From Chitinophagales bacterium (GTDB taxonomy: Bacteria; Bacteroidota; Bacteroidia; Chitinophagales; JANQFB01), in contig JANQFB010000350.1 in assembly GCA_028278085.1 (NCBI GenBank), positions 7,376 to 71,375 on the forward strand: DNA of 64,000 bases. The letters are read 5' to 3'. Below, in pieces: positions 1-64,000 of the stretch. Every line of letters starts with the position of its first letter. The stretch's first letter is position 1. The notes beneath the pieces are model-generated. The model worked only from the letters and a program-made list of their open reading frames with translations, did no database searches and had not been told where the DNA came from. The position numbers were made by a program, and so were the translations under genes.

Positions 1-915
1 TTTGGTAGCCATTGTATCTCCCGTACCGATCAAAGGAGGTGAGCCCGGATCCATGTATACGGTGAAATTGATCTCGTCCCTGTTCATCATCTTCCGGTCT
101 TCCGCCGTTAAGGCAAAAGGCATCACATCGCCCCATTCGGGTGTTAAAAACAGATCCTGTGGAAAGATCAGCAACCGCACCCATTCGGGCAAGGTCATAT
201 CCCCTCCTTTAATATCCATATATTCCCGCAGTGACAACGGTTGCCAGCGATTTTGATCGCGGATCCTGGTGCCTGGATGGTTCGGTTTCAATGGCGGATT
301 CGACGGAAAGTAGTGGTCGGCTTCATAGTTGTTGATCTCTTTGGAACCATCCTGCATACCATAATCGATAACGCAAGCGGCGATATAATTACCCATGGCA
401 ATGGGGGAGCCACTCATATAATCAGTCGACCGGTTCGAGACCACACCGCCCAAGGCGGCAAAAAGGGAATCCAGCCCTTCTATTGTTCTTCCCTTGCTGC
501 CATATAAATTAAACCTGAACCACAATACGCGGTATGCTGCATAGGTGATCGCAATATTCCGTAAACTATCGACCGGCTGATCCGGGATCTTAAAGGAGGG
601 ATCGAAATGACAGGAAAACGCTCCGATCTTATTGCCCAGCAGATAGGGTTTTGCCTTTTGATCATAGACTGCCCAGGCATCATACATGGCTATGGTGGCA
701 TGGAAGATATTCCGGGCATGAACCGTAGGGCCTTGTCCTTCCACTTTTACCGCCTGCAAGCCTGCTTCCATCCATTTCCGGGCCACACTTTTTTCGCCCT
801 TTACCGCAGATGTCCCGTATATCCAGCAAAACAATAACCAAAGGATCCCGGTATGGGGAAGCGGAAAGTTTCGGGTAGAAAAGCGACTAAACCTGTGGCT
901 GCATTGACGATTCAT
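1..915 (-). CDS. PAP2 / vanadium-haloperoxidase-like protein, N-terminal 305 codons (3' end runs off the window)
   Basis: Not in the supplied ORF track. The reverse complement from ATG at 915 is open for 305 codons down to position 1: MNRQCSHRFSRFSTRNFPLPHTGILWLLFCWIYG...GPTVHARNIFHATIAMYDAWAVYD... It has a hydrophobic signal-like N-terminus. I associate the ARNxFHxxxAMYDAWAxYD helix with the N-terminal helical domain of bacterial acid-phosphatase/vanadium-haloperoxidase-like proteins. The short track ORFs 2..256, 241..507, 480..683 and 607..837 are shadows of this frame. Confidence 0.6.
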   Translation of the reverse strand, partial: MNRQCSHRFSRFSTRNFPLPHTGILWLLFCWIYGTSAVKGEKSVARKWMEAGLQAVKVEGQGPTVHARNIFHATIAMYDAWAVYDQKAKPYLLGNKIGAFSCHFDPSFKIPDQPVDSLRNIAITYAAYRVLWFRFNLYGSKGRTIEGLDSLFAALGGVVSNRSTDYMSGSPIAMGNYIAACVIDYGMQDGSKEINNYEADHYFPSNPPLKPNHPGTRIRDQNRWQPLSLREYMDIKGGDMTLPEWVRLLIFPQDLFLTPEWGDVMPFALTAEDRKMMNRDEINFTVYMDPGSPPLIGTGDTMATK

Positions 916-968
916 CGGCTGCTGAATTTGATCGGTAGATTGACAATTTTAAACCAAATGCTCTGAAT

Positions 969-2495
969 TTACTTATTTCTTCCATCACCTGCAGACTTTA
1001 ATTTAATGATCTCCAGGTTTTCGATCTCAAAATAATCATTTTTAAGGTCACCCTTATCATTGATCATGATACGATAACCTTGTTTTTGCAGGCGAAGAAT
1101 ATCCCCGACCGGCGGGATAAAATCATAAACGGTATAGCCTGTATAAAACATGGCTTCAATGTGATGTTCGACATTAAATAAGACGACTTTCCCGGAGGGA
1201 TCCGGTGACAACTTTTTTAGTTCCTTTGTCCATACGGGGTTCCTGATCCGCTTGTCAAACGGTTTTACCCTTTCCAAACCATACCTTACCGGCAACGCCA
1301 ATAAAAGCAAAAGCAAGCCGTTCAGGACCCATTTGTACCGGACAAACGGCCGTTGTGCATAGAAATAATGCCAATACCGGGAAAGCAGGATAAAAAATGC
1401 CGGCGCTGCGATCACCAGGTAAGTCATCCGTTTGGTTTCCGCTAAGGAGAAGATCACAACCGGCAGAATCCACCAGACACTCAACCATTTGATAGCCCAG
1501 CCGGCTTTATTCCGTATGATCTGATACCCGCTAAAGGCCAGGGGAATGTAGATCAGCTCTCCAAACAACCTACCGATCTTGTGGAGATAATAATAGGCCG
1601 GTGCTCCATGCGTCTCGACGGTATCGCCATAGAATAAAAGAAAACGCTTTATGGTCCAGCTTGCTTCTCCGGGAAAAGCCTGTATAATATATACCAGGTA
1701 AGGAAGCACCACACCGGCGGTAACGGCCAGGGCTAACAAAACATGCTTCATTAGCTTCCTGGCTGATATATTTCCGGCAAAGATGGCACCGGCGATCCAA
1801 ACGAGGTAAACCAGGAAGGCCGGGTACCATTTGCTTAAAAACGCCAGCCCTGTGAAAAGGCCGATCCAGATGACCGGAGCGCTCCTGCCTGATCTTTGGG
1901 TGTAGATCATAGAAAAAAAGATCCCCAATTCCACGAATCCTATAAAGAAGGTCTCGACATGATCGGATGACACTCTTCCTCCGGCTAACTCGATGATCAT
2001 TCCGTTGATCGCATGGAAAAATGCCGCTAAAAGGGCTGTTTTCTTATCGAAAAGTGCGGAAGCGATCAAAAAGGTGAGGTAAATACCTAATAACGAAAGG
2101 ATCAGCGAAGGGATCCTGACCGCAAATTCATGATCGCCGAACAAGCCGATAGAGGCTGCCATGAACCACAACGGTACCGGTCCTTTTTCCAACCAAATAT
2201 GATTGGCCGTCCAGTTTTGGTAGTGATAAGGCCATACCGGATCATCATAAAGGGTTGGTTTCAGCGGATGACTGAGCAGGTTTTTAGCGACCAGGGCATG
2301 ATATTTTTCATCCCAGGTATGCAAATATCCATCAGTGGCCACAAAGATCCTCAAGACCAAACCGCCCAGGATGATCAAAGCCAATGACCACCGGATCCGG
2401 TCCTTGCGAAAACTGAGATAGGCTCCCGCAAAAAGTGCCCCTGCGATAACGACGGACAAGCTTCCAAAGATCAGATTTTCCATACCCCGGTCCAC
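969..2495 (-). CDS. Glycosyltransferase family 39 (ArnT/PMT-like) polytopic membrane protein
   Basis: 508 aa with many TM segments. It has an N-terminal loop WDEKYHA (DE-type motif) followed by EKGPVPLW, as in ArnT/dolichyl-phosphate-mannose mannosyltransferase-like enzymes. Confidence 0.75.
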   Translation of the reverse strand: MDRGMENLIFGSLSVVIAGALFAGAYLSFRKDRIRWSLALIILGGLVLRIFVATDGYLHTWDEKYHALVAKNLLSHPLKPTLYDDPVWPYHYQNWTANHIWLEKGPVPLWFMAASIGLFGDHEFAVRIPSLILSLLGIYLTFLIASALFDKKTALLAAFFHAINGMIIELAGGRVSSDHVETFFIGFVELGIFFSMIYTQRSGRSAPVIWIGLFTGLAFLSKWYPAFLVYLVWIAGAIFAGNISARKLMKHVLLALAVTAGVVLPYLVYIIQAFPGEASWTIKRFLLFYGDTVETHGAPAYYYLHKIGRLFGELIYIPLAFSGYQIIRNKAGWAIKWLSVWWILPVVIFSLAETKRMTYLVIAAPAFFILLSRYWHYFYAQRPFVRYKWVLNGLLLLLLALPVRYGLERVKPFDKRIRNPVWTKELKKLSPDPSGKVVLFNVEHHIEAMFYTGYTVYDFIPPVGDILRLQKQGYRIMINDKGDLKNDYFEIENLEIIKLKSAGDGRNK

Positions 2496-2571
2496 GAAAG
2501 TTATATTTTTTTAGTGATTTTTTGTGTGCCCTTCCCCGCTCTAAAAAGATAAGTTTTTCTACATTAGGGAC

Positions 2572-4551
2572 ATGAAAAAACTACTCCTTTGTTTCGGCCT
2601 ATTAATCGCCGTTCATACTTGCACAGCGGTCAATATTGACAGCCTGCTTGACGTCTGGAGGGATCACCGGCAGCCGGATTCTATCCGCCTGGTTGCTTTG
2701 TATGACGCTGCTTATGAATTGATCTATATCGATCGCGACACGGCCCTGTATTTTGCCGAACTACAATATGATTTTGCCTTGAAATCCGGTTACCCGGTAT
2801 ATGCAGCCAATGCCCGGTATATTCAAGGCGTTAATTATTACTATGCCGGGCTATATACGGAAGCGCTGGAACACTACCAGCTTAGCCTGAACCTCTTTGA
2901 AGAGCTGGAAAAAGAAGCCAGCATTGCCTCCTGCCTCAATAACATGGGTGCCATATTCACCCTGTGGGGCGATTACCTGGTGGCCGTCAGCTTTTATACC
3001 CGCAGCCTGAAGATCGCCGAGCAATTGAAGGATTCTCTGGCAGCTTATAATGCCCTTAAGAATATTGGTGATATCAACCGCAGGCAAAAGGACTATACCA
3101 AAGCCATGGAATATAACCAGCTTTGCCTTCAATCCGCTATTCAAAGGGGAGATAAAAACGGGGAAGCTTCCTGTTTATCCACCATCGGTTTGATCCATTA
3201 TGAACAGGGGGATCTGGAAAAAGCGCTAGCCTATCAGTTAAAAAGCCTGGAAATATTCCGGCAGCAGGGCCCTAAAAGTTCGGAAGCTTATGTCTTGCGG
3301 AATATGGGTCCGATCTACCAGGAGCAGGGCCAGGATGCTAAAGTCGTGGAAGTGTATCGGCAAAGCCTGGAACTGTTTAAAGAGATCTCTGACGTCAGGG
3401 GGATCATCGACGTGGATATCGCCATGAGCCGGTTTTACCTGGAACGGGGGAAATATGCGCAGGCCATTACCTACAGCCGACGAGGCCTGGATATGGCCCG
3501 TGAGATCGGACTGGTTGTCGAAATAAAGGATGCGGCGCTGGTCTTGTTCGAGAGTTATCAAAAGGCCGGGAATTATAAACAAGCCCTGGATATGCATTTG
3601 CTGTACCGGACCATGGAGGACAGCATGGCCAGTGAAGCTGCTGCCCGGGAGGTGATGCGCCAGGAATTTACCTATAAATACGAGAAAAAGGCTACGGCCG
3701 ACAGCATTCGCGCCCTGGAAAAGGAAAAGGTGATGCAGGCGGAACTGGCGGCAGAAAAAGCCCTCAGCCAACAGCAACGGCAGCAAACCTACTTTTTATA
3801 TACGGGACTGGGACTTACCCTGTTGTTTTGCGGCTTTATCGTCAACCGGATGATGGTGATCCGAAAGCAAAAAGCGCTGATCTCCCTGGAAAAAGAGCGT
3901 TCGGATGAACTATTGCGCAATATTCTCCCTGACGAAACGGCGGAAGAGCTGAAAAAATATGGCTCTGCCAAGGCCCGGCATTTCGATATGGTGTCGGTGA
4001 TCTTTACCGATTTCAAAGGATTTACCCATATCGCCGAAAAGCTAAGCCCCACCGAACTGGTGGCGGAGATCGATTATTGCTACAAGGCTTTCGACAAGAT
4101 CGTCGAGAAATTCGGCCTGGAAAAGATCAAAACCATCGGTGATGCCTATATGTGCGCCTCGGGATTACCCAAGCAGAGCGAAGAATGCTGGAACGATGCG
4201 GTCAGAGCGGCTATTGCGATCCGGAATTTTATGAAGCAATATAAAGCGCAACGGGAAGCGGAAGGCCGGTTGGCCTTTGAAGTCCGCATTGGCGTACATT
4301 CGGGACCTGTGGTTGCCGGTATTGTCGGGGCAAAAAAGTTCGCCTATGATATCTGGGGAGATACGGTCAATACCGCGGCCCGCATGGAAAGCAGCGGAGC
4401 AGTGGGGAAAGTGAATATTTCCGGTTCAACCTATGACCTGGTCGAAGGTAAATTCAAATGCGAGTACCGGGGGAAAATACCGGTTAAAAACAAGGGGGAG
4501 ATCGACATGTATTTTGCCGAGGAATCGGGAAAGCTGGTCGATCTATCTTAA
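2572..4551 (+). CDS. TPR-repeat sensor fused to a class III adenylate/guanylate cyclase
   Basis: 659 aa. Order: signal peptide, about 8 TPR-like repeats, coiled coil, one TM (YFLYTGLGLTLLFCGFIV), then a cyclase catalytic domain (VSVIFTDFKGFT, KTIGDAYMCASGLP, RIGVHSGPVVAGIVG, YDIWGDTVNTAARMES). Confidence 0.9.
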   Translation: MKKLLLCFGLLIAVHTCTAVNIDSLLDVWRDHRQPDSIRLVALYDAAYELIYIDRDTALYFAELQYDFALKSGYPVYAANARYIQGVNYYYAGLYTEALEHYQLSLNLFEELEKEASIASCLNNMGAIFTLWGDYLVAVSFYTRSLKIAEQLKDSLAAYNALKNIGDINRRQKDYTKAMEYNQLCLQSAIQRGDKNGEASCLSTIGLIHYEQGDLEKALAYQLKSLEIFRQQGPKSSEAYVLRNMGPIYQEQGQDAKVVEVYRQSLELFKEISDVRGIIDVDIAMSRFYLERGKYAQAITYSRRGLDMAREIGLVVEIKDAALVLFESYQKAGNYKQALDMHLLYRTMEDSMASEAAAREVMRQEFTYKYEKKATADSIRALEKEKVMQAELAAEKALSQQQRQQTYFLYTGLGLTLLFCGFIVNRMMVIRKQKALISLEKERSDELLRNILPDETAEELKKYGSAKARHFDMVSVIFTDFKGFTHIAEKLSPTELVAEIDYCYKAFDKIVEKFGLEKIKTIGDAYMCASGLPKQSEECWNDAVRAAIAIRNFMKQYKAQREAEGRLAFEVRIGVHSGPVVAGIVGAKKFAYDIWGDTVNTAARMESSGAVGKVNISGSTYDLVEGKFKCEYRGKIPVKNKGEIDMYFAEESGKLVDLS

Positions 4552-4564
4552 GCTACACTATCGA

Positions 4565-5584
4565 TCAATTGTTTTCCTGATGCAATGCCGGCGCAATAGT
4601 AATGGTTGTATCCGGCTTCAACGCATTTCCGATCAACTGCGCCAGTCGCCGTCCCATTACCTTTTTCCCGGCCTGGTTGACGTGGACGATATCCAAATAT
4701 ACCTCCTCACCTATTCCGTCATAAGTGTCGGATACATCATAGACATAATCCAGGGAATCGATCCTTTTACGGATGTGATGGTGGGATGACCGGAATTCCT
4801 CCGGCACCCGGTAAGGCTGGTAAAAGGCCATGAACCCGGGCTTCGTTGCTTTACCGGTAGCCCATGTTAGCTGCTTGGCCCGGTGGAGGGTTTCGAAATA
4901 TTTATCCGTCACAGCCCGATTCCATTCCGGGGAATAGGGCTTCCATTTTTCCCGGAGCTTATGCAATCCTGAAATGCGGCCTGTTTTCACTTCGATCGTC
5001 CCGATAATGGCGCTGTGTTTAATTAAGACCTTCAGGATATCAGGTGTTTCCGACTGATAGAAATAGTTATAGGGATAGCCGGGTCTCGGATCATAAAAGG
5101 CATTCGTGATCGTTTCATTATACCCCCCATAAAATACGATCAGGTCGGGATGGTCGCCGGCCACGTATTCGATGATCGCATGCAGATGCTGACGGTGATT
5201 CGAACTGACGACGGAATAATTCGCTACAAACACGGCTGTATCCAGCAATTTGGAGAGCTCCGTTTCCATGACATCGGGGATGGTCGGATTGCCAATGTAG
5301 CCGGTCGAGCCACCAAAAAATGCAATGCTCAAGGCCCCGGGAGGAGCGTCTTTCAGCGATTTTCCTTTGAATCCAAAGTCGTTATGACTAACAGCACCGG
5401 GTTTTCCGGTGAACATAACAAATGGCACCGGCGACCGGTGGATCGTTTCCTCCACGGTATGCCTGGGATAACCATAACCCAGGCCATATCTTAAAACGAC
5501 CACATCGGCAAATACGATGAATAGCCCCAGATAGCCCGCATATTGAACGACTTTCAGCAGTTGCCTGATCTTCCGGTTGTGCAT
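4565..5584 (-). CDS. SGNH/GDSL-like hydrolase, membrane anchored (start uncertain; the ORF is open to 5692)
   Basis: I prefer the internal ATG at 5584 (MHNRKIRQLLKVVQYAGYLGLFIVF = TM anchor). SGNH-like blocks are present: FFGGSTG (block I), GGYNE (block III), DIVHV (DxxH, block V). Confidence 0.45.
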   Translation of the reverse strand: MHNRKIRQLLKVVQYAGYLGLFIVFADVVVLRYGLGYGYPRHTVEETIHRSPVPFVMFTGKPGAVSHNDFGFKGKSLKDAPPGALSIAFFGGSTGYIGNPTIPDVMETELSKLLDTAVFVANYSVVSSNHRQHLHAIIEYVAGDHPDLIVFYGGYNETITNAFYDPRPGYPYNYFYQSETPDILKVLIKHSAIIGTIEVKTGRISGLHKLREKWKPYSPEWNRAVTDKYFETLHRAKQLTWATGKATKPGFMAFYQPYRVPEEFRSSHHHIRKRIDSLDYVYDVSDTYDGIGEEVYLDIVHVNQAGKKVMGRRLAQLIGNALKPDTTITIAPALHQENN

Positions 5585-5709
5585 GGAAGATTTCAAGATA
5601 CGTTTTTCCCGGATCAATTGGCGCTTTTTTGTGCAATTGGGTTTCGTCAGGGTACAAAAAAACCCCGGAACCGAAGCCCCGAGGTTCACCAATCGAAAAC
5701 AGATAAATC

Positions 5710-6843
5710 CTACCGGGTCAATATCAGTTTCATATGTTCCACCTGGTCCCTGTCCCTGATCAGTTCGACGAAGTATATACCCGCAGGCATACCTTCCCGA
5801 TCGAGTGGAATTTGATAGGCCTGGTTCGCTTCGACTGATCCCTGAAACAGCAAGCGTACTCTTTCCCCGGTAATATTGATCAATTGCAGCGTTATCTCTT
5901 CCTCCGTTGCGGGGGTATAGAAAATAGTGGTTTGACGGCTGAACGGGTTAGGATATACCCGAAACCTGCTTTCATCATTGCCTGCCTGATGGCCCTCCCA
6001 CTTCTTACCGCCGAAGTTTTCTTTTTCACCTTTATCGTCCCTGTTGTCATTATTGACATCTTTAACAATGGAGGCAACAGGACAGGGACCGAGATTATAG
6101 GCGCTGTCCTGTAAAAGGTATTTGGCCTTTTCTTCCGAAGCACAGATGGTGGTGGCATTCAGGGTATCGAAATCCGGGATATAACAGATCGGCACCCGGT
6201 CGATCTTATCCGTACAATGCGCTTTGTCAGCAGGCCCGTCCATGCCACAACAGATCTTGTTGAAGCCACCGGTAACGATCCAGCCGGGCTGGGGTGGGTT
6301 CACCCCCAGGTTCAAGGGCTGAATTCCGAGCTCGGCGCATTTTTTACCGCTGCTGCCGAAATTACCCGGGGTCATATTGATGCCCACTGCAGCCCCCGGT
6401 CCGCCGATATTTGGCTGCCAGGTATGCTGTCTGGCCCATTGCCCCTGGTCGCGTCCCCTGCATTCGATATGGCAAACATTATCACAATGAAATTCCACGA
6501 TAAACTTGAAGATCGAGCCGGCCGGCGGTTGACCGGGCAATAAGGCGTTAACCTGGTTGGCCGGAACATGGATGTCCATTAAAACCGGGGCATTCATCCC
6601 CCCCATATGTACGACCTGGAAGGTAATGCCGGTTTGAGCATCTCCCGGTACCATGACCCCCACAATTTCTATCTCTATGTTCTCCGTATTGCATTGGGGT
6701 GGACAGGGAATATGGTTGTGCGCTCCGAAACTGGCCCGGATCATATTAAAAGCGTAGGCATTCATGCTAATGCCTACGCAAAACAGGGCCATAACAAGCC
6801 CCAAAAGATTTTTGTTGATCGTAATTTTCAATTTCATCGTCAA
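5710..6843 (-). CDS. Cys-rich secreted protein with a T9SS C-terminal sorting domain
   Basis: 377 aa with a signal peptide (LGLVMALFCVGISMNAYA) and many Cys/His. The C-terminus is VYPNPFSRQTTIFY...GIYFVELIRDRDQVEHMKLILTR. Confidence 0.6.
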   Translation of the reverse strand: MTMKLKITINKNLLGLVMALFCVGISMNAYAFNMIRASFGAHNHIPCPPQCNTENIEIEIVGVMVPGDAQTGITFQVVHMGGMNAPVLMDIHVPANQVNALLPGQPPAGSIFKFIVEFHCDNVCHIECRGRDQGQWARQHTWQPNIGGPGAAVGINMTPGNFGSSGKKCAELGIQPLNLGVNPPQPGWIVTGGFNKICCGMDGPADKAHCTDKIDRVPICYIPDFDTLNATTICASEEKAKYLLQDSAYNLGPCPVASIVKDVNNDNRDDKGEKENFGGKKWEGHQAGNDESRFRVYPNPFSRQTTIFYTPATEEEITLQLINITGERVRLLFQGSVEANQAYQIPLDREGMPAGIYFVELIRDRDQVEHMKLILTR

Positions 6844-7081
6844 TTTGTTTTATCGGTTATTTGAATAAATAGATTTGTTCATTAAAAATAACTTCGATCA
6901 AAGGAGATACCGGGAAATAAATGACGATAGGTGTAAAAAGGTTGACGAGTAAATGGATATGATGGATGGGTGGATGTGTTTTAATTACTTTTTTATAAAG
7001 TGTTATTTTAGGAAGATGGCTGGTTTAAAAAATTCTGTAAAAAATTTGTATTGCGAATTATTATTATTTAAATTTGGGGTT

Positions 7082-7906
7082 ATGAGAGGGTCTTCCTTTG
7101 TTATATTGTCTATGATATGGTTCATAGTTATTTCATGCGTAGTTGCCGGCCAAAAAAGTGACGAGCAAAGCGGAAATCATCCTGAAGAAGCGATCAATTA
7201 TTTCGACTGTGAACGATATAACTACTTTCCGGATAAAGAATGTCCTACCCTAACGAAAGAAGATACGGTTGCAGTTAAAAAATACCTGTATAAAATCGTG
7301 GGGGATTCTACTTTCAATATCGCCTATATACCCCGGGTTAAACCATCCATGAAAATTTATATCGATACAGCCTGGTTCGATTCGGCGCAATTAGGATTGA
7401 TGAAAGGTTACAAAAGCTTATTGGAGGAGTATTTGGTTTATTTGCCCAATGTTCAGACGGTTGTTATCGGAACCGTAATCACCAAGAATTTAGCATTTGA
7501 TACTACGAAATGTTTTCACTTTAAAGTAAGCTATGCTGTTAGAGTGGATGAAGTGCTTTTTTCAACGTTTAAAGTTAACAAAGGGAATATACTTATTGTC
7601 AATTCTCCCTATCGGGGCTACATGGGTGGTTGCAGACCGGACTCACCATACAATAAAGTATATGTGACCCATACCAAGCACTATCAGCAGGATGAACAAA
7701 ACATTTTCGTTTTAGGAAGGAATTCTTACCAACTTTATTTTATGAGGCGCGTTCATGGAAAAAGGAAAGGCCATCCCTATTATATGACTGATGATAAATA
7801 CTGCCCGGATGCTTTTACTAATTCTATTGGAGGTGATGATTTTGATATAAAAAACACTGCTTTGGTAAATGATCTAAGGGAATATCTTTCAAAAAGGAAA
7901 TTTTAA
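7082..7906 (+). CDS. Hypothetical secreted protein (first gene of the AT-rich 4-gene operon)
   Basis: The ORF is open from 6953. ATG at 7082 gives a signal-like N-terminus MRGSSFVILSMIWFIVISCVVAG. I recognise no motif. There is a 4-nt gap to the next gene. Confidence 0.5.
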   Translation: MRGSSFVILSMIWFIVISCVVAGQKSDEQSGNHPEEAINYFDCERYNYFPDKECPTLTKEDTVAVKKYLYKIVGDSTFNIAYIPRVKPSMKIYIDTAWFDSAQLGLMKGYKSLLEEYLVYLPNVQTVVIGTVITKNLAFDTTKCFHFKVSYAVRVDEVLFSTFKVNKGNILIVNSPYRGYMGGCRPDSPYNKVYVTHTKHYQQDEQNIFVLGRNSYQLYFMRRVHGKRKGHPYYMTDDKYCPDAFTNSIGGDDFDIKNTALVNDLREYLSKRKF

Positions 7907-7910
7907 TCTT

Positions 7911-9224
7911 ATGCATTTACAGAGTAATTACATAAAATATGTTCTTCTTTTGGTTGTTTATTTTTTATGCTCATCACAAGTAAGCGATTTCGACAATATT
8001 CACATCATTGGCCGATGGGATATGGGCATTAATTGCTACCAGGGGGATGTAATGATTCATCCGACGGAGAGTCTTGTCGATGAAGGCTGGTTGACAGCTT
8101 TACAGGACGCTGGCACAACCTGGAATAATGAATCAACGAATTTACAGTTTGATGTTCAAAACAGCGGAATAGATAATGACCGAATTTACTGGAGAAATGA
8201 TCTAATAAATGCTGTTGGGATTGATGTTGATATGGAAGTTTATGGAGATGCAGGTATATGGGAAGCAGCCAATACTCGTATTGAATACAGGGACAATTCT
8301 ACAGATTGTGCCATTTCGGCAACAGGCCCGGAAATCATAGAAGCAGATGTCGTTATCAACTGGTGGCCGCCATTCCAGCATGGTTGCGCCAAATTACATG
8401 ATTCGAAATATGACATCCAGAGCACGCTCACGCATGAATTAGGGCATGTTGCCGGTATACACCATTTTAGCAGCGGTAGAGCCATGTTTCCTAAGCAAAA
8501 TAAAACAACCGACATCTGCAAACTGAGAACAATCAACCAAGCGGACCGGGATAATTTGCTGTATCTGTATGGCCTTGACGATGAAACATCTACATGTTAC
8601 GCAATTGATTGTGAAGAATATGATCTTACTGGTGTGGACCCACTCAAACTAAAAGAACCGCTATTTACCTGCGATGGGAATAATGGTTGCGGCAATAATG
8701 GAAATGGCTGCGATTGTACTTGTAATGGAGGCTGTAAGCAACACCCCAGACTCGATGAATTGAATCAATGGATCTCGGAACCGGCACAACGGAATATTAT
8801 CGTATTCGCGACTACTGAGTTGGATGGGAACTTTCCTGCCATGCAACATTTGATCATCGATCACCGGGATATATTCGCCTACGTGTTAGGTGATATTTGT
8901 TTGAATGAATTCCCTTTAAGCGCCGAACTCAAGAAAATCCTGATCGATTGCATATCTGTAAATGCACCCCTGGTCGATGCAGCCTTCCGGTGTGAAAGTA
9001 ACTTTGGCCGCTCGGATTTGGTGATCGAGACATACCATATCGAAGCGCTGCATGAATTGATCGATATCGTCATTGCTTCGATAAACAAATCTGAGGAACC
9101 CCGGGACCTTAAACGAAAAACGGATAAATACCTTGGTCGCCTGAAACAGGTTTTACCATTTGTGGAAGGGATGTCTGTCCAGGAAGCCGCCTTATTCTAT
9201 GACCAATATGAATTTATCAATTAA
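7911..9224 (+). CDS. Metzincin (matrixin-like) zinc metalloprotease with a Cys/Gly/Asn tract and a helical C-terminal domain
   Basis: 437 aa with a signal peptide. THELGHVAGIHH fits HExxHxxGxxH, followed by RAMFP (Met-turn). Next comes CDGNNGCGNNGNGCDCTCNGGC and then an unassigned domain of about 170 aa. Confidence 0.65.
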   Translation: MHLQSNYIKYVLLLVVYFLCSSQVSDFDNIHIIGRWDMGINCYQGDVMIHPTESLVDEGWLTALQDAGTTWNNESTNLQFDVQNSGIDNDRIYWRNDLINAVGIDVDMEVYGDAGIWEAANTRIEYRDNSTDCAISATGPEIIEADVVINWWPPFQHGCAKLHDSKYDIQSTLTHELGHVAGIHHFSSGRAMFPKQNKTTDICKLRTINQADRDNLLYLYGLDDETSTCYAIDCEEYDLTGVDPLKLKEPLFTCDGNNGCGNNGNGCDCTCNGGCKQHPRLDELNQWISEPAQRNIIVFATTELDGNFPAMQHLIIDHRDIFAYVLGDICLNEFPLSAELKKILIDCISVNAPLVDAAFRCESNFGRSDLVIETYHIEALHELIDIVIASINKSEEPRDLKRKTDKYLGRLKQVLPFVEGMSVQEAALFYDQYEFIN

Positions 9225-9227
9225 CCG

Positions 9228-10001
9228 ATGCTTCCACCCCTGGAAATAGCGGATTATACCTTATCCTGGTATTCGGTGGTGATCGTTTTTACAGTTTGCT
9301 GCTGTATTTTATTTTTTTATTACCTGTGTTTATCCTACCTGCCAACCAAAGTAAGGTTTTTTGAAATAGCGGGCATCATTGTATTCCTCACCTTGGCCGG
9401 TTTTGCCGGAGCCCGTTTGCTGGCAGCCTTAGAGCTATTCCTCAATAATAGTTATGACGACTTTTGGCATGTACTCTTTGAGCATGCCGGATTGAGTTGG
9501 TTCGGGGGTCTATTACTTGATCTGTGCCTGATCTATATCGGCAAGGTTATTTTCAGGAATCGCAACGTCATGAAAATATCCGATCTGCTGGCCGTTACCT
9601 GTTGCCTGGGTTATGGCCTGGGTAGATTTGCCTGCTTATTATCCGGAGATGGCTGCTATGGCACCTGGACTTCGTTACCTTGGGGTATGCATTTTATTTA
9701 TGGCAATAATCCCAGCTTTATGCCTGTGCATCCGACTCCTCTGTATGAATCAATTATCCACTTGGTTCTGGTGGCATTTCTGCTGCGATTATTAAAAAGG
9801 CAATCATGTGATGGATATGTGCTATTCGGCTTTCTCGGATTGACTTCAATATCCAGATTTTGTATTGAATACATCAGGGTCAATGATAAAATTCTATGGG
9901 ACCTTTCTACGGCCCAACTTGTGTCTATCGGATTGATCATAATTAGCCTTTATTCGCAAAAAAAACTAACCCCGATAAACCGCTTTAACTTTCAACCCTA
10001 A
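9228..10001 (+). CDS. Prolipoprotein diacylglyceryl transferase (Lgt) family membrane protein, divergent
   Basis: 257 aa, polytopic. The blocks are collinear with Lgt: GLSWFGGLL (cf. SFHGGLIG), GYGLGRFACLLSGDGCYG (cf. GLGAGRLGNFINGELWG), VHPTPLYES (cf. RHPSQLYE), RFCIEYIRVND (cf. RIIVEFFRQPD). Confidence 0.6.
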   Translation: MLPPLEIADYTLSWYSVVIVFTVCCCILFFYYLCLSYLPTKVRFFEIAGIIVFLTLAGFAGARLLAALELFLNNSYDDFWHVLFEHAGLSWFGGLLLDLCLIYIGKVIFRNRNVMKISDLLAVTCCLGYGLGRFACLLSGDGCYGTWTSLPWGMHFIYGNNPSFMPVHPTPLYESIIHLVLVAFLLRLLKRQSCDGYVLFGFLGLTSISRFCIEYIRVNDKILWDLSTAQLVSIGLIIISLYSQKKLTPINRFNFQP

Positions 10002-10004
10002 ATC

Positions 10005-10628
10005 ATGAACATTTTTACCATATATCGAATCAAATTTATCTCCCTCGTTATCTTATTGAATTTTAAAGTACCGGCCTTTTCACAGGATTTTGATCCGTTT
10101 GATTGCATCGATTTACCTCCAATAAATTCCGGCAAGGAAATTATTGCAATGGCCAATGAGCCAATCTGCCCCAAAAGTTCCCTTAAATATTTTGCTTTCT
10201 ATCATTGGGATTTCGGCGATGGTCATTCAAGCGCTGATGAATTTCCCTGCCACACCTATTCCAAACCCGGCACCTATGAAGTAAACGTTGTTGGTCATGA
10301 AGCATGTGAAGATGCCAGGAAATTTGAAAAGCTATTTATTCATGTTTTACCACGTGAAACCGGGAATAAACTGATCCTTATCCCGAATCCGGCAAAAGAC
10401 AAAGTGTTGATTAAAGTTTTGATTGAAGATACTGATCCTGATATAAGGCTGGAAGTAGTCAAAACTCATTCAGGTCTAATTATGCACAGCTATCACCTGG
10501 TCTCAACTGAATTGAACAACAACACCTTGTCATTAGATATTTCAACATACCAACAGGGTGCTTATCAGGTAATTTTAAGGAACGGCAGCAAGTTAATCAG
10601 TGAAGAAAAGTTGATGGTGCTCCAATAG
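10005..10628 (+). CDS. PKD-domain protein with a T9SS C-terminal sorting domain
   Basis: 207 aa. The PKD signature is YHWDFGDGHSSADEFPCHTYSKPGTYEVNV. The C-terminus is LILIPNPAKDKVLIKV...GAYQVILRNGSKLISEEKLMVLQ. Confidence 0.75.
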   Translation: MNIFTIYRIKFISLVILLNFKVPAFSQDFDPFDCIDLPPINSGKEIIAMANEPICPKSSLKYFAFYHWDFGDGHSSADEFPCHTYSKPGTYEVNVVGHEACEDARKFEKLFIHVLPRETGNKLILIPNPAKDKVLIKVLIEDTDPDIRLEVVKTHSGLIMHSYHLVSTELNNNTLSLDISTYQQGAYQVILRNGSKLISEEKLMVLQ

Positions 10629-10690
10629 GGCATATGGTCATAAAACCCTTAACTTATAAGATGTTATTTTTATACCCTTAGTGTTCCCTG

Positions 10691-11476
10691 TCAATACAGC
10701 CGCCCGGTTGTATGAGGATCTTTTAGGTCGATCCAAAAAACATGCGTGGCTTCGGCCCTGTCTCTTTGCCCGTTATTATTTTCATCTAATTGAGCGAAGA
10801 CGTACATCAGGTCATTGGCAGGATCATATTCTGATTTGAAGACCGAATAATTGGTTGGGACAAGCGGTTTTTGACGGTTTCCATTGATATCAAACAGGTA
10901 AAAACGCCTGAGGTCTTTGAGATTGATAAAACCATCTTTATTGGTGTCATCGTCATACACCGAGGTCATGAAATAATCACGATTCACCGGTTTAAAATTC
11001 AGGGTGTCTTTTGAAAAGGAGGGATAGTAGAGCGTTCGGACCAGGACGGGCTTCTCGAAAAAGTTTTTTTGCCGGTCTGTCGCAATATCATAGTGCGAAA
11101 TGTTCACCATGTTGTACCCGGATACCGCTTCTAATCCCGGCATAAAATTATAATTCCATCGATTGCCATAGGCCGTTCCCAGATCATCATAATTCCGGTA
11201 ATAACGATTCGAGCCAATAAAGGTTTTGGTCTTTTTCTTGTTGTCGTTGACCTTATAAACAGTTGTCAGGCGATATTGAGGATCTCCTGTCAACAACACA
11301 CTACTGGGTTTCGTTTCCAGTATTAAAGAGTCTTTTGACAGGCCTTTGTTTTTGTTCTCTTCATCATCCTCGGCTACCGGACTTACGGAAAATCCTTTTT
11401 CTTTCAGATCGTTATCCGAACAACTGGCTAGCAGGCAAATGACCATTAACCGGACAATCGTTTTAAGCTGTTTCAT
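10691..11476 (-). CDS. Lipoprotein with two EF-hand-like calcium-binding loops
   Basis: 261 aa. The lipobox is LLASCSD. The loops DTNKDGFINLKD and DENNNGQRDRAE fit DxNxDGxIxxxE-type EF-hand loops. Confidence 0.55.
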   Translation of the reverse strand: MKQLKTIVRLMVICLLASCSDNDLKEKGFSVSPVAEDDEENKNKGLSKDSLILETKPSSVLLTGDPQYRLTTVYKVNDNKKKTKTFIGSNRYYRNYDDLGTAYGNRWNYNFMPGLEAVSGYNMVNISHYDIATDRQKNFFEKPVLVRTLYYPSFSKDTLNFKPVNRDYFMTSVYDDDTNKDGFINLKDLRRFYLFDINGNRQKPLVPTNYSVFKSEYDPANDLMYVFAQLDENNNGQRDRAEATHVFWIDLKDPHTTGRLY

Positions 11477-11922
11477 CGACGCTTTTTTAATTTATAGACA
11501 ACTGTAAAAGTAAATATTATGCGGTAGTTACCATAGGAATGACCGATCTTTTGGGAGACCGGCTTGAATAGATTAACACCGGCGCCGGGCAGTGTCGTCG
11601 ACCTTCTACTACAAATCGATAGGATTCTATTCATTTCGTTCGTATTCGTTTATTTAAACAGGTCAATGTATTCCGGAAAGTAATATAGTGTACGTCCCTG
11701 ATATAGGTTGACCACAAAAGTCACCTATCATGAATTCTTAAATCCCTGCCGGCCGGCCAGGCTGGGTTAATCCTTGCGCCTCCGCTTTAGCCAGCTATGG
11801 CGTAAGCGTTGTTCAACATTCAAAGTACGGACAACCCTAGAAGAATTTGAATATTCACGGACGATACTAACAATTTATCAAAAAGCCATCACCTAAGATC
11901 CTGCCGGAACCCCTCATTTTCA

Positions 11923-12184
11923 AAGGCAAGCTAACAACCGGACAAACTAATATTTACTGGATAACAAGCTTCCCTTCACTGATCAATTGCTGATGCTCGC
12001 GGATACGGAAAAAGTACAGCCCTTTGGAGAGACTCCCGGCCCGGATCAGGAACCGGTTGCCTTGTTTGACCGATTGGGCCTTCACCCGGTTACCGGAAAG
12101 GTCAAATATTTCCAGGCCATAATGGTCCGGTGGAGTTCCTTTCAGATCGATGATCGTATAGTCGGTAAAAGGATTGGGATAAAC
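11923..12184. repeat. Copy A of a ~260-bp duplicated segment (T9SS sorting domain plus 31 nt of 3' flank)
   Basis: I hand-aligned this to 15684..15941 and counted about 21 substitutions plus one 4-nt indel (CTAA). The similarity continues past the stop codon (AAGGCAAGCTAACAACCGGACAAA). Confidence 0.9.
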
Positions 12185-14548
12185 TGACATGATACGATCA
12201 AACCTGTTTCCAGGGATTGCATTAAGGTTAACCGTAAAACAAGCAGAACTATCCGTGCAACCGCTTTGTGTTAACTCCACCCGGTAGCTCCCATTCATTA
12301 CAGGGTGGAATGTCCGATGGGTCGCTCCTGAAACGGGGGTAAATCCATTGTTGCAATCCAACCATTGAAAACTTGAAAGAGAATCGTTAGCCCTCAGCCT
12401 TGCACCGGCTTGTGTTACGGAGGTATCTATCTTAACGGCCGTGAGATGAATGGTAACAAAGCTATCACAACCACCTGCATTGGGGAGGGTATCCTTGTAT
12501 GTTCCGGAATTGGTCCAGACATAACTTCCGCTCGGTGAAACGTAGCTGTGGCAAGCCATATCATTTATCATACCTGATGTCGTATCATTTATGGTTAAAT
12601 TAATGATCCACAAACTATCGCAACCTGTGCCGGTGGGTATCGTGTCATAGTATATTCCTGTACCGGTCCAAATGTAATGGCCACTTGGGGAAAGGTAGCT
12701 ATAGCAAGCCACCGGGCTATCCCTGACAACCTTCGTATAATTAATGGTCAGATCTAAGGTGATCACACTGTCGCAACCCGCTGCGTTTGGAAGGGTATCC
12801 TTATAAATCCCATCAGTGGTCCAAATGTAATGGCCGCTTGGGGACACAAAGCTGTCACAGGTAGTGATAGTCATGCTGTCGGTTGTAGGGTGATTGATGG
12901 TAAGATCGATCAGGATGAGGCTATCACACCCCCTTGTATTCAAGGTGGTGTCAAAGTAAATGCCTGAAGTGGTCCATACGGCGTGGCCATTAGGTGACAG
13001 GAAACTGTCACAGGCGTTGACCATTAACGTATCATAAGTGGTGTGTGTGGGCAGGCAGGGTTGTAAGACACTGATAAATCCATCCGGGCTTCCGACATTG
13101 TACAGCTCCAAATGTGCGGGACCGGGATCGAAATCCGCTGTATCCTCAAAATGACCGGTATAATGTACATATTGACGCCCATCCACTGCTATAGCAAATG
13201 CCCGGTCATATGAAGTGCCACCCGTTTGTCTTACCCAGGTGAAATCCCCTGTTGCCTTGAATTTGGCAATAAATGCATCTGATCCTCCAAATGGAGCTAA
13301 ACTTCCTGCTACTCCGGAACTAAAAGTTGCGGCACTGTCAATATGGCCTGATACATATATATCTCCGGTTTGGTCGATGGCGAGGTCTGCCATATATTCC
13401 AGGGCATTACCTGAAATTTGGTTCACCCAAAGGAAATGACCGGCCGTATCATATTTTGCTAAAAACCCATCAACCCCTGGCGCCACCTGAATTTGTTGTG
13501 CAGGCCCCGGATCAAAATCCGTAGAATCCCTGAAGAGGCCGGTGATGTGTAGGTTGCCCGAATGATCCAATTGCATCGCTTTGACCTGATCATCACTGTT
13601 TCCAGCTAACTGTCTGGCCCAAACATAGTTCCCTGAACTATCCAGTTTGGATATAAATATGTTATTGTATATCCCGGCGTCAAGCATGAAGGTCCCTATT
13701 CCAGGATCGAAATCAACCAGGCCCGAAAAGATCCCTGTAGTATAAACATAACCGGATCCATCGACAACGACTTCATTGCCGATCACTTGATGGGGACCTC
13801 CGAGATGCCTGACCCAGACCAGGTTACCGAGGCTATCCAGTTTCAGGATAAAAGCATCCTTGTTGCCGAGGGAAGTCAGGCTATCGGCGCCTGCTCCCGG
13901 ATCGAAATCGGCCGATCCGTAAAAAAAACCGGTTATATAAACATTACCTTTGGCATCAACCGCAACCGACTGACCGATCTCAAGGCTATTTCCTCCAACT
14001 TGTTTGGCCCATCTTAATTGACCGTTAAGATCATATTTTGCTACAAATACATCATGACTAAACACCAAACCGGTAAGATCAGTTACACCGGTATCGGGAT
14101 CAAAATCAAAACTACCGCTAATATATCCTGTGATATAGATGTTATCCATGCTATCGGTTACGATCGAATAACTATTGGCGATATTACTCAGGGGACCCAT
14201 ATGACTGATCTGGTTTCCCCATATATGGTTACCGTTGGTGTCCAATTTGGAAATGAAGATTTCCGTATTGGTTGCCCCCGAAATAAAATTCAACGTGTCA
14301 GACCCGGGATCAAAATCTATGGTCCCGCCGAATGAACCGGTGGTGATCGTGTGGTTCTTCGAATCTGTTGTTATGGCCATCATCGTTACCACATTAGTAC
14401 CCTGGTCGGATCCGGTGAATTGTTTGGCCCATTTCACGGATTGGGCATTTAAGTGCTGGGTGAAGAAGGTTAAAAAGCCTGCTATTACGCTACCTGTAAG
14501 TATGTACTTCATGGGATCAAATTTTAGGTAGCTTATAAATCCTTTCAA
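11954..14548 (-). CDS. Large secreted repeat protein: SBBP-type beta-propeller repeats, four Cys-bounded ~48-aa modules, T9SS sorting domain
   Basis: 864 aa. It has about 9 repeats of the form D..GNvYiTG.F.GsaDFDPG, then 4 copies of C(D/Y/H)S(F/Y)xSPSGHYxWT..GxYxDTxxxxxGCDSxxxxxLTIN. The C-terminus is VYPNPFTDYTIIDLKG...GLYFFRIREHQQLISEGKLVIQ. Confidence 0.8.
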   Translation of the reverse strand: MKGFISYLKFDPMKYILTGSVIAGFLTFFTQHLNAQSVKWAKQFTGSDQGTNVVTMMAITTDSKNHTITTGSFGGTIDFDPGSDTLNFISGATNTEIFISKLDTNGNHIWGNQISHMGPLSNIANSYSIVTDSMDNIYITGYISGSFDFDPDTGVTDLTGLVFSHDVFVAKYDLNGQLRWAKQVGGNSLEIGQSVAVDAKGNVYITGFFYGSADFDPGAGADSLTSLGNKDAFILKLDSLGNLVWVRHLGGPHQVIGNEVVVDGSGYVYTTGIFSGLVDFDPGIGTFMLDAGIYNNIFISKLDSSGNYVWARQLAGNSDDQVKAMQLDHSGNLHITGLFRDSTDFDPGPAQQIQVAPGVDGFLAKYDTAGHFLWVNQISGNALEYMADLAIDQTGDIYVSGHIDSAATFSSGVAGSLAPFGGSDAFIAKFKATGDFTWVRQTGGTSYDRAFAIAVDGRQYVHYTGHFEDTADFDPGPAHLELYNVGSPDGFISVLQPCLPTHTTYDTLMVNACDSFLSPNGHAVWTTSGIYFDTTLNTRGCDSLILIDLTINHPTTDSMTITTCDSFVSPSGHYIWTTDGIYKDTLPNAAGCDSVITLDLTINYTKVVRDSPVACYSYLSPSGHYIWTGTGIYYDTIPTGTGCDSLWIINLTINDTTSGMINDMACHSYVSPSGSYVWTNSGTYKDTLPNAGGCDSFVTIHLTAVKIDTSVTQAGARLRANDSLSSFQWLDCNNGFTPVSGATHRTFHPVMNGSYRVELTQSGCTDSSACFTVNLNAIPGNRFDRIMSVYPNPFTDYTIIDLKGTPPDHYGLEIFDLSGNRVKAQSVKQGNRFLIRAGSLSKGLYFFRIREHQQLISEGKLVIQ
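12451..13021 (-). repeat. Four tandem intragenic ~48-codon modules (C-x-S-x-SPSGHY-WT...GCDS....LTIN)
   Basis: They are visible in the translated protein as four consecutive near-identical modules. The coordinates are approximate, converted from amino-acid positions ~510-700. Confidence 0.7.
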
Positions 14549-14638
14549 AAATGGTCTTCATTCCCGCAAAGACATTAAAATCCGAACCATCTAATTATTT
14601 AGTGATCGTATATGATGCACGCATCGGGAAACTAAGCG

Positions 14639-15559
14639 CTAGCCACCGCCAGGTCTATTTTCAGGTGTTTCACCGAATGGATCTTCCTGTAATTCCGGTG
14701 GAAAGATAACAATATGGGAAGCATAATCCTTAAAGGAGGTGAATTTTGTTTTTTTGAATAAGGCGTTGCCTTGGGATCGATCATATTTTTTTGACGGTGA
14801 ACCTGCCCAATTACATTCTTTCAGCCTATCAAACCGAGTGATCCAGGTATGCAGGCCCTGGTTACTGAATCCCCAGCCGAACTCATGCTTATTTAAAAGA
14901 GCAGCGATCCGGAGTGTATCTTCATCAAAATCAAAAAGCTGCTTGATAGGTATATCCGGCTGTTTCCAAACATAATATTTCCTGTGTTTTCGGAAATTTT
15001 TTACACATCGATCGTACTCCTCTGAGTGTTTGGAAACCATCAAATAGGCTGACCAGTTGAAATAGGTCGTTAATATATAGCCTACACTCCAGCCGGCATA
15101 TTCGCGGTCATCCCAGATCTGTTGATGGTATTTTTTCATTTTCAGAAAATTGCTATCCAGCCCTGCTTCAAGAGCTCTGATCGCATAGATCGTGCAATGC
15201 ATGCTATCCGGCCGCTCATTTCTTGATGCCAACGCCCGTTTATATGCCTCAAAAACAGAGAGCGAATCATGGTGGCCATATTCAGCAATAGCCGATTCAT
15301 ACCACATCGTGCCGTAATACCTGCTTTGGGATCTTTTATAATTATTAAAGTATTCGTTTTCTATGGCAGCGATTGAATTGATCGCTTTCCGGGAGCTGAA
15401 TCCGGCATATAAGGTTTCCCCTTTGCCGGGAAGCGTATAAAGCCTGAAAGTGTCAACCCGGTTTTGCGCTATGTCATCATTCGACCTCTTTTCCGTATTT
15501 CCTGGCGAGGCGCAACACATGCAGCAGCAGGCTAAGGCTATATACAACAGTTTATCCAA
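14639..15559 (-). CDS. Hypothetical Cys-rich-leader protein (possible Cys/His hydrolase fold, unverified)
   Basis: 306 aa. The N-terminus is MDKLLYIALACCCMCCASPG. The candidate nucleophile context is DSMHCTIYAIRALEAG, with later His residues (GLHTWITRF, ASHIVIFPP). I do not recognise a family with confidence. Confidence 0.45.
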   Translation of the reverse strand: MDKLLYIALACCCMCCASPGNTEKRSNDDIAQNRVDTFRLYTLPGKGETLYAGFSSRKAINSIAAIENEYFNNYKRSQSRYYGTMWYESAIAEYGHHDSLSVFEAYKRALASRNERPDSMHCTIYAIRALEAGLDSNFLKMKKYHQQIWDDREYAGWSVGYILTTYFNWSAYLMVSKHSEEYDRCVKNFRKHRKYYVWKQPDIPIKQLFDFDEDTLRIAALLNKHEFGWGFSNQGLHTWITRFDRLKECNWAGSPSKKYDRSQGNALFKKTKFTSFKDYASHIVIFPPELQEDPFGETPENRPGGG

Positions 15560-15683
15560 ATTGATTTCCGGGAACGGTTTGTGTAGCTGGTTGTGTGCAG
15601 TAATGCAACGCTGACAACTTCAACTTATTGTACCTGATCGGATGCGGGGAGATGGGTTTTGTTTGATGGTGAGTGTAAGAGGC

Positions 15684-15941
15684 AAGGCAAGCTAACAACC
15701 GGACAAATATTTACAGGATAATGAGTTTCCCTTCACTGATCAATTGCTGATGGTCGCGGATGCGGAAAAAGTACATCCCTTTGGAGAGGCTCCCGGCCCG
15801 GATCACGAACCGGTTACCTTGTTTGACCGATTGCGCTTTCACCTGGTTACCGGAAGTGTCAAAAATTTCCAGGTCATAATGGTCCGGAGGGGTTCCTTTC
15901 AGCTCGATGACCGTATAGTCGGTAAAAGGATTGGGATAAAC
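15684..15941. repeat. Copy B of the ~260-bp duplicated segment
   Basis: See copy A. Upstream of the sorting domain the two proteins are unrelated in sequence. Confidence 0.9.
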
Positions 15942-18617
15942 CTCGATCTTTAATGGGCTATACGCCTCGCTGACATATACAGCAGCAACCTGCAGAAAAT
16001 CCTCTCCGATCGTATGGAACTCGGTATTGGTGATAACCGGGGCATTGAAATCGAACCAGATCGCCGCACGGTTTTCTATCCGGGTACCACCAGGATTACC
16101 GGGGGTTTGCTTGACTTTGAACTTTACAAATCCATTGCTCTCCGGTTCGTTGACATTGCTGTCCGGTAAGAGGATATTATCAAAGGACCATTCCAATATA
16201 CTTTGACCGTAGATGCGGAAATCATAGGCATGACTGGAAGCGCCGCTCACTACCGTGGATACATCCAGTTCCGGCGCCAGGGTATCCCGGATCACGACCA
16301 GGAAGGCCGTGTCGGTTCCGGTATTCTGGAAACGGATCTTGTACTCGAGCTCATCGGTTTCCTCGATGTATTTGGGGGCGTCAACGCCTTTGGGTGTGCC
16401 TTTTTTATCATTCGGGTCCCATGATCCAATGACTTCCTGGCAATCAATATCTACGGCGTAATGTTTATCATCGTGCGGCATGGTGGTTACATAGCCCACA
16501 CTAAAAGTTCCCCCGCCATTCACACCACAAGCTTCAACAGTACTGGAAGGGCTGCTCAAGATTGGATGACCCGGATTTTGGGTGGCTTCCAGTCTCCAGG
16601 TGGATCCATTAGCCGGCCGGTAGACCGGGATGGAATCCCCGCTGGATAGTTGGAAGCTAACCGGCTGCCCCATGATGTTATCTTCCATCACAATATAGCT
16701 CCCGGGAGTTTCCATATTACCCTGGCCTATATTCCTGATCTTGAATTCAATGGAGTCATGGTTCATGCATTGTCCGCTGACGGCAACACTGGAACCGTCC
16801 CAGAGGGTATCGGTAGGCAGACAAAGCGTATCCGGAAATATCCGGGCCTCCACACAACTGGCTTGCCCCAGAATACTATTACAGTCCACCAAGACCCTAA
16901 TTGAAAAACTTCCCTGTTCTTCAGGCATAACCGTTCCAATATTAAAATAATAAGTATCCCCGTTTTGTGGCTGCTCCCAGGGAATGGAAGCCGTGTCCAC
17001 TTGTAATAAATTATTGAGCTTGAGGGCAACAGTTGTATTATGACCCGGAATGGTACCTTCATTCCAGTAATTCACTTGGTATTGGGCTATTCTACATCGC
17101 CGAACTAAACCTGTACTTACGGAGACCTTCATCAATGGGCATAAAATACCAGGTTTCATGCCAAAATCCAGGCTATCTTTACCACTATAAAAAGTATCTA
17201 TATTTACCGTAAAGCTTGTAGGATTAGGGCAAGTGATATCCCAATATGGATTATTTTGGATCAATGATACCGTAAATTGTCCGGTATCAACGTTTACTTC
17301 ATAATAACCATTAGCGTCGGTATATTCATATAAAGGGCCGGGCTCAACTTTGATCAATTGGTTGGCCCTTGGTGATTCCGAGCTATCTTTAATACAGTCA
17401 CTATTCATGTCAATAAAAACATTGCCGGATAAAATACTGGTATAATACTCCCCGTTCCCATTAGTTTTGATCAGGTAATTATCCCACTGGTTTGTATAGG
17501 ATAAATATACGCTGGCACCGATCAAGTATCCTCCATCATTCACTTGATGGATCTTAGTTGGCCAGGTACTGGTGAATTCATCAAAATAGTTGAACCATAA
17601 GGTGGCACCGGAGGCATCGGTTTTCACTATATATGTTTTAGCAGGTGCATGAAGACTATCTTTAGGGGAAGTACCAATCATTGCAAATCCACTATCAGCC
17701 GTTTGTATGACAGACCATCCTTGAGTAAAATCGGTATCTCTAAACCTTTTTATCCATATCGTGTCTCCAACCGGGTCAGTTTTCATTAGATAGGCCCGTG
17801 AATGAAATAGGGAAGAATCGGCTTCCTTTCCTGTAATAATATGTCCCCCATCAAAGGTGGGCGCTATGGCTTTTCCCTCCATCCATTTCCAATCATTTTC
17901 CAGTATTTTATGCCAAAGATAGTTCCCGGAAGAATCAAATTTAGCCTGTAAAAACCTGGAAGTATCGACTGCCGGGTAAGAATGTCCAACTGCCATAAAG
18001 CCTCCATCTGATGTATAAGTAACATCTTCAAAATATTCGTTTATAGATATGGGTAAAGTAGCTGACCACAAACTATCCCCTGTAGCATTGAACTTCATAA
18101 TGGTTGCACTATATTCGACACCTCCTACAATAACAAATCCACTATCAGCAGTCATTAAGATGGATTCAAATACATGCTCTCCGCCCAAGTCCAGTAAGGT
18201 CGTCCAAACTTCATTGCCAAATGCATCGGTTTTGAACAATAACAATTTACTATTTGGTTGTGCAGAAAGATCAGCATGACCCACAGCAATATATCCCCCA
18301 TCAAGTGTTGGTTGCACATCCCAAAAAAAAGATTCAAAAACAAGGCTGTCTTGGTACAGGATACTCCATTGAACCATTCCGTTTACATCTGTTTTCGTCA
18401 AAAATCCATTGAAACCTGCAACTTCAGAGCTATACCCACAAATTATTGCGCCCCCATCGGCTGTTAATTCCATACCATAGTTAACCTCATCTAAAATGGT
18501 ATCACCAAAGGCCTTTGCCCAACCCTGACCAAAACCATTACCGGGTACGATTAAAACAAAAAATGCAACCATACAACTAACCAAAATTGGCATCACGATT
18601 TGATTATAATTTTTCAT
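15711..18617 (-). CDS. Large secreted repeat protein with a T9SS sorting domain
   Basis: 968 aa. The N-terminal ~380 aa carry propeller-like repeats (T.DGGyi.vG...). The middle region is Ig-like. Next comes DPNDKKG...YKIRFQNTGTDTAFLVVIRDTL...NEPESNGFVKFKV. The C-terminus is VYPNPFTDYTVIELKG...GMYFFRIRDHQQLISEGKLIIL. Confidence 0.8.
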   Translation of the reverse strand: MKNYNQIVMPILVSCMVAFFVLIVPGNGFGQGWAKAFGDTILDEVNYGMELTADGGAIICGYSSEVAGFNGFLTKTDVNGMVQWSILYQDSLVFESFFWDVQPTLDGGYIAVGHADLSAQPNSKLLLFKTDAFGNEVWTTLLDLGGEHVFESILMTADSGFVIVGGVEYSATIMKFNATGDSLWSATLPISINEYFEDVTYTSDGGFMAVGHSYPAVDTSRFLQAKFDSSGNYLWHKILENDWKWMEGKAIAPTFDGGHIITGKEADSSLFHSRAYLMKTDPVGDTIWIKRFRDTDFTQGWSVIQTADSGFAMIGTSPKDSLHAPAKTYIVKTDASGATLWFNYFDEFTSTWPTKIHQVNDGGYLIGASVYLSYTNQWDNYLIKTNGNGEYYTSILSGNVFIDMNSDCIKDSSESPRANQLIKVEPGPLYEYTDANGYYEVNVDTGQFTVSLIQNNPYWDITCPNPTSFTVNIDTFYSGKDSLDFGMKPGILCPLMKVSVSTGLVRRCRIAQYQVNYWNEGTIPGHNTTVALKLNNLLQVDTASIPWEQPQNGDTYYFNIGTVMPEEQGSFSIRVLVDCNSILGQASCVEARIFPDTLCLPTDTLWDGSSVAVSGQCMNHDSIEFKIRNIGQGNMETPGSYIVMEDNIMGQPVSFQLSSGDSIPVYRPANGSTWRLEATQNPGHPILSSPSSTVEACGVNGGGTFSVGYVTTMPHDDKHYAVDIDCQEVIGSWDPNDKKGTPKGVDAPKYIEETDELEYKIRFQNTGTDTAFLVVIRDTLAPELDVSTVVSGASSHAYDFRIYGQSILEWSFDNILLPDSNVNEPESNGFVKFKVKQTPGNPGGTRIENRAAIWFDFNAPVITNTEFHTIGEDFLQVAAVYVSEAYSPLKIEVYPNPFTDYTVIELKGTPPDHYDLEIFDTSGNQVKAQSVKQGNRFVIRAGSLSKGMYFFRIRDHQQLISEGKLIIL

Positions 18618-18782
18618 AAGCTCTACTAGATTTATTGATACGATACAAATATCCGATGGGTTTTTCCTGGAAAAAAGTTAAAAAAAATGTGTTTGTCGGA
18701 TGATTTTTTCAAATTATAGCAATAATTAGCTTAATTTAAAGGATTATTGATCATATTTTGTCGGATAACTTTTCATTATTTC

Positions 18783-20186
18783 ATGCTAAAGAGTACGCTG
18801 GTCCAATTATTCTACTCCTTGTCCAGGAAGGAACGCAACCAACTGGAATTGTTTGTCCATTCCCCCTTCCATAACCAGCACCAGCAAGTAACCGCATTGT
18901 TCCACTATTTGAATGCCTTGTCAACACCCAGCGAAAAGGATCTGGCCAAACCTGCCGTTTTCGCACACTTATTTCCCGGGGAATCCTACCATGATGGGAA
19001 ACTGCGCCATGTCTTATCCTATCTGCTAAAGGTCATGGAAGACTATATCACCTGGCAGGAGCTGCAATCCAGGCCGGTTATGCCCGAATTCCTGTTGATC
19101 GACTATTACCGCAACCGGAACCTCGAGAAATCCTTTCACCAGCATACCGCGAAGGTCCGGAAACTGCAAACCACCTCCCCGATCCGGAACCAGGACTACT
19201 ACCTGAATAACTTTCATTTAAATGCTACCCTGTATCACGCTGTATCGGAACGGACCCCCAAAGAAATGGACAACCTGCAGCAGTTGACCGATAACCTGGA
19301 TATCTTTTTCATCGCCAATAAGCTCCAGCAAGCCGTGAGCATCCTCACCCACCAGAAACTGTTCCAGGTCGCCTACCAACTCCCCTTTTTGGAGGAGACC
19401 ATCCAATGGATCAAACGGGACCAACTCACCCGGATCCCGATCATTGCCATTTACTACAATTGCTACCTGCTGTTGACCCATAAGCAAGATGCAACCCATT
19501 TCCGGGAGCTGAAAAAGAACATCACCGAGTTCGGCCAACACCTGAGCCGGGTGGAAAAGCGGGATGTCTATTTCAATGCCATCAACTTTTGCATCAACCA
19601 GATCAACCGGAATAAAGACGAATATTTCCGGGAAGTGTTCAGCCTCTACCAACTCGCGCTGGCCGAGGAAGTGCTGCTGGAAAACAATATCCTCTCCCCT
19701 TGGACTTATAAGAACATCGGCACCACCGGCATACGGCTGGAGGAGTTGGAATGGGTAGCCGACTTTATCAAGGCGTATCATCCTTTGGTGGACGAGGAAT
19801 ACCGGGAGGATATGTACCGCTACATGCAGGCCCGCCTGTTAATGGCCCATCAGGATTATGAAAGCGTGATCGATAAACTCCAGTACTTCCAGACCCGGGA
19901 CACCTTCACCAACCTCGATGCTAAAGTTTTATTGATCAAAGCCTATTATGAGCTGGGTGAATTTGACCTGCTGGAATATGTGCTGAACAATTTCAAGCAG
20001 CTCCTGTCACGGAAAAAGGTGCTGACCTACCACAAAAAGAACTACAGCAACTTCCAGAAGATCCTGGGTAAGATCATGAACCTGCCGGTAGGGGAAAGCG
20101 CTGCGAAAGCCAAGGTAGTGAAACAGATCCGTGAAGCCACGATATTAACGGAGAAAGAATGGTTGATGGAGCAATTGGGGGAGTAG
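18783..20186 (+). CDS. Hypothetical all-helical (TPR-like) protein
   Basis: The ORF is open from 18747. ATG at 18783 gives MLKSTLVQLFYSLSRKERNQLELFV... The composition is helical-repeat-like and I recognise no catalytic motif. Confidence 0.5.
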   Translation: MLKSTLVQLFYSLSRKERNQLELFVHSPFHNQHQQVTALFHYLNALSTPSEKDLAKPAVFAHLFPGESYHDGKLRHVLSYLLKVMEDYITWQELQSRPVMPEFLLIDYYRNRNLEKSFHQHTAKVRKLQTTSPIRNQDYYLNNFHLNATLYHAVSERTPKEMDNLQQLTDNLDIFFIANKLQQAVSILTHQKLFQVAYQLPFLEETIQWIKRDQLTRIPIIAIYYNCYLLLTHKQDATHFRELKKNITEFGQHLSRVEKRDVYFNAINFCINQINRNKDEYFREVFSLYQLALAEEVLLENNILSPWTYKNIGTTGIRLEELEWVADFIKAYHPLVDEEYREDMYRYMQARLLMAHQDYESVIDKLQYFQTRDTFTNLDAKVLLIKAYYELGEFDLLEYVLNNFKQLLSRKKVLTYHKKNYSNFQKILGKIMNLPVGESAAKAKVVKQIREATILTEKEWLMEQLGE

Positions 20187-20315
20187 ATTATGGTCAGTTT
20201 TTCAATATGTTTCTCGATCAATCATAACCATGCAGCTTTCAATTGCGGGATTTTTACTGTTCTATCGCAAGTTTGAAGCCTCCAATGCCAGTGGTTTGCA
20301 TGCCATTTGTTGGTT

Positions 20316-20903
20316 CTATTCTCTTTTTAATTCTCCATTGCTAAATATATAAACACCTTTGTCCAAAGTCGTTAGAGGGCAATTTGGATCAGGTTCATGA
20401 TCGGTTTCATTCCACTCTGTTTCACAAGTCTTCTCAGCAACTATGATCTTCTGATTATGAACTTCAATATGTTTATGGCAATTTATGAGATAAGCTTTAG
20501 CTCCATGTCTTCCAAATTGTTCGTCTGAACAATAATAAACTTCATCAAAAAGTTTTATGGCACTATCCAAATCCCAGATTTGAATTCCCTTTTGAGCTAT
20601 TCCTCCTCCTGTACCATAAGATGAATTACTCCATTTAATTATAAGCTCTTTAGAGTCCGTGCCATCAATTTCTAGCCTTTGACATTCATAGCTGAATCGG
20701 CTGACATCATCTAACAGGGCGTAGGTTTCCCATTTATCGTTGATCTGAATCTCGATCCAAGCATGTCCATTTTCAGCATAAATCCGAAAACTCGAGGAGT
20801 CAACACAGCTATTATCATTCCCGTAATTCAATTTTTTGTTGGACTGTCCGGATGAAGATAATTGAATTACCAGCGTACAAAACAAAAAAATAGAAATTCT
20901 CAT
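20316..20903 (-). CDS. Hypothetical secreted protein (AT-rich gene)
   Basis: 195 aa with signal peptide MRISIFLFCTLVIQLSSSGQ. I recognise no motif. Confidence 0.5.
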   Translation of the reverse strand: MRISIFLFCTLVIQLSSSGQSNKKLNYGNDNSCVDSSSFRIYAENGHAWIEIQINDKWETYALLDDVSRFSYECQRLEIDGTDSKELIIKWSNSSYGTGGGIAQKGIQIWDLDSAIKLFDEVYYCSDEQFGRHGAKAYLINCHKHIEVHNQKIIVAEKTCETEWNETDHEPDPNCPLTTLDKGVYIFSNGELKRE

Positions 20904-21128
20904 TTTCGAGTTTCTTTTATTGCTGCCGACGACCCAGCTAAAAAACCGTGGCCGACCATCTGGAGGCTATGATTCCATACACATTGTGCCTGTTGCACAA
21001 CTCATATTTATGTTGAAAAGTTAATAAATATATTAAATCTATTTTACCCCCTAAACAATGACAAAAAACGATCACTTGCAATCTCCCCCAATTTTAAATA
21101 CCTTGCAAGAACCACAACCACCCCTCCC

Positions 21129-21998
21129 ATGCCCCTAAAACCCTTCACCCAAAAGATCACACACCTCGACGCGGAAAAAGACCACCAGGAAATTGTCCGC
21201 CTGCTGGTTTGCCATGTCTTCCACTGGGATCTGGAAAGGGCCTTGGAGTTTGCCTTATTCCGGACTTTCGCCGTTCCATCCATCAGCACCCTGCTGGAGA
21301 AAACCGGTGAATTCCAGCAGCGGCCGAGGAAACGCTATGACGATACGGAATTGATCATGTATGAGCTGGCGGAAAACGGCTATACCAGCGAACGGGCCAA
21401 AAGAGCTTTCCGGCGGATGAACAGGATGCACGGGCATTGGCCGATCACTAATGACGATATGCTATATGTTCTCAGCACGTTTATCTTTGAGCCGATCCGG
21501 TGGATCGATCAGTATGGCTGGCGGAAGCTGGCCGAAAACGAACGGCTGGCTTTTTATCACTTTTATGTGGGCGTCGGGGGGATGATGAATATCAAGGATA
21601 TTCCGGGATCCTATGAAGCGTTTGAGGCATTCAACATCAACTACGAAAAAACACATTTCAAAACCGCCGATTCCAATCGTAAGATCGGGGATGTTACCGT
21701 GGATCTGCTGTTGAGCTTTTACATACCCAAATTCCTGGCGCCGGTCGGGAAGCCGGTGGTTTATGCCATGATGGACGATCCTTTGCTGGAAAGTATGGGT
21801 TATCCCAAACCTTCGGCCTTCTTGCGGTCTTTTGTCAAAGGTATGCTCCGGTTCCGGGCATGGCTTATTCAATTTTGGCCCGAATTCCAACAACCACAAT
21901 TGGGCACGAAACGGAAAAGACCGACTTATCCGAAAGGCTATGAGATCGAGGAATTAGGGGTGCATTATGATAAGGAGCAGCCGGCGGAACAATCCTGA
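21129..21998 (+). CDS. MpaB/DUF2236-family oxygenase-like protein
   Basis: 289 aa. The N-terminal block FHWDLERALEFALFRTFAVPSISTLLEKTGEF...RKRYDDTELIM resembles the MpaB-type oxygenase family as I remember it. Confidence 0.5.
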   Translation: MPLKPFTQKITHLDAEKDHQEIVRLLVCHVFHWDLERALEFALFRTFAVPSISTLLEKTGEFQQRPRKRYDDTELIMYELAENGYTSERAKRAFRRMNRMHGHWPITNDDMLYVLSTFIFEPIRWIDQYGWRKLAENERLAFYHFYVGVGGMMNIKDIPGSYEAFEAFNINYEKTHFKTADSNRKIGDVTVDLLLSFYIPKFLAPVGKPVVYAMMDDPLLESMGYPKPSAFLRSFVKGMLRFRAWLIQFWPEFQQPQLGTKRKRPTYPKGYEIEELGVHYDKEQPAEQS

Positions 21999-22117
21999 TC
22001 ACCCGTTCCATTCAATGCAGGATTCGATCCCACCATCTCAATTCCCCGGTACAAATTCGAAGCTTGTTCACAACGGTCAGCAGTACTAACGGAATAGCGA
22101 TTATCCATCATGCAAGG

Positions 22118-22462
22118 TTACCCGTCCCATAAAACACTGGAAACGACCAGGACCTCGATCACAATTCCTATAGAAACAAGAACCAGTTCGAGTATCGACC
22201 ATTTGATGAACCTGATCCGCCTGTTAACGATCAACAGTCCCAAAAGAATACCCGCGATAGACATACCAGCATGTAAGGCCAGCAACCAATCGGGCAGCCT
22301 TACGACAAAAAGTATCGTGGTAAAGTGATATTGATAAAACAAGAAAAGACTGATACCCAGCCAATATACATTTCCGCTAATCATCAATAAGCCGATGAGT
22401 CGGCCGTATCGATGATTTGGGTTGGCTGGCTTCATGATGACTGCTTTTCGGGGAAAATCCAC
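22118..22462 (-). CDS. Small integral membrane protein
   Basis: 114 aa with 3-4 hydrophobic helices and no recognisable motif. Confidence 0.4.
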   Translation of the reverse strand: MDFPRKAVIMKPANPNHRYGRLIGLLMISGNVYWLGISLFLFYQYHFTTILFVVRLPDWLLALHAGMSIAGILLGLLIVNRRIRFIKWSILELVLVSIGIVIEVLVVSSVLWDG

Positions 22463-22716
22463 TTAATCGCCGGTACCAGTTAGCAATCCTTTCGGTGATC
22501 GGATAGACTTATTGCGCCAATATTGCTAACTTTAATAATATCCGGTGAAGGTTAATTGCTAATTTATCGTAAGAATCTTAAGCTACAAAATCAAATCTGA
22601 TGAAATACCTTTTTTATTTGACTTTATTACCGCTGAATGTACTGTTTGCCCGGACCGAATGGACGCATTATGGCACTCATGCCTCCGGGAAAATGTTCGT
22701 TCCGGATCTTTAAGCA

Positions 22717-24042
22717 TTAGCCGGTCCATTTGATCCCCAAAACGGTAATATCATCGACCTGCGCATGCCCTTTCTGCCAGTCGCTTAACGTATCGGCGAG
22801 TATTTCCTGTTGCTCCGTCAAGGGTTTATCCTGGTGAGCGAGCAACATTTCCTTAAATCTTTTCTTGGTGAATTTCCTGTTTTCCTCCCCTCCGAATTGA
22901 TCCAGGTAGCCGTCGGAAAAAAGATAGATCAGATCGTTGTTCCGGAGTTGGACATCCTTGTTTTCGAAGTCCTTTTCTTTCACATGATTACCGACAGGAT
23001 TTTTGGTGGCGCCAATCTCTATGATCTCCCCTTCTCTCAGGATCATTAAAGGATTATAAGCGCCGGAATATTGTAAAACATTTGTCGTGGTATCAAGAAC
23101 GCATAAGGCAATATCCAACCCATTCCGGTTATCGGATCCGAAAGAGGTGAAGGCCGCCTTTATTTTTTCCCGGAGTTTGTTCAGCACAATATTAGGCTGG
23201 TCAATCTCTTTGCCTTGTACGATCTCATCCAGGTAGGTAATGCCCAGCATGGTAATAAAACCACCGGGAACGCCATGCCCCGTACAATCGGCCACGGCAA
23301 AATATATCCGGTTATCTATTTTCTGGACATAATAAAAATCTCCGCTGACCACATCCTTGGGTTTATAGAACAGAAAATACTCCTGGAAATAGGATTCGAT
23401 ATGGATCCGGTTCGTTAATAAGGCATCCTGGATCCTTTTGGCATATACAATACTGGAGGTAATGTTTTTGTGGGCTTTGGCAATTTGCTCGTTTTTGTCC
23501 GCTATCCTTGCCTGAAGCACATGCCGTGAATATTCAGACAAATAAACCATCAGGATCAGGATCACATAGGAGAAGACCAGGCGAAGCATAAAGCTCGGGG
23601 GAAATGGGTAGCTCAACCAATGGGGAAATACCAAATACAATACCACGGCAATGGAAATGATCCCCAGGGAAACCCAGAAGCCTCTTTTGTGGCCTAAGAG
23701 CAGCATACTTAGGGGTGGAAAGGTATAAAACCACAAAACAGCCTGGCCTTCGGCAGGGAAAAACACAAACAAAACGACCCCCAGGAGAGAGATCACGATA
23801 ACCGTAAAAAAGGAAGAAAAAACGGTTGTTTGCCGGACATTGAACAAAAGTAAATTGGTGCCGGTAATCAGGAAAAACCCGAATATGATCACCGTATACA
23901 GGTTGTTTCCCGCTAAAAACCCTTTGATGGAGAAGTAAAGCATGGCCACTAACAGCAGCAAATTGAAGGAATTGATCAGCAGCTTTTTCCTTCCCTGTTC
24001 ATCCGATAGTTTTAACAAAGGGAGGGTTAATTTTTCTTTCAT
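22717..24042 (-). CDS. Membrane-bound PP2C-type (SpoIIE family) serine phosphatase
   Basis: 441 aa. About 5 N-terminal TM helices are followed by VSGDFYYV, ADCTGHGVPGGFITMLG, FSDGYLDQFGG and VDDITVLGIKW. Confidence 0.85.
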   Translation of the reverse strand: MKEKLTLPLLKLSDEQGRKKLLINSFNLLLLVAMLYFSIKGFLAGNNLYTVIIFGFFLITGTNLLLFNVRQTTVFSSFFTVIVISLLGVVLFVFFPAEGQAVLWFYTFPPLSMLLLGHKRGFWVSLGIISIAVVLYLVFPHWLSYPFPPSFMLRLVFSYVILILMVYLSEYSRHVLQARIADKNEQIAKAHKNITSSIVYAKRIQDALLTNRIHIESYFQEYFLFYKPKDVVSGDFYYVQKIDNRIYFAVADCTGHGVPGGFITMLGITYLDEIVQGKEIDQPNIVLNKLREKIKAAFTSFGSDNRNGLDIALCVLDTTTNVLQYSGAYNPLMILREGEIIEIGATKNPVGNHVKEKDFENKDVQLRNNDLIYLFSDGYLDQFGGEENRKFTKKRFKEMLLAHQDKPLTEQQEILADTLSDWQKGHAQVDDITVLGIKWTG

Positions 24043-24075
24043 AAGCGATCGGGGGATTATTTACCAAAGGTGAAT

Positions 24076-24951
24076 CTATTCAATTTTGTAGATGATCGGA
24101 TTAAAGGCCTTGGAAGCAACCATCACCTGGTCTCCTACCTGTAATCCTTCAACCTCCGAATCCTGGGCGATAACCTTGACCATACTGTTTTGAATAAGTA
24201 CCGTTACGATGTAAACGACTTCCTGCTGCTCTATCCGGATAACCTCCCCCGTGAACTTGAACTTCCCGCTGATCCGGCGGTTGATGAAGATCTCCGAGGG
24301 TGTGCCTTGCCGGGTGATCTGGCCTTCGGCTAACATGCATACCCTGTCTGAAAGCCGGACGATCTCACCGATATCATGACTGATCAGGATGGTGGTCAGG
24401 CCATATTCCCGGTGGGCGCTCAGGATATGATCCTGTAGCTTTAAACGGATCTTGATGTCCAGCGCCGCCAGCGGTTCATCGAGCAACAGGATCCGGGGCC
24501 GCTGCACCAACGCCCTGGCTAAAGCGACCCTTTGTTGTTGTCCGCCGGACAAAGTAGCTGGTTTTCTGCCTTGTAGCTCTCCCAGCTCCATGATCTCGAT
24601 CAATTCGGATACCATCTTTTTATCTTGATCCTTTTTCCCGGCAAATTCAAGATTTTGCCGGACGGTCATATTCGGGAATAAGGCATAATCCTGGAAAACG
24701 TAACCGATCTGACGTCGTTGCGGAGCGAGATCGATCTTTTTTCCGGAGTCGAACCAGGTTTCTCCATCCACGGTTATTGTTCCGTTATCCGGTTTCATTA
24801 AACCGGCCAGTAACCTCAGGGTTGACGTTTTACCGGCTCCCGAAGGTCCGTAAAGGGTCAGCAATGCTCCATCGGCGATATCCAATTGTAGCTGCAGGTT
24901 CATATCACCCCCGGCCGTATGAAGCCGCTTGCGGATATCCAGTTCGATCAT
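24076..24951 (-). CDS. modC: Molybdate ABC transporter ATP-binding protein with a C-terminal TOBE domain
   Basis: Walker A GPSGAGKTS, signature LSGGQQQRVALARAL, Walker B ILLLDEP. I prefer ATG at 24951 (MIELDIRK...), which gives an ATGA overlap with the modB stop. The track ORF extends to 25020. Confidence 0.85.
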   Translation of the reverse strand: MIELDIRKRLHTAGGDMNLQLQLDIADGALLTLYGPSGAGKTSTLRLLAGLMKPDNGTITVDGETWFDSGKKIDLAPQRRQIGYVFQDYALFPNMTVRQNLEFAGKKDQDKKMVSELIEIMELGELQGRKPATLSGGQQQRVALARALVQRPRILLLDEPLAALDIKIRLKLQDHILSAHREYGLTTILISHDIGEIVRLSDRVCMLAEGQITRQGTPSEIFINRRISGKFKFTGEVIRIEQQEVVYIVTVLIQNSMVKVIAQDSEVEGLQVGDQVMVASKAFNPIIYKIE

Positions 24952-25622
24952 TTCCAAAAACGCTTTAAATATCCACCGTTCACCAGGTACACCGTTAACA
25001 GGATAAAAAAGGTCAGGCAAAACAAGATCAAAGAATATACATTGGCCACCCCATAGTTCAGCGCCTCCACCTCATCATAAATAGCGATTGAAGCAACCTT
25101 GGTTTTTCCGGGAATATTACCGCCGATCATCAGCACCACACCGAATTCACCGATGGTGTGGGCAAAGGCCAGGACAATTCCGGTAAGCAGGGAGGCTTTT
25201 ATATTAGGTAGCTGAACCTTCAGCAGGGTGGTGAATGTTGATTTCCCCATCACATATGCAGCTTCGGTAAGGCTAGGCGGCAGTCCGGATAAGCCGGATT
25301 GTATGGGATGTACCATAAAAGGCAGGCTATACAAAACAGAAGCAATGACCAGGCCCGTAAAGGAAAAGACCAGTTTAATACCCAACCATTCATTCAGCCA
25401 GCTTCCGAAAGCGTTGCCGGGACTAAAGGCGACCAAAAAATAAAATCCCAGTACGGTCGGGGGCAGGACCAGGGGCATACTGACCAGGGTCTCGATCACC
25501 GGTTTAAGCCTTGATCTGGAAGCGACCAGCCAATAGGCCAGGGGTATGGAAACCAGCAACAAAATAGCCGTGGTAACAACAGCCAGCTCAAAGGTCAATA
25601 TCAATGGCTTCCAGTCGATCAT
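24948..25622 (-). CDS. modB: Molybdate ABC transporter permease
   Basis: 224 aa. It has the five-TM MetI-like fold and the EAA-type loop LTEAAYVMGKSTFTTLLKVQLP. It sits in a mod operon context. Confidence 0.85.
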   Translation of the reverse strand: MIDWKPLILTFELAVVTTAILLLVSIPLAYWLVASRSRLKPVIETLVSMPLVLPPTVLGFYFLVAFSPGNAFGSWLNEWLGIKLVFSFTGLVIASVLYSLPFMVHPIQSGLSGLPPSLTEAAYVMGKSTFTTLLKVQLPNIKASLLTGIVLAFAHTIGEFGVVLMIGGNIPGKTKVASIAIYDEVEALNYGVANVYSLILFCLTFFILLTVYLVNGGYLKRFWK

Positions 25623-26020
25623 ACGGATAACATCACTTCGTTTAACTTGACCATAGCCACAACGGCTGAATCCTCCTTCAAGCCAAGCCGGTCGACCGAA
25701 TTCGTACTGATCACCGATGCGATCTCACCAACTTCCGTGTGGAGGGTAACTTTACTGATCAATGCCCCTCTTTCAACCCGGATCACCTTTCCGCTGATCC
25801 TGTTTTGAAGGCTGATCGCATGGTCTTCCCGAGTGCCGATAACAACTTCCGTTTCCTTGAAAAGCACCTTGATGGGATTATCTTTTCTTAAATAGGACGC
25901 CGATTCCGGTGTTTCGATGATAATGGCCTTGAAGGTTAAACTTTCACTGACCTTGATATGGACAAGCGATAAGCTACCGCTGACCTCAATGGTTGCTATT
26001 TGCCCTTCCAGTTGGTTCAT
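25619..26020 (-). CDS. Di-TOBE molybdate-binding (Mop-like) protein
   Basis: 133 aa with two TOBE-type repeats (NQLEGQIATIEVSGSLSLVHIKV.. and NRISGKVIRVERGALISKVTLH..). It lies between modA and modB. Confidence 0.7.
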   Translation of the reverse strand: MNQLEGQIATIEVSGSLSLVHIKVSESLTFKAIIIETPESASYLRKDNPIKVLFKETEVVIGTREDHAISLQNRISGKVIRVERGALISKVTLHTEVGEIASVISTNSVDRLGLKEDSAVVAMVKLNEVMLSV

Positions 26021-26780
26021 CCGCTAAATATCCATAGTTTTTCAAAATCTTTTTAGCTTCGGGAGAGAAAAGAAATTCAGAGAATTTACGTGCGCCCCCG
26101 AAGTTCCCATTGTCACGTTTAATAACCACAACACCCTGGCGGATAGGTTGGTAAGCGCCATTTTTGATCAATAGCCATCTGCCCCGTTCTTTCATTTCCG
26201 GCGACAAAACCGTCGATAAGGACGTAAAACCCATTTCTGCTGCTCCCGAGGTAATGAACTGGTTGGTTTGGGCAATACTTTCACCGTAAACCAGCTTGGC
26301 TTGGACCGTATCGAAGATATCGAAATGATCCAGCACTTCCATGGCAGCAGATCCGTAAGGAGCCGTTTTAGGATTAGACAGGGCGATATGCCTGACCGAC
26401 TCGTCTGTGAGGAATACGATCGAGGGATCGATGTCTTTTACGACCGTCCAAAGTACGATCATGCCGTAAGCATAGACTTTGGGCGGGGCCTCGGTCATTC
26501 CGCTCCTGAATAATTCTTCCGGGTATTTCATATTGGCTGAAGCAAAAATATCATAAGGAGCGCCTTCCTTGATCTGGGCGGTCAGCTTACCCGAAGAGCT
26601 GATGATCGTTTGACAGCCGATACCGGTTTTTGCCGTAAATTCCTTTACCAGGGCTTCCATGACAAACTGCATATTGGCAGCGGCGGCAATGGTGATTTGT
26701 TCCTGCTCGGGCGTCTGTTGGAGACAGGCCGTTAGCCAAATTGTGGCTATCAGGCAACTGCTTACAAGATTCAATTTCAC
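25986..26780 (-). CDS. modA: Molybdate ABC transporter periplasmic binding protein
   Basis: 264 aa with a signal peptide. It resembles ModA (ITIAAAANMQFVMEAL..., SSSGKLTAQIKEGAPYDIFASAN, IALSNPKTAPYG). Its 3' end overlaps the mop start by 35 nt. Confidence 0.85.
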   Translation of the reverse strand: MKLNLVSSCLIATIWLTACLQQTPEQEQITIAAAANMQFVMEALVKEFTAKTGIGCQTIISSSGKLTAQIKEGAPYDIFASANMKYPEELFRSGMTEAPPKVYAYGMIVLWTVVKDIDPSIVFLTDESVRHIALSNPKTAPYGSAAMEVLDHFDIFDTVQAKLVYGESIAQTNQFITSGAAEMGFTSLSTVLSPEMKERGRWLLIKNGAYQPIRQGVVVIKRDNGNFGGARKFSEFLFSPEAKKILKNYGYLADEPTGRANSNH

Positions 26781-27048
26781 TGAAATTCCTTTAATGGTCG
26801 GGTATGCTTCTTTTCCCGGTTATCGTTCATCATTCATTCCGAATTTGTATTTATCTCAACAGGCTGTATCCAATTGCCGTAAAAGGCTTTCCTAGCCCCG
26901 ATAAATTTAAGGAAATCTACCAGGATTGGAAATTTTGAAACAGGCGCTGGCAGCAAGATTAGTTTCACACATATTCGGTTGTCAATAGCCGATTTGACGG
27001 ATCGTTTAACCAAGGATCTCCTAATGTCAGCAAAAAAAATTTGCAATT

Positions 27049-27063
27049 ATGACGACCGGTCAT
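27049..27063. promoter_or_regulatory. Candidate TetR operator, copy 1 (ATGACGACCGGTCAT)
   Basis: An exact 15-mer is repeated at 27678-27692. It contains the perfect palindrome GACCGGTC flanked by ATGAC/GTCAT arms. Confidence 0.5.
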
Positions 27064-27660
27064 TATATTTGTGGTGTGAAGCGGAAGATCCATAAAGAAG
27101 ATATCCTGAAAGCCGGGCTGGATTTAATGTTCCTGAACGGCTACAGCGCTACCGGGATTAAGGAGATCACCGAAAAAGTGAATATTCCCAAGGGATCGTT
27201 TTACAATCATTTTGCCAGCAAAGAGGAATTCGGTTTAATCATTTTGCAGCAATATTGTGATAACGGAGCGGTTATGTATAAGCGGAGGTTACAGGATAAC
27301 AGTATGACACCGCTGGAGAGATTGGACAAATTCTATTCGGTGATGATCGAAAACTACCGGGATGTTGTCAAATGCAAACTGGGATGTATCATGGGCAATT
27401 TTTCCGGGGAACTCGCCGATGTCAACGAAAAATTCAGGCAGCTCTTAGATAAAGAATTCGATTCCCTTGAATCCATCATCACAGGCTGTATAAAGGAGGG
27501 ACAAGAGGCCGGCGAGATCAACACAAGCCTGGATCCGGCAACGCTGGGAAGCTTCCTGCTCAATGGCTGGCATGGCGCGCTGATCCGGATGAAATCCACC
27601 GGCACGGTCAAGCCCCTGGAAGATTTCAAAACCATGGCATTTATCCTGTTAAAAGCATAA
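27049..27660 (+). CDS. TetR/AcrR family transcriptional regulator
   Basis: HTH region: GYSATGIKEITEKVNIPKGSFYNHFASKEEF. The true start may be GTG at 27076 (MKRKIHKEDIL...), because the first 15 nt of the track ORF are a repeated operator-like palindrome. Confidence 0.8.
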   Translation: MTTGHYICGVKRKIHKEDILKAGLDLMFLNGYSATGIKEITEKVNIPKGSFYNHFASKEEFGLIILQQYCDNGAVMYKRRLQDNSMTPLERLDKFYSVMIENYRDVVKCKLGCIMGNFSGELADVNEKFRQLLDKEFDSLESIITGCIKEGQEAGEINTSLDPATLGSFLLNGWHGALIRMKSTGTVKPLEDFKTMAFILLKA

Positions 27661-27677
27661 TTTTTTTTGAATCAAAA

Positions 27678-27692
27678 ATGACGACCGGTCAT
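27678..27692. promoter_or_regulatory. Candidate TetR operator, copy 2 (ATGACGACCGGTCAT)
   Basis: It is identical to copy 1. It lies 18 nt after the TetR stop and 42 nt before the SRPBCC start codon. Confidence 0.5.
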
Positions 27693-27733
27693 CATAATAA
27701 AAATAATTATTTAATCCCATAAAATCGAGTATC

Positions 27734-28315
27734 ATGAAAACATCCATTAAAGTAGCTTTAGCAGTCGTAACCTTATTTACGGCTACAAATCTTGCAGCAG
27801 AAAAGAAAGTACATTCCTTTACCGTTTCCCGGACCATTAAAGCGCCGGCCGAAAAAGTGTGGGCGGTGGTTGGCGATGATTATGGCGCCATTGCCCATTC
27901 GCATCCTAAGATTGTCAGCTCCAATTACCTGAGCGGAACCCTCAAATCCGGGGAAGGAGCCGAAAGGGTTTGCCATTTTAATGAGAAAGGGACCAAATAT
28001 GTGAAAGAAAAGCAGATCAATTACGATCCGGACAACTATACATTTAAAGCACAGGTATACCATGCCGGCGGCATGCCCTTGGATCCTAACTATAATTTTG
28101 CAGTTTACAAAGTTGAAGTAGTTGACGCCAATACCTGCAAATTAGTGCTTGACATGGGTATCCGGACCAAACCCGCTTTTATGGGCACCATGGCCAAGGG
28201 CAAATTCAAAAAGATCATCGAAGATTACATGATCGCGGTGGAGCATCATGTGCTGACCGGTGAAAAGGTAACCAAGGATAACTTCAAGGAGATCAAAGCC
28301 AGGTACAAATCCTGA
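27734..28315 (+). CDS. SRPBCC (START/polyketide-cyclase-like) family protein with a signal peptide
   Basis: 193 aa. TIKAPAEKVWAVVGDDYGAIAHSHPKIVSS... is typical of the SRPBCC fold N-terminus. Confidence 0.65.
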   Translation: MKTSIKVALAVVTLFTATNLAAEKKVHSFTVSRTIKAPAEKVWAVVGDDYGAIAHSHPKIVSSNYLSGTLKSGEGAERVCHFNEKGTKYVKEKQINYDPDNYTFKAQVYHAGGMPLDPNYNFAVYKVEVVDANTCKLVLDMGIRTKPAFMGTMAKGKFKKIIEDYMIAVEHHVLTGEKVTKDNFKEIKARYKS

Positions 28316-28375
28316 GTAACGTGTACCTATTGTTTGGTGGATCCAGATTTTCCTAAAACCGGAAATTTTTGAGAG

Positions 28376-28421
28376 ATGGAAAATGCGGGCCTTTGAAAGG
28401 GTCGTGTTTTCCATTTTTTTT
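28376..28421 (+). terminator. Rho-independent terminator after the SRPBCC gene
   Basis: The stem ATGGAAAA (28376-28383) pairs with TTTTCCAT (28407-28414), followed directly by a T-run to 28421. Confidence 0.55.
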
Positions 28422-28658
28422 CGGGAGAATTGTCAAATTATTAAGTCAGTGGAAACGCACCATCTTACCAGGATCTCCGGTTTGCCGGGCCTTTTTCATT
28501 CCCCTACCCTCAGAAACAAGTTTTGGATCGTCCGCGAAAAAAAATGCCCTCGCCATAACCCCCTGACCCCCAGCAACAAATACCTCAAATCATTAGACAA
28601 AGCAGGATCTATCGCAAAAAAATAATAGAAATATTTGCATAATTAATAGCATTACTAT

Positions 28659-28666
28659 TATATTTG
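28659..28666 (+). promoter_or_regulatory. Bacteroidota-type -7 box TATATTTG upstream of the second TetR operon
   Basis: It is an exact match to TAnnTTTG, 39 nt upstream of ATG 28705. The adjacent AT-rich inverted repeat AATAGCATTACTATT (28646-28660) is a possible operator. Confidence 0.35.
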
Positions 28667-28704
28667 CCCGCAAAACAATCGGATTGGACCTGCTACTGCG
28701 AAAA

Positions 28705-29361
28705 ATGAGCATACAGGTGAATGAGCACATTTACCTGAAAGATCCCGAATCAAGTGATTTGGGCCGCAAGATCATCAGCGGTAGCATTGAGATGATCGAT
28801 GCGATAGGGCTTGAATGTTTTACCTTCCGGAAGCTGGCCGCGGAGATCGGCTCCACGGAGGCTTCGATCTACCGTTACTTTGAAAGCAAGCATAAATTGT
28901 TATTGTACCTGATTTCCTGGTACTGGGGGTGGATGGAGTACCGGCTGGTGTTTGGCCTGGCCAATATCCCGTCGCCCATGGACCGCCTGGAGCGCGCTAT
29001 CACCCTGTTGACCGAAGCGGTAAAGGAGGATGGAAGCTTCGAGCATATCAACGAGATCAAGCTCAATCGAATTGTTATCTGTGACTCTTCGAAAGCCTAC
29101 CTGACCAAGGATGTGGATGAGGAGAATAAAGATGGCGTTTTTATCGGTTATAAGCAATTGGTAGCCAGGGTGAGCGATATCATCCTTGAGATCAATCCGC
29201 ATTATAAGTACCCCCATATGCTGGTATCTACCATCATGGAAGGGGCTCATCACCAACGGTACTTTGCCGAACACTTACCCAAATTGACCGATGTGGTGAA
29301 GGGAGAAGATGCCATCACGGAATTTTATAAAGAAATGGTTTTTAAAGCGATCAGGGAATGA
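28705..29361 (+). CDS. TetR/AcrR family transcriptional regulator
   Basis: HTH region: FTFRKLAAEIGSTEASIYRYFESKHKLLLYL. I prefer ATG at 28705 over TTG at 28684 because a TATATTTG -7 box sits at 28659-28666. Confidence 0.8.
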   Translation: MSIQVNEHIYLKDPESSDLGRKIISGSIEMIDAIGLECFTFRKLAAEIGSTEASIYRYFESKHKLLLYLISWYWGWMEYRLVFGLANIPSPMDRLERAITLLTEAVKEDGSFEHINEIKLNRIVICDSSKAYLTKDVDEENKDGVFIGYKQLVARVSDIILEINPHYKYPHMLVSTIMEGAHHQRYFAEHLPKLTDVVKGEDAITEFYKEMVFKAIRE

Positions 29362-29678
29362 CAAACGAACTTCCATACAACGAGTGTAAGCAACATAGGC
29401 AGGCAGTGCTGCAGGCGCTGTTCTTATTGTTCATCCTGACCTTCCTCACCACCAGCATTTTACCCGGCTATATATTGGAATTTGAAGTTGGACTAACCGA
29501 ACAAGTCGAGAAAGGAGAAGAAGAAAGCAAGGAGGAAAGTGAAACGGATGATTATGTACATATGGTCTTGTCACATGGTCCGGAAGGTGAATTTGAAGAA
29601 CCTTTAGTTTGGGAAAAAATAGCGGATTGGCAACACCCGCATGGTGACATCCTCACCCCGCCTCCCGAACGGGTTTAG
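29358..29678 (+). CDS. Small membrane protein with an acidic tail, translationally coupled to the TetR gene
   Basis: 106 aa. There is an ATGA start/stop overlap with the TetR gene, one TM (AVLQALFLLFILTFLTTSILPGYIL) and an acidic run EKGEEESKEESETDD. Confidence 0.4.
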   Translation: MTNELPYNECKQHRQAVLQALFLLFILTFLTTSILPGYILEFEVGLTEQVEKGEEESKEESETDDYVHMVLSHGPEGEFEEPLVWEKIADWQHPHGDILTPPPERV

Positions 29679-29818
29679 CACCAGTCCCCGGGCAACGTTT
29701 CCGGGCATCACTCAATATCCACTTAACAACTAATAAGGTATTTGTTTGCCATTATGCATACGGCATTCTCTAGTATTAACAGGTCCGGATGAACGGACAA
29801 CAAATAAATAATTGAACG

Positions 29819-31489
29819 ATGAATTCTCCACATAAACAAGGATTTTTTAAAAACTTGAAACACGACCTTCCTGCGGGAATTGTTGTGTTCCTGGTAGCGG
29901 TCCCGCTGTGCCTGGGTATTGCCCTGGCATCAGGTGCTCCACTCTTTTCAGGTATCATTGCAGGAATAATAGGCGGTACGGTAGTGGCCTTGCTAAGCGG
30001 TTCCGCGCTTGGCGTGAGCGGCCCGGCTGCGGGATTAGCGGTTATCGTACTATCAGCCATTCAGGAGTTGGGCGCCTTTGAGACTTTCCTGCTTGCTGTT
30101 GTGCTTGCCGGTGTGATACAACTGGTACTTGGCTTCCTGAAAGCCGGCGTGATCGGTTATTACTTCCCGTCATCCGTGATCAAGGGAATGCTTTCGGGCA
30201 TCGGTATCATCATTATCCTGAAACAGATCCCGCATGCCTTTGGGTACGACAAAGACCCGGAGGGAGATTTCAGCTTTATCCAGTTGGACGGACACAACAC
30301 CTTCAGTCAACTGGGATACATGCTGGATGCCATCAGTACGGGCGCTATCATTATCGCCCTGGTTTCCATAGCTATCCTGATCCTCTGGGAGCAGCCTTTT
30401 ATGAAGCGGATCCCAGCTTTCAAGATCATCCAGGGGCCATTAGTGGCCGTTATAGCGGGCATTGGCCTGAACCTGATTTTCCGGAACATGCCCGGCTTCA
30501 CGCTACAGGCTGACCAAATGGTGAGCATCCCGGTAGCAGACTCTTTAGTCGGTTTTTTCGGACAATTTACCTTACCGGATTTCAGCCAGTTGGCCAATCC
30601 GCAGGTGTATATGGTGGCACTCACCCTTGCTGTGGTGGCAAGTCTGGAAACACTGCTTTGCCTGGAGGCCACCGACAAACTCGATCCGCTGAAACGCATA
30701 ACTCCCGTCAACAGGGAGTTGACGGCACAAGGCGTCGGTAATATGGTCTCCGGATTGATCGGGGGATTGCCGATCACCCAGGTTATTGTCCGCAGTTCGG
30801 CCAATATCCAGTCGGGCGGACGAACAAGGGCATCGGCATTCTTGCATGGGGTCCTGCTGCTGATTTGCGTGATGTCCATTCCCAAAGTGTTGAACCTGGT
30901 TCCGCTGGCCAGTCTGGCAGCTATCTTGTTCGTAGTGGGCTATAAGCTGGCCAAACCTGCCCTGTTCAGGGAAATGTATCGAATGGGCAAGGAACAGTTT
31001 ATACCGTTTATGGTTACCATTCTCGGGATCGTATTTACAGATCTGCTCACCGGTATTGGCATCGGCATGGCAGTGGCTATCGTGTATATCTTGTGGAACC
31101 ACTACAAAATACCCTACCAGTTCGATCCCAAGGATTATAAACCGGGATCGCCGGTGTTTATCCGGCTGGCGGAAGTTTCCAGTTTTCTCAACAAAGCGCG
31201 TATCCTGCGGACGCTGAGCCAATTGCCCAATGACACTCATGTGATCATCGATGCTTCCAGGACAAGGAGCATCCATCCGGATGTTGTGGAGATCATTGAA
31301 GATTTCAGGCATAATGCCAAAACACGCGATATCACCCTTGAATTGCAAGGGTTCGAATCAAGCGGTGCTCCTGATCCGGTAGAACAATTCGGGCATATTG
31401 TACTGAAACATCAGACGCCTTCCAAGGGGGAAGGTATCTTTGGCTTATCTCTTAATCGTAAACAAAAAGAACATGCAAAATCTAATTGA
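29819..31489 (+). CDS. SulP family inorganic anion (bicarbonate/sulfate) transporter with a STAS domain
   Basis: 556 aa. The N-terminus is SulP-like (DLPAGIVVFLVAVPLCLGIALASGAP), with GVGNMVSGLIGGLPITQVIVRSSANIQSGGRT and a C-terminal STAS-like region. Confidence 0.9.
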   Translation: MNSPHKQGFFKNLKHDLPAGIVVFLVAVPLCLGIALASGAPLFSGIIAGIIGGTVVALLSGSALGVSGPAAGLAVIVLSAIQELGAFETFLLAVVLAGVIQLVLGFLKAGVIGYYFPSSVIKGMLSGIGIIIILKQIPHAFGYDKDPEGDFSFIQLDGHNTFSQLGYMLDAISTGAIIIALVSIAILILWEQPFMKRIPAFKIIQGPLVAVIAGIGLNLIFRNMPGFTLQADQMVSIPVADSLVGFFGQFTLPDFSQLANPQVYMVALTLAVVASLETLLCLEATDKLDPLKRITPVNRELTAQGVGNMVSGLIGGLPITQVIVRSSANIQSGGRTRASAFLHGVLLLICVMSIPKVLNLVPLASLAAILFVVGYKLAKPALFREMYRMGKEQFIPFMVTILGIVFTDLLTGIGIGMAVAIVYILWNHYKIPYQFDPKDYKPGSPVFIRLAEVSSFLNKARILRTLSQLPNDTHVIIDASRTRSIHPDVVEIIEDFRHNAKTRDITLELQGFESSGAPDPVEQFGHIVLKHQTPSKGEGIFGLSLNRKQKEHAKSN

Positions 31490-32120
31490 CAATTCGGCTA
31501 CACAAACCGCCGAAACACTAGCAGCAATCACCCCGGAAATGGCGGTGCAATTGCTGAAAGATGGCAATGCCCGTTTCGTGGCCAGCCAGGCCCTCGACCG
31601 GGATCTGAACCAACAGGTCAAACAAACTGCCGGGGGACAACATCCCTTTGCAGCGGTACTCGGATGTATCGATTCCCGGGTTCCGGCGGAACTGGTGTTC
31701 GACCAGGGCATCGGCGATATTTTTAACGTGCGCATTGCCGGTAACTTTGTGAACAACGATATCCTCGGCAGTTTGGAGTTCGCTTGTAAGGTGGCGGGTT
31801 CCAAAGCTATTTTGGTCCTGGGCCATACGAGCTGCGGAGCGGTAAAAGGCGCCTGCGATCATGTCGAACTCGGCAACCTCACCGGAATGCTGGAAAACCT
31901 CTCTCCTGCCCTGGATGCGGTAACCGATGAGCAAGCGGATCGCAGTTCGGGTAATCCGGCATTTGTGCAAAAGGTGTCGGATATGAACGTGCAACTGACT
32001 ATCGCTGCTATTAAGGAACGCAGCCAGGTGTTGAGGACCATGGTTGAGCAGGGTGAGATAACCATTGTCGGCGGCATGTATCATGTGGATACAGGCGAGG
32101 TAACGTTTACAGGAGCGTAA
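31473..32120 (+). CDS. Beta-class carbonic anhydrase
   Basis: CIDSRVPAELVFDQGIGDIFNVRIAGN and LVLGHTSCGAVKGA give the Cys/Asp/Arg...His/Cys zinc site. ATG at 31473 overlaps the SulP 3' end by 17 nt. Confidence 0.9.
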   Translation: MQNLIDNSATQTAETLAAITPEMAVQLLKDGNARFVASQALDRDLNQQVKQTAGGQHPFAAVLGCIDSRVPAELVFDQGIGDIFNVRIAGNFVNNDILGSLEFACKVAGSKAILVLGHTSCGAVKGACDHVELGNLTGMLENLSPALDAVTDEQADRSSGNPAFVQKVSDMNVQLTIAAIKERSQVLRTMVEQGEITIVGGMYHVDTGEVTFTGA

Positions 32121-32122
32121 GC

Positions 32123-32806
32123 GTGAAGCGATGGATAGTCATATTCCTGGTGGTTCAATTGCCGGCTGCTTTACTGGCACAGCCCGGTGAGACCGGCAAT
32201 TGGCTCATGTACTTCGGACAGAACCGGTTGAGTAAGTCAATCAGCCTGCATACGGAAGTGCAATACAGGAACCACACACTGGCGCCGGTCAACATCGAGC
32301 AGCTTCTGCTGCGTACCGGGTTGAATTATCACTTCTCCCCCAATGCCCTGGCCACCGGTGGCTATGGCTATATTGCATCGCATGTGTTCGAAAGCGAACA
32401 GACAATTCCCGAATCGGAGGAGCACCGGATCTGGCAGCAATTGATCACGACCCAGATAATCGGCCGGATCAAGTTCGAGCACAGGTACCGCATCGAACAG
32501 CGTTGGGTGAATCGCGATTACCGGAACCGGTTACGCTACCGGCTGATGTTATTTATACCGTTGAATAAACCGAGTATAGAGAAAGGCACCCTTTTCCTGG
32601 GCTGGTATGATGAGATCTTTATGAATACGGAACAAGTGTTCTTCGATCGCAATCGGTTCTACGGCGCACTGGGCTATCAATTCAACCAACACACCGGCAT
32701 GCAGATCGGAATGCTCCACCAGCAGGTGAATGCATTCGGCAAATGGTATTTACAGTTCGCGTTGGTGTATAATCCGGATCTGCGGAAAGATCCAGCCCCG
32801 GATTAG
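32123..32806 (+). CDS. DUF2490-like outer-membrane protein
   Basis: 227 aa with a GTG start and signal peptide MKRWIVIFLVVQLPAALLAQ. Alternating beta-strand-like sequence (WLMYFGQNRLSKSISLHTEVQYRNH) matches my memory of DUF2490, which is often found next to SulP/CA genes. Confidence 0.55.
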   Translation: MKRWIVIFLVVQLPAALLAQPGETGNWLMYFGQNRLSKSISLHTEVQYRNHTLAPVNIEQLLLRTGLNYHFSPNALATGGYGYIASHVFESEQTIPESEEHRIWQQLITTQIIGRIKFEHRYRIEQRWVNRDYRNRLRYRLMLFIPLNKPSIEKGTLFLGWYDEIFMNTEQVFFDRNRFYGALGYQFNQHTGMQIGMLHQQVNAFGKWYLQFALVYNPDLRKDPAPD

Positions 32807-32964
32807 CTGACAATAGCCTAAAAATTATTACACATATAATTGAACTTAATTCGACAAAGCTGTTCGATCGGCCTACGATCAATAATCACCTATCATATGC
32901 TACCCAAACCCTTATTAATGCTCCAAATTGGCTCAAAACGACCATAAGTTATTGCTTGCTATGG

Positions 32965-33354
32965 TTAGTTTTTTTCTTTTAGTTTTTTCACAGCTTGCGA
33001 TGGTGTTAATTCCTTTGTACTTTCTACCACCCGTACCGTTATTCCACCACAATGTTCTGCGATATCCAGAAGCGTCCGTCTTTCAACAGAAGAAAGTCCA
33101 TTCTCTGATCTATCTATTTGTTGTATGACAATCTTTAATGTCGGGCTAATAAAAAGAAAAGGGGGCACCAATGCGGTTAAAACTTCCCGTATCAAGCTTT
33201 CTGCATTGAAAAGGTCAGCGATTATAAATCTTTCGTTTGAGAAATTATCTTTAGCGGCCCGGGTTATGGTCTTGCCGGTATCCAATCGTGAAATTTCAAC
33301 TTTGTTTTTGAAAAGTTTTATGTACACAGGCACCGGTCTTAGTCGATCTAACAT
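32965..33354 (-). CDS. Small hypothetical protein with an MreB/actin-fold-like segment
   Basis: 129 aa. IADLFNAESLIREVL...PTLKIVIQQIDRSENGLSSVERRTLLDIAEHCGGITVRVVEST is collinear with E. coli MreB [15 protein letters not shown]...[37 protein letters not shown] (recalled from memory). The DxG phosphate-1 motif is absent. Confidence 0.45.
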   Translation of the reverse strand: MLDRLRPVPVYIKLFKNKVEISRLDTGKTITRAAKDNFSNERFIIADLFNAESLIREVLTALVPPFLFISPTLKIVIQQIDRSENGLSSVERRTLLDIAEHCGGITVRVVESTKELTPSQAVKKLKEKN

Positions 33355-33376
33355 TTAATTGTTCTTTATTCCTGTT

Positions 33377-33407
33377 TCCTGCAACGTTTCGGGTTTGGGT
33401 TGTAGCT
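33377..33407. repeat. Short hairpin, site 3, with the same terminal boxes
   Basis: TCCTGCAAC (33377-33385) is followed by 13 nt and then GTTGTAGCT (33399-33407). It is much shorter than sites 1 and 2. Confidence 0.35.
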
Positions 33408-33530
33408 GGGTCCCTGATTCCCTTATTATGTCAATTGTACTTTTCATTTTCCGCTAAAAAATCCCACCCTTTTTTAAACAAAGCGCGTTGCTCTGGTTAC
33501 GGAAGCTTATGCGTAGGTGATTAATGCGTT

Positions 33531-34109
33531 TTATTTTTTGTAGGGGGCCGTTATTATTTTTTCTGCATAAGTCCAAAACTCCTCTTTTTCAATTCTACAG
33601 TGATCCAAGTAGCCAAATTCATAGCCTCTGGAATTAGCTTTTTCATGAATCGCATCATAAAATTGTTTTGATCCTCTTTGATTTTCAGCGTCGGGTCGGA
33701 ATGGTGGATTTACACAATAGATTATTGTATTCAAACGCCACTGATGATATGGAACCCAAAATCTGTATTCTGCATTGTTTTCAATTTCTGCCAATAAGGT
33801 AATCTCGTTAATACTGTCAAGAAATATTAAAACGGTATCTCCAATTTCCATTGGCCAATAGGCAGGTCTTTTGGTTTTATAAATGACAACTGAATCTATC
33901 TTATTGGTAAAAGAAAAAGTTATATTATCCACTATAGTATCGATCCGACCGGGCTGGTTAGAAGTTGGTCTGTAACTCAGATCTCGAATAATAACCTCAC
34001 CGATTTTTCCAGCATTGATAATTTCATCATCCATCTCAAACATCAAAGTATATCCATAGGTGATAGCAGGACAAATCAACAACCAGATTATTGTTATGAA
34101 CTTATTCAT
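33531..34109 (-). CDS. Hypothetical secreted protein (AT-rich cassette-like ORF)
   Basis: 192 aa with signal peptide MNKFITIIWLLICPAITYG. I recognise no motif. Confidence 0.5.
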   Translation of the reverse strand: MNKFITIIWLLICPAITYGYTLMFEMDDEIINAGKIGEVIIRDLSYRPTSNQPGRIDTIVDNITFSFTNKIDSVVIYKTKRPAYWPMEIGDTVLIFLDSINEITLLAEIENNAEYRFWVPYHQWRLNTIIYCVNPPFRPDAENQRGSKQFYDAIHEKANSRGYEFGYLDHCRIEKEEFWTYAEKIITAPYKK

Positions 34110-34120
34110 ATATCTATAAT

Positions 34121-34257
34121 GGCTCCAACGGCTCGGGCTAAGAAACGTTCAGGGATTTGGAATATGCATTTGTCAACCGTTTACCGAGTTTTGTTATGTG
34201 TTTTAATGTTCATTATATCTTGTCAGCCCGCATGTTTTCTTAGCCGTTGTTGTAGCC
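34121..34257. repeat. Imperfect inverted repeat, site 2, with ..CAAC / GTTG.. terminal boxes (attC-like candidate)
   Basis: GGCTCCAAC (34121-34129) pairs with GTTGTAGCC (34249-34257) at 8/9 positions. A second box GGGCTAAGAAA (34135-34145) pairs with TTTCTTAGCCG (34236-34246) at 10/11. An asymmetric unpaired spacer (5 nt vs 2 nt) separates the two boxes. Confidence 0.5.
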
Positions 34258-34270
34258 AGCGTATTATTTA

Positions 34271-34786
34271 TCAAGTATCTATTTTCCTTAAGTCATAACC
34301 AGTTGATATGATTTCAATATACTTGTCATGTCCGACTAGTATAAAATGTTTCAGACCAATTGGTAATGCCGGTAATTTGTCAATAGTCGGGTCCCAATTA
34401 TCTAAAGCGTCGAACCAATTTATCAGGTCGTACCTTTCTTCAATTAAAGGGTAATAACTTCTAGGCCTATCACTCATATAATTTCTATCTATTCTTTGAT
34501 AGTTAACTTCATATAGGAACGGTTGGTTATGGTAGTCTGAATCATCTAGATTATAGGTGGGTAGTTCGGAATAAGCAATTTGCCAAGATCTTACATTGAT
34601 AAATGTAAATTCAACATCAATAAGATATTCCTGATTGTTAGATGGTTCAACACATTGAATAATCACAGTTAACTCGCTTTGTCTCTTTTCTGTAATTTCA
34701 GGATCCGCTATTGGATCGACTGAATAGCCGAGATTGATTCCTCTTGCTGAGATGACTCCATCCCATTTTATTACATTCCTGATCAT
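34271..34786 (-). CDS. Hypothetical cytoplasmic protein (AT-rich cassette-like ORF)
   Basis: 171 aa with no signal peptide and no recognised motif. Confidence 0.5.
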   Translation of the reverse strand: MIRNVIKWDGVISARGINLGYSVDPIADPEITEKRQSELTVIIQCVEPSNNQEYLIDVEFTFINVRSWQIAYSELPTYNLDDSDYHNQPFLYEVNYQRIDRNYMSDRPRSYYPLIEERYDLINWFDALDNWDPTIDKLPALPIGLKHFILVGHDKYIEIISTGYDLRKIDT

Positions 34787-34802
34787 CTTTTTCGCATTGG
34801 TT

Positions 34803-34967
34803 GGCTACAACAATTGCATAAACAACACCGCCTGTTGTTCTTTTCCTGATAAATTATATCATCACCATTTAAAACTAAGCCCAAAAAGCGTTCTATAAAA
34901 CAAGGAACTTGTAAGTGATGCTATAGAACAGCAAAACGGCTCATATGAATTTGAATTCGTTGTGGAT
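34803..34967. repeat. Imperfect inverted repeat, site 1, with ..CAAC / GTTG.. terminal boxes (attC-like candidate)
   Basis: On the + strand, GGCTACAAC (34803-34811) is paired with GTTGTGGAT (34959-34967). The arms are further partly complementary (AATT, GCC, TGTTC blocks). There is an inner 8-bp hairpin GTTCTATA (34890-34897) / TATAGAAC (34922-34929). Confidence 0.45.
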
Positions 34968-34989
34968 ACAATTGATCGAATTGTTAGTG

Positions 34990-36975
34990 TTATTCCCTGA
35001 ACACTTTCACAACGGCATTTTTCCCATCAGCCGAATGAATGCTTACAAAATACAAACCCCTTCCGCCGGGAATGTTAAGATCTGCCGCTGCGGTTACCTC
35101 AAAGTATTCCGTGGCCACTACCTGCCCGACCAAATTGGTTACGCTGACCGTGATGTTTTCGTAGGTTTTACCTAAGTCGATCTTCAGCTTTCCTGCCGTT
35201 GGATTCGGGTAAATGTCCGGCACGGGACTAAAGGAATGATCAAAAACCCCGCTAATGACCAACAAATGACAGTCAGAAGTATCCACACAACCGTTTTGTG
35301 TTACTTCAACGGCGTAATTACTCGTTGTTTGGGAGGTATAATGCTGATGGGTAGCGCCGTTTATCGTTGCATGACTGTTTTCGCAGTCTAACCACTGATA
35401 AGATGCTCCGACAGCATTGGCTTTAAGCGTATCTCCGCTTTGGTAAACACTTGTATCTACGGTGTCGATCGTCAGGTTGACGGTGATCACGCTGTCGCAG
35501 GTGTTTATGGTGGAAAGGGTGTCCGTATAGGTTCCGGAGCTGGTCCAGGTGTACTGACCACTCGGACTGGTATATTCATCGCAAGCGGAGGGACTGATCG
35601 TGGTGGCGGCACTGTTGTTGATCGTAAGGATTGTTGTAACCAGGCTATCACACCCATTAGCCGCCAAACCGGTTAAAGTATCCCTAACGGTTTGTGAATG
35701 AAAGTACCAGTTACCATTTAGTTGTACACTGTCACAACCGGTAATATTTTGGATTGAATCGGCCGCATGGTTAATGGTCAGGTAAATCGTGATCACACTG
35801 TCGCAGGCAGCAGCATTAGAAAGGGTGTCGTAATAAACGGCTGAACTTGTCCAGGTGTGATTACCGCTTGGGCTGGTGTAGCTTTCACAAGCCGTTTCGG
35901 AGATACTGGAATTCGTTTGGCAACTTAAAGAGACATTCCATTTAGCAATTTTATTGACAACCATACCATCGGCAAAATTAAAAGAGCCACAAGCATAAAG
36001 ACGATCCTTATAAATGATCAAATTAATCACGTTATCATTCATGCCTGTTCCAAATGGGGACCAGGAGACTCCATCCCAAACAGCAACGCGATTGGCCGGA
36101 GTACCACCGGCATTGGTGAAATTTCCCGCCGCATAAAGCTTGCCATTATGGGATAATAATTTATGTACTTTGGCGTCCATACCCAATCCTAAGGGAGACC
36201 AGGCCGAACCATCCCAAATGGCAATATAATTAGCAGGCCCGCCGGCGATGGTAAAATGACCGCCGACATATAATTTGCCATCATGAACTTCCAGGGCTTC
36301 TACGGGATTATCCGTACCTCCACCTACAGTTGACCAGTTGTTATGACTATCTAATTTGGCAATATGATTGTAAGACCCAAGAGATCCGCCGACATATAAT
36401 TCGCCCTGGAAAATTTCCATGTCGTAGATCAGATTACCGATACCCATTGACGACCAGGAATTCCCATCATACTTGATCAGGCCTTGGTTGGAAATGGTAG
36501 CATAGAGTGTATCATTAAGCATTTTCATCTCCCCTACATGGCCGGTACCGCTATAATTTGCGTCGGACCACGTGTTGCCATCCCAATACGCAATTTTATT
36601 GATCAGGTTTCCACCTGCTGCTGTAAACCAGCCCCCGGCAAATAACTTATTCTGGTAAACAGCCAAAGCGTTCACATAGTGATTCATACCACTGCCCAGG
36701 GCAGCAAATGAAGTATCATTCCAGGCGGCGACCCTGTTAGCGGGTGTAGTATCTGCCATGGTAAAATAACCGCTGACATGCAATTCGCCATTATATACGG
36801 CTAGTCCGTTAACATAATCATTCATTCCGGATCCCAAAGCTTCCCAACTCTGGGCTATTGAAAAGTTTGCCTCCAATAAAAGCAGGAAGACTAACGAAAG
36901 GGCATGTGTTTTTTCCACAATTGTACTTTTACAGGTGATATAATCTCCTTTAATGAATTTGTCAAAAAGTATCAA
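34990..36975 (-). CDS. Secreted Kelch-like propeller protein with Cys-bounded modules and a T9SS sorting domain
   Basis: 661 aa. It has about 6 repeats of the form G.F..AGG..AN.IA.WDG..WS.LG.GMN..V.AL. These are followed by CxSYTSPSG..TWTSSG.Y.DTL....CDSVIT..LTIN modules identical in design to those of 11954..14548. The C-terminus is IYPNPTAGKLKIDLG...GLYFVSIHSADGKNAVVKVFRE. Confidence 0.8.
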   Translation of the reverse strand: MILFDKFIKGDYITCKSTIVEKTHALSLVFLLLLEANFSIAQSWEALGSGMNDYVNGLAVYNGELHVSGYFTMADTTPANRVAAWNDTSFAALGSGMNHYVNALAVYQNKLFAGGWFTAAGGNLINKIAYWDGNTWSDANYSGTGHVGEMKMLNDTLYATISNQGLIKYDGNSWSSMGIGNLIYDMEIFQGELYVGGSLGSYNHIAKLDSHNNWSTVGGGTDNPVEALEVHDGKLYVGGHFTIAGGPANYIAIWDGSAWSPLGLGMDAKVHKLLSHNGKLYAAGNFTNAGGTPANRVAVWDGVSWSPFGTGMNDNVINLIIYKDRLYACGSFNFADGMVVNKIAKWNVSLSCQTNSSISETACESYTSPSGNHTWTSSAVYYDTLSNAAACDSVITIYLTINHAADSIQNITGCDSVQLNGNWYFHSQTVRDTLTGLAANGCDSLVTTILTINNSAATTISPSACDEYTSPSGQYTWTSSGTYTDTLSTINTCDSVITVNLTIDTVDTSVYQSGDTLKANAVGASYQWLDCENSHATINGATHQHYTSQTTSNYAVEVTQNGCVDTSDCHLLVISGVFDHSFSPVPDIYPNPTAGKLKIDLGKTYENITVSVTNLVGQVVATEYFEVTAAADLNIPGGRGLYFVSIHSADGKNAVVKVFRE

Positions 36976-37204
36976 TTGGGGTGATGATGGTCGATCATCA
37001 TCAAATAAATGCTAAAAGGGGGGCATCCTGTAGCGGTGATCTGCCAAAAATAATTCCAGGTATCGGAATAAAAAAAGATGAATTTGTAAGCGGTCGATTT
37101 TAATGGAAAAAGTTCCCATTTCAGGTAGAATTCGTTCGCCTGCCGTCTATAATTATCGCGTCAGGACAGGGTTGAAATTAGGATAAGCCGGCCCAGCTAA
37201 AAGA

Positions 37205-38092
37205 TCACTCTCCGGCCAGCAAAACCGCCCAGGCCTCGTTTACTTTTCCTTCTTCCAATAACTGCTTGGCCAATTCATGTAGGTGCTGCTCGTAGGATTC
37301 GGGATCCTGGGAAAAGCGCTCCGCAATCTCTTTGACAGCGGGTAGCTCCCTTTCAATGGCCGTTTTATCGGGTAATTGCTCGACATTGCCCAGTTGGCCG
37401 AGGTTGTTGCCGGTCAATACGGGGCTGAGCCGGATCGAGTCGGGTATTTGATCGACGCCGATGCCAAGGTTGGCAATGGGTTTGGCGACTTCGAACAATG
37501 CCTGCCCGCTGGCCCTGACATACCAATTTGCGCCCAGGCGGCCCACCAGGTCGATCTTATGCTGATCGATCCGGCCTTCTGCATCGAGTACATCTTCACG
37601 GATATGCATCAGCAGGATCTCACTGACGATCAGGTTACCGGCGCCGCCTTCCGTACCGGTTTCGATAACATCGACCACTTTGCATTCCATTTGTACCGGC
37701 GATTCCTTCACCCGGAGGGGCTTAACCCGCTCGGATGCTAATGGAGTAAATCCTGCCTTCACGAATTCATCCACCCCTTTGGGATATTCCGTGCTCGCCA
37801 GTGACATTTGCTGCACCATGGCATAACTCACCACATTGATCACCACTTCCCCATTTTCCCGGACATTTTCCAGCGTATGCTTGATGGTATTATCCCTGAC
37901 CCTCCTGGCCGGTGAAAAAATACAAGTCGGCGGATTAGAACCGAAGGCATTGAAAAAGCTATAGGGTGCCAGGTTCGGCCGGCCCTGGCTGTCGATGGTA
38001 CTGGCAAAAGCAATAGGCCTGGGAGCGATCGCACCCAGCATATAACCGTGTAATTTTGGGGTCGATACTTCTTTAGGGTCGATAGCGATCAT
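37205..38092 (-). CDS. Flavin reductase-like (FMN-binding split-barrel) protein
   Basis: PRPIAFASTIDSQGRPNLAPYSFFNAFGSNPP is the flavin-reductase-domain hallmark. There is a C-terminal helical extension of about 90 aa. Confidence 0.7.
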   Translation of the reverse strand: MIAIDPKEVSTPKLHGYMLGAIAPRPIAFASTIDSQGRPNLAPYSFFNAFGSNPPTCIFSPARRVRDNTIKHTLENVRENGEVVINVVSYAMVQQMSLASTEYPKGVDEFVKAGFTPLASERVKPLRVKESPVQMECKVVDVIETGTEGGAGNLIVSEILLMHIREDVLDAEGRIDQHKIDLVGRLGANWYVRASGQALFEVAKPIANLGIGVDQIPDSIRLSPVLTGNNLGQLGNVEQLPDKTAIERELPAVKEIAERFSQDPESYEQHLHELAKQLLEEGKVNEAWAVLLAGE

Positions 38093-38122
38093 GGCAGCAA
38101 TGATTCTAATGAGGATCTAAGT

Positions 38123-39148
38123 TTATCCGGCCGGCTGGGCATTTTTCTTGAGGGCCAGCACAGAATAATCGGTATCGGCCTTGACCACTGTATTGCTCAA
38201 TTTACCAAGGCCGGTCATTTCCATGTCTACCACATCTCCGGGTTGTATCCATTGCGGTTCGAAATTATCCGGATCCAGGCGCTTGCCCGTGCCATTCAAC
38301 TCCAGGAAACATCCGGTGCCCACAGTTCCGGAACCGATCACATCGCCGGGAAAAATATCCGCTCCATAGGATACCCTTTCGATGATCTCGGCAAAGGTCC
38401 AGTCCATGTCGGCCATCGAACCTTCGGATACCTGCTTGCCATTGATGGTGCAGGTCATTTTCAGGTCATAGGTCCGGCCGGTATGGCCTTCCTTGGGAGC
38501 TACCCGGTATCCTTTCAGCTCATCCGGGGTTACCATCCATGGTCCGATGGTGGTGGCAAAGTCTTTACCCTTGGCAGGCCCTAAATTGAGCCGCATTTCT
38601 TCCATTTGCATGAGCCGGGCGCTCCAGTCGTTCATGATCATATAACCGGCAATATACTCGTCTGCTTCTGCTGCCGTAATATTCCGGCCCTGTTTTCCGA
38701 TCACGATGGCCGCTTCCAGCTCAAAATCCAGTTTGTTAAAATGATCCGGCATAAACGTAACTTCACCTGGTCCGGTAATAGCATTATGGTTGGTGAAATA
38801 AAAGATGGGGAATTGGTCGAATTCCGGGATCATCTCCACGCCCCTGTTCTTTCTGGCAGCGGCAACATGCTGGCGAAAAGCATAGGCATCCCGGCAGGAT
38901 GTCGGAACGGGAACCGGCGCCAACAATTCCACCTGATCCATGGGAATGCCCTTGGCTTCATCGATCACGCCTGATTTGATCCGTTGATCGTAGTCTTTAG
39001 CCATAGCCATAACATCGGCGCCCATCCAAAGGAAGATATCCATGGAATCGGGAAGATTTTCATCGAGCGTATCCATGGGATAGATCTTATCCCCAACCAG
39101 GATGGCCAATCGATCATCTTCTTCGCTTAAATAAGATACAAGTTTCAT
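38123..39148 (-). CDS. Fumarylacetoacetate hydrolase (FAH) family protein
   Basis: 341 aa. Motifs: FELEAAIVIGKQGRNI, MIMNDWSAR and PGDVIGSGTVGTGCFLELNG. Confidence 0.8.
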   Translation of the reverse strand: MKLVSYLSEEDDRLAILVGDKIYPMDTLDENLPDSMDIFLWMGADVMAMAKDYDQRIKSGVIDEAKGIPMDQVELLAPVPVPTSCRDAYAFRQHVAAARKNRGVEMIPEFDQFPIFYFTNHNAITGPGEVTFMPDHFNKLDFELEAAIVIGKQGRNITAAEADEYIAGYMIMNDWSARLMQMEEMRLNLGPAKGKDFATTIGPWMVTPDELKGYRVAPKEGHTGRTYDLKMTCTINGKQVSEGSMADMDWTFAEIIERVSYGADIFPGDVIGSGTVGTGCFLELNGTGKRLDPDNFEPQWIQPGDVVDMEMTGLGKLSNTVVKADTDYSVLALKKNAQPAG

Positions 39149-39386
39149 GCGGGTATGTTTTGAGCAGTTGTAAAGGTTTCTTCATCCACCGTTCCACCCT
39201 TCGGTTAGTTCGGGGTCGAACAGCTTTCATTATCCATCGTAAAGATAGCCAGAAAATATGATTCCAATTATTCCTTGAAATCTCGGGCAATCCCTATACG
39301 AATAAATAATAAGAATTCAGTAACCTAACTCTTTAACATGTCAGGTTTAGGGCTGGCATCAACTTGGCAGCCCAAAAAAGCGAAGA

Positions 39387-40307
39387 TCATTGGACCGCGA
39401 ACTTGCCGGACTGGAAGATTTCACCGTTGCTAACGATATGATAAAAATAGTAACCTGGAGCAAGTCCGTCTGTTTCAAACCTGTTAATACCAATCTGTAT
39501 GTTTCTAATCTGACTCACCTTTCTCCCTAAAGCATCAAATGTGATGAAGGAATAAGGGTATTTAGACCGTTTCAATCCAGACATATCGAGAACATACCAA
39601 TCGTTTGCAGGATTCGGATAAATGCTAAATTTTGCAGTTGCCGTTATTGTTGGCAGAGCGGTAATTGGAGCGTTGTCACACATGGTTTCATAACCTGGAT
39701 AGGAGTTGGCAATGTTATATAATAAGGTGTCCTCTTCCCAAAAGCACAACAAAAAATGATCATTATCGAAACTTGATTCTGCAGGATAAAACAATCCATT
39801 CAATGAGCCTATTCCTTCAACCCAAATATCTTTGATCCCGCCAAGGCTATTGACTACCCATCTTTTCCGATATGTATTGTATATAAATATTGAATCTATC
39901 GAGTCTACCACAACTTTTGCAGGCATTAAATTTTGAGCAAGACCCATATAACAAAACGTAGTTATGGTGTCGTTTCGTTTAGCAGTGAAATCATAAAGTA
40001 CTTGTTCGTTCGCTGAGTCCGGAATAGAAATATACCACTTCTGCCCATCATCACGTATAGGTGGCATTTGCTTGATATCATATATCATGGAATCGGTAAA
40101 CCGAAAATGTTGTATTTTCTTATAGGTTTTAGACTTGATTAATGTATCACCAGTTATACAGAATTTCTCAAAAGTTATAGGCCCTCCAAAACCCACATAC
40201 CCAACGGTCCATACAGCATTATCAACCGGAAAAGTTGTTCCGGTTTGTGCGAAAAGAAAATTGGCGAAAAGCCAAGCTAATACAACCATGCTGCGTTTTA
40301 GAAACAT
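39387..40307 (-). CDS. Hypothetical secreted protein with a T9SS sorting domain
   Basis: 306 aa with a signal peptide. The C-terminus is FSIYPNPANDWYVLDMS...GYYFYHIVSNGEIFQSGKFAVQ. Confidence 0.65.
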   Translation of the reverse strand: MFLKRSMVVLAWLFANFLFAQTGTTFPVDNAVWTVGYVGFGGPITFEKFCITGDTLIKSKTYKKIQHFRFTDSMIYDIKQMPPIRDDGQKWYISIPDSANEQVLYDFTAKRNDTITTFCYMGLAQNLMPAKVVVDSIDSIFIYNTYRKRWVVNSLGGIKDIWVEGIGSLNGLFYPAESSFDNDHFLLCFWEEDTLLYNIANSYPGYETMCDNAPITALPTITATAKFSIYPNPANDWYVLDMSGLKRSKYPYSFITFDALGRKVSQIRNIQIGINRFETDGLAPGYYFYHIVSNGEIFQSGKFAVQ

Positions 40308-40346
40308 GACCTATTGTACTTTCTTGAAAAAGTTTCAAAATGGGCT

Positions 40347-41831
40347 CTAATAAAAGAAGAGTTTACCCGTTCCGAAAAGATTTTGATTGATAAATATACG
40401 ATAAATATATAACCCTGACTCAAGGTTCCCTTTATTTAGCATAACATCCCATCCATAATCTGTTCTTTTAAGCTTAGTCGTAAGGTGTACTTCTTTTCCG
40501 GAAAGAGCATAGTAGGAACATATAATATCATCCTCTGTTACAGTCTTTAAGCGTATGGAAATTGTAGCTATGCTATTGGTTGGATTGGGAAATGCAGTAA
40601 TTTTATTAGCAAAAGTGGGGGATAGACGATTAATATTTGTTTTGTAGGTACAATCAGGTGATTCACATCCCATGCTATCCACCTTAATCAGCCACATATT
40701 TTGCGTGTTTTGCCATGCGCTGCCACCCATGATCATACCCTGGTCGGGAGTGGGTTGAATTGTTCTAATATAATTATTTTTATCTGTTCGAGTATAATAT
40801 GTTCGAGACCAAAGACTATCGCCATTAGCACTAATTTTCATAAGCCAGCCTAGCGGGCTATTGCTATCCTGGTTGAAACTATTTGATTCACCGGACACCC
40901 ATATATTACCGTCGGGCCCGTCAAAAGCGGCTTCGAACCAGTCATTATTTTTTCCGCCAAAAGTTTTCTCCCAAATAATTGCGTTTCCACTCAAACTTAT
41001 CTTTGCCATATATCCTTCATCACCCCGGCCGTCCACAGAACTTTTAATCCCACAAACAATATAACCATCTTTCGATGGAAATCCAAAACCGCCATAGCTG
41101 CCGTTCATCGGGAGTACTTTATCCCATTGCTTATTACCGAGGCTGTCTGTTTTAATGATATATATTCCTTCCTCTCCAAAACTATTGGTATAACCACAGA
41201 TAAAATAGCCTTTGTCTGAAGTTTGCTCCACACTAATACCGACTTCATCACCAATTCCTCCATATGTTTTTGAGAATTCCAATTGTCCGTTATGATCCGT
41301 TTTAACAAGATATATATTACCATTAGGGTCACCAAAGCTGGTGGTAAAACCGATAAGTACAAATCCATGATCAAAAGTTTGGCGGCATCGGTAGGCAACA
41401 TCTTGACCACTACCTCCAAACGATTTTGTCCAAAGGGTATCTCCATTTGGTTTAAATTTGACCAGCCAGCAATCATCATCTCCATTGGGATATGTAATAC
41501 TTCCTCCCATAGCATAATTACCATCTGTAGTGCGGACAAAACCATTATCTATACTCGACCAGTATTTATGATCGGGCTTTCCATAGTATTTCAGCCAGCT
41601 AGTATCTCCTTGAGCATTGAGCTGTGATATAAAAATCCCATCTACATCAAAATAGTCTGCCGTATTACCGACCACAACATACGCTGTATCGGACAATACT
41701 AAAATGGAAGAGGCCCATAAGGTTGCGCCGTCATTATCATATGACCTGTTAAAATATGTCGGTTGTGCCCAGGTCGAAAGATCTAGCATCAATAACAATC
41801 CAATCCATATGGTCATCTTATAATCGCTCAT
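40347..41831 (-). CDS. Secreted propeller-like repeat protein with a T9SS sorting domain
   Basis: 494 aa. The repeats T.DGnYamGGs / TFDHGFVLIGFT / TSDKGYFICGYT resemble the N-terminus of 15711..18617. The C-terminus is AFPNPTNSIATISI...GLYIYRIFINQNLFGTGKLFFY. Confidence 0.7.
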   Translation of the reverse strand: MSDYKMTIWIGLLLMLDLSTWAQPTYFNRSYDNDGATLWASSILVLSDTAYVVVGNTADYFDVDGIFISQLNAQGDTSWLKYYGKPDHKYWSSIDNGFVRTTDGNYAMGGSITYPNGDDDCWLVKFKPNGDTLWTKSFGGSGQDVAYRCRQTFDHGFVLIGFTTSFGDPNGNIYLVKTDHNGQLEFSKTYGGIGDEVGISVEQTSDKGYFICGYTNSFGEEGIYIIKTDSLGNKQWDKVLPMNGSYGGFGFPSKDGYIVCGIKSSVDGRGDEGYMAKISLSGNAIIWEKTFGGKNNDWFEAAFDGPDGNIWVSGESNSFNQDSNSPLGWLMKISANGDSLWSRTYYTRTDKNNYIRTIQPTPDQGMIMGGSAWQNTQNMWLIKVDSMGCESPDCTYKTNINRLSPTFANKITAFPNPTNSIATISIRLKTVTEDDIICSYYALSGKEVHLTTKLKRTDYGWDVMLNKGNLESGLYIYRIFINQNLFGTGKLFFY

Positions 41832-41840
41832 ATCAGTTGA

Positions 41841-44800
41841 TTACTTAATTACAGTAAGTTTACCTTGATCTTCAATTACATTGTTGATGCTCAACTGGTA
41901 AAAATACAAACCGTTATTTATATGACTAATATTTATGTAAACTTTTTTAGTGGTTGGGGCTATTCTATGCTCACCGATTTTTCGACCCATAACGTCGTAT
42001 AGGGTAAACATTACCGTTTGGTTTCTATTTAGCAAATGAGATTCAATGATAATCAATTCCTTTGCTGGGTTAGGAAATACCTTAAAATTTATCTGTTTTG
42101 GTGTAAATGTCTCTTCAGATTCCTCGTTTTCTACTACTTTTTGGGTCTCTGGCCATTGATCCGGGTTGCGGTTATATTGTGCATTAGTATTCATGGCGAT
42201 TAAGGTTTGTGCCTGAACAGCAACAGACGTTTCCGAGGCAGCTACCTCCCGGATTATTTTCATTTCATTCTCTCCTAACTGATGCAATACTCCCCCTTGC
42301 TCACAAAAGTTAACCAAAACACTGAACAGGTTTTGAAAATGAGTATTTTCAATTGTATTGGCTGGAATTTTTAAGAGCGTCTGACGACATTCGCCAAATT
42401 GTTTTTCGTTCAAAAAGGTAGGTACCAGCACTTTATTAGCAGCCTCTGTATTCATTTGTTGCAATATATTGATAGCCGCTTTTATATCACGGTTTTCTAT
42501 ATGAGCCTGAACCAAACTGTTTAGTAACCGTCTTTTACCCACAGGATCTTTTATTTTATCAAGTAGGGCTTGTAAATACCCTATTTTTTTCTTCCCTTTG
42601 GCTAAGGAAAGTAGAGATTTGCAATCACTGTCCTTTTTAAATATCCCACAATCGGTTAGAAGAACATTAGCGGTAACACATGTAGGCTTTACTGTAGGAT
42701 AATATATATCGTTTGAATGGTGATGGTAATTAAATGCCACTGACGATAAAATTTGGTTATTAGCCTTACACCCGCTATGAAAATCATTTCCGGCTGGATT
42801 CTCCTGACCTACTGTGGTGCAATTTCCCTGTTCCTCCAAGGTTCCGGATGGTACCAACCAATCAATTGTGTTATTTTCATAAAAATTACATCCAATCTGA
42901 AGTTGATCGTTGTTTTCCTCTGCCTGCGTACCCACCCAAGGAATGCCAGTGAAAGTGTTCTTATATATGCGGCTGTCAATCCCGAAGGCATTCCTGCTGA
43001 TAGCGCCGATGACTAGCCCTTTTCCCTTGGCTTTAAAGGCATTTTCAGAAATGAGAAAGCCTGGTGCATCATACATATATACACCATACGGATTGTTAGC
43101 AAGCGCCAATAAGCTAGCCGCAATAGAGTTGCCATCTACAGTTACATCCGAAATAACAAAGGAATTGTTGATTACCTCGCAATATACATTTCCGTTTATA
43201 GTAATGCCACGGGTTACATCCACAAATTCATTACCCTCGATCACCACTGAATTATTGATGCCGCCTATGGTATATATATCGATGCCTTTTGATAAACCTT
43301 CAAAGTAGTTAGGTTTAATTAAGCCAAACGATGATGGATTTAACAAATTAGTAAACCAATAAAAGCCCTTCACATCAAACGAAAACTCAGACATATACGC
43401 CCTGATTCCGGTACCCCTTTGGTTGAGTTTTATGGGGCCTATATCCGGTTCTACAATATCAAATGATCCGCCAGTATTGGTAAAGTCATTAGCAACAAAG
43501 TTAAGCGCATGCCCTCCATTTATTACAACAAATGCATCGTGGCCTTCATTGTCGTACTTTTCATCTCTTAACGGTTGGGTATTACTGAAAGAATTGAATG
43601 AAACAAAACTTTTGTTGTCAAATTCATATGGTTCAAATACCATTCCATAACGATTGTTCCTTAGTGTTGTACCTCCAACCAAAACCATCCCCCCACCTTC
43701 ACTACCGTCCGGCTTGCCAGAACGAACACCTACATGGGCATGCTCAATGACAGCGTTTTGCACGGATACAAGCAAGCCATGTGGATTATTTGTTAAGTTA
43801 GATGGATGTGGCTGATTTGGATTGCCTAACACAATAATGCCTTCCCACATAGAATTGCAACTGTTTAAACCGGTTAAGACAGCTCCGTTGTTTAATGTAA
43901 GCCTGCCTCCTTGCTTTATTATGATTGCTGATTGCGGCTCCATTTCCACAGTAGCTCCATCGATGATCATTTCCGCATCATTTTCAATATAAATGTTCCC
44001 ATTAACGATCTGGTCGGTATTTATAGTTTGAATTGAGCCCGTAGTGACGACTACTCCGGCTGGAATAGAAGTAACTGCTTCATATACGCCAACAGCATCC
44101 CAGGCTTGCTTTACGGCAAATACTTCATTGGAACAAACGCCGTAAAGATCTTCAGCAGCTAGAATGGATTTTTCTCGAGCATCCAAAAAACCGGATGTAG
44201 GCCCTAAATAAACAGTAAGAGGCCGAAATGCTATTTGAGCTGCTTTTGTCTTACCAATCGGTTTAACAAAATAATGATCGCCACGCTCATTTATGCCGCA
44301 CCCACCCTCAGACAAAAGGTAAAACCAATAGTTTTGAACGCCACCCCTTTCATGTGGACCACTTGTAGCATAATAATTCGTACTGTTGTAAGTATCAGGA
44401 TGATTTTTTGACATTGGATCAGCTAAACTCCTGGCATAACCATCATCCAATAATTCCCAGAAATCCTCGCCTTGCAGCCAGTCTCCAGATTTATTAGGAT
44501 CATATAGGTTTTCGGCATAAAATTCAACCATTGTACCGAAAATGTCACTAAAGGATTCTGCCAGAATAAGGGATTGGGAACCTGGTGTATTTTCCAGACC
44601 AGCCGAATAATATGATACACCATGCGACCATTCATGCCCAACAACGTCTATTGATACAAACCAGTCACCTGTCCACGAAGTTAAGCCTGTTCCAAAATGA
44701 GCGACATCAGTTCCTCCTAAACCAGAAGGGCCAATATGCCAACTAGCCCTATCGGTATAACCGACATGAGAACGCATTTCACTACCATTCCCGTCATAAC

Positions 44801-45665
44801 TATTCAACCCGAATGCATTGAGAAAATAATCATAAGTTACTGCTGTTGCCCAATGCACACTGGTAGATATATTATGTTCATATGGTCCATAATAGTTAAG
44901 TGAAGTCTGATCACTACAATTCCAATCGTTATCACTATCATATAAGTCAAAATAAGTACCATTGCCATCCCACGACTCGGTAACAATGCCGTATCCTCTT
45001 GTATTATCGACAAGTTTATACCCTGATCCGTTAACATATTCTGTTTCAATGCTCACCGGGTCATAATTATAACGTGTACAGGCAGATCCTGAGGCATGGA
45101 AAAAGCGGGGGTTAATTTTAAGAATGTTAGCAGTTTTGGCATTGACATATACGTCGTAAGCACTAAAGGGATCGCTGGCATAAACCTCAACCCAGTAGGC
45201 TAACACGAAGTTGGTCGGACTAAAATCGGGATCGGCAGTTAATCTTGCAATCAACAATTCGGTATGTGGATAATAAGTTGCCTGATCATTGCCCGCCATT
45301 TCTTTTAGGGCTTGTTCCAGCATTGGGTCTTCCCAGGAATATTTGGATGCATTAACCGCTGAGAGTGCATGGGCAATGGCTTCTTCCGCAGTAATATTTA
45401 CACTTACCTCTAGGGTAAGGCCTTGAACCGTTTGCCCATTCGCGCTAACAGGCTTGCCATTTTTTGCATGAACAATGAAGATAGCCGACTCTACTGGCAA
45501 CCCGCGGTAATACTGCTGAAACCTGTAATGGGTAAAGCCTAATTGGTCTGTTGTCGTCCGATAATTGGTTAAAGCATCATCATCTCCAAGACTAAATGCT
45601 GTGCGATGGGCTTCAAATAGGCTTAACGGGTCTGCCTGAAAATTTTCTTTGAAAAAAATATTCAT
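41841..45665 (-). CDS. Thermolysin-like (M4) metalloprotease fused to a beta-helix-like region and a T9SS sorting domain
   Basis: 1274 aa. It has a propeptide-like GFTHYRFQQYYRGLPV, the zinc site VVGHEWSHGV plus ESFSDIFG, a long parallel-beta-helix-like middle, and the C-terminus VFPNPAKELIIIES...GLYFYQLSINNVIEDQGKLTVIK. There is no signal peptide at the annotated start. Confidence 0.85.
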   Translation of the reverse strand: MNIFFKENFQADPLSLFEAHRTAFSLGDDDALTNYRTTTDQLGFTHYRFQQYYRGLPVESAIFIVHAKNGKPVSANGQTVQGLTLEVSVNITAEEAIAHALSAVNASKYSWEDPMLEQALKEMAGNDQATYYPHTELLIARLTADPDFSPTNFVLAYWVEVYASDPFSAYDVYVNAKTANILKINPRFFHASGSACTRYNYDPVSIETEYVNGSGYKLVDNTRGYGIVTESWDGNGTYFDLYDSDNDWNCSDQTSLNYYGPYEHNISTSVHWATAVTYDYFLNAFGLNSYDGNGSEMRSHVGYTDRASWHIGPSGLGGTDVAHFGTGLTSWTGDWFVSIDVVGHEWSHGVSYYSAGLENTPGSQSLILAESFSDIFGTMVEFYAENLYDPNKSGDWLQGEDFWELLDDGYARSLADPMSKNHPDTYNSTNYYATSGPHERGGVQNYWFYLLSEGGCGINERGDHYFVKPIGKTKAAQIAFRPLTVYLGPTSGFLDAREKSILAAEDLYGVCSNEVFAVKQAWDAVGVYEAVTSIPAGVVVTTGSIQTINTDQIVNGNIYIENDAEMIIDGATVEMEPQSAIIIKQGGRLTLNNGAVLTGLNSCNSMWEGIIVLGNPNQPHPSNLTNNPHGLLVSVQNAVIEHAHVGVRSGKPDGSEGGGMVLVGGTTLRNNRYGMVFEPYEFDNKSFVSFNSFSNTQPLRDEKYDNEGHDAFVVINGGHALNFVANDFTNTGGSFDIVEPDIGPIKLNQRGTGIRAYMSEFSFDVKGFYWFTNLLNPSSFGLIKPNYFEGLSKGIDIYTIGGINNSVVIEGNEFVDVTRGITINGNVYCEVINNSFVISDVTVDGNSIAASLLALANNPYGVYMYDAPGFLISENAFKAKGKGLVIGAISRNAFGIDSRIYKNTFTGIPWVGTQAEENNDQLQIGCNFYENNTIDWLVPSGTLEEQGNCTTVGQENPAGNDFHSGCKANNQILSSVAFNYHHHSNDIYYPTVKPTCVTANVLLTDCGIFKKDSDCKSLLSLAKGKKKIGYLQALLDKIKDPVGKRRLLNSLVQAHIENRDIKAAINILQQMNTEAANKVLVPTFLNEKQFGECRQTLLKIPANTIENTHFQNLFSVLVNFCEQGGVLHQLGENEMKIIREVAASETSVAVQAQTLIAMNTNAQYNRNPDQWPETQKVVENEESEETFTPKQINFKVFPNPAKELIIIESHLLNRNQTVMFTLYDVMGRKIGEHRIAPTTKKVYINISHINNGLYFYQLSINNVIEDQGKLTVIK

Positions 45666-45828
45666 AAATATACATAATAATATTTAAAAAGACAAATATA
45701 GATAATATCGAATTATTATTAATCATGACGGAAACTTCATTCATACGCTTATGCAAAATTCCTGTATATTTGATAATACCCGATAACCGATGAAGCAACT
45801 ATCAATCTTATCCCAAATCCATATGAAT

Positions 45829-46281
45829 ATGGCAAAACTGTATAAACTCAGGCTGTTTTTATTATGGTTCACCCTGGCATTTTTCGGGTCAACCTCCTGC
45901 AATTCCCAGAAACATACCCCGGAAACCTATGAGAAAAGGCAGATCACCATCGGCAGCGGCGGTGGTTTTACCGGTTTTGTGACCGCTTATACCTTCCTCG
46001 AGAATGGCCAGGTCTTCAAAATGGAAAGCCAGAAGAAGACCTACGAGGCGCTTGAAAAAGCACCGAAGAAGGAGATCAAAAATGCCTTAAAAAAACTCGA
46101 TTCCATCAACATCAAACATTCGGAATTCAAGCATCCCGGTAATATGTATAAATTCATCGAACTCAAAGAAGATGATCAGTCCTACCGGATCACCTGGGGC
46201 GATAATAAGCACCCGGTACCCCCGGATGTGCAAACGCTTTACGATCATTTGATGACATTGGTACAACCATCGAAAGAATAA
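45829..46281 (+). CDS. Small lipoprotein lying between the two M4 protease genes
   Basis: The ORF is open from 45790. ATG at 45829 gives MAKLYKLRLFLLWFTLAFFGSTSCNSQ (lipobox). I recognise no family. Confidence 0.5.
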   Translation: MAKLYKLRLFLLWFTLAFFGSTSCNSQKHTPETYEKRQITIGSGGGFTGFVTAYTFLENGQVFKMESQKKTYEALEKAPKKEIKNALKKLDSINIKHSEFKHPGNMYKFIELKEDDQSYRITWGDNKHPVPPDVQTLYDHLMTLVQPSKE

Positions 46282-46434
46282 AGATATCGGCAACGGGAGC
46301 AAATGCGGATCCCGGAAATATAAAACCCCCGAAACCGGAATATGAAACAATGGATGAATACCTGGCGGCAATGGAGCCTGGTTTTTTGCAGAAAAGCTCA
46401 ATCCGTCCGGTAGTAAACCAAAAAATTTCGAGCT

Positions 46435-49400
46435 ATGAAAAACGTAAAAACACGGATAACTCTGATCCTGGTCCTTTCCATATGTTGCGCTCTGCCTGTG
46501 ATGAGCCAATCTCAAAAAACAGCTAAGAAACCGGCAAAATCCAAAAAGATAAGACCGGCCGGTTATACCTTACCCAAGATCACCTATAAACCGGCAACGA
46601 GCCCTGTCTACCGTCAAGCGGGCACCATGAAGGTCAGGACCATGCCCAAATTACAGCGGGCCTACCTGGCCAAAGACCGCAGTCAGTTAAAGGCCCTTGC
46701 CGTACACAGGCAACCGGAAACCGGGCAAGTGATACTGCTTAAAACCGCAGGCAAAGCCTATGATCCCGCTGCCATGCTCACCGACCGGCAAGTGGAAGAC
46801 GCCAGTATAGCCTATTTGGAAAGCGCTGCGGCCGTACTCGGCCTGGAAAATGTCAAAGGATCATTCGACCTGTCCGTCCATCATCGGGATAAGCTCGGGC
46901 ATACCCATGTGAAGCTGCAGCAATACTACCGGGGAATACCGGTATATGCTTCCGAGATCATGGTCCATTTCAGGACCAACGGGGAGCAAGTCGTGAACGG
47001 CAGGTATGAGGCCAGCCCCAAAGGACTGAACGTGTCACCGACGATTACCGCCCGGGCGTCCGAGGACCTGGCCAAGATCCATCTCGGACAGCGCAGCCGG
47101 TTCATTGAAAAGCAACCGAGGATCAAAGGATCGCTGAATTTGCGGGAAACCGAAACCGAGCTGGTTATCCTTGGACAACTCTATACCAAAGGCAAGCCGG
47201 AACTGGTATGGCATCATACCTTATATCCGAATTTCTTAGAGCGATGGGAATATTTCGTCAATGCCCATACGGGTGAAATCACCTTGTTTTACGATCATAC
47301 CTGCTCGATCGACCCGGATGTGGCCACAGCCACCGACCTCAACGGCGACGACCGGACGATCAATGTATACGAAGAAGCCGGCACCTATTATATGCTGGAT
47401 ATTTCCCGCGGGATGTTCAATGCGAACCAGTCCGATCTTCCCGACGATCCGGTTGGCGCCATCTGGACCATCGATGCTCAAAACACAGACCTGGACAATA
47501 TATTCCAGGTAAGCTCGCCCAACAACACCTGGACCGATGCTTCTGCTGTTTCCGCCCATTTCAACGCCGGACTTACCTTCGAATATTTTTTAAATACCCA
47601 TGGCCGGAATTCTATCGACGGTAATGGTGGCACCATTATTTCGGTTGTTAACGTTACCAGTAATGGCAATCCGATGGACAACGCCTACTGGAACGGACAG
47701 GTTATGGCTTATGGTAACGGCGACCAGGCCTTCACTCCCCTGGCAGGAGCCCTCGATGTTGCCGCTCATGAAATGACGCATGGTGTGATCTCCAAAACCG
47801 CGAACCTGGAATATATGTTCCAATCAGGGGCGATCAACGAATCGATTGCCGATATTTTCGGAGCTATGGTCGACCGGGACGATTGGCAACTGGGGGAAGA
47901 TATTTGCCTGCAATCCGTATTTCCATCGGGAGCCCTGAGAGACCTGGAAGACCCGCATAACGGCGGGACACCCGACGATTTCTTCTATCAGCCCGCGAAT
48001 ATGTCCGAATTTCAGGACCTGTCATCCTTCCAGGATAATGGTGGCGTCCATATCAACAGCGGCATCCCCAATCATGCCTTTTTCCGCTATGCCACCGCCA
48101 TTGGAAAGGACGATGCCGAAGATGTGTATTACAAAGCCTTAACCGATTACCTGACACGGTCTTCCCAATTCATTGATCTGAGGATTGCTGTAATACAGGC
48201 GGCCACCGATCTGTTCGGTGCGAGTTCTACACAGGTTACGGAAGCCCGGAATGCCTTCGATGACGTGGAAATATTCGATGCCAACGGCGGCAATTATGAA
48301 GTCGACCTGAGCGAACACGAAGGGCAGGACTGGATCCTGGGCTATGATATTAACCCGGCCAATTCGCATACCTTTTTTATTTCCGATATTACCGGTAGCC
48401 CGACCAGCTTTGAAGCGCTCACCACAACTGTTTCCAAAAGAAAACCGAGTATCCCCGATGCCGGGGGCTTCGCTTTGTTTGTGGACACCGATAACAATAT
48501 CAAGATCTTCGACACCGATAAAGATTCCACCAAAGAGGGATATATTACGGATGACGAATTTTGGGATAATGTGGCCGTATCCAAAGACGGTTCTAAATTA
48601 GCCGGGATCTCGATATATGTGGATACCACCATTTATGTCTATGATTTCGGAAAAGAAGAATGGAAAGAATTTACCCTCTACAATCCTACTTTCGATTCAA
48701 CAATTACCACCGGCGGACCTCGATATGCCGATGCCCTGGAATGGGACTATAGCGGAGAATTCCTGATCTATGATGCTTATAACGTCATTGAAAATCCGGG
48801 TGGAGAGGACATCACCTACTGGGATGTGAACTTCATTAAAGTCTGGGATAATACGGCTGATGATTTTGCCGACGGCGAGGTAACCAAATTATTTGCCAGC
48901 TTGCCGGAAGATGTCAGTATCGGCAACCCTATATTTTCCAAAAACTCTCCTTATATCGTGGCTTATGATTATTGGGATGATTTCTCCGGTGACATCTTTG
49001 TGCAGGCCGCCAATATTGAAAACGGAGAAGTCGGTACGATATTCTCCAACGACCTGCTCGGTAATCCTTCCTATTCCAAAAATGACGATCAAATGGTTTT
49101 CACCACCATTATGAGCAGCGATACGGTTATAGGGATCATCGACCTCAAAGACAACAAAATTGAACCCGACGGATCAACGGCTCAGTTGATCATCCTGGCA
49201 AAATGGCCGGTATGGTATTCCAAAGGCCACCGGGTATCCGTCGAAGAGCTCGAAAACTTGTCCGGCGATCCGTTGATACAAGTATTGCCCAATCCGACAA
49301 GTGGCCAGCTCACTATAGAATTCCAATTGGAGGCAAGCCGGGATGTTAACATTACCTTGTATGATATTCACGGCCGGGAAATGGTGCATTTGGCCAGACC

Positions 49401-49521
49401 GGCCATGAATGCCGGCCATCATCGGGAATCCTTGTCGTTGGATCATTTGCCTGCCGGCACCTATATCCTGACCGTTGACAAGGAGCATGTATCCCGGGCC
49501 TGCAGGCTGATAAAATTCTAG
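46435..49521 (+). CDS. Thermolysin-like (M4) metalloprotease with a C-terminal propeller-like region and a T9SS sorting domain
   Basis: 1028 aa with a signal peptide. Motifs: GHTHVKLQQYYRGIPV (propeptide), VAAHEMTHGV, NESIADIFG and GGVHINSGIPNHAF. The C-terminus is VLPNPTSGQLTIEF...GTYILTVDKEHVSRACRLIKF. Confidence 0.9.
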   Translation: MKNVKTRITLILVLSICCALPVMSQSQKTAKKPAKSKKIRPAGYTLPKITYKPATSPVYRQAGTMKVRTMPKLQRAYLAKDRSQLKALAVHRQPETGQVILLKTAGKAYDPAAMLTDRQVEDASIAYLESAAAVLGLENVKGSFDLSVHHRDKLGHTHVKLQQYYRGIPVYASEIMVHFRTNGEQVVNGRYEASPKGLNVSPTITARASEDLAKIHLGQRSRFIEKQPRIKGSLNLRETETELVILGQLYTKGKPELVWHHTLYPNFLERWEYFVNAHTGEITLFYDHTCSIDPDVATATDLNGDDRTINVYEEAGTYYMLDISRGMFNANQSDLPDDPVGAIWTIDAQNTDLDNIFQVSSPNNTWTDASAVSAHFNAGLTFEYFLNTHGRNSIDGNGGTIISVVNVTSNGNPMDNAYWNGQVMAYGNGDQAFTPLAGALDVAAHEMTHGVISKTANLEYMFQSGAINESIADIFGAMVDRDDWQLGEDICLQSVFPSGALRDLEDPHNGGTPDDFFYQPANMSEFQDLSSFQDNGGVHINSGIPNHAFFRYATAIGKDDAEDVYYKALTDYLTRSSQFIDLRIAVIQAATDLFGASSTQVTEARNAFDDVEIFDANGGNYEVDLSEHEGQDWILGYDINPANSHTFFISDITGSPTSFEALTTTVSKRKPSIPDAGGFALFVDTDNNIKIFDTDKDSTKEGYITDDEFWDNVAVSKDGSKLAGISIYVDTTIYVYDFGKEEWKEFTLYNPTFDSTITTGGPRYADALEWDYSGEFLIYDAYNVIENPGGEDITYWDVNFIKVWDNTADDFADGEVTKLFASLPEDVSIGNPIFSKNSPYIVAYDYWDDFSGDIFVQAANIENGEVGTIFSNDLLGNPSYSKNDDQMVFTTIMSSDTVIGIIDLKDNKIEPDGSTAQLIILAKWPVWYSKGHRVSVEELENLSGDPLIQVLPNPTSGQLTIEFQLEASRDVNITLYDIHGREMVHLARPAMNAGHHRESLSLDHLPAGTYILTVDKEHVSRACRLIKF

Positions 49522-49625
49522 GTAGCTACTCGTTTAGTGCCGATTTGAGCTGGTTTCAACAGGCCTTTTGCTCTAAGCTACAGAGCTTTATGTCATAACC
49601 CAATCCAACAAAAATGGAGCCGGCT

Positions 49626-49651
49626 GTAACTTTTCCATTATACCAACCGTC
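49626..49651 (+). promoter_or_regulatory. Candidate ECF-type autoregulated promoter (GTAAC-N17-CGTC)
   Basis: The sequence is TGTAACTTTTCCATTATACCAACCGTCCTA. The -35-like GTAAC is at 49626-49630 and the -10-like CGTC at 49648-49651, 13 nt upstream of the sigma factor ATG. Confidence 0.4.
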
Positions 49652-49663
49652 CTACTGTCGATA

Positions 49664-50149
49664 ATGACCCCGAAAGAGTATAATCAATGCGTGGATCTCT
49701 ATGCAGACAGGGTCTATCGTTTCATCCTGAAAAATATCAAGGATCCAAACGATGCCAATGACATTGTTCAAAACGCATTCGAGATATTATGGAAAAAACA
49801 CAAGGAAGTGAATGTCGAAAAAGCCCGGCAATATTTATTTACCACAGCCTATCATAATATGATCGACTGGATCCGCAAGCATAAGCGAATAGAAAACCAT
49901 GCGGAAATTGAAGAATCCGCCGCTGTGGTCGAAACGGAATATACCGGGCTGAAAGAGATCCTGGCCAAAGCGCTCGAATTATTGCCGGAGGTACAGCGTA
50001 CGGTAGTCCTCCTGCGGGATTATGAAGGCTATTCCTACAAGGAGATCGCTAACATCACCAGCCTGAATGAATCGCAGGTGAAGGTTTATATCTACCGTGC
50101 CAGAACATTTTTAAAGAATCACATCGGAAACATCGCATACGTATTATGA
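49664..50149 (+). CDS. ECF (sigma-70 family) RNA polymerase sigma factor
   Basis: 161 aa. Region 2 is DANDIVQNAFEILWKK...YLFTTAYHNMIDWIRK. Region 4 is LPEVQRTVVLLRDYEGYSYKEIANITSLNESQVKVYIYRAR. Confidence 0.9.
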   Translation: MTPKEYNQCVDLYADRVYRFILKNIKDPNDANDIVQNAFEILWKKHKEVNVEKARQYLFTTAYHNMIDWIRKHKRIENHAEIEESAAVVETEYTGLKEILAKALELLPEVQRTVVLLRDYEGYSYKEIANITSLNESQVKVYIYRARTFLKNHIGNIAYVL

Positions 50150-50925
50150 AAATCACAAGGGAAAACTACGAAGCTTATTTTATCGATTTTATCGAAGGAA
50201 ACCTATCCGAAAAATATTTAGTGCCGTTGGAAGCCTTCCTGGAAGCCAATCCTGACCTGAGAGAAGAACTGAACCTGTTCGAGCAAACCATCCAGGCCCC
50301 GGATCCGCATATCCGATACGCGCATAAATCAAGCCTGAAAAAACCGACCACCGGTTTCTTCCGCTTGAATACCTACGTTATTCCGGCTTTCGCTGCAGCC
50401 GCCGCCATAGTGGTCGGTATCATTCTGATCAACAACTTCCCATTTACCGAAGCAGAGCAGGATCACATATCCTATCAAAACACGCCGGTAATCACTCCGG
50501 AAACGGCTGATATCAACCCTGTGGAAGCAGCTCTACCCGATACGGCCGTATCCGAACCGGTTGCCGAAATAAACGCAGAAAAACCATCGCCGGTATCTCC
50601 TCCAAAAGTCCGGGCAAAAAAAGCCCCGAAAACCGAAGATCCTCCCGTTCAACCCCAAAACGAACCGGCCGTTAACCTGATCGCAGAAAAGGTGGAACAG
50701 CCGGATCCGGAAGTTCAGCCGGTTCCCGAAACGCAACCCGAGCCCATCACCCATAAAGAAGAACCGGCCGTTGCCGAGGAAAAACTAGAACCTGTTGTCG
50801 TAACAGTTATCATGGACGCCCGGTCAAACTTCAGCAATGACAAAGACAGCAGCAATCCCCGGAAGGGACTTAAATTAAAAGGACTGATCGCTCAAGTGAA
50901 AAATCTAAGATCCATTTCCTTATAA
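50146..50925 (+). CDS. Putative anti-sigma factor (single TM, Pro/Glu-rich extracytoplasmic tail)
   Basis: It shows 4-nt start/stop coupling to the sigma gene. The N-terminus is YEAYFIDFIEGNLSEKYLVPLEAFLEANPDLREEL, followed by a TM (VIPAFAAAAAIVVGIILI) and then a PEP-rich region. Confidence 0.5.
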   Translation: MKITRENYEAYFIDFIEGNLSEKYLVPLEAFLEANPDLREELNLFEQTIQAPDPHIRYAHKSSLKKPTTGFFRLNTYVIPAFAAAAAIVVGIILINNFPFTEAEQDHISYQNTPVITPETADINPVEAALPDTAVSEPVAEINAEKPSPVSPPKVRAKKAPKTEDPPVQPQNEPAVNLIAEKVEQPDPEVQPVPETQPEPITHKEEPAVAEEKLEPVVVTVIMDARSNFSNDKDSSNPRKGLKLKGLIAQVKNLRSISL

Positions 50926-51002
50926 ACCCGATAACAGCAACATACGATATCAGGAAGCAAGGAAGTGCCATTTATAAAAATATTAAGCAAAATCTTTCAG
51001 GT

Positions 51003-52094
51003 ATGAAAAATATAGGAAAACAAGCAGGATTGATACTGGCCGCCGGTATATTGATGTGTTTTCAAGCACAGGCAGCCGATCTATTGAGAAAGTTGTCAGA
51101 TACCATTATCATCAACATAGGTGAGAACAAAATCATCATCCAGGTCGACAACCAGGAAGAACTGAAAAAACTCCAACAACACAGTATCGATACCATTATC
51201 GCATCCATCAATAAAGAGATCGATAATATCCGGGATGATCTACAAACCACTGTTGACACCTCTATTCACATCGATCCTACTACCATAGTCGAGGAATATA
51301 GCCTGCCCGGAAAAATAAATATCAAGCTTACCTACCAGGATGATGATGAAGCCTATGAAGAATCCGTAAACATCAGGATACCGAATATTGCCACGTTTAA
51401 GGTAGAATATACGGAAGATAGCGATGGGGATCTATCCAAGGTAGATATTGACTGGGGCAAAGACACTTGTGCAGAGCGCGAAGACAGGCTGGAGTTCGGT
51501 ATGGCCCTGGGATTGAACAACTGGCTCGACCGGACAACCGGAACTTTTCCCAATGGAGTGACCTACGACCTCAATCCCAGCCAGTCGAGATTTGTGAGCC
51601 TGAATTCCAGGTTCGAGTTTCAGGTCGGCAAAAGCCCGAGTCCGGCATTTATCTCCACCGGTTTGTCATTGACCTACAACAATTATATGTTCGATAAAAA
51701 AGTAAGGGTATTCGATGAAAACAATGTTACCGGCTTTTATATCGATACGGTGAACAACGTGCGGAAAAGTAAATTGAGGGCTACCTATATCAGTATCCCA
51801 TTGATGGTCAATTTCGAGTGGGATTGGAGAAACGGTCCGTTTAACAGGGGTTTCCATTTCGGATTTGGGGCAGATGTGGCCTACCGTGTAGGAAGCAAGG
51901 CCATCGCTAAGTTTTCCGGTGGCGGAAAAGAGAAGTTGGCCGGTAACTATAACTTAAATCCTGTCCAGTACGGCTTGATCGCCCAATTCGGTTATGGCCC
52001 CATTACTTTGTTCGGGAAATATAACCTGAGTCCCTTGTTCCTCGATGGAAAGGGGCCGGACGTCAATACCTTTAATATCGGATTTCTCCTTTAG
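51003..52094 (+). CDS. Outer-membrane beta-barrel protein (porin-family-like)
   Basis: 363 aa with a signal peptide. The C-terminal ~190 aa have alternating beta-strand character (YGLIAQFGYGPITLFGKYNLSP...TFNIGFLL). Confidence 0.5.
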   Translation: MKNIGKQAGLILAAGILMCFQAQAADLLRKLSDTIIINIGENKIIIQVDNQEELKKLQQHSIDTIIASINKEIDNIRDDLQTTVDTSIHIDPTTIVEEYSLPGKINIKLTYQDDDEAYEESVNIRIPNIATFKVEYTEDSDGDLSKVDIDWGKDTCAEREDRLEFGMALGLNNWLDRTTGTFPNGVTYDLNPSQSRFVSLNSRFEFQVGKSPSPAFISTGLSLTYNNYMFDKKVRVFDENNVTGFYIDTVNNVRKSKLRATYISIPLMVNFEWDWRNGPFNRGFHFGFGADVAYRVGSKAIAKFSGGGKEKLAGNYNLNPVQYGLIAQFGYGPITLFGKYNLSPLFLDGKGPDVNTFNIGFLL

Positions 52095-53389
52095 AGCCGG
52101 TCTAAAGCATCTTTTACCGCACCGGCAAAAAGATCCAGATCTTTCAATGTCGTATAAACCTGGGGGGTAATCCTGATACCGTTCACATCATCATGGTTGA
52201 TCCGGGTGCAATAAAAATGCCTGTCGGTTTTAATGTACTGATAGATCTTGTGAAGATCTTTTCCGGGAATATTGAAATTACCGATACCGCAGGAGAATTC
52301 GGATTTCATGGAGGTGTTCAGCTTTACCCCAGGATGCGCCCGGACCTTTTCGGCCCAATAATTTTTCAGGTAACGAAGACGGGCCTCTTTTCTCGCCGAT
52401 CCAATGCCATTGTGAAAATCCACTGCCTGGCCGATAGCCATTTCGGTAGGTATGGACCGGGTACCTAAATGTTCGAATTTCCGGATATCGTTCCGGTCGA
52501 AATCTCCGGGTGCGCCCAGTAAAGGCCACACATCGGCAACCTTATCCTTTTTAATGTATAACATTCCGGAGCCAAAAGGTGCACTAAGCCATTTATGCAG
52601 ACTGGTGCCGAAATAATCACAATCCAGATCCGGGATATTAAAATCGAGGTGGCCAAAGGAATGGGCTCCGTCGACGATCACGCCAACGCCCTTCTGACGG
52701 GCCATGCGGCAGATGGCTTTGATGGGAAGGATCTGCCCGGTCAGGAAAACCACATGGCTGACCAATATATATCGGGTGCCGGGGCGAATGGCCTTTTCAT
52801 AGATACTGACAATTTCATTGGCATCTTCAGCCGGAACAGGGAGTTTTACTTTGGTTACAACAATTCCATCTCGTTGTTTTCGCTGTTCCAAGGCATTCAT
52901 CATATTGGGATAGTCCTGGTCGCTGGTGAGGATCTCATCGCCCTTTTTGAGATCCAGACCAAAGATCACGGTATTCAAAGCTTCGGTAGCATTCCGGCAA
53001 ATGCTGATCTCATCCGTAGAGCAACCTGCCAGTTTGCTTAGTTTTTCCCGGATCAACTCCTTACCGGATTTTAAGACCTGCCACATATAGTAAGCCGGGC
53101 CTTCATTGGACAAACGGTTGTAACGGTCCAGGGCATCCTGAACAACCACTGGCTGGGGGCTAACCCCCCCGTTGTTGAGGTTGATATAGTTAGGGGAGGA
53201 AGAATAAGCCTGGCTGATTGAAAACCAGAAGTCTTCATCCATGGCTGCTTCTTCAGGAGACAAATGGTCTACTAAAGCTACAGCGGCTGTTACTTTTTCC
53301 TGGAGCAGCGGGTTAAAAACCGGTGAAGCGAGACTAAATAGGCTGATTCCTCCTACTTGCCTCAAAAAGCTCCTTCTGTGATTGGCCAT
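52091..53389 (-). CDS. Class V aminotransferase-fold PLP enzyme with a twin-arginine signal
   Basis: I prefer ATG at 53389: MANHRRSFLRQVGGISLFSLASP (the RRxFLR TAT motif). The PLP-lysine context is GTSLHKWLSAPFG. The fold-type I features resemble isopenicillin-N-epimerase / cysteine-desulfurase-like enzymes. Confidence 0.8.
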   Translation of the reverse strand: MANHRRSFLRQVGGISLFSLASPVFNPLLQEKVTAAVALVDHLSPEEAAMDEDFWFSISQAYSSSPNYINLNNGGVSPQPVVVQDALDRYNRLSNEGPAYYMWQVLKSGKELIREKLSKLAGCSTDEISICRNATEALNTVIFGLDLKKGDEILTSDQDYPNMMNALEQRKQRDGIVVTKVKLPVPAEDANEIVSIYEKAIRPGTRYILVSHVVFLTGQILPIKAICRMARQKGVGVIVDGAHSFGHLDFNIPDLDCDYFGTSLHKWLSAPFGSGMLYIKKDKVADVWPLLGAPGDFDRNDIRKFEHLGTRSIPTEMAIGQAVDFHNGIGSARKEARLRYLKNYWAEKVRAHPGVKLNTSMKSEFSCGIGNFNIPGKDLHKIYQYIKTDRHFYCTRINHDDVNGIRITPQVYTTLKDLDLFAGAVKDALDRL

Positions 53390-53655
53390 CGATTTTGCAT
53401 TTTGCGAAGGTAAACTAATGTAGCAGTAGAATTTCCTCCCATCCTTCGCCAGGACCAGGCCATAGCTATTAATCGGTACAGTTGGCTTAAATGAATAGCT
53501 ATATGAGACTATCAAATATAATAAATTTTAATCTGCCAGACAATTTATTGGGTGTGGAACTGATGAATCAGGCCCGGACCAGGTGGATTTTCCAAGGCTC
53601 CTAATTGGAAACGAGGGATGCCATGGCCGGCTAGCCGATACCAAAATTTTCTTCC

Positions 53656-53663
53656 TATATTTG
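53656..53663 (+). promoter_or_regulatory. Bacteroidota-type -7 box TATATTTG upstream of doxX
   Basis: It is an exact match to TAnnTTTG, 52 nt upstream of ATG 53715. Confidence 0.35.
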
Positions 53664-53714
53664 TTTCACTGCGGCTTTTCACCATCCGCACCTTTAAAAT
53701 CATTCGGTGCTACC

Positions 53715-54122
53715 ATGATCATGTTCAAAAATCTCTCGGCATATCAACAGCATGGTTTACTGATCTTGCGTGTGGGGATCGGCCTGATGTTTATGTATCA
53801 TGGCTACCCCAAACTGCTGGGCGGGCCGGATAAGTGGCTGATGCTGGGTGAAAAAATGGAATTTGTCGGTATCGCTTTTTTGCCGGTATTCTGGGGATTC
53901 ATGGCTGCCTTTGCAGAGTTTGTCGGAGGCCTTTGTTTTGCTATCGGATGGATGTTCCGTCCGGCTAGCGCATTACTGGCCATAACCATGATCGTGGCAT
54001 CGGCCTATCATCTGGGTTCGGGAGATGGTCTCGGTGGTTCTTCCCATGCTATCGAAGCCGGGATCTTGTTTATCAGCATGCTTTTCATCGGACCTGGAAA
54101 GTATAGCCTGGACAAAGGTTAA
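53715..54122 (+). CDS. DoxX family membrane protein
   Basis: ATG at 53715 gives MIMFKNLSAYQQHGLLILRVGIGLMFMYHGYPKL... with four TMs. A TATATTTG -7 box lies at 53656-53663. Confidence 0.8.
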   Translation: MIMFKNLSAYQQHGLLILRVGIGLMFMYHGYPKLLGGPDKWLMLGEKMEFVGIAFLPVFWGFMAAFAEFVGGLCFAIGWMFRPASALLAITMIVASAYHLGSGDGLGGSSHAIEAGILFISMLFIGPGKYSLDKG

Positions 54123-54145
54123 AGCATCTTAACATTCAGATACAT

Positions 54146-57097
54146 TTGGTATTCTCTGCTTTTTCGAACGGCTCGAAGCATTTCGGGAAAATAATTTTAG
54201 CATCCTTTTGCGCATTGCTGACCTGGCCGGTTATGGCGGGAAACGTAAGCAATGATCTCGCCGATTCACTCCTCTCACAGGCGGATTCGCTGGGCAATAT
54301 CCAACAACATGCACCGGCCGGTGATCTTTATGAACAGGCAGCCTTGATATACCAAAGCAACCGGGACCTGGAAGGTTACTGGCGCACGCGCTATCGTCAG
54401 GGCCAGAATCTTATCGTTTGGGGTAAACTGAAGGAAGGTATCTCCCTGCTTTCGGAAACAGCCAAGGGTATTCAGCCAGGGGACAGCATCGCCACAATGG
54501 CTTGGATCCTTCTGAATTGGGGTATTTCCCGGGTCTATTTCATACAGGAAGATTACGAAAATCTCCTCCGGGTCAGCGAAAAGACCCTCGATGTGTTTAA
54601 CCGTTCCGGGCTCGCTGTGTTCCGGGAGATCGGCTATTTGATCGGCAGCATCGGTCTCACGCATTATAATAGCGGAGATTATGAAAGATCCCTGGAATAC
54701 TTCCGGAAAGACCTCAATATTCAGCGCAAGCTACAGCGGCAGAATCTCATTCATACGGCAATTCCTTTACACAATATCGCCAATGTATACTGGGGTCTCG
54801 AACAATACGATTCCTCCGCTTATTATTTTAGCCGGACGCTTGACATTTACCGGCAGATCTATGCGCCGGGGCATTCGGCTATCCAGTCTGTTTACAATGG
54901 TTTGGGAAGCGTATACTGGGATAAGGGGGATAAAACCCGGTCGCTGGAATACTTCGATAGGGCGGCAGCATCCGATAACAAACGCAACGGATCATTGCTG
55001 GATGCCGGCGGAAATCAACAAGAATTGGGCAAGCAGGAACTGCAGGACCGGGAATATGATAAAGCGCTGGCCTATTTCAAGCAGGCGCTGGCATCCAGGA
55101 TGCAGGAAATGGGCTCCGATAATCCGTATACCAATAGCTGCTACAATTATATTGGTAAAACTTTTGCGCTCAACAACGACAATGACCAGGCGCTGCAATT
55201 CTATCAGAAAGCCATCACGGGCCTTCTTCCCGGTTTTGAAGATACCAGCATTACCGCCAATCCCATTTCGCTGGATTCCATGACCTCCGCACGCTTTTTG
55301 CTGGATGCTATGGTTGCTAAAACAACCCTCCTGGCGGAAAAATACGCTTTATCCGGTGTACGGGCGGATTTGGACCTGGCTTTTAAAACTGCGGAAACAA
55401 CCATCAAGCTGATCGACCATATGCGTAACAGCAATTTGGCCGAGGCTTCAAAATTGTTTTGGGTAGCCAAGGTGATGCCTTTTTACGAGGAGGCGATCCA
55501 TATCAATTATCAGCTATGGGCCCTTACCAACGATAAGCAATACATTGATCATGCCTTCCGGATCTCGGAAAAGGCCAAGGCTTTTCTGATGCTACAATCC
55601 CAAAAAGACCTGGAAGCAAAATCCATTGCAGGGATCCCCGATAGCCTGCTGGAAAAGGAACAGCAATTAAAATCGGAAATGGTCAAATACCGGAAATATA
55701 TTTACCGGGAATCGTTGAAATGTTTGAAAGCGGATCATAAACGGCTGGCCCTCTGGCAAGACAGGGTTTTTCGATTGAAAAGCAGCTACCGGCAGTGGAT
55801 CGAACAGGCGGAAAAAAGATACCCGGAATACTACCGGCTGAAATATAGCACGGCTGTTATCGGTATCGATGCCCTGCAAAAAAAACTTACCGATGCTCAT
55901 CCCGGAACCCTGGTGCTGGAGTATTTTATGGGAGCCCGACACCTTTACGTGATCGGCGTTTCTCCCGACCATCAATGGATCAAAGCATTGCCTATACCTG
56001 ATAACCTTTTTCAGCAGTTTAAGCATTTCCGGAGGTCTTATTCCGATCCGGATTTTTTTCTGGCTCAACCCGACAGCAGCTACCGGACATTTACCCGCAA
56101 CGGCCGGCTGCTTTATCGTAAATTGTTGGAGCCGGTGTTGGCTCAGGGGGTACCGGCATGGGAAAAGATCATTATCATACCCGATGGTTGGTTGACTTAT
56201 TTACCCTTTGAGCTATTGCTCGACTCCATGGTTCCTGCTACTCCCAGAAACTACAAAAAGCTGCCCTACCTGGTGAAAAAGCGGGGGATCTCCTATGCTT
56301 ATTCCGCCTCCTTGCTATTCAACCCGGTGGAGAGAAAAGTAAATCCCCCCAAAAGCCGGCAATTAGTCGGATTTGCACCGGCATACCCTACTGCTGCTCC
56401 TTTCGATCCTAGCAGGCAATTATCGCCGCTCAAATATAATGACCATGAGCTCGCGGCCGCCGAAAATACCTACTTCGGAAAAATATTTACGGGTGCAGAA
56501 GCGACAAAGGAACAATTCGACCGTTATGCACCCTATTATTCGATCCTTCACCTGGCCATGCATGCGATCGTCAACAATGAAGAACCGATGTATTCCAAAC
56601 TGGTCTTTGCGGGTGCGGCAGATAGTTTGTCTGCCTTATATACCTATGATCTTTACCAACATAAGCTTGCCGCCGACCTGGTTATCCTCAGCGCCTGCAA
56701 TACCGGGCTCGGGAAGCTACAAAAAGGGGAAGGACTGATCAGCCTGGCCAGGGGATTTACCTATGCCGGCGCCGGATCGGTCATCATGAGCTTATGGCCG
56801 GTGGATGATTATGCCACCCCGGTCATTTTTAAAACGTTTTATCAATTACTGTCAACGGGAGCCAGGAAGCCTTCCGCCCTTCGACGAGCCAAACTGCATT
56901 ACCTGGAACAAGCGGACCCTGCCGCTGCGCATCCGTTTTATTGGGGAGGATTTGCTTTTATCGGAGACACTAGCCCCATACAAAGTGGTCCGGATACCAC
57001 AGATCAGCAAGGGAAACTATTCTTACTGGCACTCATCCTGGGTTTGATGGTTTACAGCGCTAAAATATTTAAGAAACGTTCAGATCTTCCGGAGTAA
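54146..57097 (+). CDS. TPR-repeat CHAT-domain (caspase-like) protease with an N-terminal signal and a C-terminal TM anchor
   Basis: 983 aa. About 8 TPRs are followed by a CHAT domain with the His context ILHLAMHA and the Cys context LVILSACNTGLGK, then SLWPVDD. The C-terminus is LFLLALILGLMVYSAKIF. It has a TTG start. Confidence 0.85.
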   Translation: MVFSAFSNGSKHFGKIILASFCALLTWPVMAGNVSNDLADSLLSQADSLGNIQQHAPAGDLYEQAALIYQSNRDLEGYWRTRYRQGQNLIVWGKLKEGISLLSETAKGIQPGDSIATMAWILLNWGISRVYFIQEDYENLLRVSEKTLDVFNRSGLAVFREIGYLIGSIGLTHYNSGDYERSLEYFRKDLNIQRKLQRQNLIHTAIPLHNIANVYWGLEQYDSSAYYFSRTLDIYRQIYAPGHSAIQSVYNGLGSVYWDKGDKTRSLEYFDRAAASDNKRNGSLLDAGGNQQELGKQELQDREYDKALAYFKQALASRMQEMGSDNPYTNSCYNYIGKTFALNNDNDQALQFYQKAITGLLPGFEDTSITANPISLDSMTSARFLLDAMVAKTTLLAEKYALSGVRADLDLAFKTAETTIKLIDHMRNSNLAEASKLFWVAKVMPFYEEAIHINYQLWALTNDKQYIDHAFRISEKAKAFLMLQSQKDLEAKSIAGIPDSLLEKEQQLKSEMVKYRKYIYRESLKCLKADHKRLALWQDRVFRLKSSYRQWIEQAEKRYPEYYRLKYSTAVIGIDALQKKLTDAHPGTLVLEYFMGARHLYVIGVSPDHQWIKALPIPDNLFQQFKHFRRSYSDPDFFLAQPDSSYRTFTRNGRLLYRKLLEPVLAQGVPAWEKIIIIPDGWLTYLPFELLLDSMVPATPRNYKKLPYLVKKRGISYAYSASLLFNPVERKVNPPKSRQLVGFAPAYPTAAPFDPSRQLSPLKYNDHELAAAENTYFGKIFTGAEATKEQFDRYAPYYSILHLAMHAIVNNEEPMYSKLVFAGAADSLSALYTYDLYQHKLAADLVILSACNTGLGKLQKGEGLISLARGFTYAGAGSVIMSLWPVDDYATPVIFKTFYQLLSTGARKPSALRRAKLHYLEQADPAAAHPFYWGGFAFIGDTSPIQSGPDTTDQQGKLFLLALILGLMVYSAKIFKKRSDLPE

Positions 57098-57820
57098 TTG
57101 CAGTGCCTCCTTGTAACGGTATGCTTCCGGATCTTCGGTGATGGCTTCCAGGCTCGTTCGCAGCGCTTCCGGTTTTCCCTGTTTCAAATAACAAAGGGCT
57201 ACATACCATCGGGCTTGTTCCCGGTAATCATTGTCGGTTTGGAGCACTTTTTGAAAGGCTACTACGGCGGCTGAGGATGAATCCATGGATAATAAACATT
57301 GACCGGCGTAAAAGCTGCCTAAATAGGACATTCCCTTCCCGGCATTGGAGATCTCCCTGAATTTTGGCAGGGCGGCAGGATAATCGCCTTCGTCATAAGC
57401 TTGGATCGCTTCCTGCCAGATCCGGTTAAAGGCCGGGTTATCCTGCCGGAGATTCATCGGACTCCGGTAGACCTCATGGTAAGTCGCAAAGAAAGTTTGA
57501 TGATCTGCCTTATCCGTAGGCCAAAAACCGATATAAGCCAGGCAAACCAGGATGATACTGGCGGCCAGAGGCAGCAAATACCGCCATGGATTAGTCCCTT
57601 TCTTTTCGTGTTCGATTTCCTCGTGGATCGATCGCAGTTCCTGCCTGAGATCGTGAGCTCCGGCAATGTCGATGATCTGCAACGAGTCTTTTACCCGGTC
57701 TACCGCTTCGGAAAGTTCCGGATCGGCAGCCATTTGTTCTTCAAATGACGCTCTTTCCTTAGCTGGCAATTCACCGGCCAGGTACCTTTCGATTTGTTCG
57801 ATAGAGTAGTTCATCGTCAT
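57080..57820 (-). CDS. Putative anti-sigma factor with an extracytoplasmic TPR domain
   Basis: 246 aa, starting 5 nt downstream of the ECF sigma gene. The N-terminus is IEQIERYLAGELPAKERASFEEQMAADPELSEAV, followed by a TM (LLPLAASIILVCLAYIGFW) and C-terminal TPR-like repeats. Confidence 0.55.
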   Translation of the reverse strand: MTMNYSIEQIERYLAGELPAKERASFEEQMAADPELSEAVDRVKDSLQIIDIAGAHDLRQELRSIHEEIEHEKKGTNPWRYLLPLAASIILVCLAYIGFWPTDKADHQTFFATYHEVYRSPMNLRQDNPAFNRIWQEAIQAYDEGDYPAALPKFREISNAGKGMSYLGSFYAGQCLLSMDSSSAAVVAFQKVLQTDNDYREQARWYVALCYLKQGKPEALRTSLEAITEDPEAYRYKEALQLLRKI

Positions 57821-57825
57821 TGGAT

Positions 57826-58437
57826 TTATCCGGTTAACAAATCGCGAACAGCTTTATTTTCCTGTACCAATTCTTTCAACCGCGACAGACATTTGAATTT
57901 CTTGTTCCGGGCGATCTGGGCGCTTTGATAGCCCATGGCCTGTGCGATCTCATCCATCGAATATTGCCGGTAATAGGCCAGCAAGAGCACTTCTTTGCAG
58001 GTTGACCCGACCCGGTCGAATAATTCGAGCACCTGGTGCTGCTGCTCCATAAGCATCATTGAGATATAAGGGTCCTCTTCATGTATGCGTTCCAAACTGG
58101 CTAATCTTTCCCTTTGACTACCGGCTTGCTTCAGCTTTTTTAACCACAGATGCCGACAGATGGCATATAAATAGGTTTTAATGCTGCTCTCGGCATTGAA
58201 CTTTCGGGATTTGATATTCTTATATAAAATGATGATCCCGTCCTGGAACACATCTGCTGCATCGTCAGCATTCCCGCTATTGTTTACCACATACCGATCG
58301 ACCATCTGTTGATATTTCAGATACAGTTGTTTGAGATAAAACCGTTCCCGTTCTCCGCCGGCCAATAAGCCATCGATGAGTTGCTGGTCCGAATACGTTG
58401 ATCCCCGATCCGACATATGGTTTTGGCTTTCCGCCAA
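57826..58437 (-). CDS. ECF (sigma-70 family) RNA polymerase sigma factor
   Basis: Region 2 is DAADVFQDGIIILYKN...YLYAICRHLWLKKLK. Region 4 is CKEVLLLAYYRQYSMDEIAQAMGYQSAQIARNKKFKCLSRL. It has a TTG start at 58437, with an alternative ATG at 58416. Confidence 0.85.
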   Translation of the reverse strand: MAESQNHMSDRGSTYSDQQLIDGLLAGGERERFYLKQLYLKYQQMVDRYVVNNSGNADDAADVFQDGIIILYKNIKSRKFNAESSIKTYLYAICRHLWLKKLKQAGSQRERLASLERIHEEDPYISMMLMEQQHQVLELFDRVGSTCKEVLLLAYYRQYSMDEIAQAMGYQSAQIARNKKFKCLSRLKELVQENKAVRDLLTG

Positions 58438-58584
58438 AATACAATAAAAACATCATTATATGGCCCGCGGTTCATCCGGCAATTTTATCCATTAGTTACA
58501 TCTTCCTTGGAATTCGTAACCGGTCTTACCGAAAAAATGAAGGATTTAATCGGGCGAGGTTGAAAGATGAGCACCCCGGTATAT

Positions 58585-59070
58585 TCAGGAACCAAAAACT
58601 TCCTCGAATTGCTGTTGTACGACAGGCATATCCACCATTTTTGGATTCAGGCAAATTTGCTGCGTTTCATTCCTGATCAGGATGATTGATCGGGTTGGAT
58701 AAGCCGGGCAACTGTGGATCAGACTTTTATATAAATCATGGTCGACAACCCAAGAGGAATTTTCCCGGGGCATTAACATCTCACTGAATTTTTGCCGGGC
58801 GACTTTTCGGCGTGATCGGGCGAAAACCACGTGTATCTCTATGTCCTTGTCCGCATAGTTTTGCTGGAAATATTTAAGTACATGGTTTATTCCTCCAATG
58901 CAATTAACGCAATCTTTGGGTTCGACAACAATTAACAGCGCATTGTTTTGAGAAGGAGCTGATACAATCGTATTATCGGTTGCCTTATCATTAGTGCCTT
59001 CAACATCCCAATTAACAGGGTTACAGGCAATAGCCAAACAACTGATCAATAGGATTAAAGCTTTATGCAT
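58585..59070 (-). CDS. Lipoprotein with a CxxC motif in a thioredoxin-like context
   Basis: ATG at 59070 gives MHKALILLISCLAIACN (lipobox). LLIVVEPKDCVNCIGG resembles a beta-strand followed by CxxC at a helix start. The start overlaps the upstream gene by 8 nt. Confidence 0.4.
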   Translation of the reverse strand: MHKALILLISCLAIACNPVNWDVEGTNDKATDNTIVSAPSQNNALLIVVEPKDCVNCIGGINHVLKYFQQNYADKDIEIHVVFARSRRKVARQKFSEMLMPRENSSWVVDHDLYKSLIHSCPAYPTRSIILIRNETQQICLNPKMVDMPVVQQQFEEVFGS

Positions 59071-60184
59071 TATCCTCAATCGCATGGCTGATGAGATAAA
59101 TATCCTCTCCGGATTCTTTAAGATATACCAAATGGGTTGGCGTAATATAAAAATTGCTGATCTTTTCGCTGGCCTCGATCTCGATCAGTGGGATCTCCTT
59201 CAATAATGCTGCAGTAGAAGTGGTGTACCAACGAATGCCGTAAGTTTTCTCGTTTATGTTTTGTATGACGCAAAACCAATTATTTCCTCTTTTGCTAAAG
59301 GATGTAATTTGATAATTCGGTTCAATGGTCAATGCCATGGATTCAGTGGGATGTGCATAAATGGAATTTTGGTAACTGATCCATAAGCTATCCCTGTTAT
59401 TATAAAAGCTACCATATATTATTTCAGCAGGATTTTCATAGGGCTGGTTCGGTAAGTTAACGGGTATATATCGGTTTGTTTTTTCGAGGATTTTGCCATC
59501 ACTACCAGGTGTTAAGCCAAAGAATCCTTTATTGTCAGCTTCATGATCTACACGGGATAATATAAAATGGCTGGTTGTGATCAACTCACCTTTCCAATAT
59601 TGCATACCCCCCATAGTATTGACAAATTGAGGCTTCTGTATGATGGGATCGTTGATAAATTTGATGTCCATAACCTTAAAGGCATGGTCTAGTTTTATTA
59701 AGAATGGTGAAGTATTCCATATACTTGCTGTTTTTCCTTCATAATCACCTAAATGTGGACTACTAAGCCTGTAATACAGGTAAAAACCTGGTGCATCATA
59801 GGCTAAATTTTGCAATTGAAATAATGGGATAGGAGGATCATCTTTAAAATCTTCAAAATCCATGTACGTTCTACTAGGATCGATCGGCTTGATATATCGG
59901 TCGATCAGATATTGCTTGTTCAATTGGTTTTCATCAAATAAGTTTTCGAGTTTCCCAGTTGATGGGTTGAGTGATAGGATATGTTTTTGATCGGCTAAAA
60001 GGATATATTGTGATCCTTGCCAATCATGGATAATTTTTGGTAAGCGATTGAAAATGAATTTTTCCTCTATAATTTTTATTCTTTTACCCGGCGACAAACT
60101 TAAATTATCATCGGGTAACCGGCATACATGCAGTAAAACCGCCAATAACAGAAAATAGGGAACTTGCCTTAATCTATGGAACAT
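59063..60184 (-). CDS. Hypothetical exported protein (possibly beta-propeller)
   Basis: 373 aa with a hydrophobic N-terminus (VPYFLLLAVLLHVC) and no recognised catalytic motif. Confidence 0.5.
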   Translation of the reverse strand: MFHRLRQVPYFLLLAVLLHVCRLPDDNLSLSPGKRIKIIEEKFIFNRLPKIIHDWQGSQYILLADQKHILSLNPSTGKLENLFDENQLNKQYLIDRYIKPIDPSRTYMDFEDFKDDPPIPLFQLQNLAYDAPGFYLYYRLSSPHLGDYEGKTASIWNTSPFLIKLDHAFKVMDIKFINDPIIQKPQFVNTMGGMQYWKGELITTSHFILSRVDHEADNKGFFGLTPGSDGKILEKTNRYIPVNLPNQPYENPAEIIYGSFYNNRDSLWISYQNSIYAHPTESMALTIEPNYQITSFSKRGNNWFCVIQNINEKTYGIRWYTTSTAALLKEIPLIEIEASEKISNFYITPTHLVYLKESGEDIYLISHAIEDNA

Positions 60185-60235
60185 TTCGATGATACTTCAC
60201 CTCCAAATTCAGGAACTTATATCATGCAAAATGAG

Positions 60236-60691
60236 CTAATTCCTTATTTCAAAGGTTGCTTTCGTGCCATTAAAATTCCCCTGACAAGTTTGAATAATCC
60301 CTTCATCAATATCAATGTTTTTAGCACTGACTATTTCGGGAAAAGCTGGTTTTACCTTAATGATTAGCGCTTCCTCGATCGGAGTAGACTTTATTGACGC
60401 CTCACCGGTAACTATAATTAGACAATGTGTTGGATCATCTATACAAAAGCTGCCGTCATTGCATTCCTGATAAATTCCACGGATTACTTTAACATCAATA
60501 ATTTCTTTATGACTTGAGGCATAGATACTTGCCCATAGCGCTTCATCCGCCAACCTGATAATCTCTTCCGTATCATTGGCGTCATAATTATACTGAACTG
60601 GTTCTCTGAGTTCTTTAGGTTGAATAGGTTCGACTTTACTGCATCCTGCTAATACTGCAATGAGAAATAATAAACTAACAATCTGTTTCAT
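60236..60691 (-). CDS. Small lipoprotein
   Basis: 151 aa. The lipobox is LFLIAVLAGCSK. Confidence 0.5.
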   Translation of the reverse strand: MKQIVSLLFLIAVLAGCSKVEPIQPKELREPVQYNYDANDTEEIIRLADEALWASIYASSHKEIIDVKVIRGIYQECNDGSFCIDDPTHCLIIVTGEASIKSTPIEEALIIKVKPAFPEIVSAKNIDIDEGIIQTCQGNFNGTKATFEIRN

Positions 60692-60751
60692 AAGGAAGAT
60701 TTAAAGCATTCGAAAATAATTTGCATGAGTAAAGCTATGTAATATTCTCTA

Positions 60752-60775
60752 ATTATGTAAATATTTATACATAAT
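60752..60775. promoter_or_regulatory. 8-bp-arm palindrome in a divergent promoter region
   Basis: ATTATGTA-AATATTTA-TACATAAT lies between the divergent genes starting at 60691 (-) and 60949 (+). Confidence 0.3.
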
Positions 60776-60948
60776 ATTTTATTTATCTAAAATTCAGTTG
60801 CCTTCCGAATTGACTTCTTCTCCTGTTTTCTCAAAACTTGATTACCAACCAATGATTTATCCTTAATCATTAAAATTTTTTTCTTCAGGTGGTTACGTTT
60901 TGTTTCCCTCCCGGGACAAAGGCGAAAGATTAACCAAAATTTTCCACG

Positions 60949-63798
60949 ATGAAGAATATTATCCTTGCACTCTTTTTATTATTGAGTACTTCACCTATCA
61001 CCGAAGCACAAACCTGGGTCAGGGTGGATACCCTGCCATGTGCCTGTAATACCGCAAAGACATCTATCCTGTATGATAACGAGTTGTATGTGGGCACAAC
61101 GCCCTATATCACCATTTGGGACAGCATTTCCTGGGACACCCTGAAAGTGGGTAATATTATCCTCAATGCTATGGCCGATTTCAACGGGGAATTATATGTC
61201 GCCGGTGATTTTGATAGTATCGGTGGTATTGCTGCAGACAATATCGCCAAATGGGATGGCCAGAACTGGTCGCCAGTCGGTGGAGGTGTTAGCGCTGAAG
61301 TGTTAACCCTCGAAGTTTACGGGTCCCGCTTATATGCCGGCGGCCATTTTACGGATGCCTATAATTTGCCGCTGGCCCTGGATACCACCTTCGAATCCAA
61401 AATTGCCGCATGGGACGGTGTGAATTGGCATGGCCTGGTGTATGAAACCAACTCCGCCTCTCCTTTTTATAACTGGTCCGGTTTATTCCCCACCTCCGGC
61501 TATGTTTCTTCCCTCCATAGCTTTGAAAATGAGCTTTATATCGGGGGTATTTTCGGATCATCGATCGGTGGCGGAGGCCTCAACAATATGGCTACCTATA
61601 ATACGGTTGAATTCAGCGCTGTAGGTTTGGGTGCGAATGGAAATGTGAATGCCGCCACAGACTATTTGGGAGAGATCTACTTCGGCGGAAATTTTACCAC
61701 CATGAACGGATCGGGTGCCAATTACATCGGCGCTTATGATGATTTCGGCGGCTTCTATGCCCTGGGAAGCGGAATGGATATGCCCGTACATACCCTGGCC
61801 ATCCATGATAATGATCTGTATGCCGGCGGTGATTTTTTTAACGCCGGGGGAACCCTGGTGAATCATGTGGCTCGTTGGGATGGGTTTGCCTGGAAAAAGA
61901 TCGGGGCCGGTATGAACGGAAATGTCCAGTCGCTGATCACCTACAACAATGATCTGTATGCCATCGGCGGATTTAATACGGCAGATGGAAATATGGTGGA
62001 AGGCATTGCCAAATTGATCGATTGTGATCCGGTGGCCACTTTCACATTTTCGGATTCCTTATGTGTAAATACAAATGTTGTTTTTAACAACACCAGTTCG
62101 GACACCACCTCCTACGATTTCACCTGGATGGACGGTTCGTTTACCTTTTCTCATGGAAAAGATACCGCCAACAGGATCTTTGACGCCGTTGGCGTATATG
62201 ACATTCACCTGATCGCTGCTAACGGGATCTGCACCGATACCATGACCAGATCCTATACGGTAAATCCGGAAATTATTGTTAATGCCGGCAAAGATACCTC
62301 CCTTTGCCTGGGGGATACGGTTAAGATCGGTAATGTTCCGCTATTCACCGGCGGATCCCCGGTCGGGCAAACGGTTTTCTATTGGAACCACGGGCAGACG
62401 CTTCATGATTCCCTGTCCCTGGAACCCTTTGCCTTCCCTGCCACTACCACCAACTACAGGGCTACGGTCATGGACATGAACGGATGTACGGGTATCGATT
62501 ATGTGCAGGTGGAAGTATTTGACAAACCCCAGGTTTCCGCCGGCTTACCGGATACGATCTGTTACGGCGATTCCGTAGAGATCGGTGGATTCCCGACGGT
62601 TATCGGGGGTACGCCACCCTATGATATCCATTGGTCACCAGCCAGCCATGTTACCGATCCCAATGCCCAGTACCCTAAAGCTTTTCCCCCCACAACCACG
62701 GTATTCGAAGTTTTCGTGCAGGATAACTCCACCTGCACCGGTATGGATAGTGTGGAAGTATTCGTATGGCCGGAATTAATGGCCGATCCGGGGAATGATA
62801 CCATGATCTGTAAAGGGGATACCATTAGTATCGGCGGTAATCCTTCAGCCGTTGGTGGCGCCGGTTCCGGTTATGATTATTATTGGAATCCGATTGTCCA
62901 TATGGATAATCCCCATGTGGCAAATCCAAAGGTAAATCCTCAGGTCAGTACATTTTATTCACTTACAGTTGTTGATGGATTCGGTTGTGACCATGAAGCC
63001 GAGATACATGTCCAGATCGATCCTGTAGTCGCGGATGCCGGTGGTGGATTTGATAAACAGATCGAAGCGTGTTTTGGGGCGATAACTCATCTCGGTGGAG
63101 CTCCGACAGCTTCGGAAGGGATCATGCCCTTTGCCTATAATTGGACCCCGGTGCAGCCGCTTGACTTCCCCAATGTTTCCAATCCGGAAGTGACAACCGA
63201 TAAGAGCCGTATGTTTTGGCTGACCGTTACCGATAGCCTCGGGTGCAAGGCTAAGGATAGTGTCATGCTTACCGTGGATTCTTTACCGGAAGCCTATTTT
63301 AGTTATGAACAGGTTGATGCGGAGGTTATGTTCGAGGATAGCTCCGAACGAACAGACCACTGGCTGTGGTTATTTGGCGACGGGGATTCTTCGAACCTCC
63401 AGCATCCGGTACATGAATATCTTACCGCCGGAACCTATGAGGTGATTTTATTCGCCAGTAACAGTTGTGGTACCGATATCCGGAAAGATACGGTCGAAAT
63501 CTTGACGAATCACCAGTCATCGATAACACTCGATCCTGGCCTACAAGTATATCCGAATCCTTATGCCGGATCGGTTAATATTTCTTTTTCCCTGAACCAC
63601 CAGCGGCAGGTAAGCCTGCAAATGTTGGATATGACCGGAAAACAAGTAAAAATTCTTGCCGATGGCGTAGCGGTCGCCGGTACACAAAATTATACCTTTA
63701 GCGCTGCGGCCATGGGGCTTCCGGCCGGCATATACTTGCTCCACCTGACCATCAACGGCCATGTTTTTACCCGAAAGCTGGTAGAGGTCAATCGTTAA
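60949..63798 (+). CDS. Large secreted protein: Kelch-like propeller, PKD domains, five Ig-like Cys modules, T9SS sorting domain
   Basis: 949 aa. The propeller repeats match those of 34990..36975 (GG.F...GG..AN.IA.WDG..W). About 5 copies of G.D..IC.GD...IGG.P...GG..PY...W.P...v.dpn...P...P..TT.Y.V.V.D..GC...D.V.V.V follow. The PKD signature is LFGDGDSSNLQHPVHEYLTAGTYEV. The C-terminus is VYPNPYAGSVNISF...GIYLLHLTINGHVFTRKLVEVNR. Confidence 0.85.
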   Translation: MKNIILALFLLLSTSPITEAQTWVRVDTLPCACNTAKTSILYDNELYVGTTPYITIWDSISWDTLKVGNIILNAMADFNGELYVAGDFDSIGGIAADNIAKWDGQNWSPVGGGVSAEVLTLEVYGSRLYAGGHFTDAYNLPLALDTTFESKIAAWDGVNWHGLVYETNSASPFYNWSGLFPTSGYVSSLHSFENELYIGGIFGSSIGGGGLNNMATYNTVEFSAVGLGANGNVNAATDYLGEIYFGGNFTTMNGSGANYIGAYDDFGGFYALGSGMDMPVHTLAIHDNDLYAGGDFFNAGGTLVNHVARWDGFAWKKIGAGMNGNVQSLITYNNDLYAIGGFNTADGNMVEGIAKLIDCDPVATFTFSDSLCVNTNVVFNNTSSDTTSYDFTWMDGSFTFSHGKDTANRIFDAVGVYDIHLIAANGICTDTMTRSYTVNPEIIVNAGKDTSLCLGDTVKIGNVPLFTGGSPVGQTVFYWNHGQTLHDSLSLEPFAFPATTTNYRATVMDMNGCTGIDYVQVEVFDKPQVSAGLPDTICYGDSVEIGGFPTVIGGTPPYDIHWSPASHVTDPNAQYPKAFPPTTTVFEVFVQDNSTCTGMDSVEVFVWPELMADPGNDTMICKGDTISIGGNPSAVGGAGSGYDYYWNPIVHMDNPHVANPKVNPQVSTFYSLTVVDGFGCDHEAEIHVQIDPVVADAGGGFDKQIEACFGAITHLGGAPTASEGIMPFAYNWTPVQPLDFPNVSNPEVTTDKSRMFWLTVTDSLGCKAKDSVMLTVDSLPEAYFSYEQVDAEVMFEDSSERTDHWLWLFGDGDSSNLQHPVHEYLTAGTYEVILFASNSCGTDIRKDTVEILTNHQSSITLDPGLQVYPNPYAGSVNISFSLNHQRQVSLQMLDMTGKQVKILADGVAVAGTQNYTFSAAAMGLPAGIYLLHLTINGHVFTRKLVEVNR

Positions 63799-63837
63799 TG
63801 GATTATTAGTTCACCCTTATTCCTTAAACACCATCCA

Positions 63838-64000
63838 ATGAATGTTTTCATTTCCTTAAAACGCCTGATGATCGTGTTGAGTGGCTGCTTATGGTTCACA
63901 GCCTGTTCCAAAGAAGAACCCGAGCCGGCTTCTACCTCTTTGGACCTGGGGGTTGCGCCCAACTATGAAGTGGTTTTTGATTCGGAATTCGACTTTAAGC
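63838..64000 (+). CDS. Lipoprotein, N-terminal 54 codons (runs off the window)
   Basis: Not in the ORF track. ATG at 63838 gives MNVFISLKRLMIVLSGCLWFTACSKEEPEPAST... (lipobox FTAC). The frame is open to the window end. Confidence 0.5.
   Translation, partial: MNVFISLKRLMIVLSGCLWFTACSKEEPEPASTSLDLGVAPNYEVVFDSEFDFK

What the first reader, a model, noticed from the sequence alone, without database searches (positions are those of the whole stretch)
54146..58437. Exported TPR-CHAT protease converging on, and overlapping, an ECF sigma / TPR anti-sigma pair
The 983-aa protein has an N-terminal signal-like segment, about 8 TPRs, a CHAT domain with intact His (HLAMHA) and Cys (LSACNTG) contexts, and a single C-terminal TM. 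This predicts an extracytoplasmic, membrane-tethered caspase-like protease. Its last 18 nt (57080-57097) overlap the 3' end of a convergent anti-sigma-like gene. That gene's extracytoplasmic part is also TPR, and it is co-transcribed with an ECF sigma factor (5-nt gap). CHAT proteases act as effectors in several recently described signalling and defence systems, for example the TPR-CHAT partner of type III-E CRISPR. No such partners are present here. One hypothesis is regulated proteolysis of the anti-sigma TPR domain by the CHAT protease, which would be a non-canonical ECF activation route. The adjacency may instead be coincidental.
Basis: partly seen in the sequence, partly recalled or inferred. 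Interest (0 to 1): 0.55.

Follow-up and report, generated by a model that had tools for sequence, protein, structure and literature searches.

The report
Caspase-like protease paired with sigma switch
A membrane-tethered, caspase-like protease gene sits tail-to-tail with a sigma factor/anti-sigma factor pair, and this trio recurs as a unit across the phylum Bacteroidota, so the protease probably helps control that gene switch from outside the cytoplasm, although no cleavage has been shown.

Summary
It describes one copy of a conserved three-gene module, not a chance adjacency.

The window encodes three genes:
- a 983-aa TPR-CHAT protein (signal peptide, about 8 TPRs, CHAT with His806/Cys851, C-terminal TM);
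- a convergent 246-aa single-pass anti-sigma-like protein with a periplasmic 3-TPR domain;
- its upstream ECF sigma.

Linkage from the CHAT side (80 species-level genomes): ECF genes are about 9-fold enriched in the 2 kb downstream of the CHAT gene, and 39 of 86 CHAT genes have this anti-sigma family within 3 kb.

Linkage from the anti-sigma side (metagenome loci sampled by a signature peptide only): 44/51 have a sigma directly upstream. 20/21 with adequate flanks have a CHAT gene within 3 kb.

No fourth gene is conserved. The catalytic dyad is kept in 86/86 homologs. Periplasmic topology is a family trait, with a 7-17-residue tether to the membrane.

The closest precedents are M. xanthus DdvA (anti-sigma fused to a periplasmic TPR-CHAT) and craspase Csx29-Csx30-sigma.

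Best reading: a trans-acting periplasmic CHAT protease that controls the anti-sigma, as a "split DdvA" analogue. Cleavage is inferred, not shown. I found no description of this Bacteroidota module in the searchable literature. The signal and the regulon are unknown.

The parts
54146..57097 (+). TPR-CHAT gene (983 aa, TTG start). Layout: signal peptide, about 8 TPRs, helical middle region, CHAT domain, short tether, C-terminal TM, basic tail.
   Evidence: ORF. Same gene call in the public contig. Pfam CHAT E 1.7e-56 plus TPR families. AlphaFold2 pLDDT 83.9. Foldseek matches Csx29, DdvA and separase.
54146..54238 (+). Predicted signal peptide (residues 1-31, ...WPVMA|GN).
   Evidence: Sequence. 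An N-terminal hydrophobic segment is present in about 90% of 86 homologs, with classic signal-peptide shapes. No dedicated signal-peptide predictor was available.
54251..55225 (+). TPR superhelix (residues about 36-360).
   Evidence: Pfam TPR_12, TPR_10, TPR_1, TPR_2 and others. 17 helices in the model.
56096..56968 (+). CHAT caspase-like domain (Pfam residues 651-941). Catalytic His806 is at 56561-56563 and Cys851 at 56696-56698.
   Evidence: H806 and C851 are invariant in 24/24 and 86/86 homologs. The weak sequence match to DdvA (8ROT) covers the region with the His and Cys motifs.
57017..57094 (+). C-terminal TM anchor (residues about 958-975) plus cytoplasmic tail KKRSDLPE. It lies about 16 residues after the end of the CHAT domain.
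   Evidence: Hydropathy and the model helix 951-979. About 72% of homologs have a TM plus Lys/Arg tail. No sorting motif precedes it. Tether median 11 residues, range 7-17, n=77.
57080..57820 (-). Single-pass anti-sigma-like gene (246 aa). Cytoplasmic three-helix N-terminal domain with no Cys, so non-zinc. TM at residues 82-100 (57521-57577). Juxtamembrane FFATYHEVY segment (57464-57493). Periplasmic 3-TPR domain (57086-57436).
   Evidence: AlphaFold2 pLDDT 79.9, above 90 in the TPR domain. Foldseek best matches are the YbgF/CpoB TPR and PcrH/SycD. The same family lies directly downstream of an ECF sigma in 42/47 and 44/51 loci.
57826..58437 (-). ECF sigma factor (203 aa from the TTG start; 196 aa from the ATG at 58416).
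   Evidence: TIGR02937 at 66.7 bits is above its cutoff. Pfam Sigma70_r2. Module sigmas in other loci score 40-133 bits against it, whereas most non-module ECFs score below 30.
57080..57097 (.). 18-nt tail-to-tail overlap of the CHAT and anti-sigma coding regions.
   Evidence: 11 of the 24 convergent genome loci with a middle ORF (window excluded) overlap by 4-31 nt, and the rest are 2-529 nt apart. Most convergent metagenome loci are 0-20 nt apart.
58511..58521 (-). GGTTACGAATT, a candidate promoter element about 75-95 nt upstream of the sigma start. Low confidence.
   Evidence: It is the only exact copy in the window, and near-matches are not enriched. The same 11-mer lies upstream of the sigma in L058. 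Function is untested.

Best explanation
The three genes form one signalling module.

Shown or strongly supported:
- The ECF sigma is co-transcribed with a single-pass anti-sigma. The anti-sigma's N-terminal helical domain faces the cytoplasm and its 3-TPR domain faces the periplasm.
- The TPR-CHAT protein is exported by a signal peptide. Its own C-terminal TM holds it at the periplasmic face of the inner membrane, with the catalytically intact caspase-like domain only 7-17 residues from the bilayer.
- The three genes are inherited together across Bacteroidota.

Inferred:
- The TPR-CHAT protein is the input device. Its TPR superhelix senses a periplasmic protein or peptide cue, which activates the CHAT domain.
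- The activated domain cuts the anti-sigma in the roughly 25-residue stretch between its TM and its TPR domain. This is a site-1 cleavage acting in trans.
- A site-2 protease and cytoplasmic proteases then release the sigma, as in canonical regulated intramembrane proteolysis.

This would be a two-polypeptide analogue of the mechanism proposed for DdvA. The activating signal and the sigma's regulon are unknown.
For: Linkage from the CHAT side:
- ECF density is 1.79 per 10 kb in the 2 kb downstream of CHAT genes, against about 0.2 in the distal flanks.
- 26/74 CHAT genes have a convergent ECF within 2 kb.
- 39/86 have the anti-sigma family within 3 kb.

Linkage from the anti-sigma side, sampled without reference to CHAT:
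- 4/4 homologs are next to a CHAT gene.
- In 80 metagenome loci found by a signature peptide, 44/51 have a sigma immediately upstream and 23/40 have a convergent CHAT within 300 bp.
- 20/21 with good flanks have a CHAT gene within 3 kb.

Other module features:
- Only these three families are conserved in 39 module loci.
- Adjacency survives changes of orientation: 25 convergent, 7 divergent, 8 co-directional. That points to a protein-level link.
- The catalytic His and Cys are kept in 86/86 homologs.

Topology:
- About 90% of homologs have a signal-peptide-like N-terminus, and about 72% have a C-terminal TM plus basic tail.
- The tether has a median of 11 residues.
- The anti-sigma model shows an N-terminal helical bundle, a TM, a linker and a confident periplasmic TPR domain.

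Structure and fusions:
- The model matches Csx29, DdvA (8ROT, E 7e-14) and separases over 800-970 alignment columns. DdvA is the only solved structure hit by the CHAT region at the sequence level.
- P0065 is a natural fusion of an anti-sigma-like N-terminus, a TM and TPR-CHAT. It follows an ECF-like sigma and lacks the C-terminal TM.

Promoter evidence:
- Sigma-upstream motifs are absent upstream of CHAT genes. This is weak evidence that CHAT is an input rather than a regulon output.

Precedents:
- DdvA (PMC11506125).
- Csx29, Csx30 and CASP-sigma (PMC10028731).
Against: - No cleavage has been demonstrated here. Even for DdvA the CHAT-as-site-1-protease step is a proposal: dyad mutants had no phenotype in unperturbed cells and the signal is unknown.
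- About half of the CHAT homologs surveyed lack an adjacent sigma/anti-sigma pair, so the protease family has other roles or distant partners.
- 9 of 39 module-linked CHAT proteins lack the C-terminal TM.
- The anti-sigma's outer domain resembles peptide-binding TPR modules (YbgF, PcrH/SycD). That fits ligand sensing as well as it fits being a substrate.
- The juxtamembrane motif is only moderately conserved: the strict form occurs in 19/115.
- In 6-8 loci the CHAT gene is co-directional with the sigma operon and may be co-transcribed with it.
- No complex prediction could be run.
Confidence: 0.5

Rival explanations
1. Non-proteolytic or indirect coupling. The CHAT protease processes some other periplasmic substrate. 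The anti-sigma's peptide-binding-type TPR domain senses either the product peptides or the occupancy or state of the CHAT protein. The sigma therefore reports on, or is gated by, CHAT activity without the anti-sigma being cut by CHAT.
For: - The anti-sigma ectodomain is a compact 3-TPR module. Its best matches are peptide-binding TPRs such as PcrH/SycD, CHIP and Hop, and YbgF.
- Many CHAT homologs exist without an adjacent pair, so other substrates are likely.
- The strong two-way linkage is explained equally well by this reading.
Against: - The fused forms (DdvA; P0065) put the protease and the anti-sigma in one chain. The DdvA structure places the active site opposite the linker of the partner protomer.
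- The invariant dyad and the very short tether place the active site next to the anti-sigma's juxtamembrane segment.
Confidence: 0.27
2. The CHAT protein is an output of the system. The ECF sigma drives its expression, and it acts as an envelope protease effector, for example in quality control or defence, rather than as a regulator of the anti-sigma.
For: - ECF sigmas often control adjacent genes.
- In 6-8 loci the CHAT gene lies directly downstream on the same strand, 31-199 nt away, and could be co-transcribed.
- No other conserved candidate output gene is present.
Against: - About 60% of modules are tail-to-tail, which gives no shared promoter region.
- Motifs found upstream of the sigma genes are absent upstream of CHAT genes: 0-1 of 67, and none in the window or in four Maribacter/Zobellia loci.
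- In the window the CHAT gene starts 23 nt after a DoxX gene.
- All of these points are weak, because the promoter motif itself is unverified.
Confidence: 0.15
3. The link is at the RNA level. Convergent, overlapping transcription of the CHAT gene and the sigma operon causes antisense or collision-based mutual repression, and the proteins do not interact.
For: - The tail-to-tail genes abut or overlap by 4-31 nt in many loci, leaving no room for terminators.
- The window has no terminator-like signal beyond chance.
Against: - The trio is equally maintained in divergent and co-directional layouts. Some convergent loci have gaps of 100-500 nt.
- RNA interference would not explain the conserved matching topology, the invariant dyad or the fused forms.
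Confidence: 0.05
4. The adjacency is coincidental. Bacteroidota carry many ECF pairs, and one happens to lie next to a CHAT gene.
For: Bacteroidetes average about 22 ECFs per genome (PMC7826278). The window itself has a second, unrelated ECF pair 4 kb away.
Against: - About 9-fold local enrichment over the same loci's distal flanks.
- A specific anti-sigma family and a related sigma group are involved.
- 20/21 linkage in an independent sample.
Confidence: 0.01

Closest known systems
[quoted passage not shown]
   Same: - ECF sigma, then a single-pass anti-sigma with a cytoplasmic sigma-binding domain.
- A periplasmic TPR-CHAT with an intact His-Cys dyad, proposed to act as site-1 protease on a juxtamembrane linker.
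- The window's CHAT model matches 8ROT (Foldseek E 7e-14). 8ROT is the only solved structure hit by the CHAT region at the sequence level.
   Different: - Here the anti-sigma and the protease are separate genes, usually convergent. The protease has its own signal peptide and C-terminal TM anchor.
- The anti-sigma has no zinc-binding Cys/His motif. Its ectodomain is a small generic 3-TPR module, not the DdvA scaffold.
- There are no CBASS or CRISPR genes nearby and no PADLOC hits.
- The phylum is Bacteroidota. The DdvA authors found fused forms only in Myxococcota and one Comamonas.
- The resemblance is analogy of architecture, not demonstrated orthology.
Type III-E CRISPR craspase: Cas7-11/gRAMP, Csx29 (TPR-CHAT), Csx30 and CASP-sigma (PMC10028731)
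   Same: - A TPR-CHAT protease cleaves an inhibitor of an ECF-like sigma factor to switch on transcription.
- Csx29 structures are the best Foldseek matches to the window's model (8EEY_B, E 4e-17).
   Different: - Craspase is cytoplasmic and RNA-activated through Cas7-11.
- The window has no gRAMP-sized gene, no CRISPR array and no defence-model hit.
- The window's protease is exported and membrane-anchored, and its partner is a transmembrane anti-sigma unrelated to Csx30.
Canonical regulated intramembrane proteolysis of anti-sigma factors (DegS-RseA-RseP with sigmaE; PrsW-RsiW-RasP with sigmaW). Cited from established knowledge and as summarised.
   Same: A single-pass anti-sigma holds an ECF sigma. 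A membrane-tethered periplasmic site-1 protease is proposed to remove the ectodomain in response to an envelope signal.
   Different: - The site-1 candidate is a caspase-fold cysteine protease with a TPR sensor. It is not a PDZ serine protease (DegS) or a PrsW-type metalloprotease.
- It is genetically linked to its anti-sigma.
- Cleavage is not demonstrated.
ECF54 group (Actinobacteria), noted for CHAT, subtilase and carboxypeptidase genes in its neighbourhood (PMC8999054; PMC7826278)
   Same: An ECF sigma group with a conserved CHAT-domain neighbour, with proteolytic control proposed.
   Different: - ECF54 is actinobacterial and is described as lacking any anti-sigma factor.
- The window's module is from Bacteroidota and always includes a dedicated transmembrane anti-sigma.
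CalpL-CalpT-CalpS (type III CRISPR SAVED-Lon protease, anti-sigma and ECF-like sigma; bioRxiv 10.1101/2024.05.08.593097, abstract only)
   Same: The same tripartite logic: a signal-activated protease, an anti-sigma substrate and an ECF-like sigma.
   Different: It uses a Lon-type protease, is cytoplasmic and is activated by cyclic oligoadenylate. The components are unrelated.

Membership tests
CHAT domain, caspase-hemoglobinase fold cysteine peptidase (Pfam PF12770) | Match to the family model above the curated threshold | tested here: met
   192.2 bits against a cutoff of 24, full-length domain 2-289/289.
CHAT domain, caspase-hemoglobinase fold cysteine peptidase (Pfam PF12770) | Catalytic His-Cys dyad retained | tested here: met
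   H806 and C851 are invariant in 24/24 and 86/86 homologs. The weak sequence match to DdvA (8ROT) covers the region with the His and Cys motifs.
CHAT domain, caspase-hemoglobinase fold cysteine peptidase (Pfam PF12770) | Proteolytic activity | not testable with these tools
   Needs biochemistry.
Separase/craspase/DdvA-type TPR-CHAT architecture | N-terminal TPR superhelix packed against a C-terminal CHAT domain in one chain | tested here: met
   AlphaFold2 model with pTM 0.82. Foldseek alignments of 800-970 columns to Csx29, DdvA and separase, E 4e-17 to 1e-9.
DdvA-type anti-sigma (fused anti-sigma, TM and TPR-CHAT) | Cytoplasmic anti-sigma domain and CHAT in the same polypeptide | tested here: not met
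   They are separate genes on opposite strands. The split arrangement holds in all 39 module loci. Fused forms exist elsewhere, such as P0065.
DdvA-type anti-sigma (fused anti-sigma, TM and TPR-CHAT) | Zinc-associated anti-sigma domain (His/Cys ligands) | tested here: not met
   The cytoplasmic part of the window's anti-sigma (residues 1-81) contains no Cys.
DdvA-type anti-sigma (fused anti-sigma, TM and TPR-CHAT) | Periplasmic location of TPR-CHAT | tested here: inconclusive
   Predicted from the signal peptide, the C-terminal TM and the positive-inside tail, and conserved in the family. No dedicated predictor or experiment was available.
DdvA-type anti-sigma (fused anti-sigma, TM and TPR-CHAT) | Controls an adjacent CBASS/CRISPR defence island | tested here: not met
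   No PADLOC hits in the trio or its neighbours. No arrays or large Cas-like ORFs. No conserved fourth gene.
Type III-E craspase system | Cas7-11/gRAMP, Csx30 and a CRISPR array in the locus, with a cytoplasmic protease | tested here: not met
   In addition, the protease has a signal peptide and a TM.
ECF (group IV) sigma-70 factor | Sigma-2 and sigma-4 regions only, with a match to the ECF model above cutoff | tested here: met
   TIGR02937 at 66.7 bits against 42.9 over residues 35-189. Pfam Sigma70_r2, with weak r4.
ECF (group IV) sigma-70 factor | Assignment to a numbered ECF group (ECF Hub classification) | not testable with these tools
   The group HMMs and the supplementary group descriptions are not available. 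The sigma is below cutoff for the Bacteroidetes subfamilies TIGR02985 and NF058625. It is not ECF54, which is actinobacterial and has no anti-sigma.
Class I-like single-pass anti-sigma factor | Encoded directly downstream of, and co-oriented with, an ECF sigma | tested here: met
   5-11 nt gap in the window. 42/47 and 44/51 family members have this layout. P0149 is a natural sigma-anti-sigma fusion.
Class I-like single-pass anti-sigma factor | N-terminal helical anti-sigma domain that binds the sigma | tested here: inconclusive
   The model shows three N-terminal helices, pLDDT 70-89. The conserved YLxGxL...E...FE..L..D..L motif is present. The NCBIfam anti-sigma model matches at only 28.9 bits against a cutoff of 100. 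Binding is untested.
Regulated intramembrane proteolysis cascade | Site-1 cleavage of the anti-sigma ectodomain followed by site-2 cleavage | not testable with these tools
   Inferred from the architecture and the DdvA precedent only.

The most novel reading that the evidence does not exclude
Bacteroidota carry a very large, uncharacterised family of three-gene signalling modules in which a periplasmic, inner-membrane-tethered caspase-like (TPR-CHAT) protease acts in trans as the dedicated site-1 protease of its own TPR-ectodomain anti-sigma factor. Caspase-fold proteolysis would then be a general, phylum-wide route of ECF sigma activation, not a peculiarity of one myxobacterial defence island.
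Probability: 0.45. Interest if true: 0.8.

Novelty: new variant of a known kind. Interest (0 to 1): 0.66.

Why it matters
**Site-1 proteases.** ECF sigma factors are the third major mode of bacterial signal transduction, and Bacteroidota carry the most per genome. For most anti-sigma factors the site-1 protease and the signal are unknown.

**Extending DdvA.** The only characterised anti-sigma linked to a CHAT protease, DdvA, was reported as taxonomically narrow, and its autoproteolysis step is still unproven because protease and substrate are one chain. This module places the same logic in two separate proteins, in a large and ecologically important phylum that includes cultured genera such as Maribacter, Zobellia, Aquimarina, Pedobacter and Roseivirga.
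- The exhaustive search found 5,042 anti-sigma clusters at E <= 1e-10.
- At least 592 CHAT loci occur in species-representative genomes.

**Testability.** The split form makes "CHAT as site-1 protease" directly testable in trans, with purified protease plus ectodomain, or with deletions and dyad mutants.

**Wider theme.** It also adds to a recurring pattern of protease, anti-sigma and ECF sigma triads (DegS/RseA, Csx29/Csx30, CalpL/CalpT, DdvA).

Tried and rejected
1. **Orthology with the first trio found (L002).** Pairwise BLAST found no similarity to the window's sigma/anti-sigma pair. HMM-based family searches were needed.

2. **Shared ECF promoter.**
   - Exact dyad enumeration in 25 loci gave nothing above the AT-rich background.
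   - With 104 sigma upstream regions, a few dyads were enriched: GTTAA..TAAC, TGTTT..TTAC and TTAGT..TGTT. They are only borderline significant after multiple-testing correction and may reflect related genomes.
   - The window's GGTTACGAATT is unique to the sigma upstream region.
   - No regulon could be inferred.

3. **Searches that failed or fell short.**
   - The search for related loci with the anti-sigma alignments failed because no stretch was conserved enough. I replaced it with a degenerate-DNA scan for WYLALAYLK.
   - The word-indexed homolog search is insensitive for the anti-sigma, giving 2 and 8 hits. The exhaustive HMMER search was used instead.

4. **A literal "split DdvA".**
   - The anti-sigma ectodomain matches generic 3-TPR modules, not the DdvA scaffold.
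   - Neither the window's anti-sigma nor the N-terminus of P0065 hits DdvA by sequence.
   - The relationship is therefore stated as analogy.

5. **Other rejected readings.**
   - A cleavable C-terminal sorting signal (PEP-CTERM or GlyGly-CTERM-like): no conserved motif precedes the TM.
   - A defence-system reading: no PADLOC, CRISPR or gRAMP evidence.
   - ECF54 membership.

6. **Juxtamembrane cleavage motif.** It is only moderately conserved (19/115 for the strict form), so I kept it as a lead, not as evidence.

7. **Source organism.** The public records carry no organism or product names for these proteins.

Full report
**1. Observation**

The three ORFs exist exactly as described:
- 54146..57097 (+), 983 aa, TTG start.
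- 57080..57820 (-), 246 aa.
- 57826..58437 (-), 203 aa.

The first two overlap tail-to-tail by 18 nt, and 5 nt separate the second and third. An independent gene call on the same public contig gives 983, 244 and 196 aa.

Family searches gave the following:
- CHAT covers residues 651-941 (E 1.7e-56), and several TPR families cover residues 64-359.
- The 203-aa protein passes the curated cutoff of the ECF model TIGR02937.
- The 246-aa protein has one TM (residues 82-100), weak TPR hits in its C-terminal half and a sub-threshold match to an NCBIfam anti-sigma model.
- The HLAMHA and LSACNTG contexts are present. His806 and Cys851 are invariant in a 24-member alignment and in all 86 CHAT homologs collected later.

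**2. Structure and topology**

An AlphaFold2 model of the CHAT protein built on the family alignment is confident (pLDDT 83.9, pTM 0.82). It shows, in order:
- an N-terminal hydrophobic helix;
- 17 helices between residues 36 and 360, about 8 TPRs;
- a second helical block;
- the alpha/beta CHAT domain;
- a terminal helix.

Foldseek against the PDB returns the craspase protease Csx29 (E 4e-17), DdvA (8ROT, E 7e-14) and separases, with alignments of 800-970 columns. At the sequence level the CHAT region hits only 8ROT/8RW5. That match covers the region with the His and Cys motifs.

Across 86 homologs:
- About 90% have a signal-peptide-like N-terminus.
- About 72% have a C-terminal TM followed by a short Lys/Arg tail.
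- The N-termini look like ordinary signal peptides.
- No sorting motif precedes the TM.
- The tether between the conserved end of the CHAT domain and the TM has a median of 11 residues, range 7-17, n=77.

By the positive-inside rule the bulk of the protein is periplasmic, with the protease domain held against the inner membrane.

The anti-sigma model (pLDDT 79.9) shows three N-terminal helices, a TM, a short juxtamembrane helix and a confident seven-helix TPR domain. The best structural matches for that domain are generic, peptide-binding-type 3-TPR modules: YbgF/CpoB at TM 0.8 and rmsd 1.9 Å, and PcrH/SycD. It does not match the DdvA scaffold.

**3. Is the adjacency real?**

I collected 80 loci encoding CHAT homologs (25-34% identity) from species-representative genomes. 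Almost all are Bacteroidota. I then mapped ECF genes with an HMM built in-session.

From the CHAT side:
- ECF density is 1.79 per 10 kb in the first 2 kb downstream of the CHAT gene, against 0.08-0.39 per 10 kb at 2-10 kb in the same loci.
- 26 of 74 CHAT genes have a convergent ECF within 2 kb.
- The gene in between belongs to the same family as the window's anti-sigma: about 245 aa, a TM near residues 80-100, phmmer E-values from 1e-26 to 1e-6.
- Counting all orientations, 39 of 86 CHAT genes have this family within 3 kb.
- 42 of 47 anti-sigma genes have an ECF sigma directly upstream.
- Layouts relative to CHAT are 25 convergent, 7 divergent, 8 co-directional and 6 more than 3 kb away.
- Module sigmas score 40-133 bits against the window's sigma, while most non-module ECFs score below 30 (all).
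- Clustering all neighbours in 39 module loci shows only these three families conserved. No other family is shared by more than 4 loci.

From the anti-sigma side, sampled without reference to CHAT:
- Four anti-sigma homologs found by sequence alone all lie beside a CHAT gene.
- A metagenome scan for DNA encoding the family's WYLALAYLK signature gave 80 loci, of which 69 contain a family member.
- 44 of 51 with enough upstream sequence have an ECF sigma immediately upstream.
- 23 of 40 with at least 1.2 kb downstream have a convergent CHAT gene within 300 bp.
- 20 of 21 with good flanks on both sides have a CHAT gene within 3 kb.

The family is large. An exhaustive HMMER search found 5,042 cluster representatives at E <= 1e-10, and the best 150 listed are full-length matches of about 245-260 aa or duplicated or fused variants. 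Coincidence is excluded.

**4. What it most likely does**

The trio has no conserved fourth gene, and adjacency survives changes of gene orientation. That argues for a protein-level relationship rather than a transcriptional artefact of the overlap.

Both the anti-sigma ectodomain and the TPR-CHAT bulk face the periplasm. The protease has an invariant dyad and sits on a very short tether, so its active site should lie close to the roughly 25-residue stretch between the anti-sigma's TM and its TPR domain.

Two published systems provide the logic:
- DdvA of M. xanthus is a transmembrane anti-sigma whose periplasmic TPR-CHAT is proposed to clip the juxtamembrane linker in trans within a dimer. 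RseP cleavage follows, and the RseP step was shown experimentally.
- The type III-E protease Csx29 cleaves Csx30, which inhibits an ECF-like sigma.

One natural fusion also turned up. P0065 (1,202 aa) has a duplicated N-terminal motif of the same type, then a TM, TPRs and CHAT. An ECF-like sigma precedes it, and it has no C-terminal TM. The split proteases therefore carry their own anchor, while the fused ones do not need one.

I conclude that the TPR-CHAT protein is most likely the signal-sensing site-1 protease of the adjacent anti-sigma. My confidence in this specific mechanism is about 0.5, and above 0.9 that the three genes form one functional unit.

Which gene drives which remains weakly resolved. 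Sigma-upstream motifs are not found upstream of CHAT genes. That mildly favours CHAT as an input rather than a regulon output, but the motifs themselves are unverified. In a minority of loci the CHAT gene is probably co-transcribed with the sigma operon.

**5. Rivals**

- **Indirect coupling.** The anti-sigma's TPR domain senses products or occupancy of the protease. The peptide-binding-type fold of that domain fits this reading, as do the many CHAT homologs without an adjacent pair.
- **CHAT as effector output.** The prevalent tail-to-tail layout and the promoter results count against this, but it is not excluded.
- **Antisense interference at the overlap.** This cannot be the core link, because the trio also occurs in non-overlapping and non-convergent layouts.
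- **Chance.** Refuted.

**6. Comparison with known systems**

- It works like DdvA but fails DdvA's defining features. The polypeptides are separate, there is no zinc anti-sigma domain, the ectodomain is different and there is no defence island.
- It is not a craspase system. There is no Cas7-11, Csx30 or array, and the protease is exported.
- It is not ECF54, the actinobacterial, anti-sigma-less group previously noted for CHAT neighbours.
- I could not assign the sigma to a numbered ECF group. The group descriptions in the supplement of the reclassification paper are not held here, so the neighbourhood may be listed there.
- Seven full-text searches found no description of this Bacteroidota module.

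**7. Verdict**

The finding is best described as a new, split variant of the TPR-CHAT/anti-sigma/ECF theme, widespread in Bacteroidota and experimentally uncharacterised. The signal, the substrate and the regulon are all unknown. The decisive experiments are simple because protease and putative substrate are separate proteins.

Noticed in passing
window 49664-52094 (+): A second, unrelated ECF sigma (161 aa) overlaps by 4 nt a Pro/Glu-rich anti-sigma-like gene (259 aa). A 363-aa OMP_b-brl_2 outer-membrane beta-barrel gene follows. This sigma is 28% identical to the module sigma.
   Followed up: partly
window 58585-60691 (-): Three ORFs (166 aa, 373 aa and a 151-aa lipoprotein) have no Pfam, NCBIfam or PADLOC family. 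They lie in a low-GC stretch (0.34-0.40, against 0.47-0.50 around it), directly upstream of the sigma on the same strand. They are not conserved in other module loci.
   Followed up: partly
window 11954-14548, 15711-18617, 41841-45665, 46435-49521, 60949-63798: The window is dense in type IX secretion cargo genes (Por_Secre_tail). These include two thermolysin-like M4 metalloproteases, a DUF7619 protein and a PKD-repeat protein. A DUF7619 protein also lies next to the CHAT gene in L088/L089.
   Followed up: no
window 53583-54122 (+): A DoxX-family membrane protein gene ends 23 nt before the TTG start of the CHAT gene, so the two may be co-transcribed in this genome. DoxX is not conserved next to CHAT elsewhere.
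   Followed up: partly
P0122, P0130 and similar proteins; P0149: Some members of the anti-sigma family are about 500 aa, with the cytoplasmic sigma-binding motif present in three tandem copies before the TM and TPR domain. P0149 is a single-chain sigma-anti-sigma fusion whose sigma half resembles the window's sigma.
   Followed up: partly
L212 4368-8609 (protein P0065): A DdvA-style fused protein (anti-sigma-like N-terminus, TM, TPRs and CHAT; 1,202 aa; no C-terminal TM) is preceded by a divergent ECF-like sigma. It sits on an unnamed 190-kb contig with GC 0.50-0.54. Fused forms may be more widespread than the Myxococcota plus Comamonas distribution reported for DdvA.
   Followed up: partly
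L013 2782-9988; L034; L022, L024, L026, L027, L033: In L013 and L034 one CHAT gene has ECF sigma genes on both sides. In L013 both are full sigma/anti-sigma pairs. In L034 no anti-sigma ORF was found beside the downstream sigma. Several genomes carry tandem or multiple CHAT paralogs, which suggests paralogous expansion and possibly shared proteases.
   Followed up: no
L025 12853-12879, L031 13258-13285, L033 12917-12944, L041 13612-13639 (all - strand): A direct dyad, TGTTAAATTAG-N-TGTTAAC, is conserved immediately upstream of the module sigma in four Maribacter/Zobellia-type loci and occurs nowhere else in those 22-kb loci. It is a candidate autoregulatory promoter or operator.
   Followed up: partly
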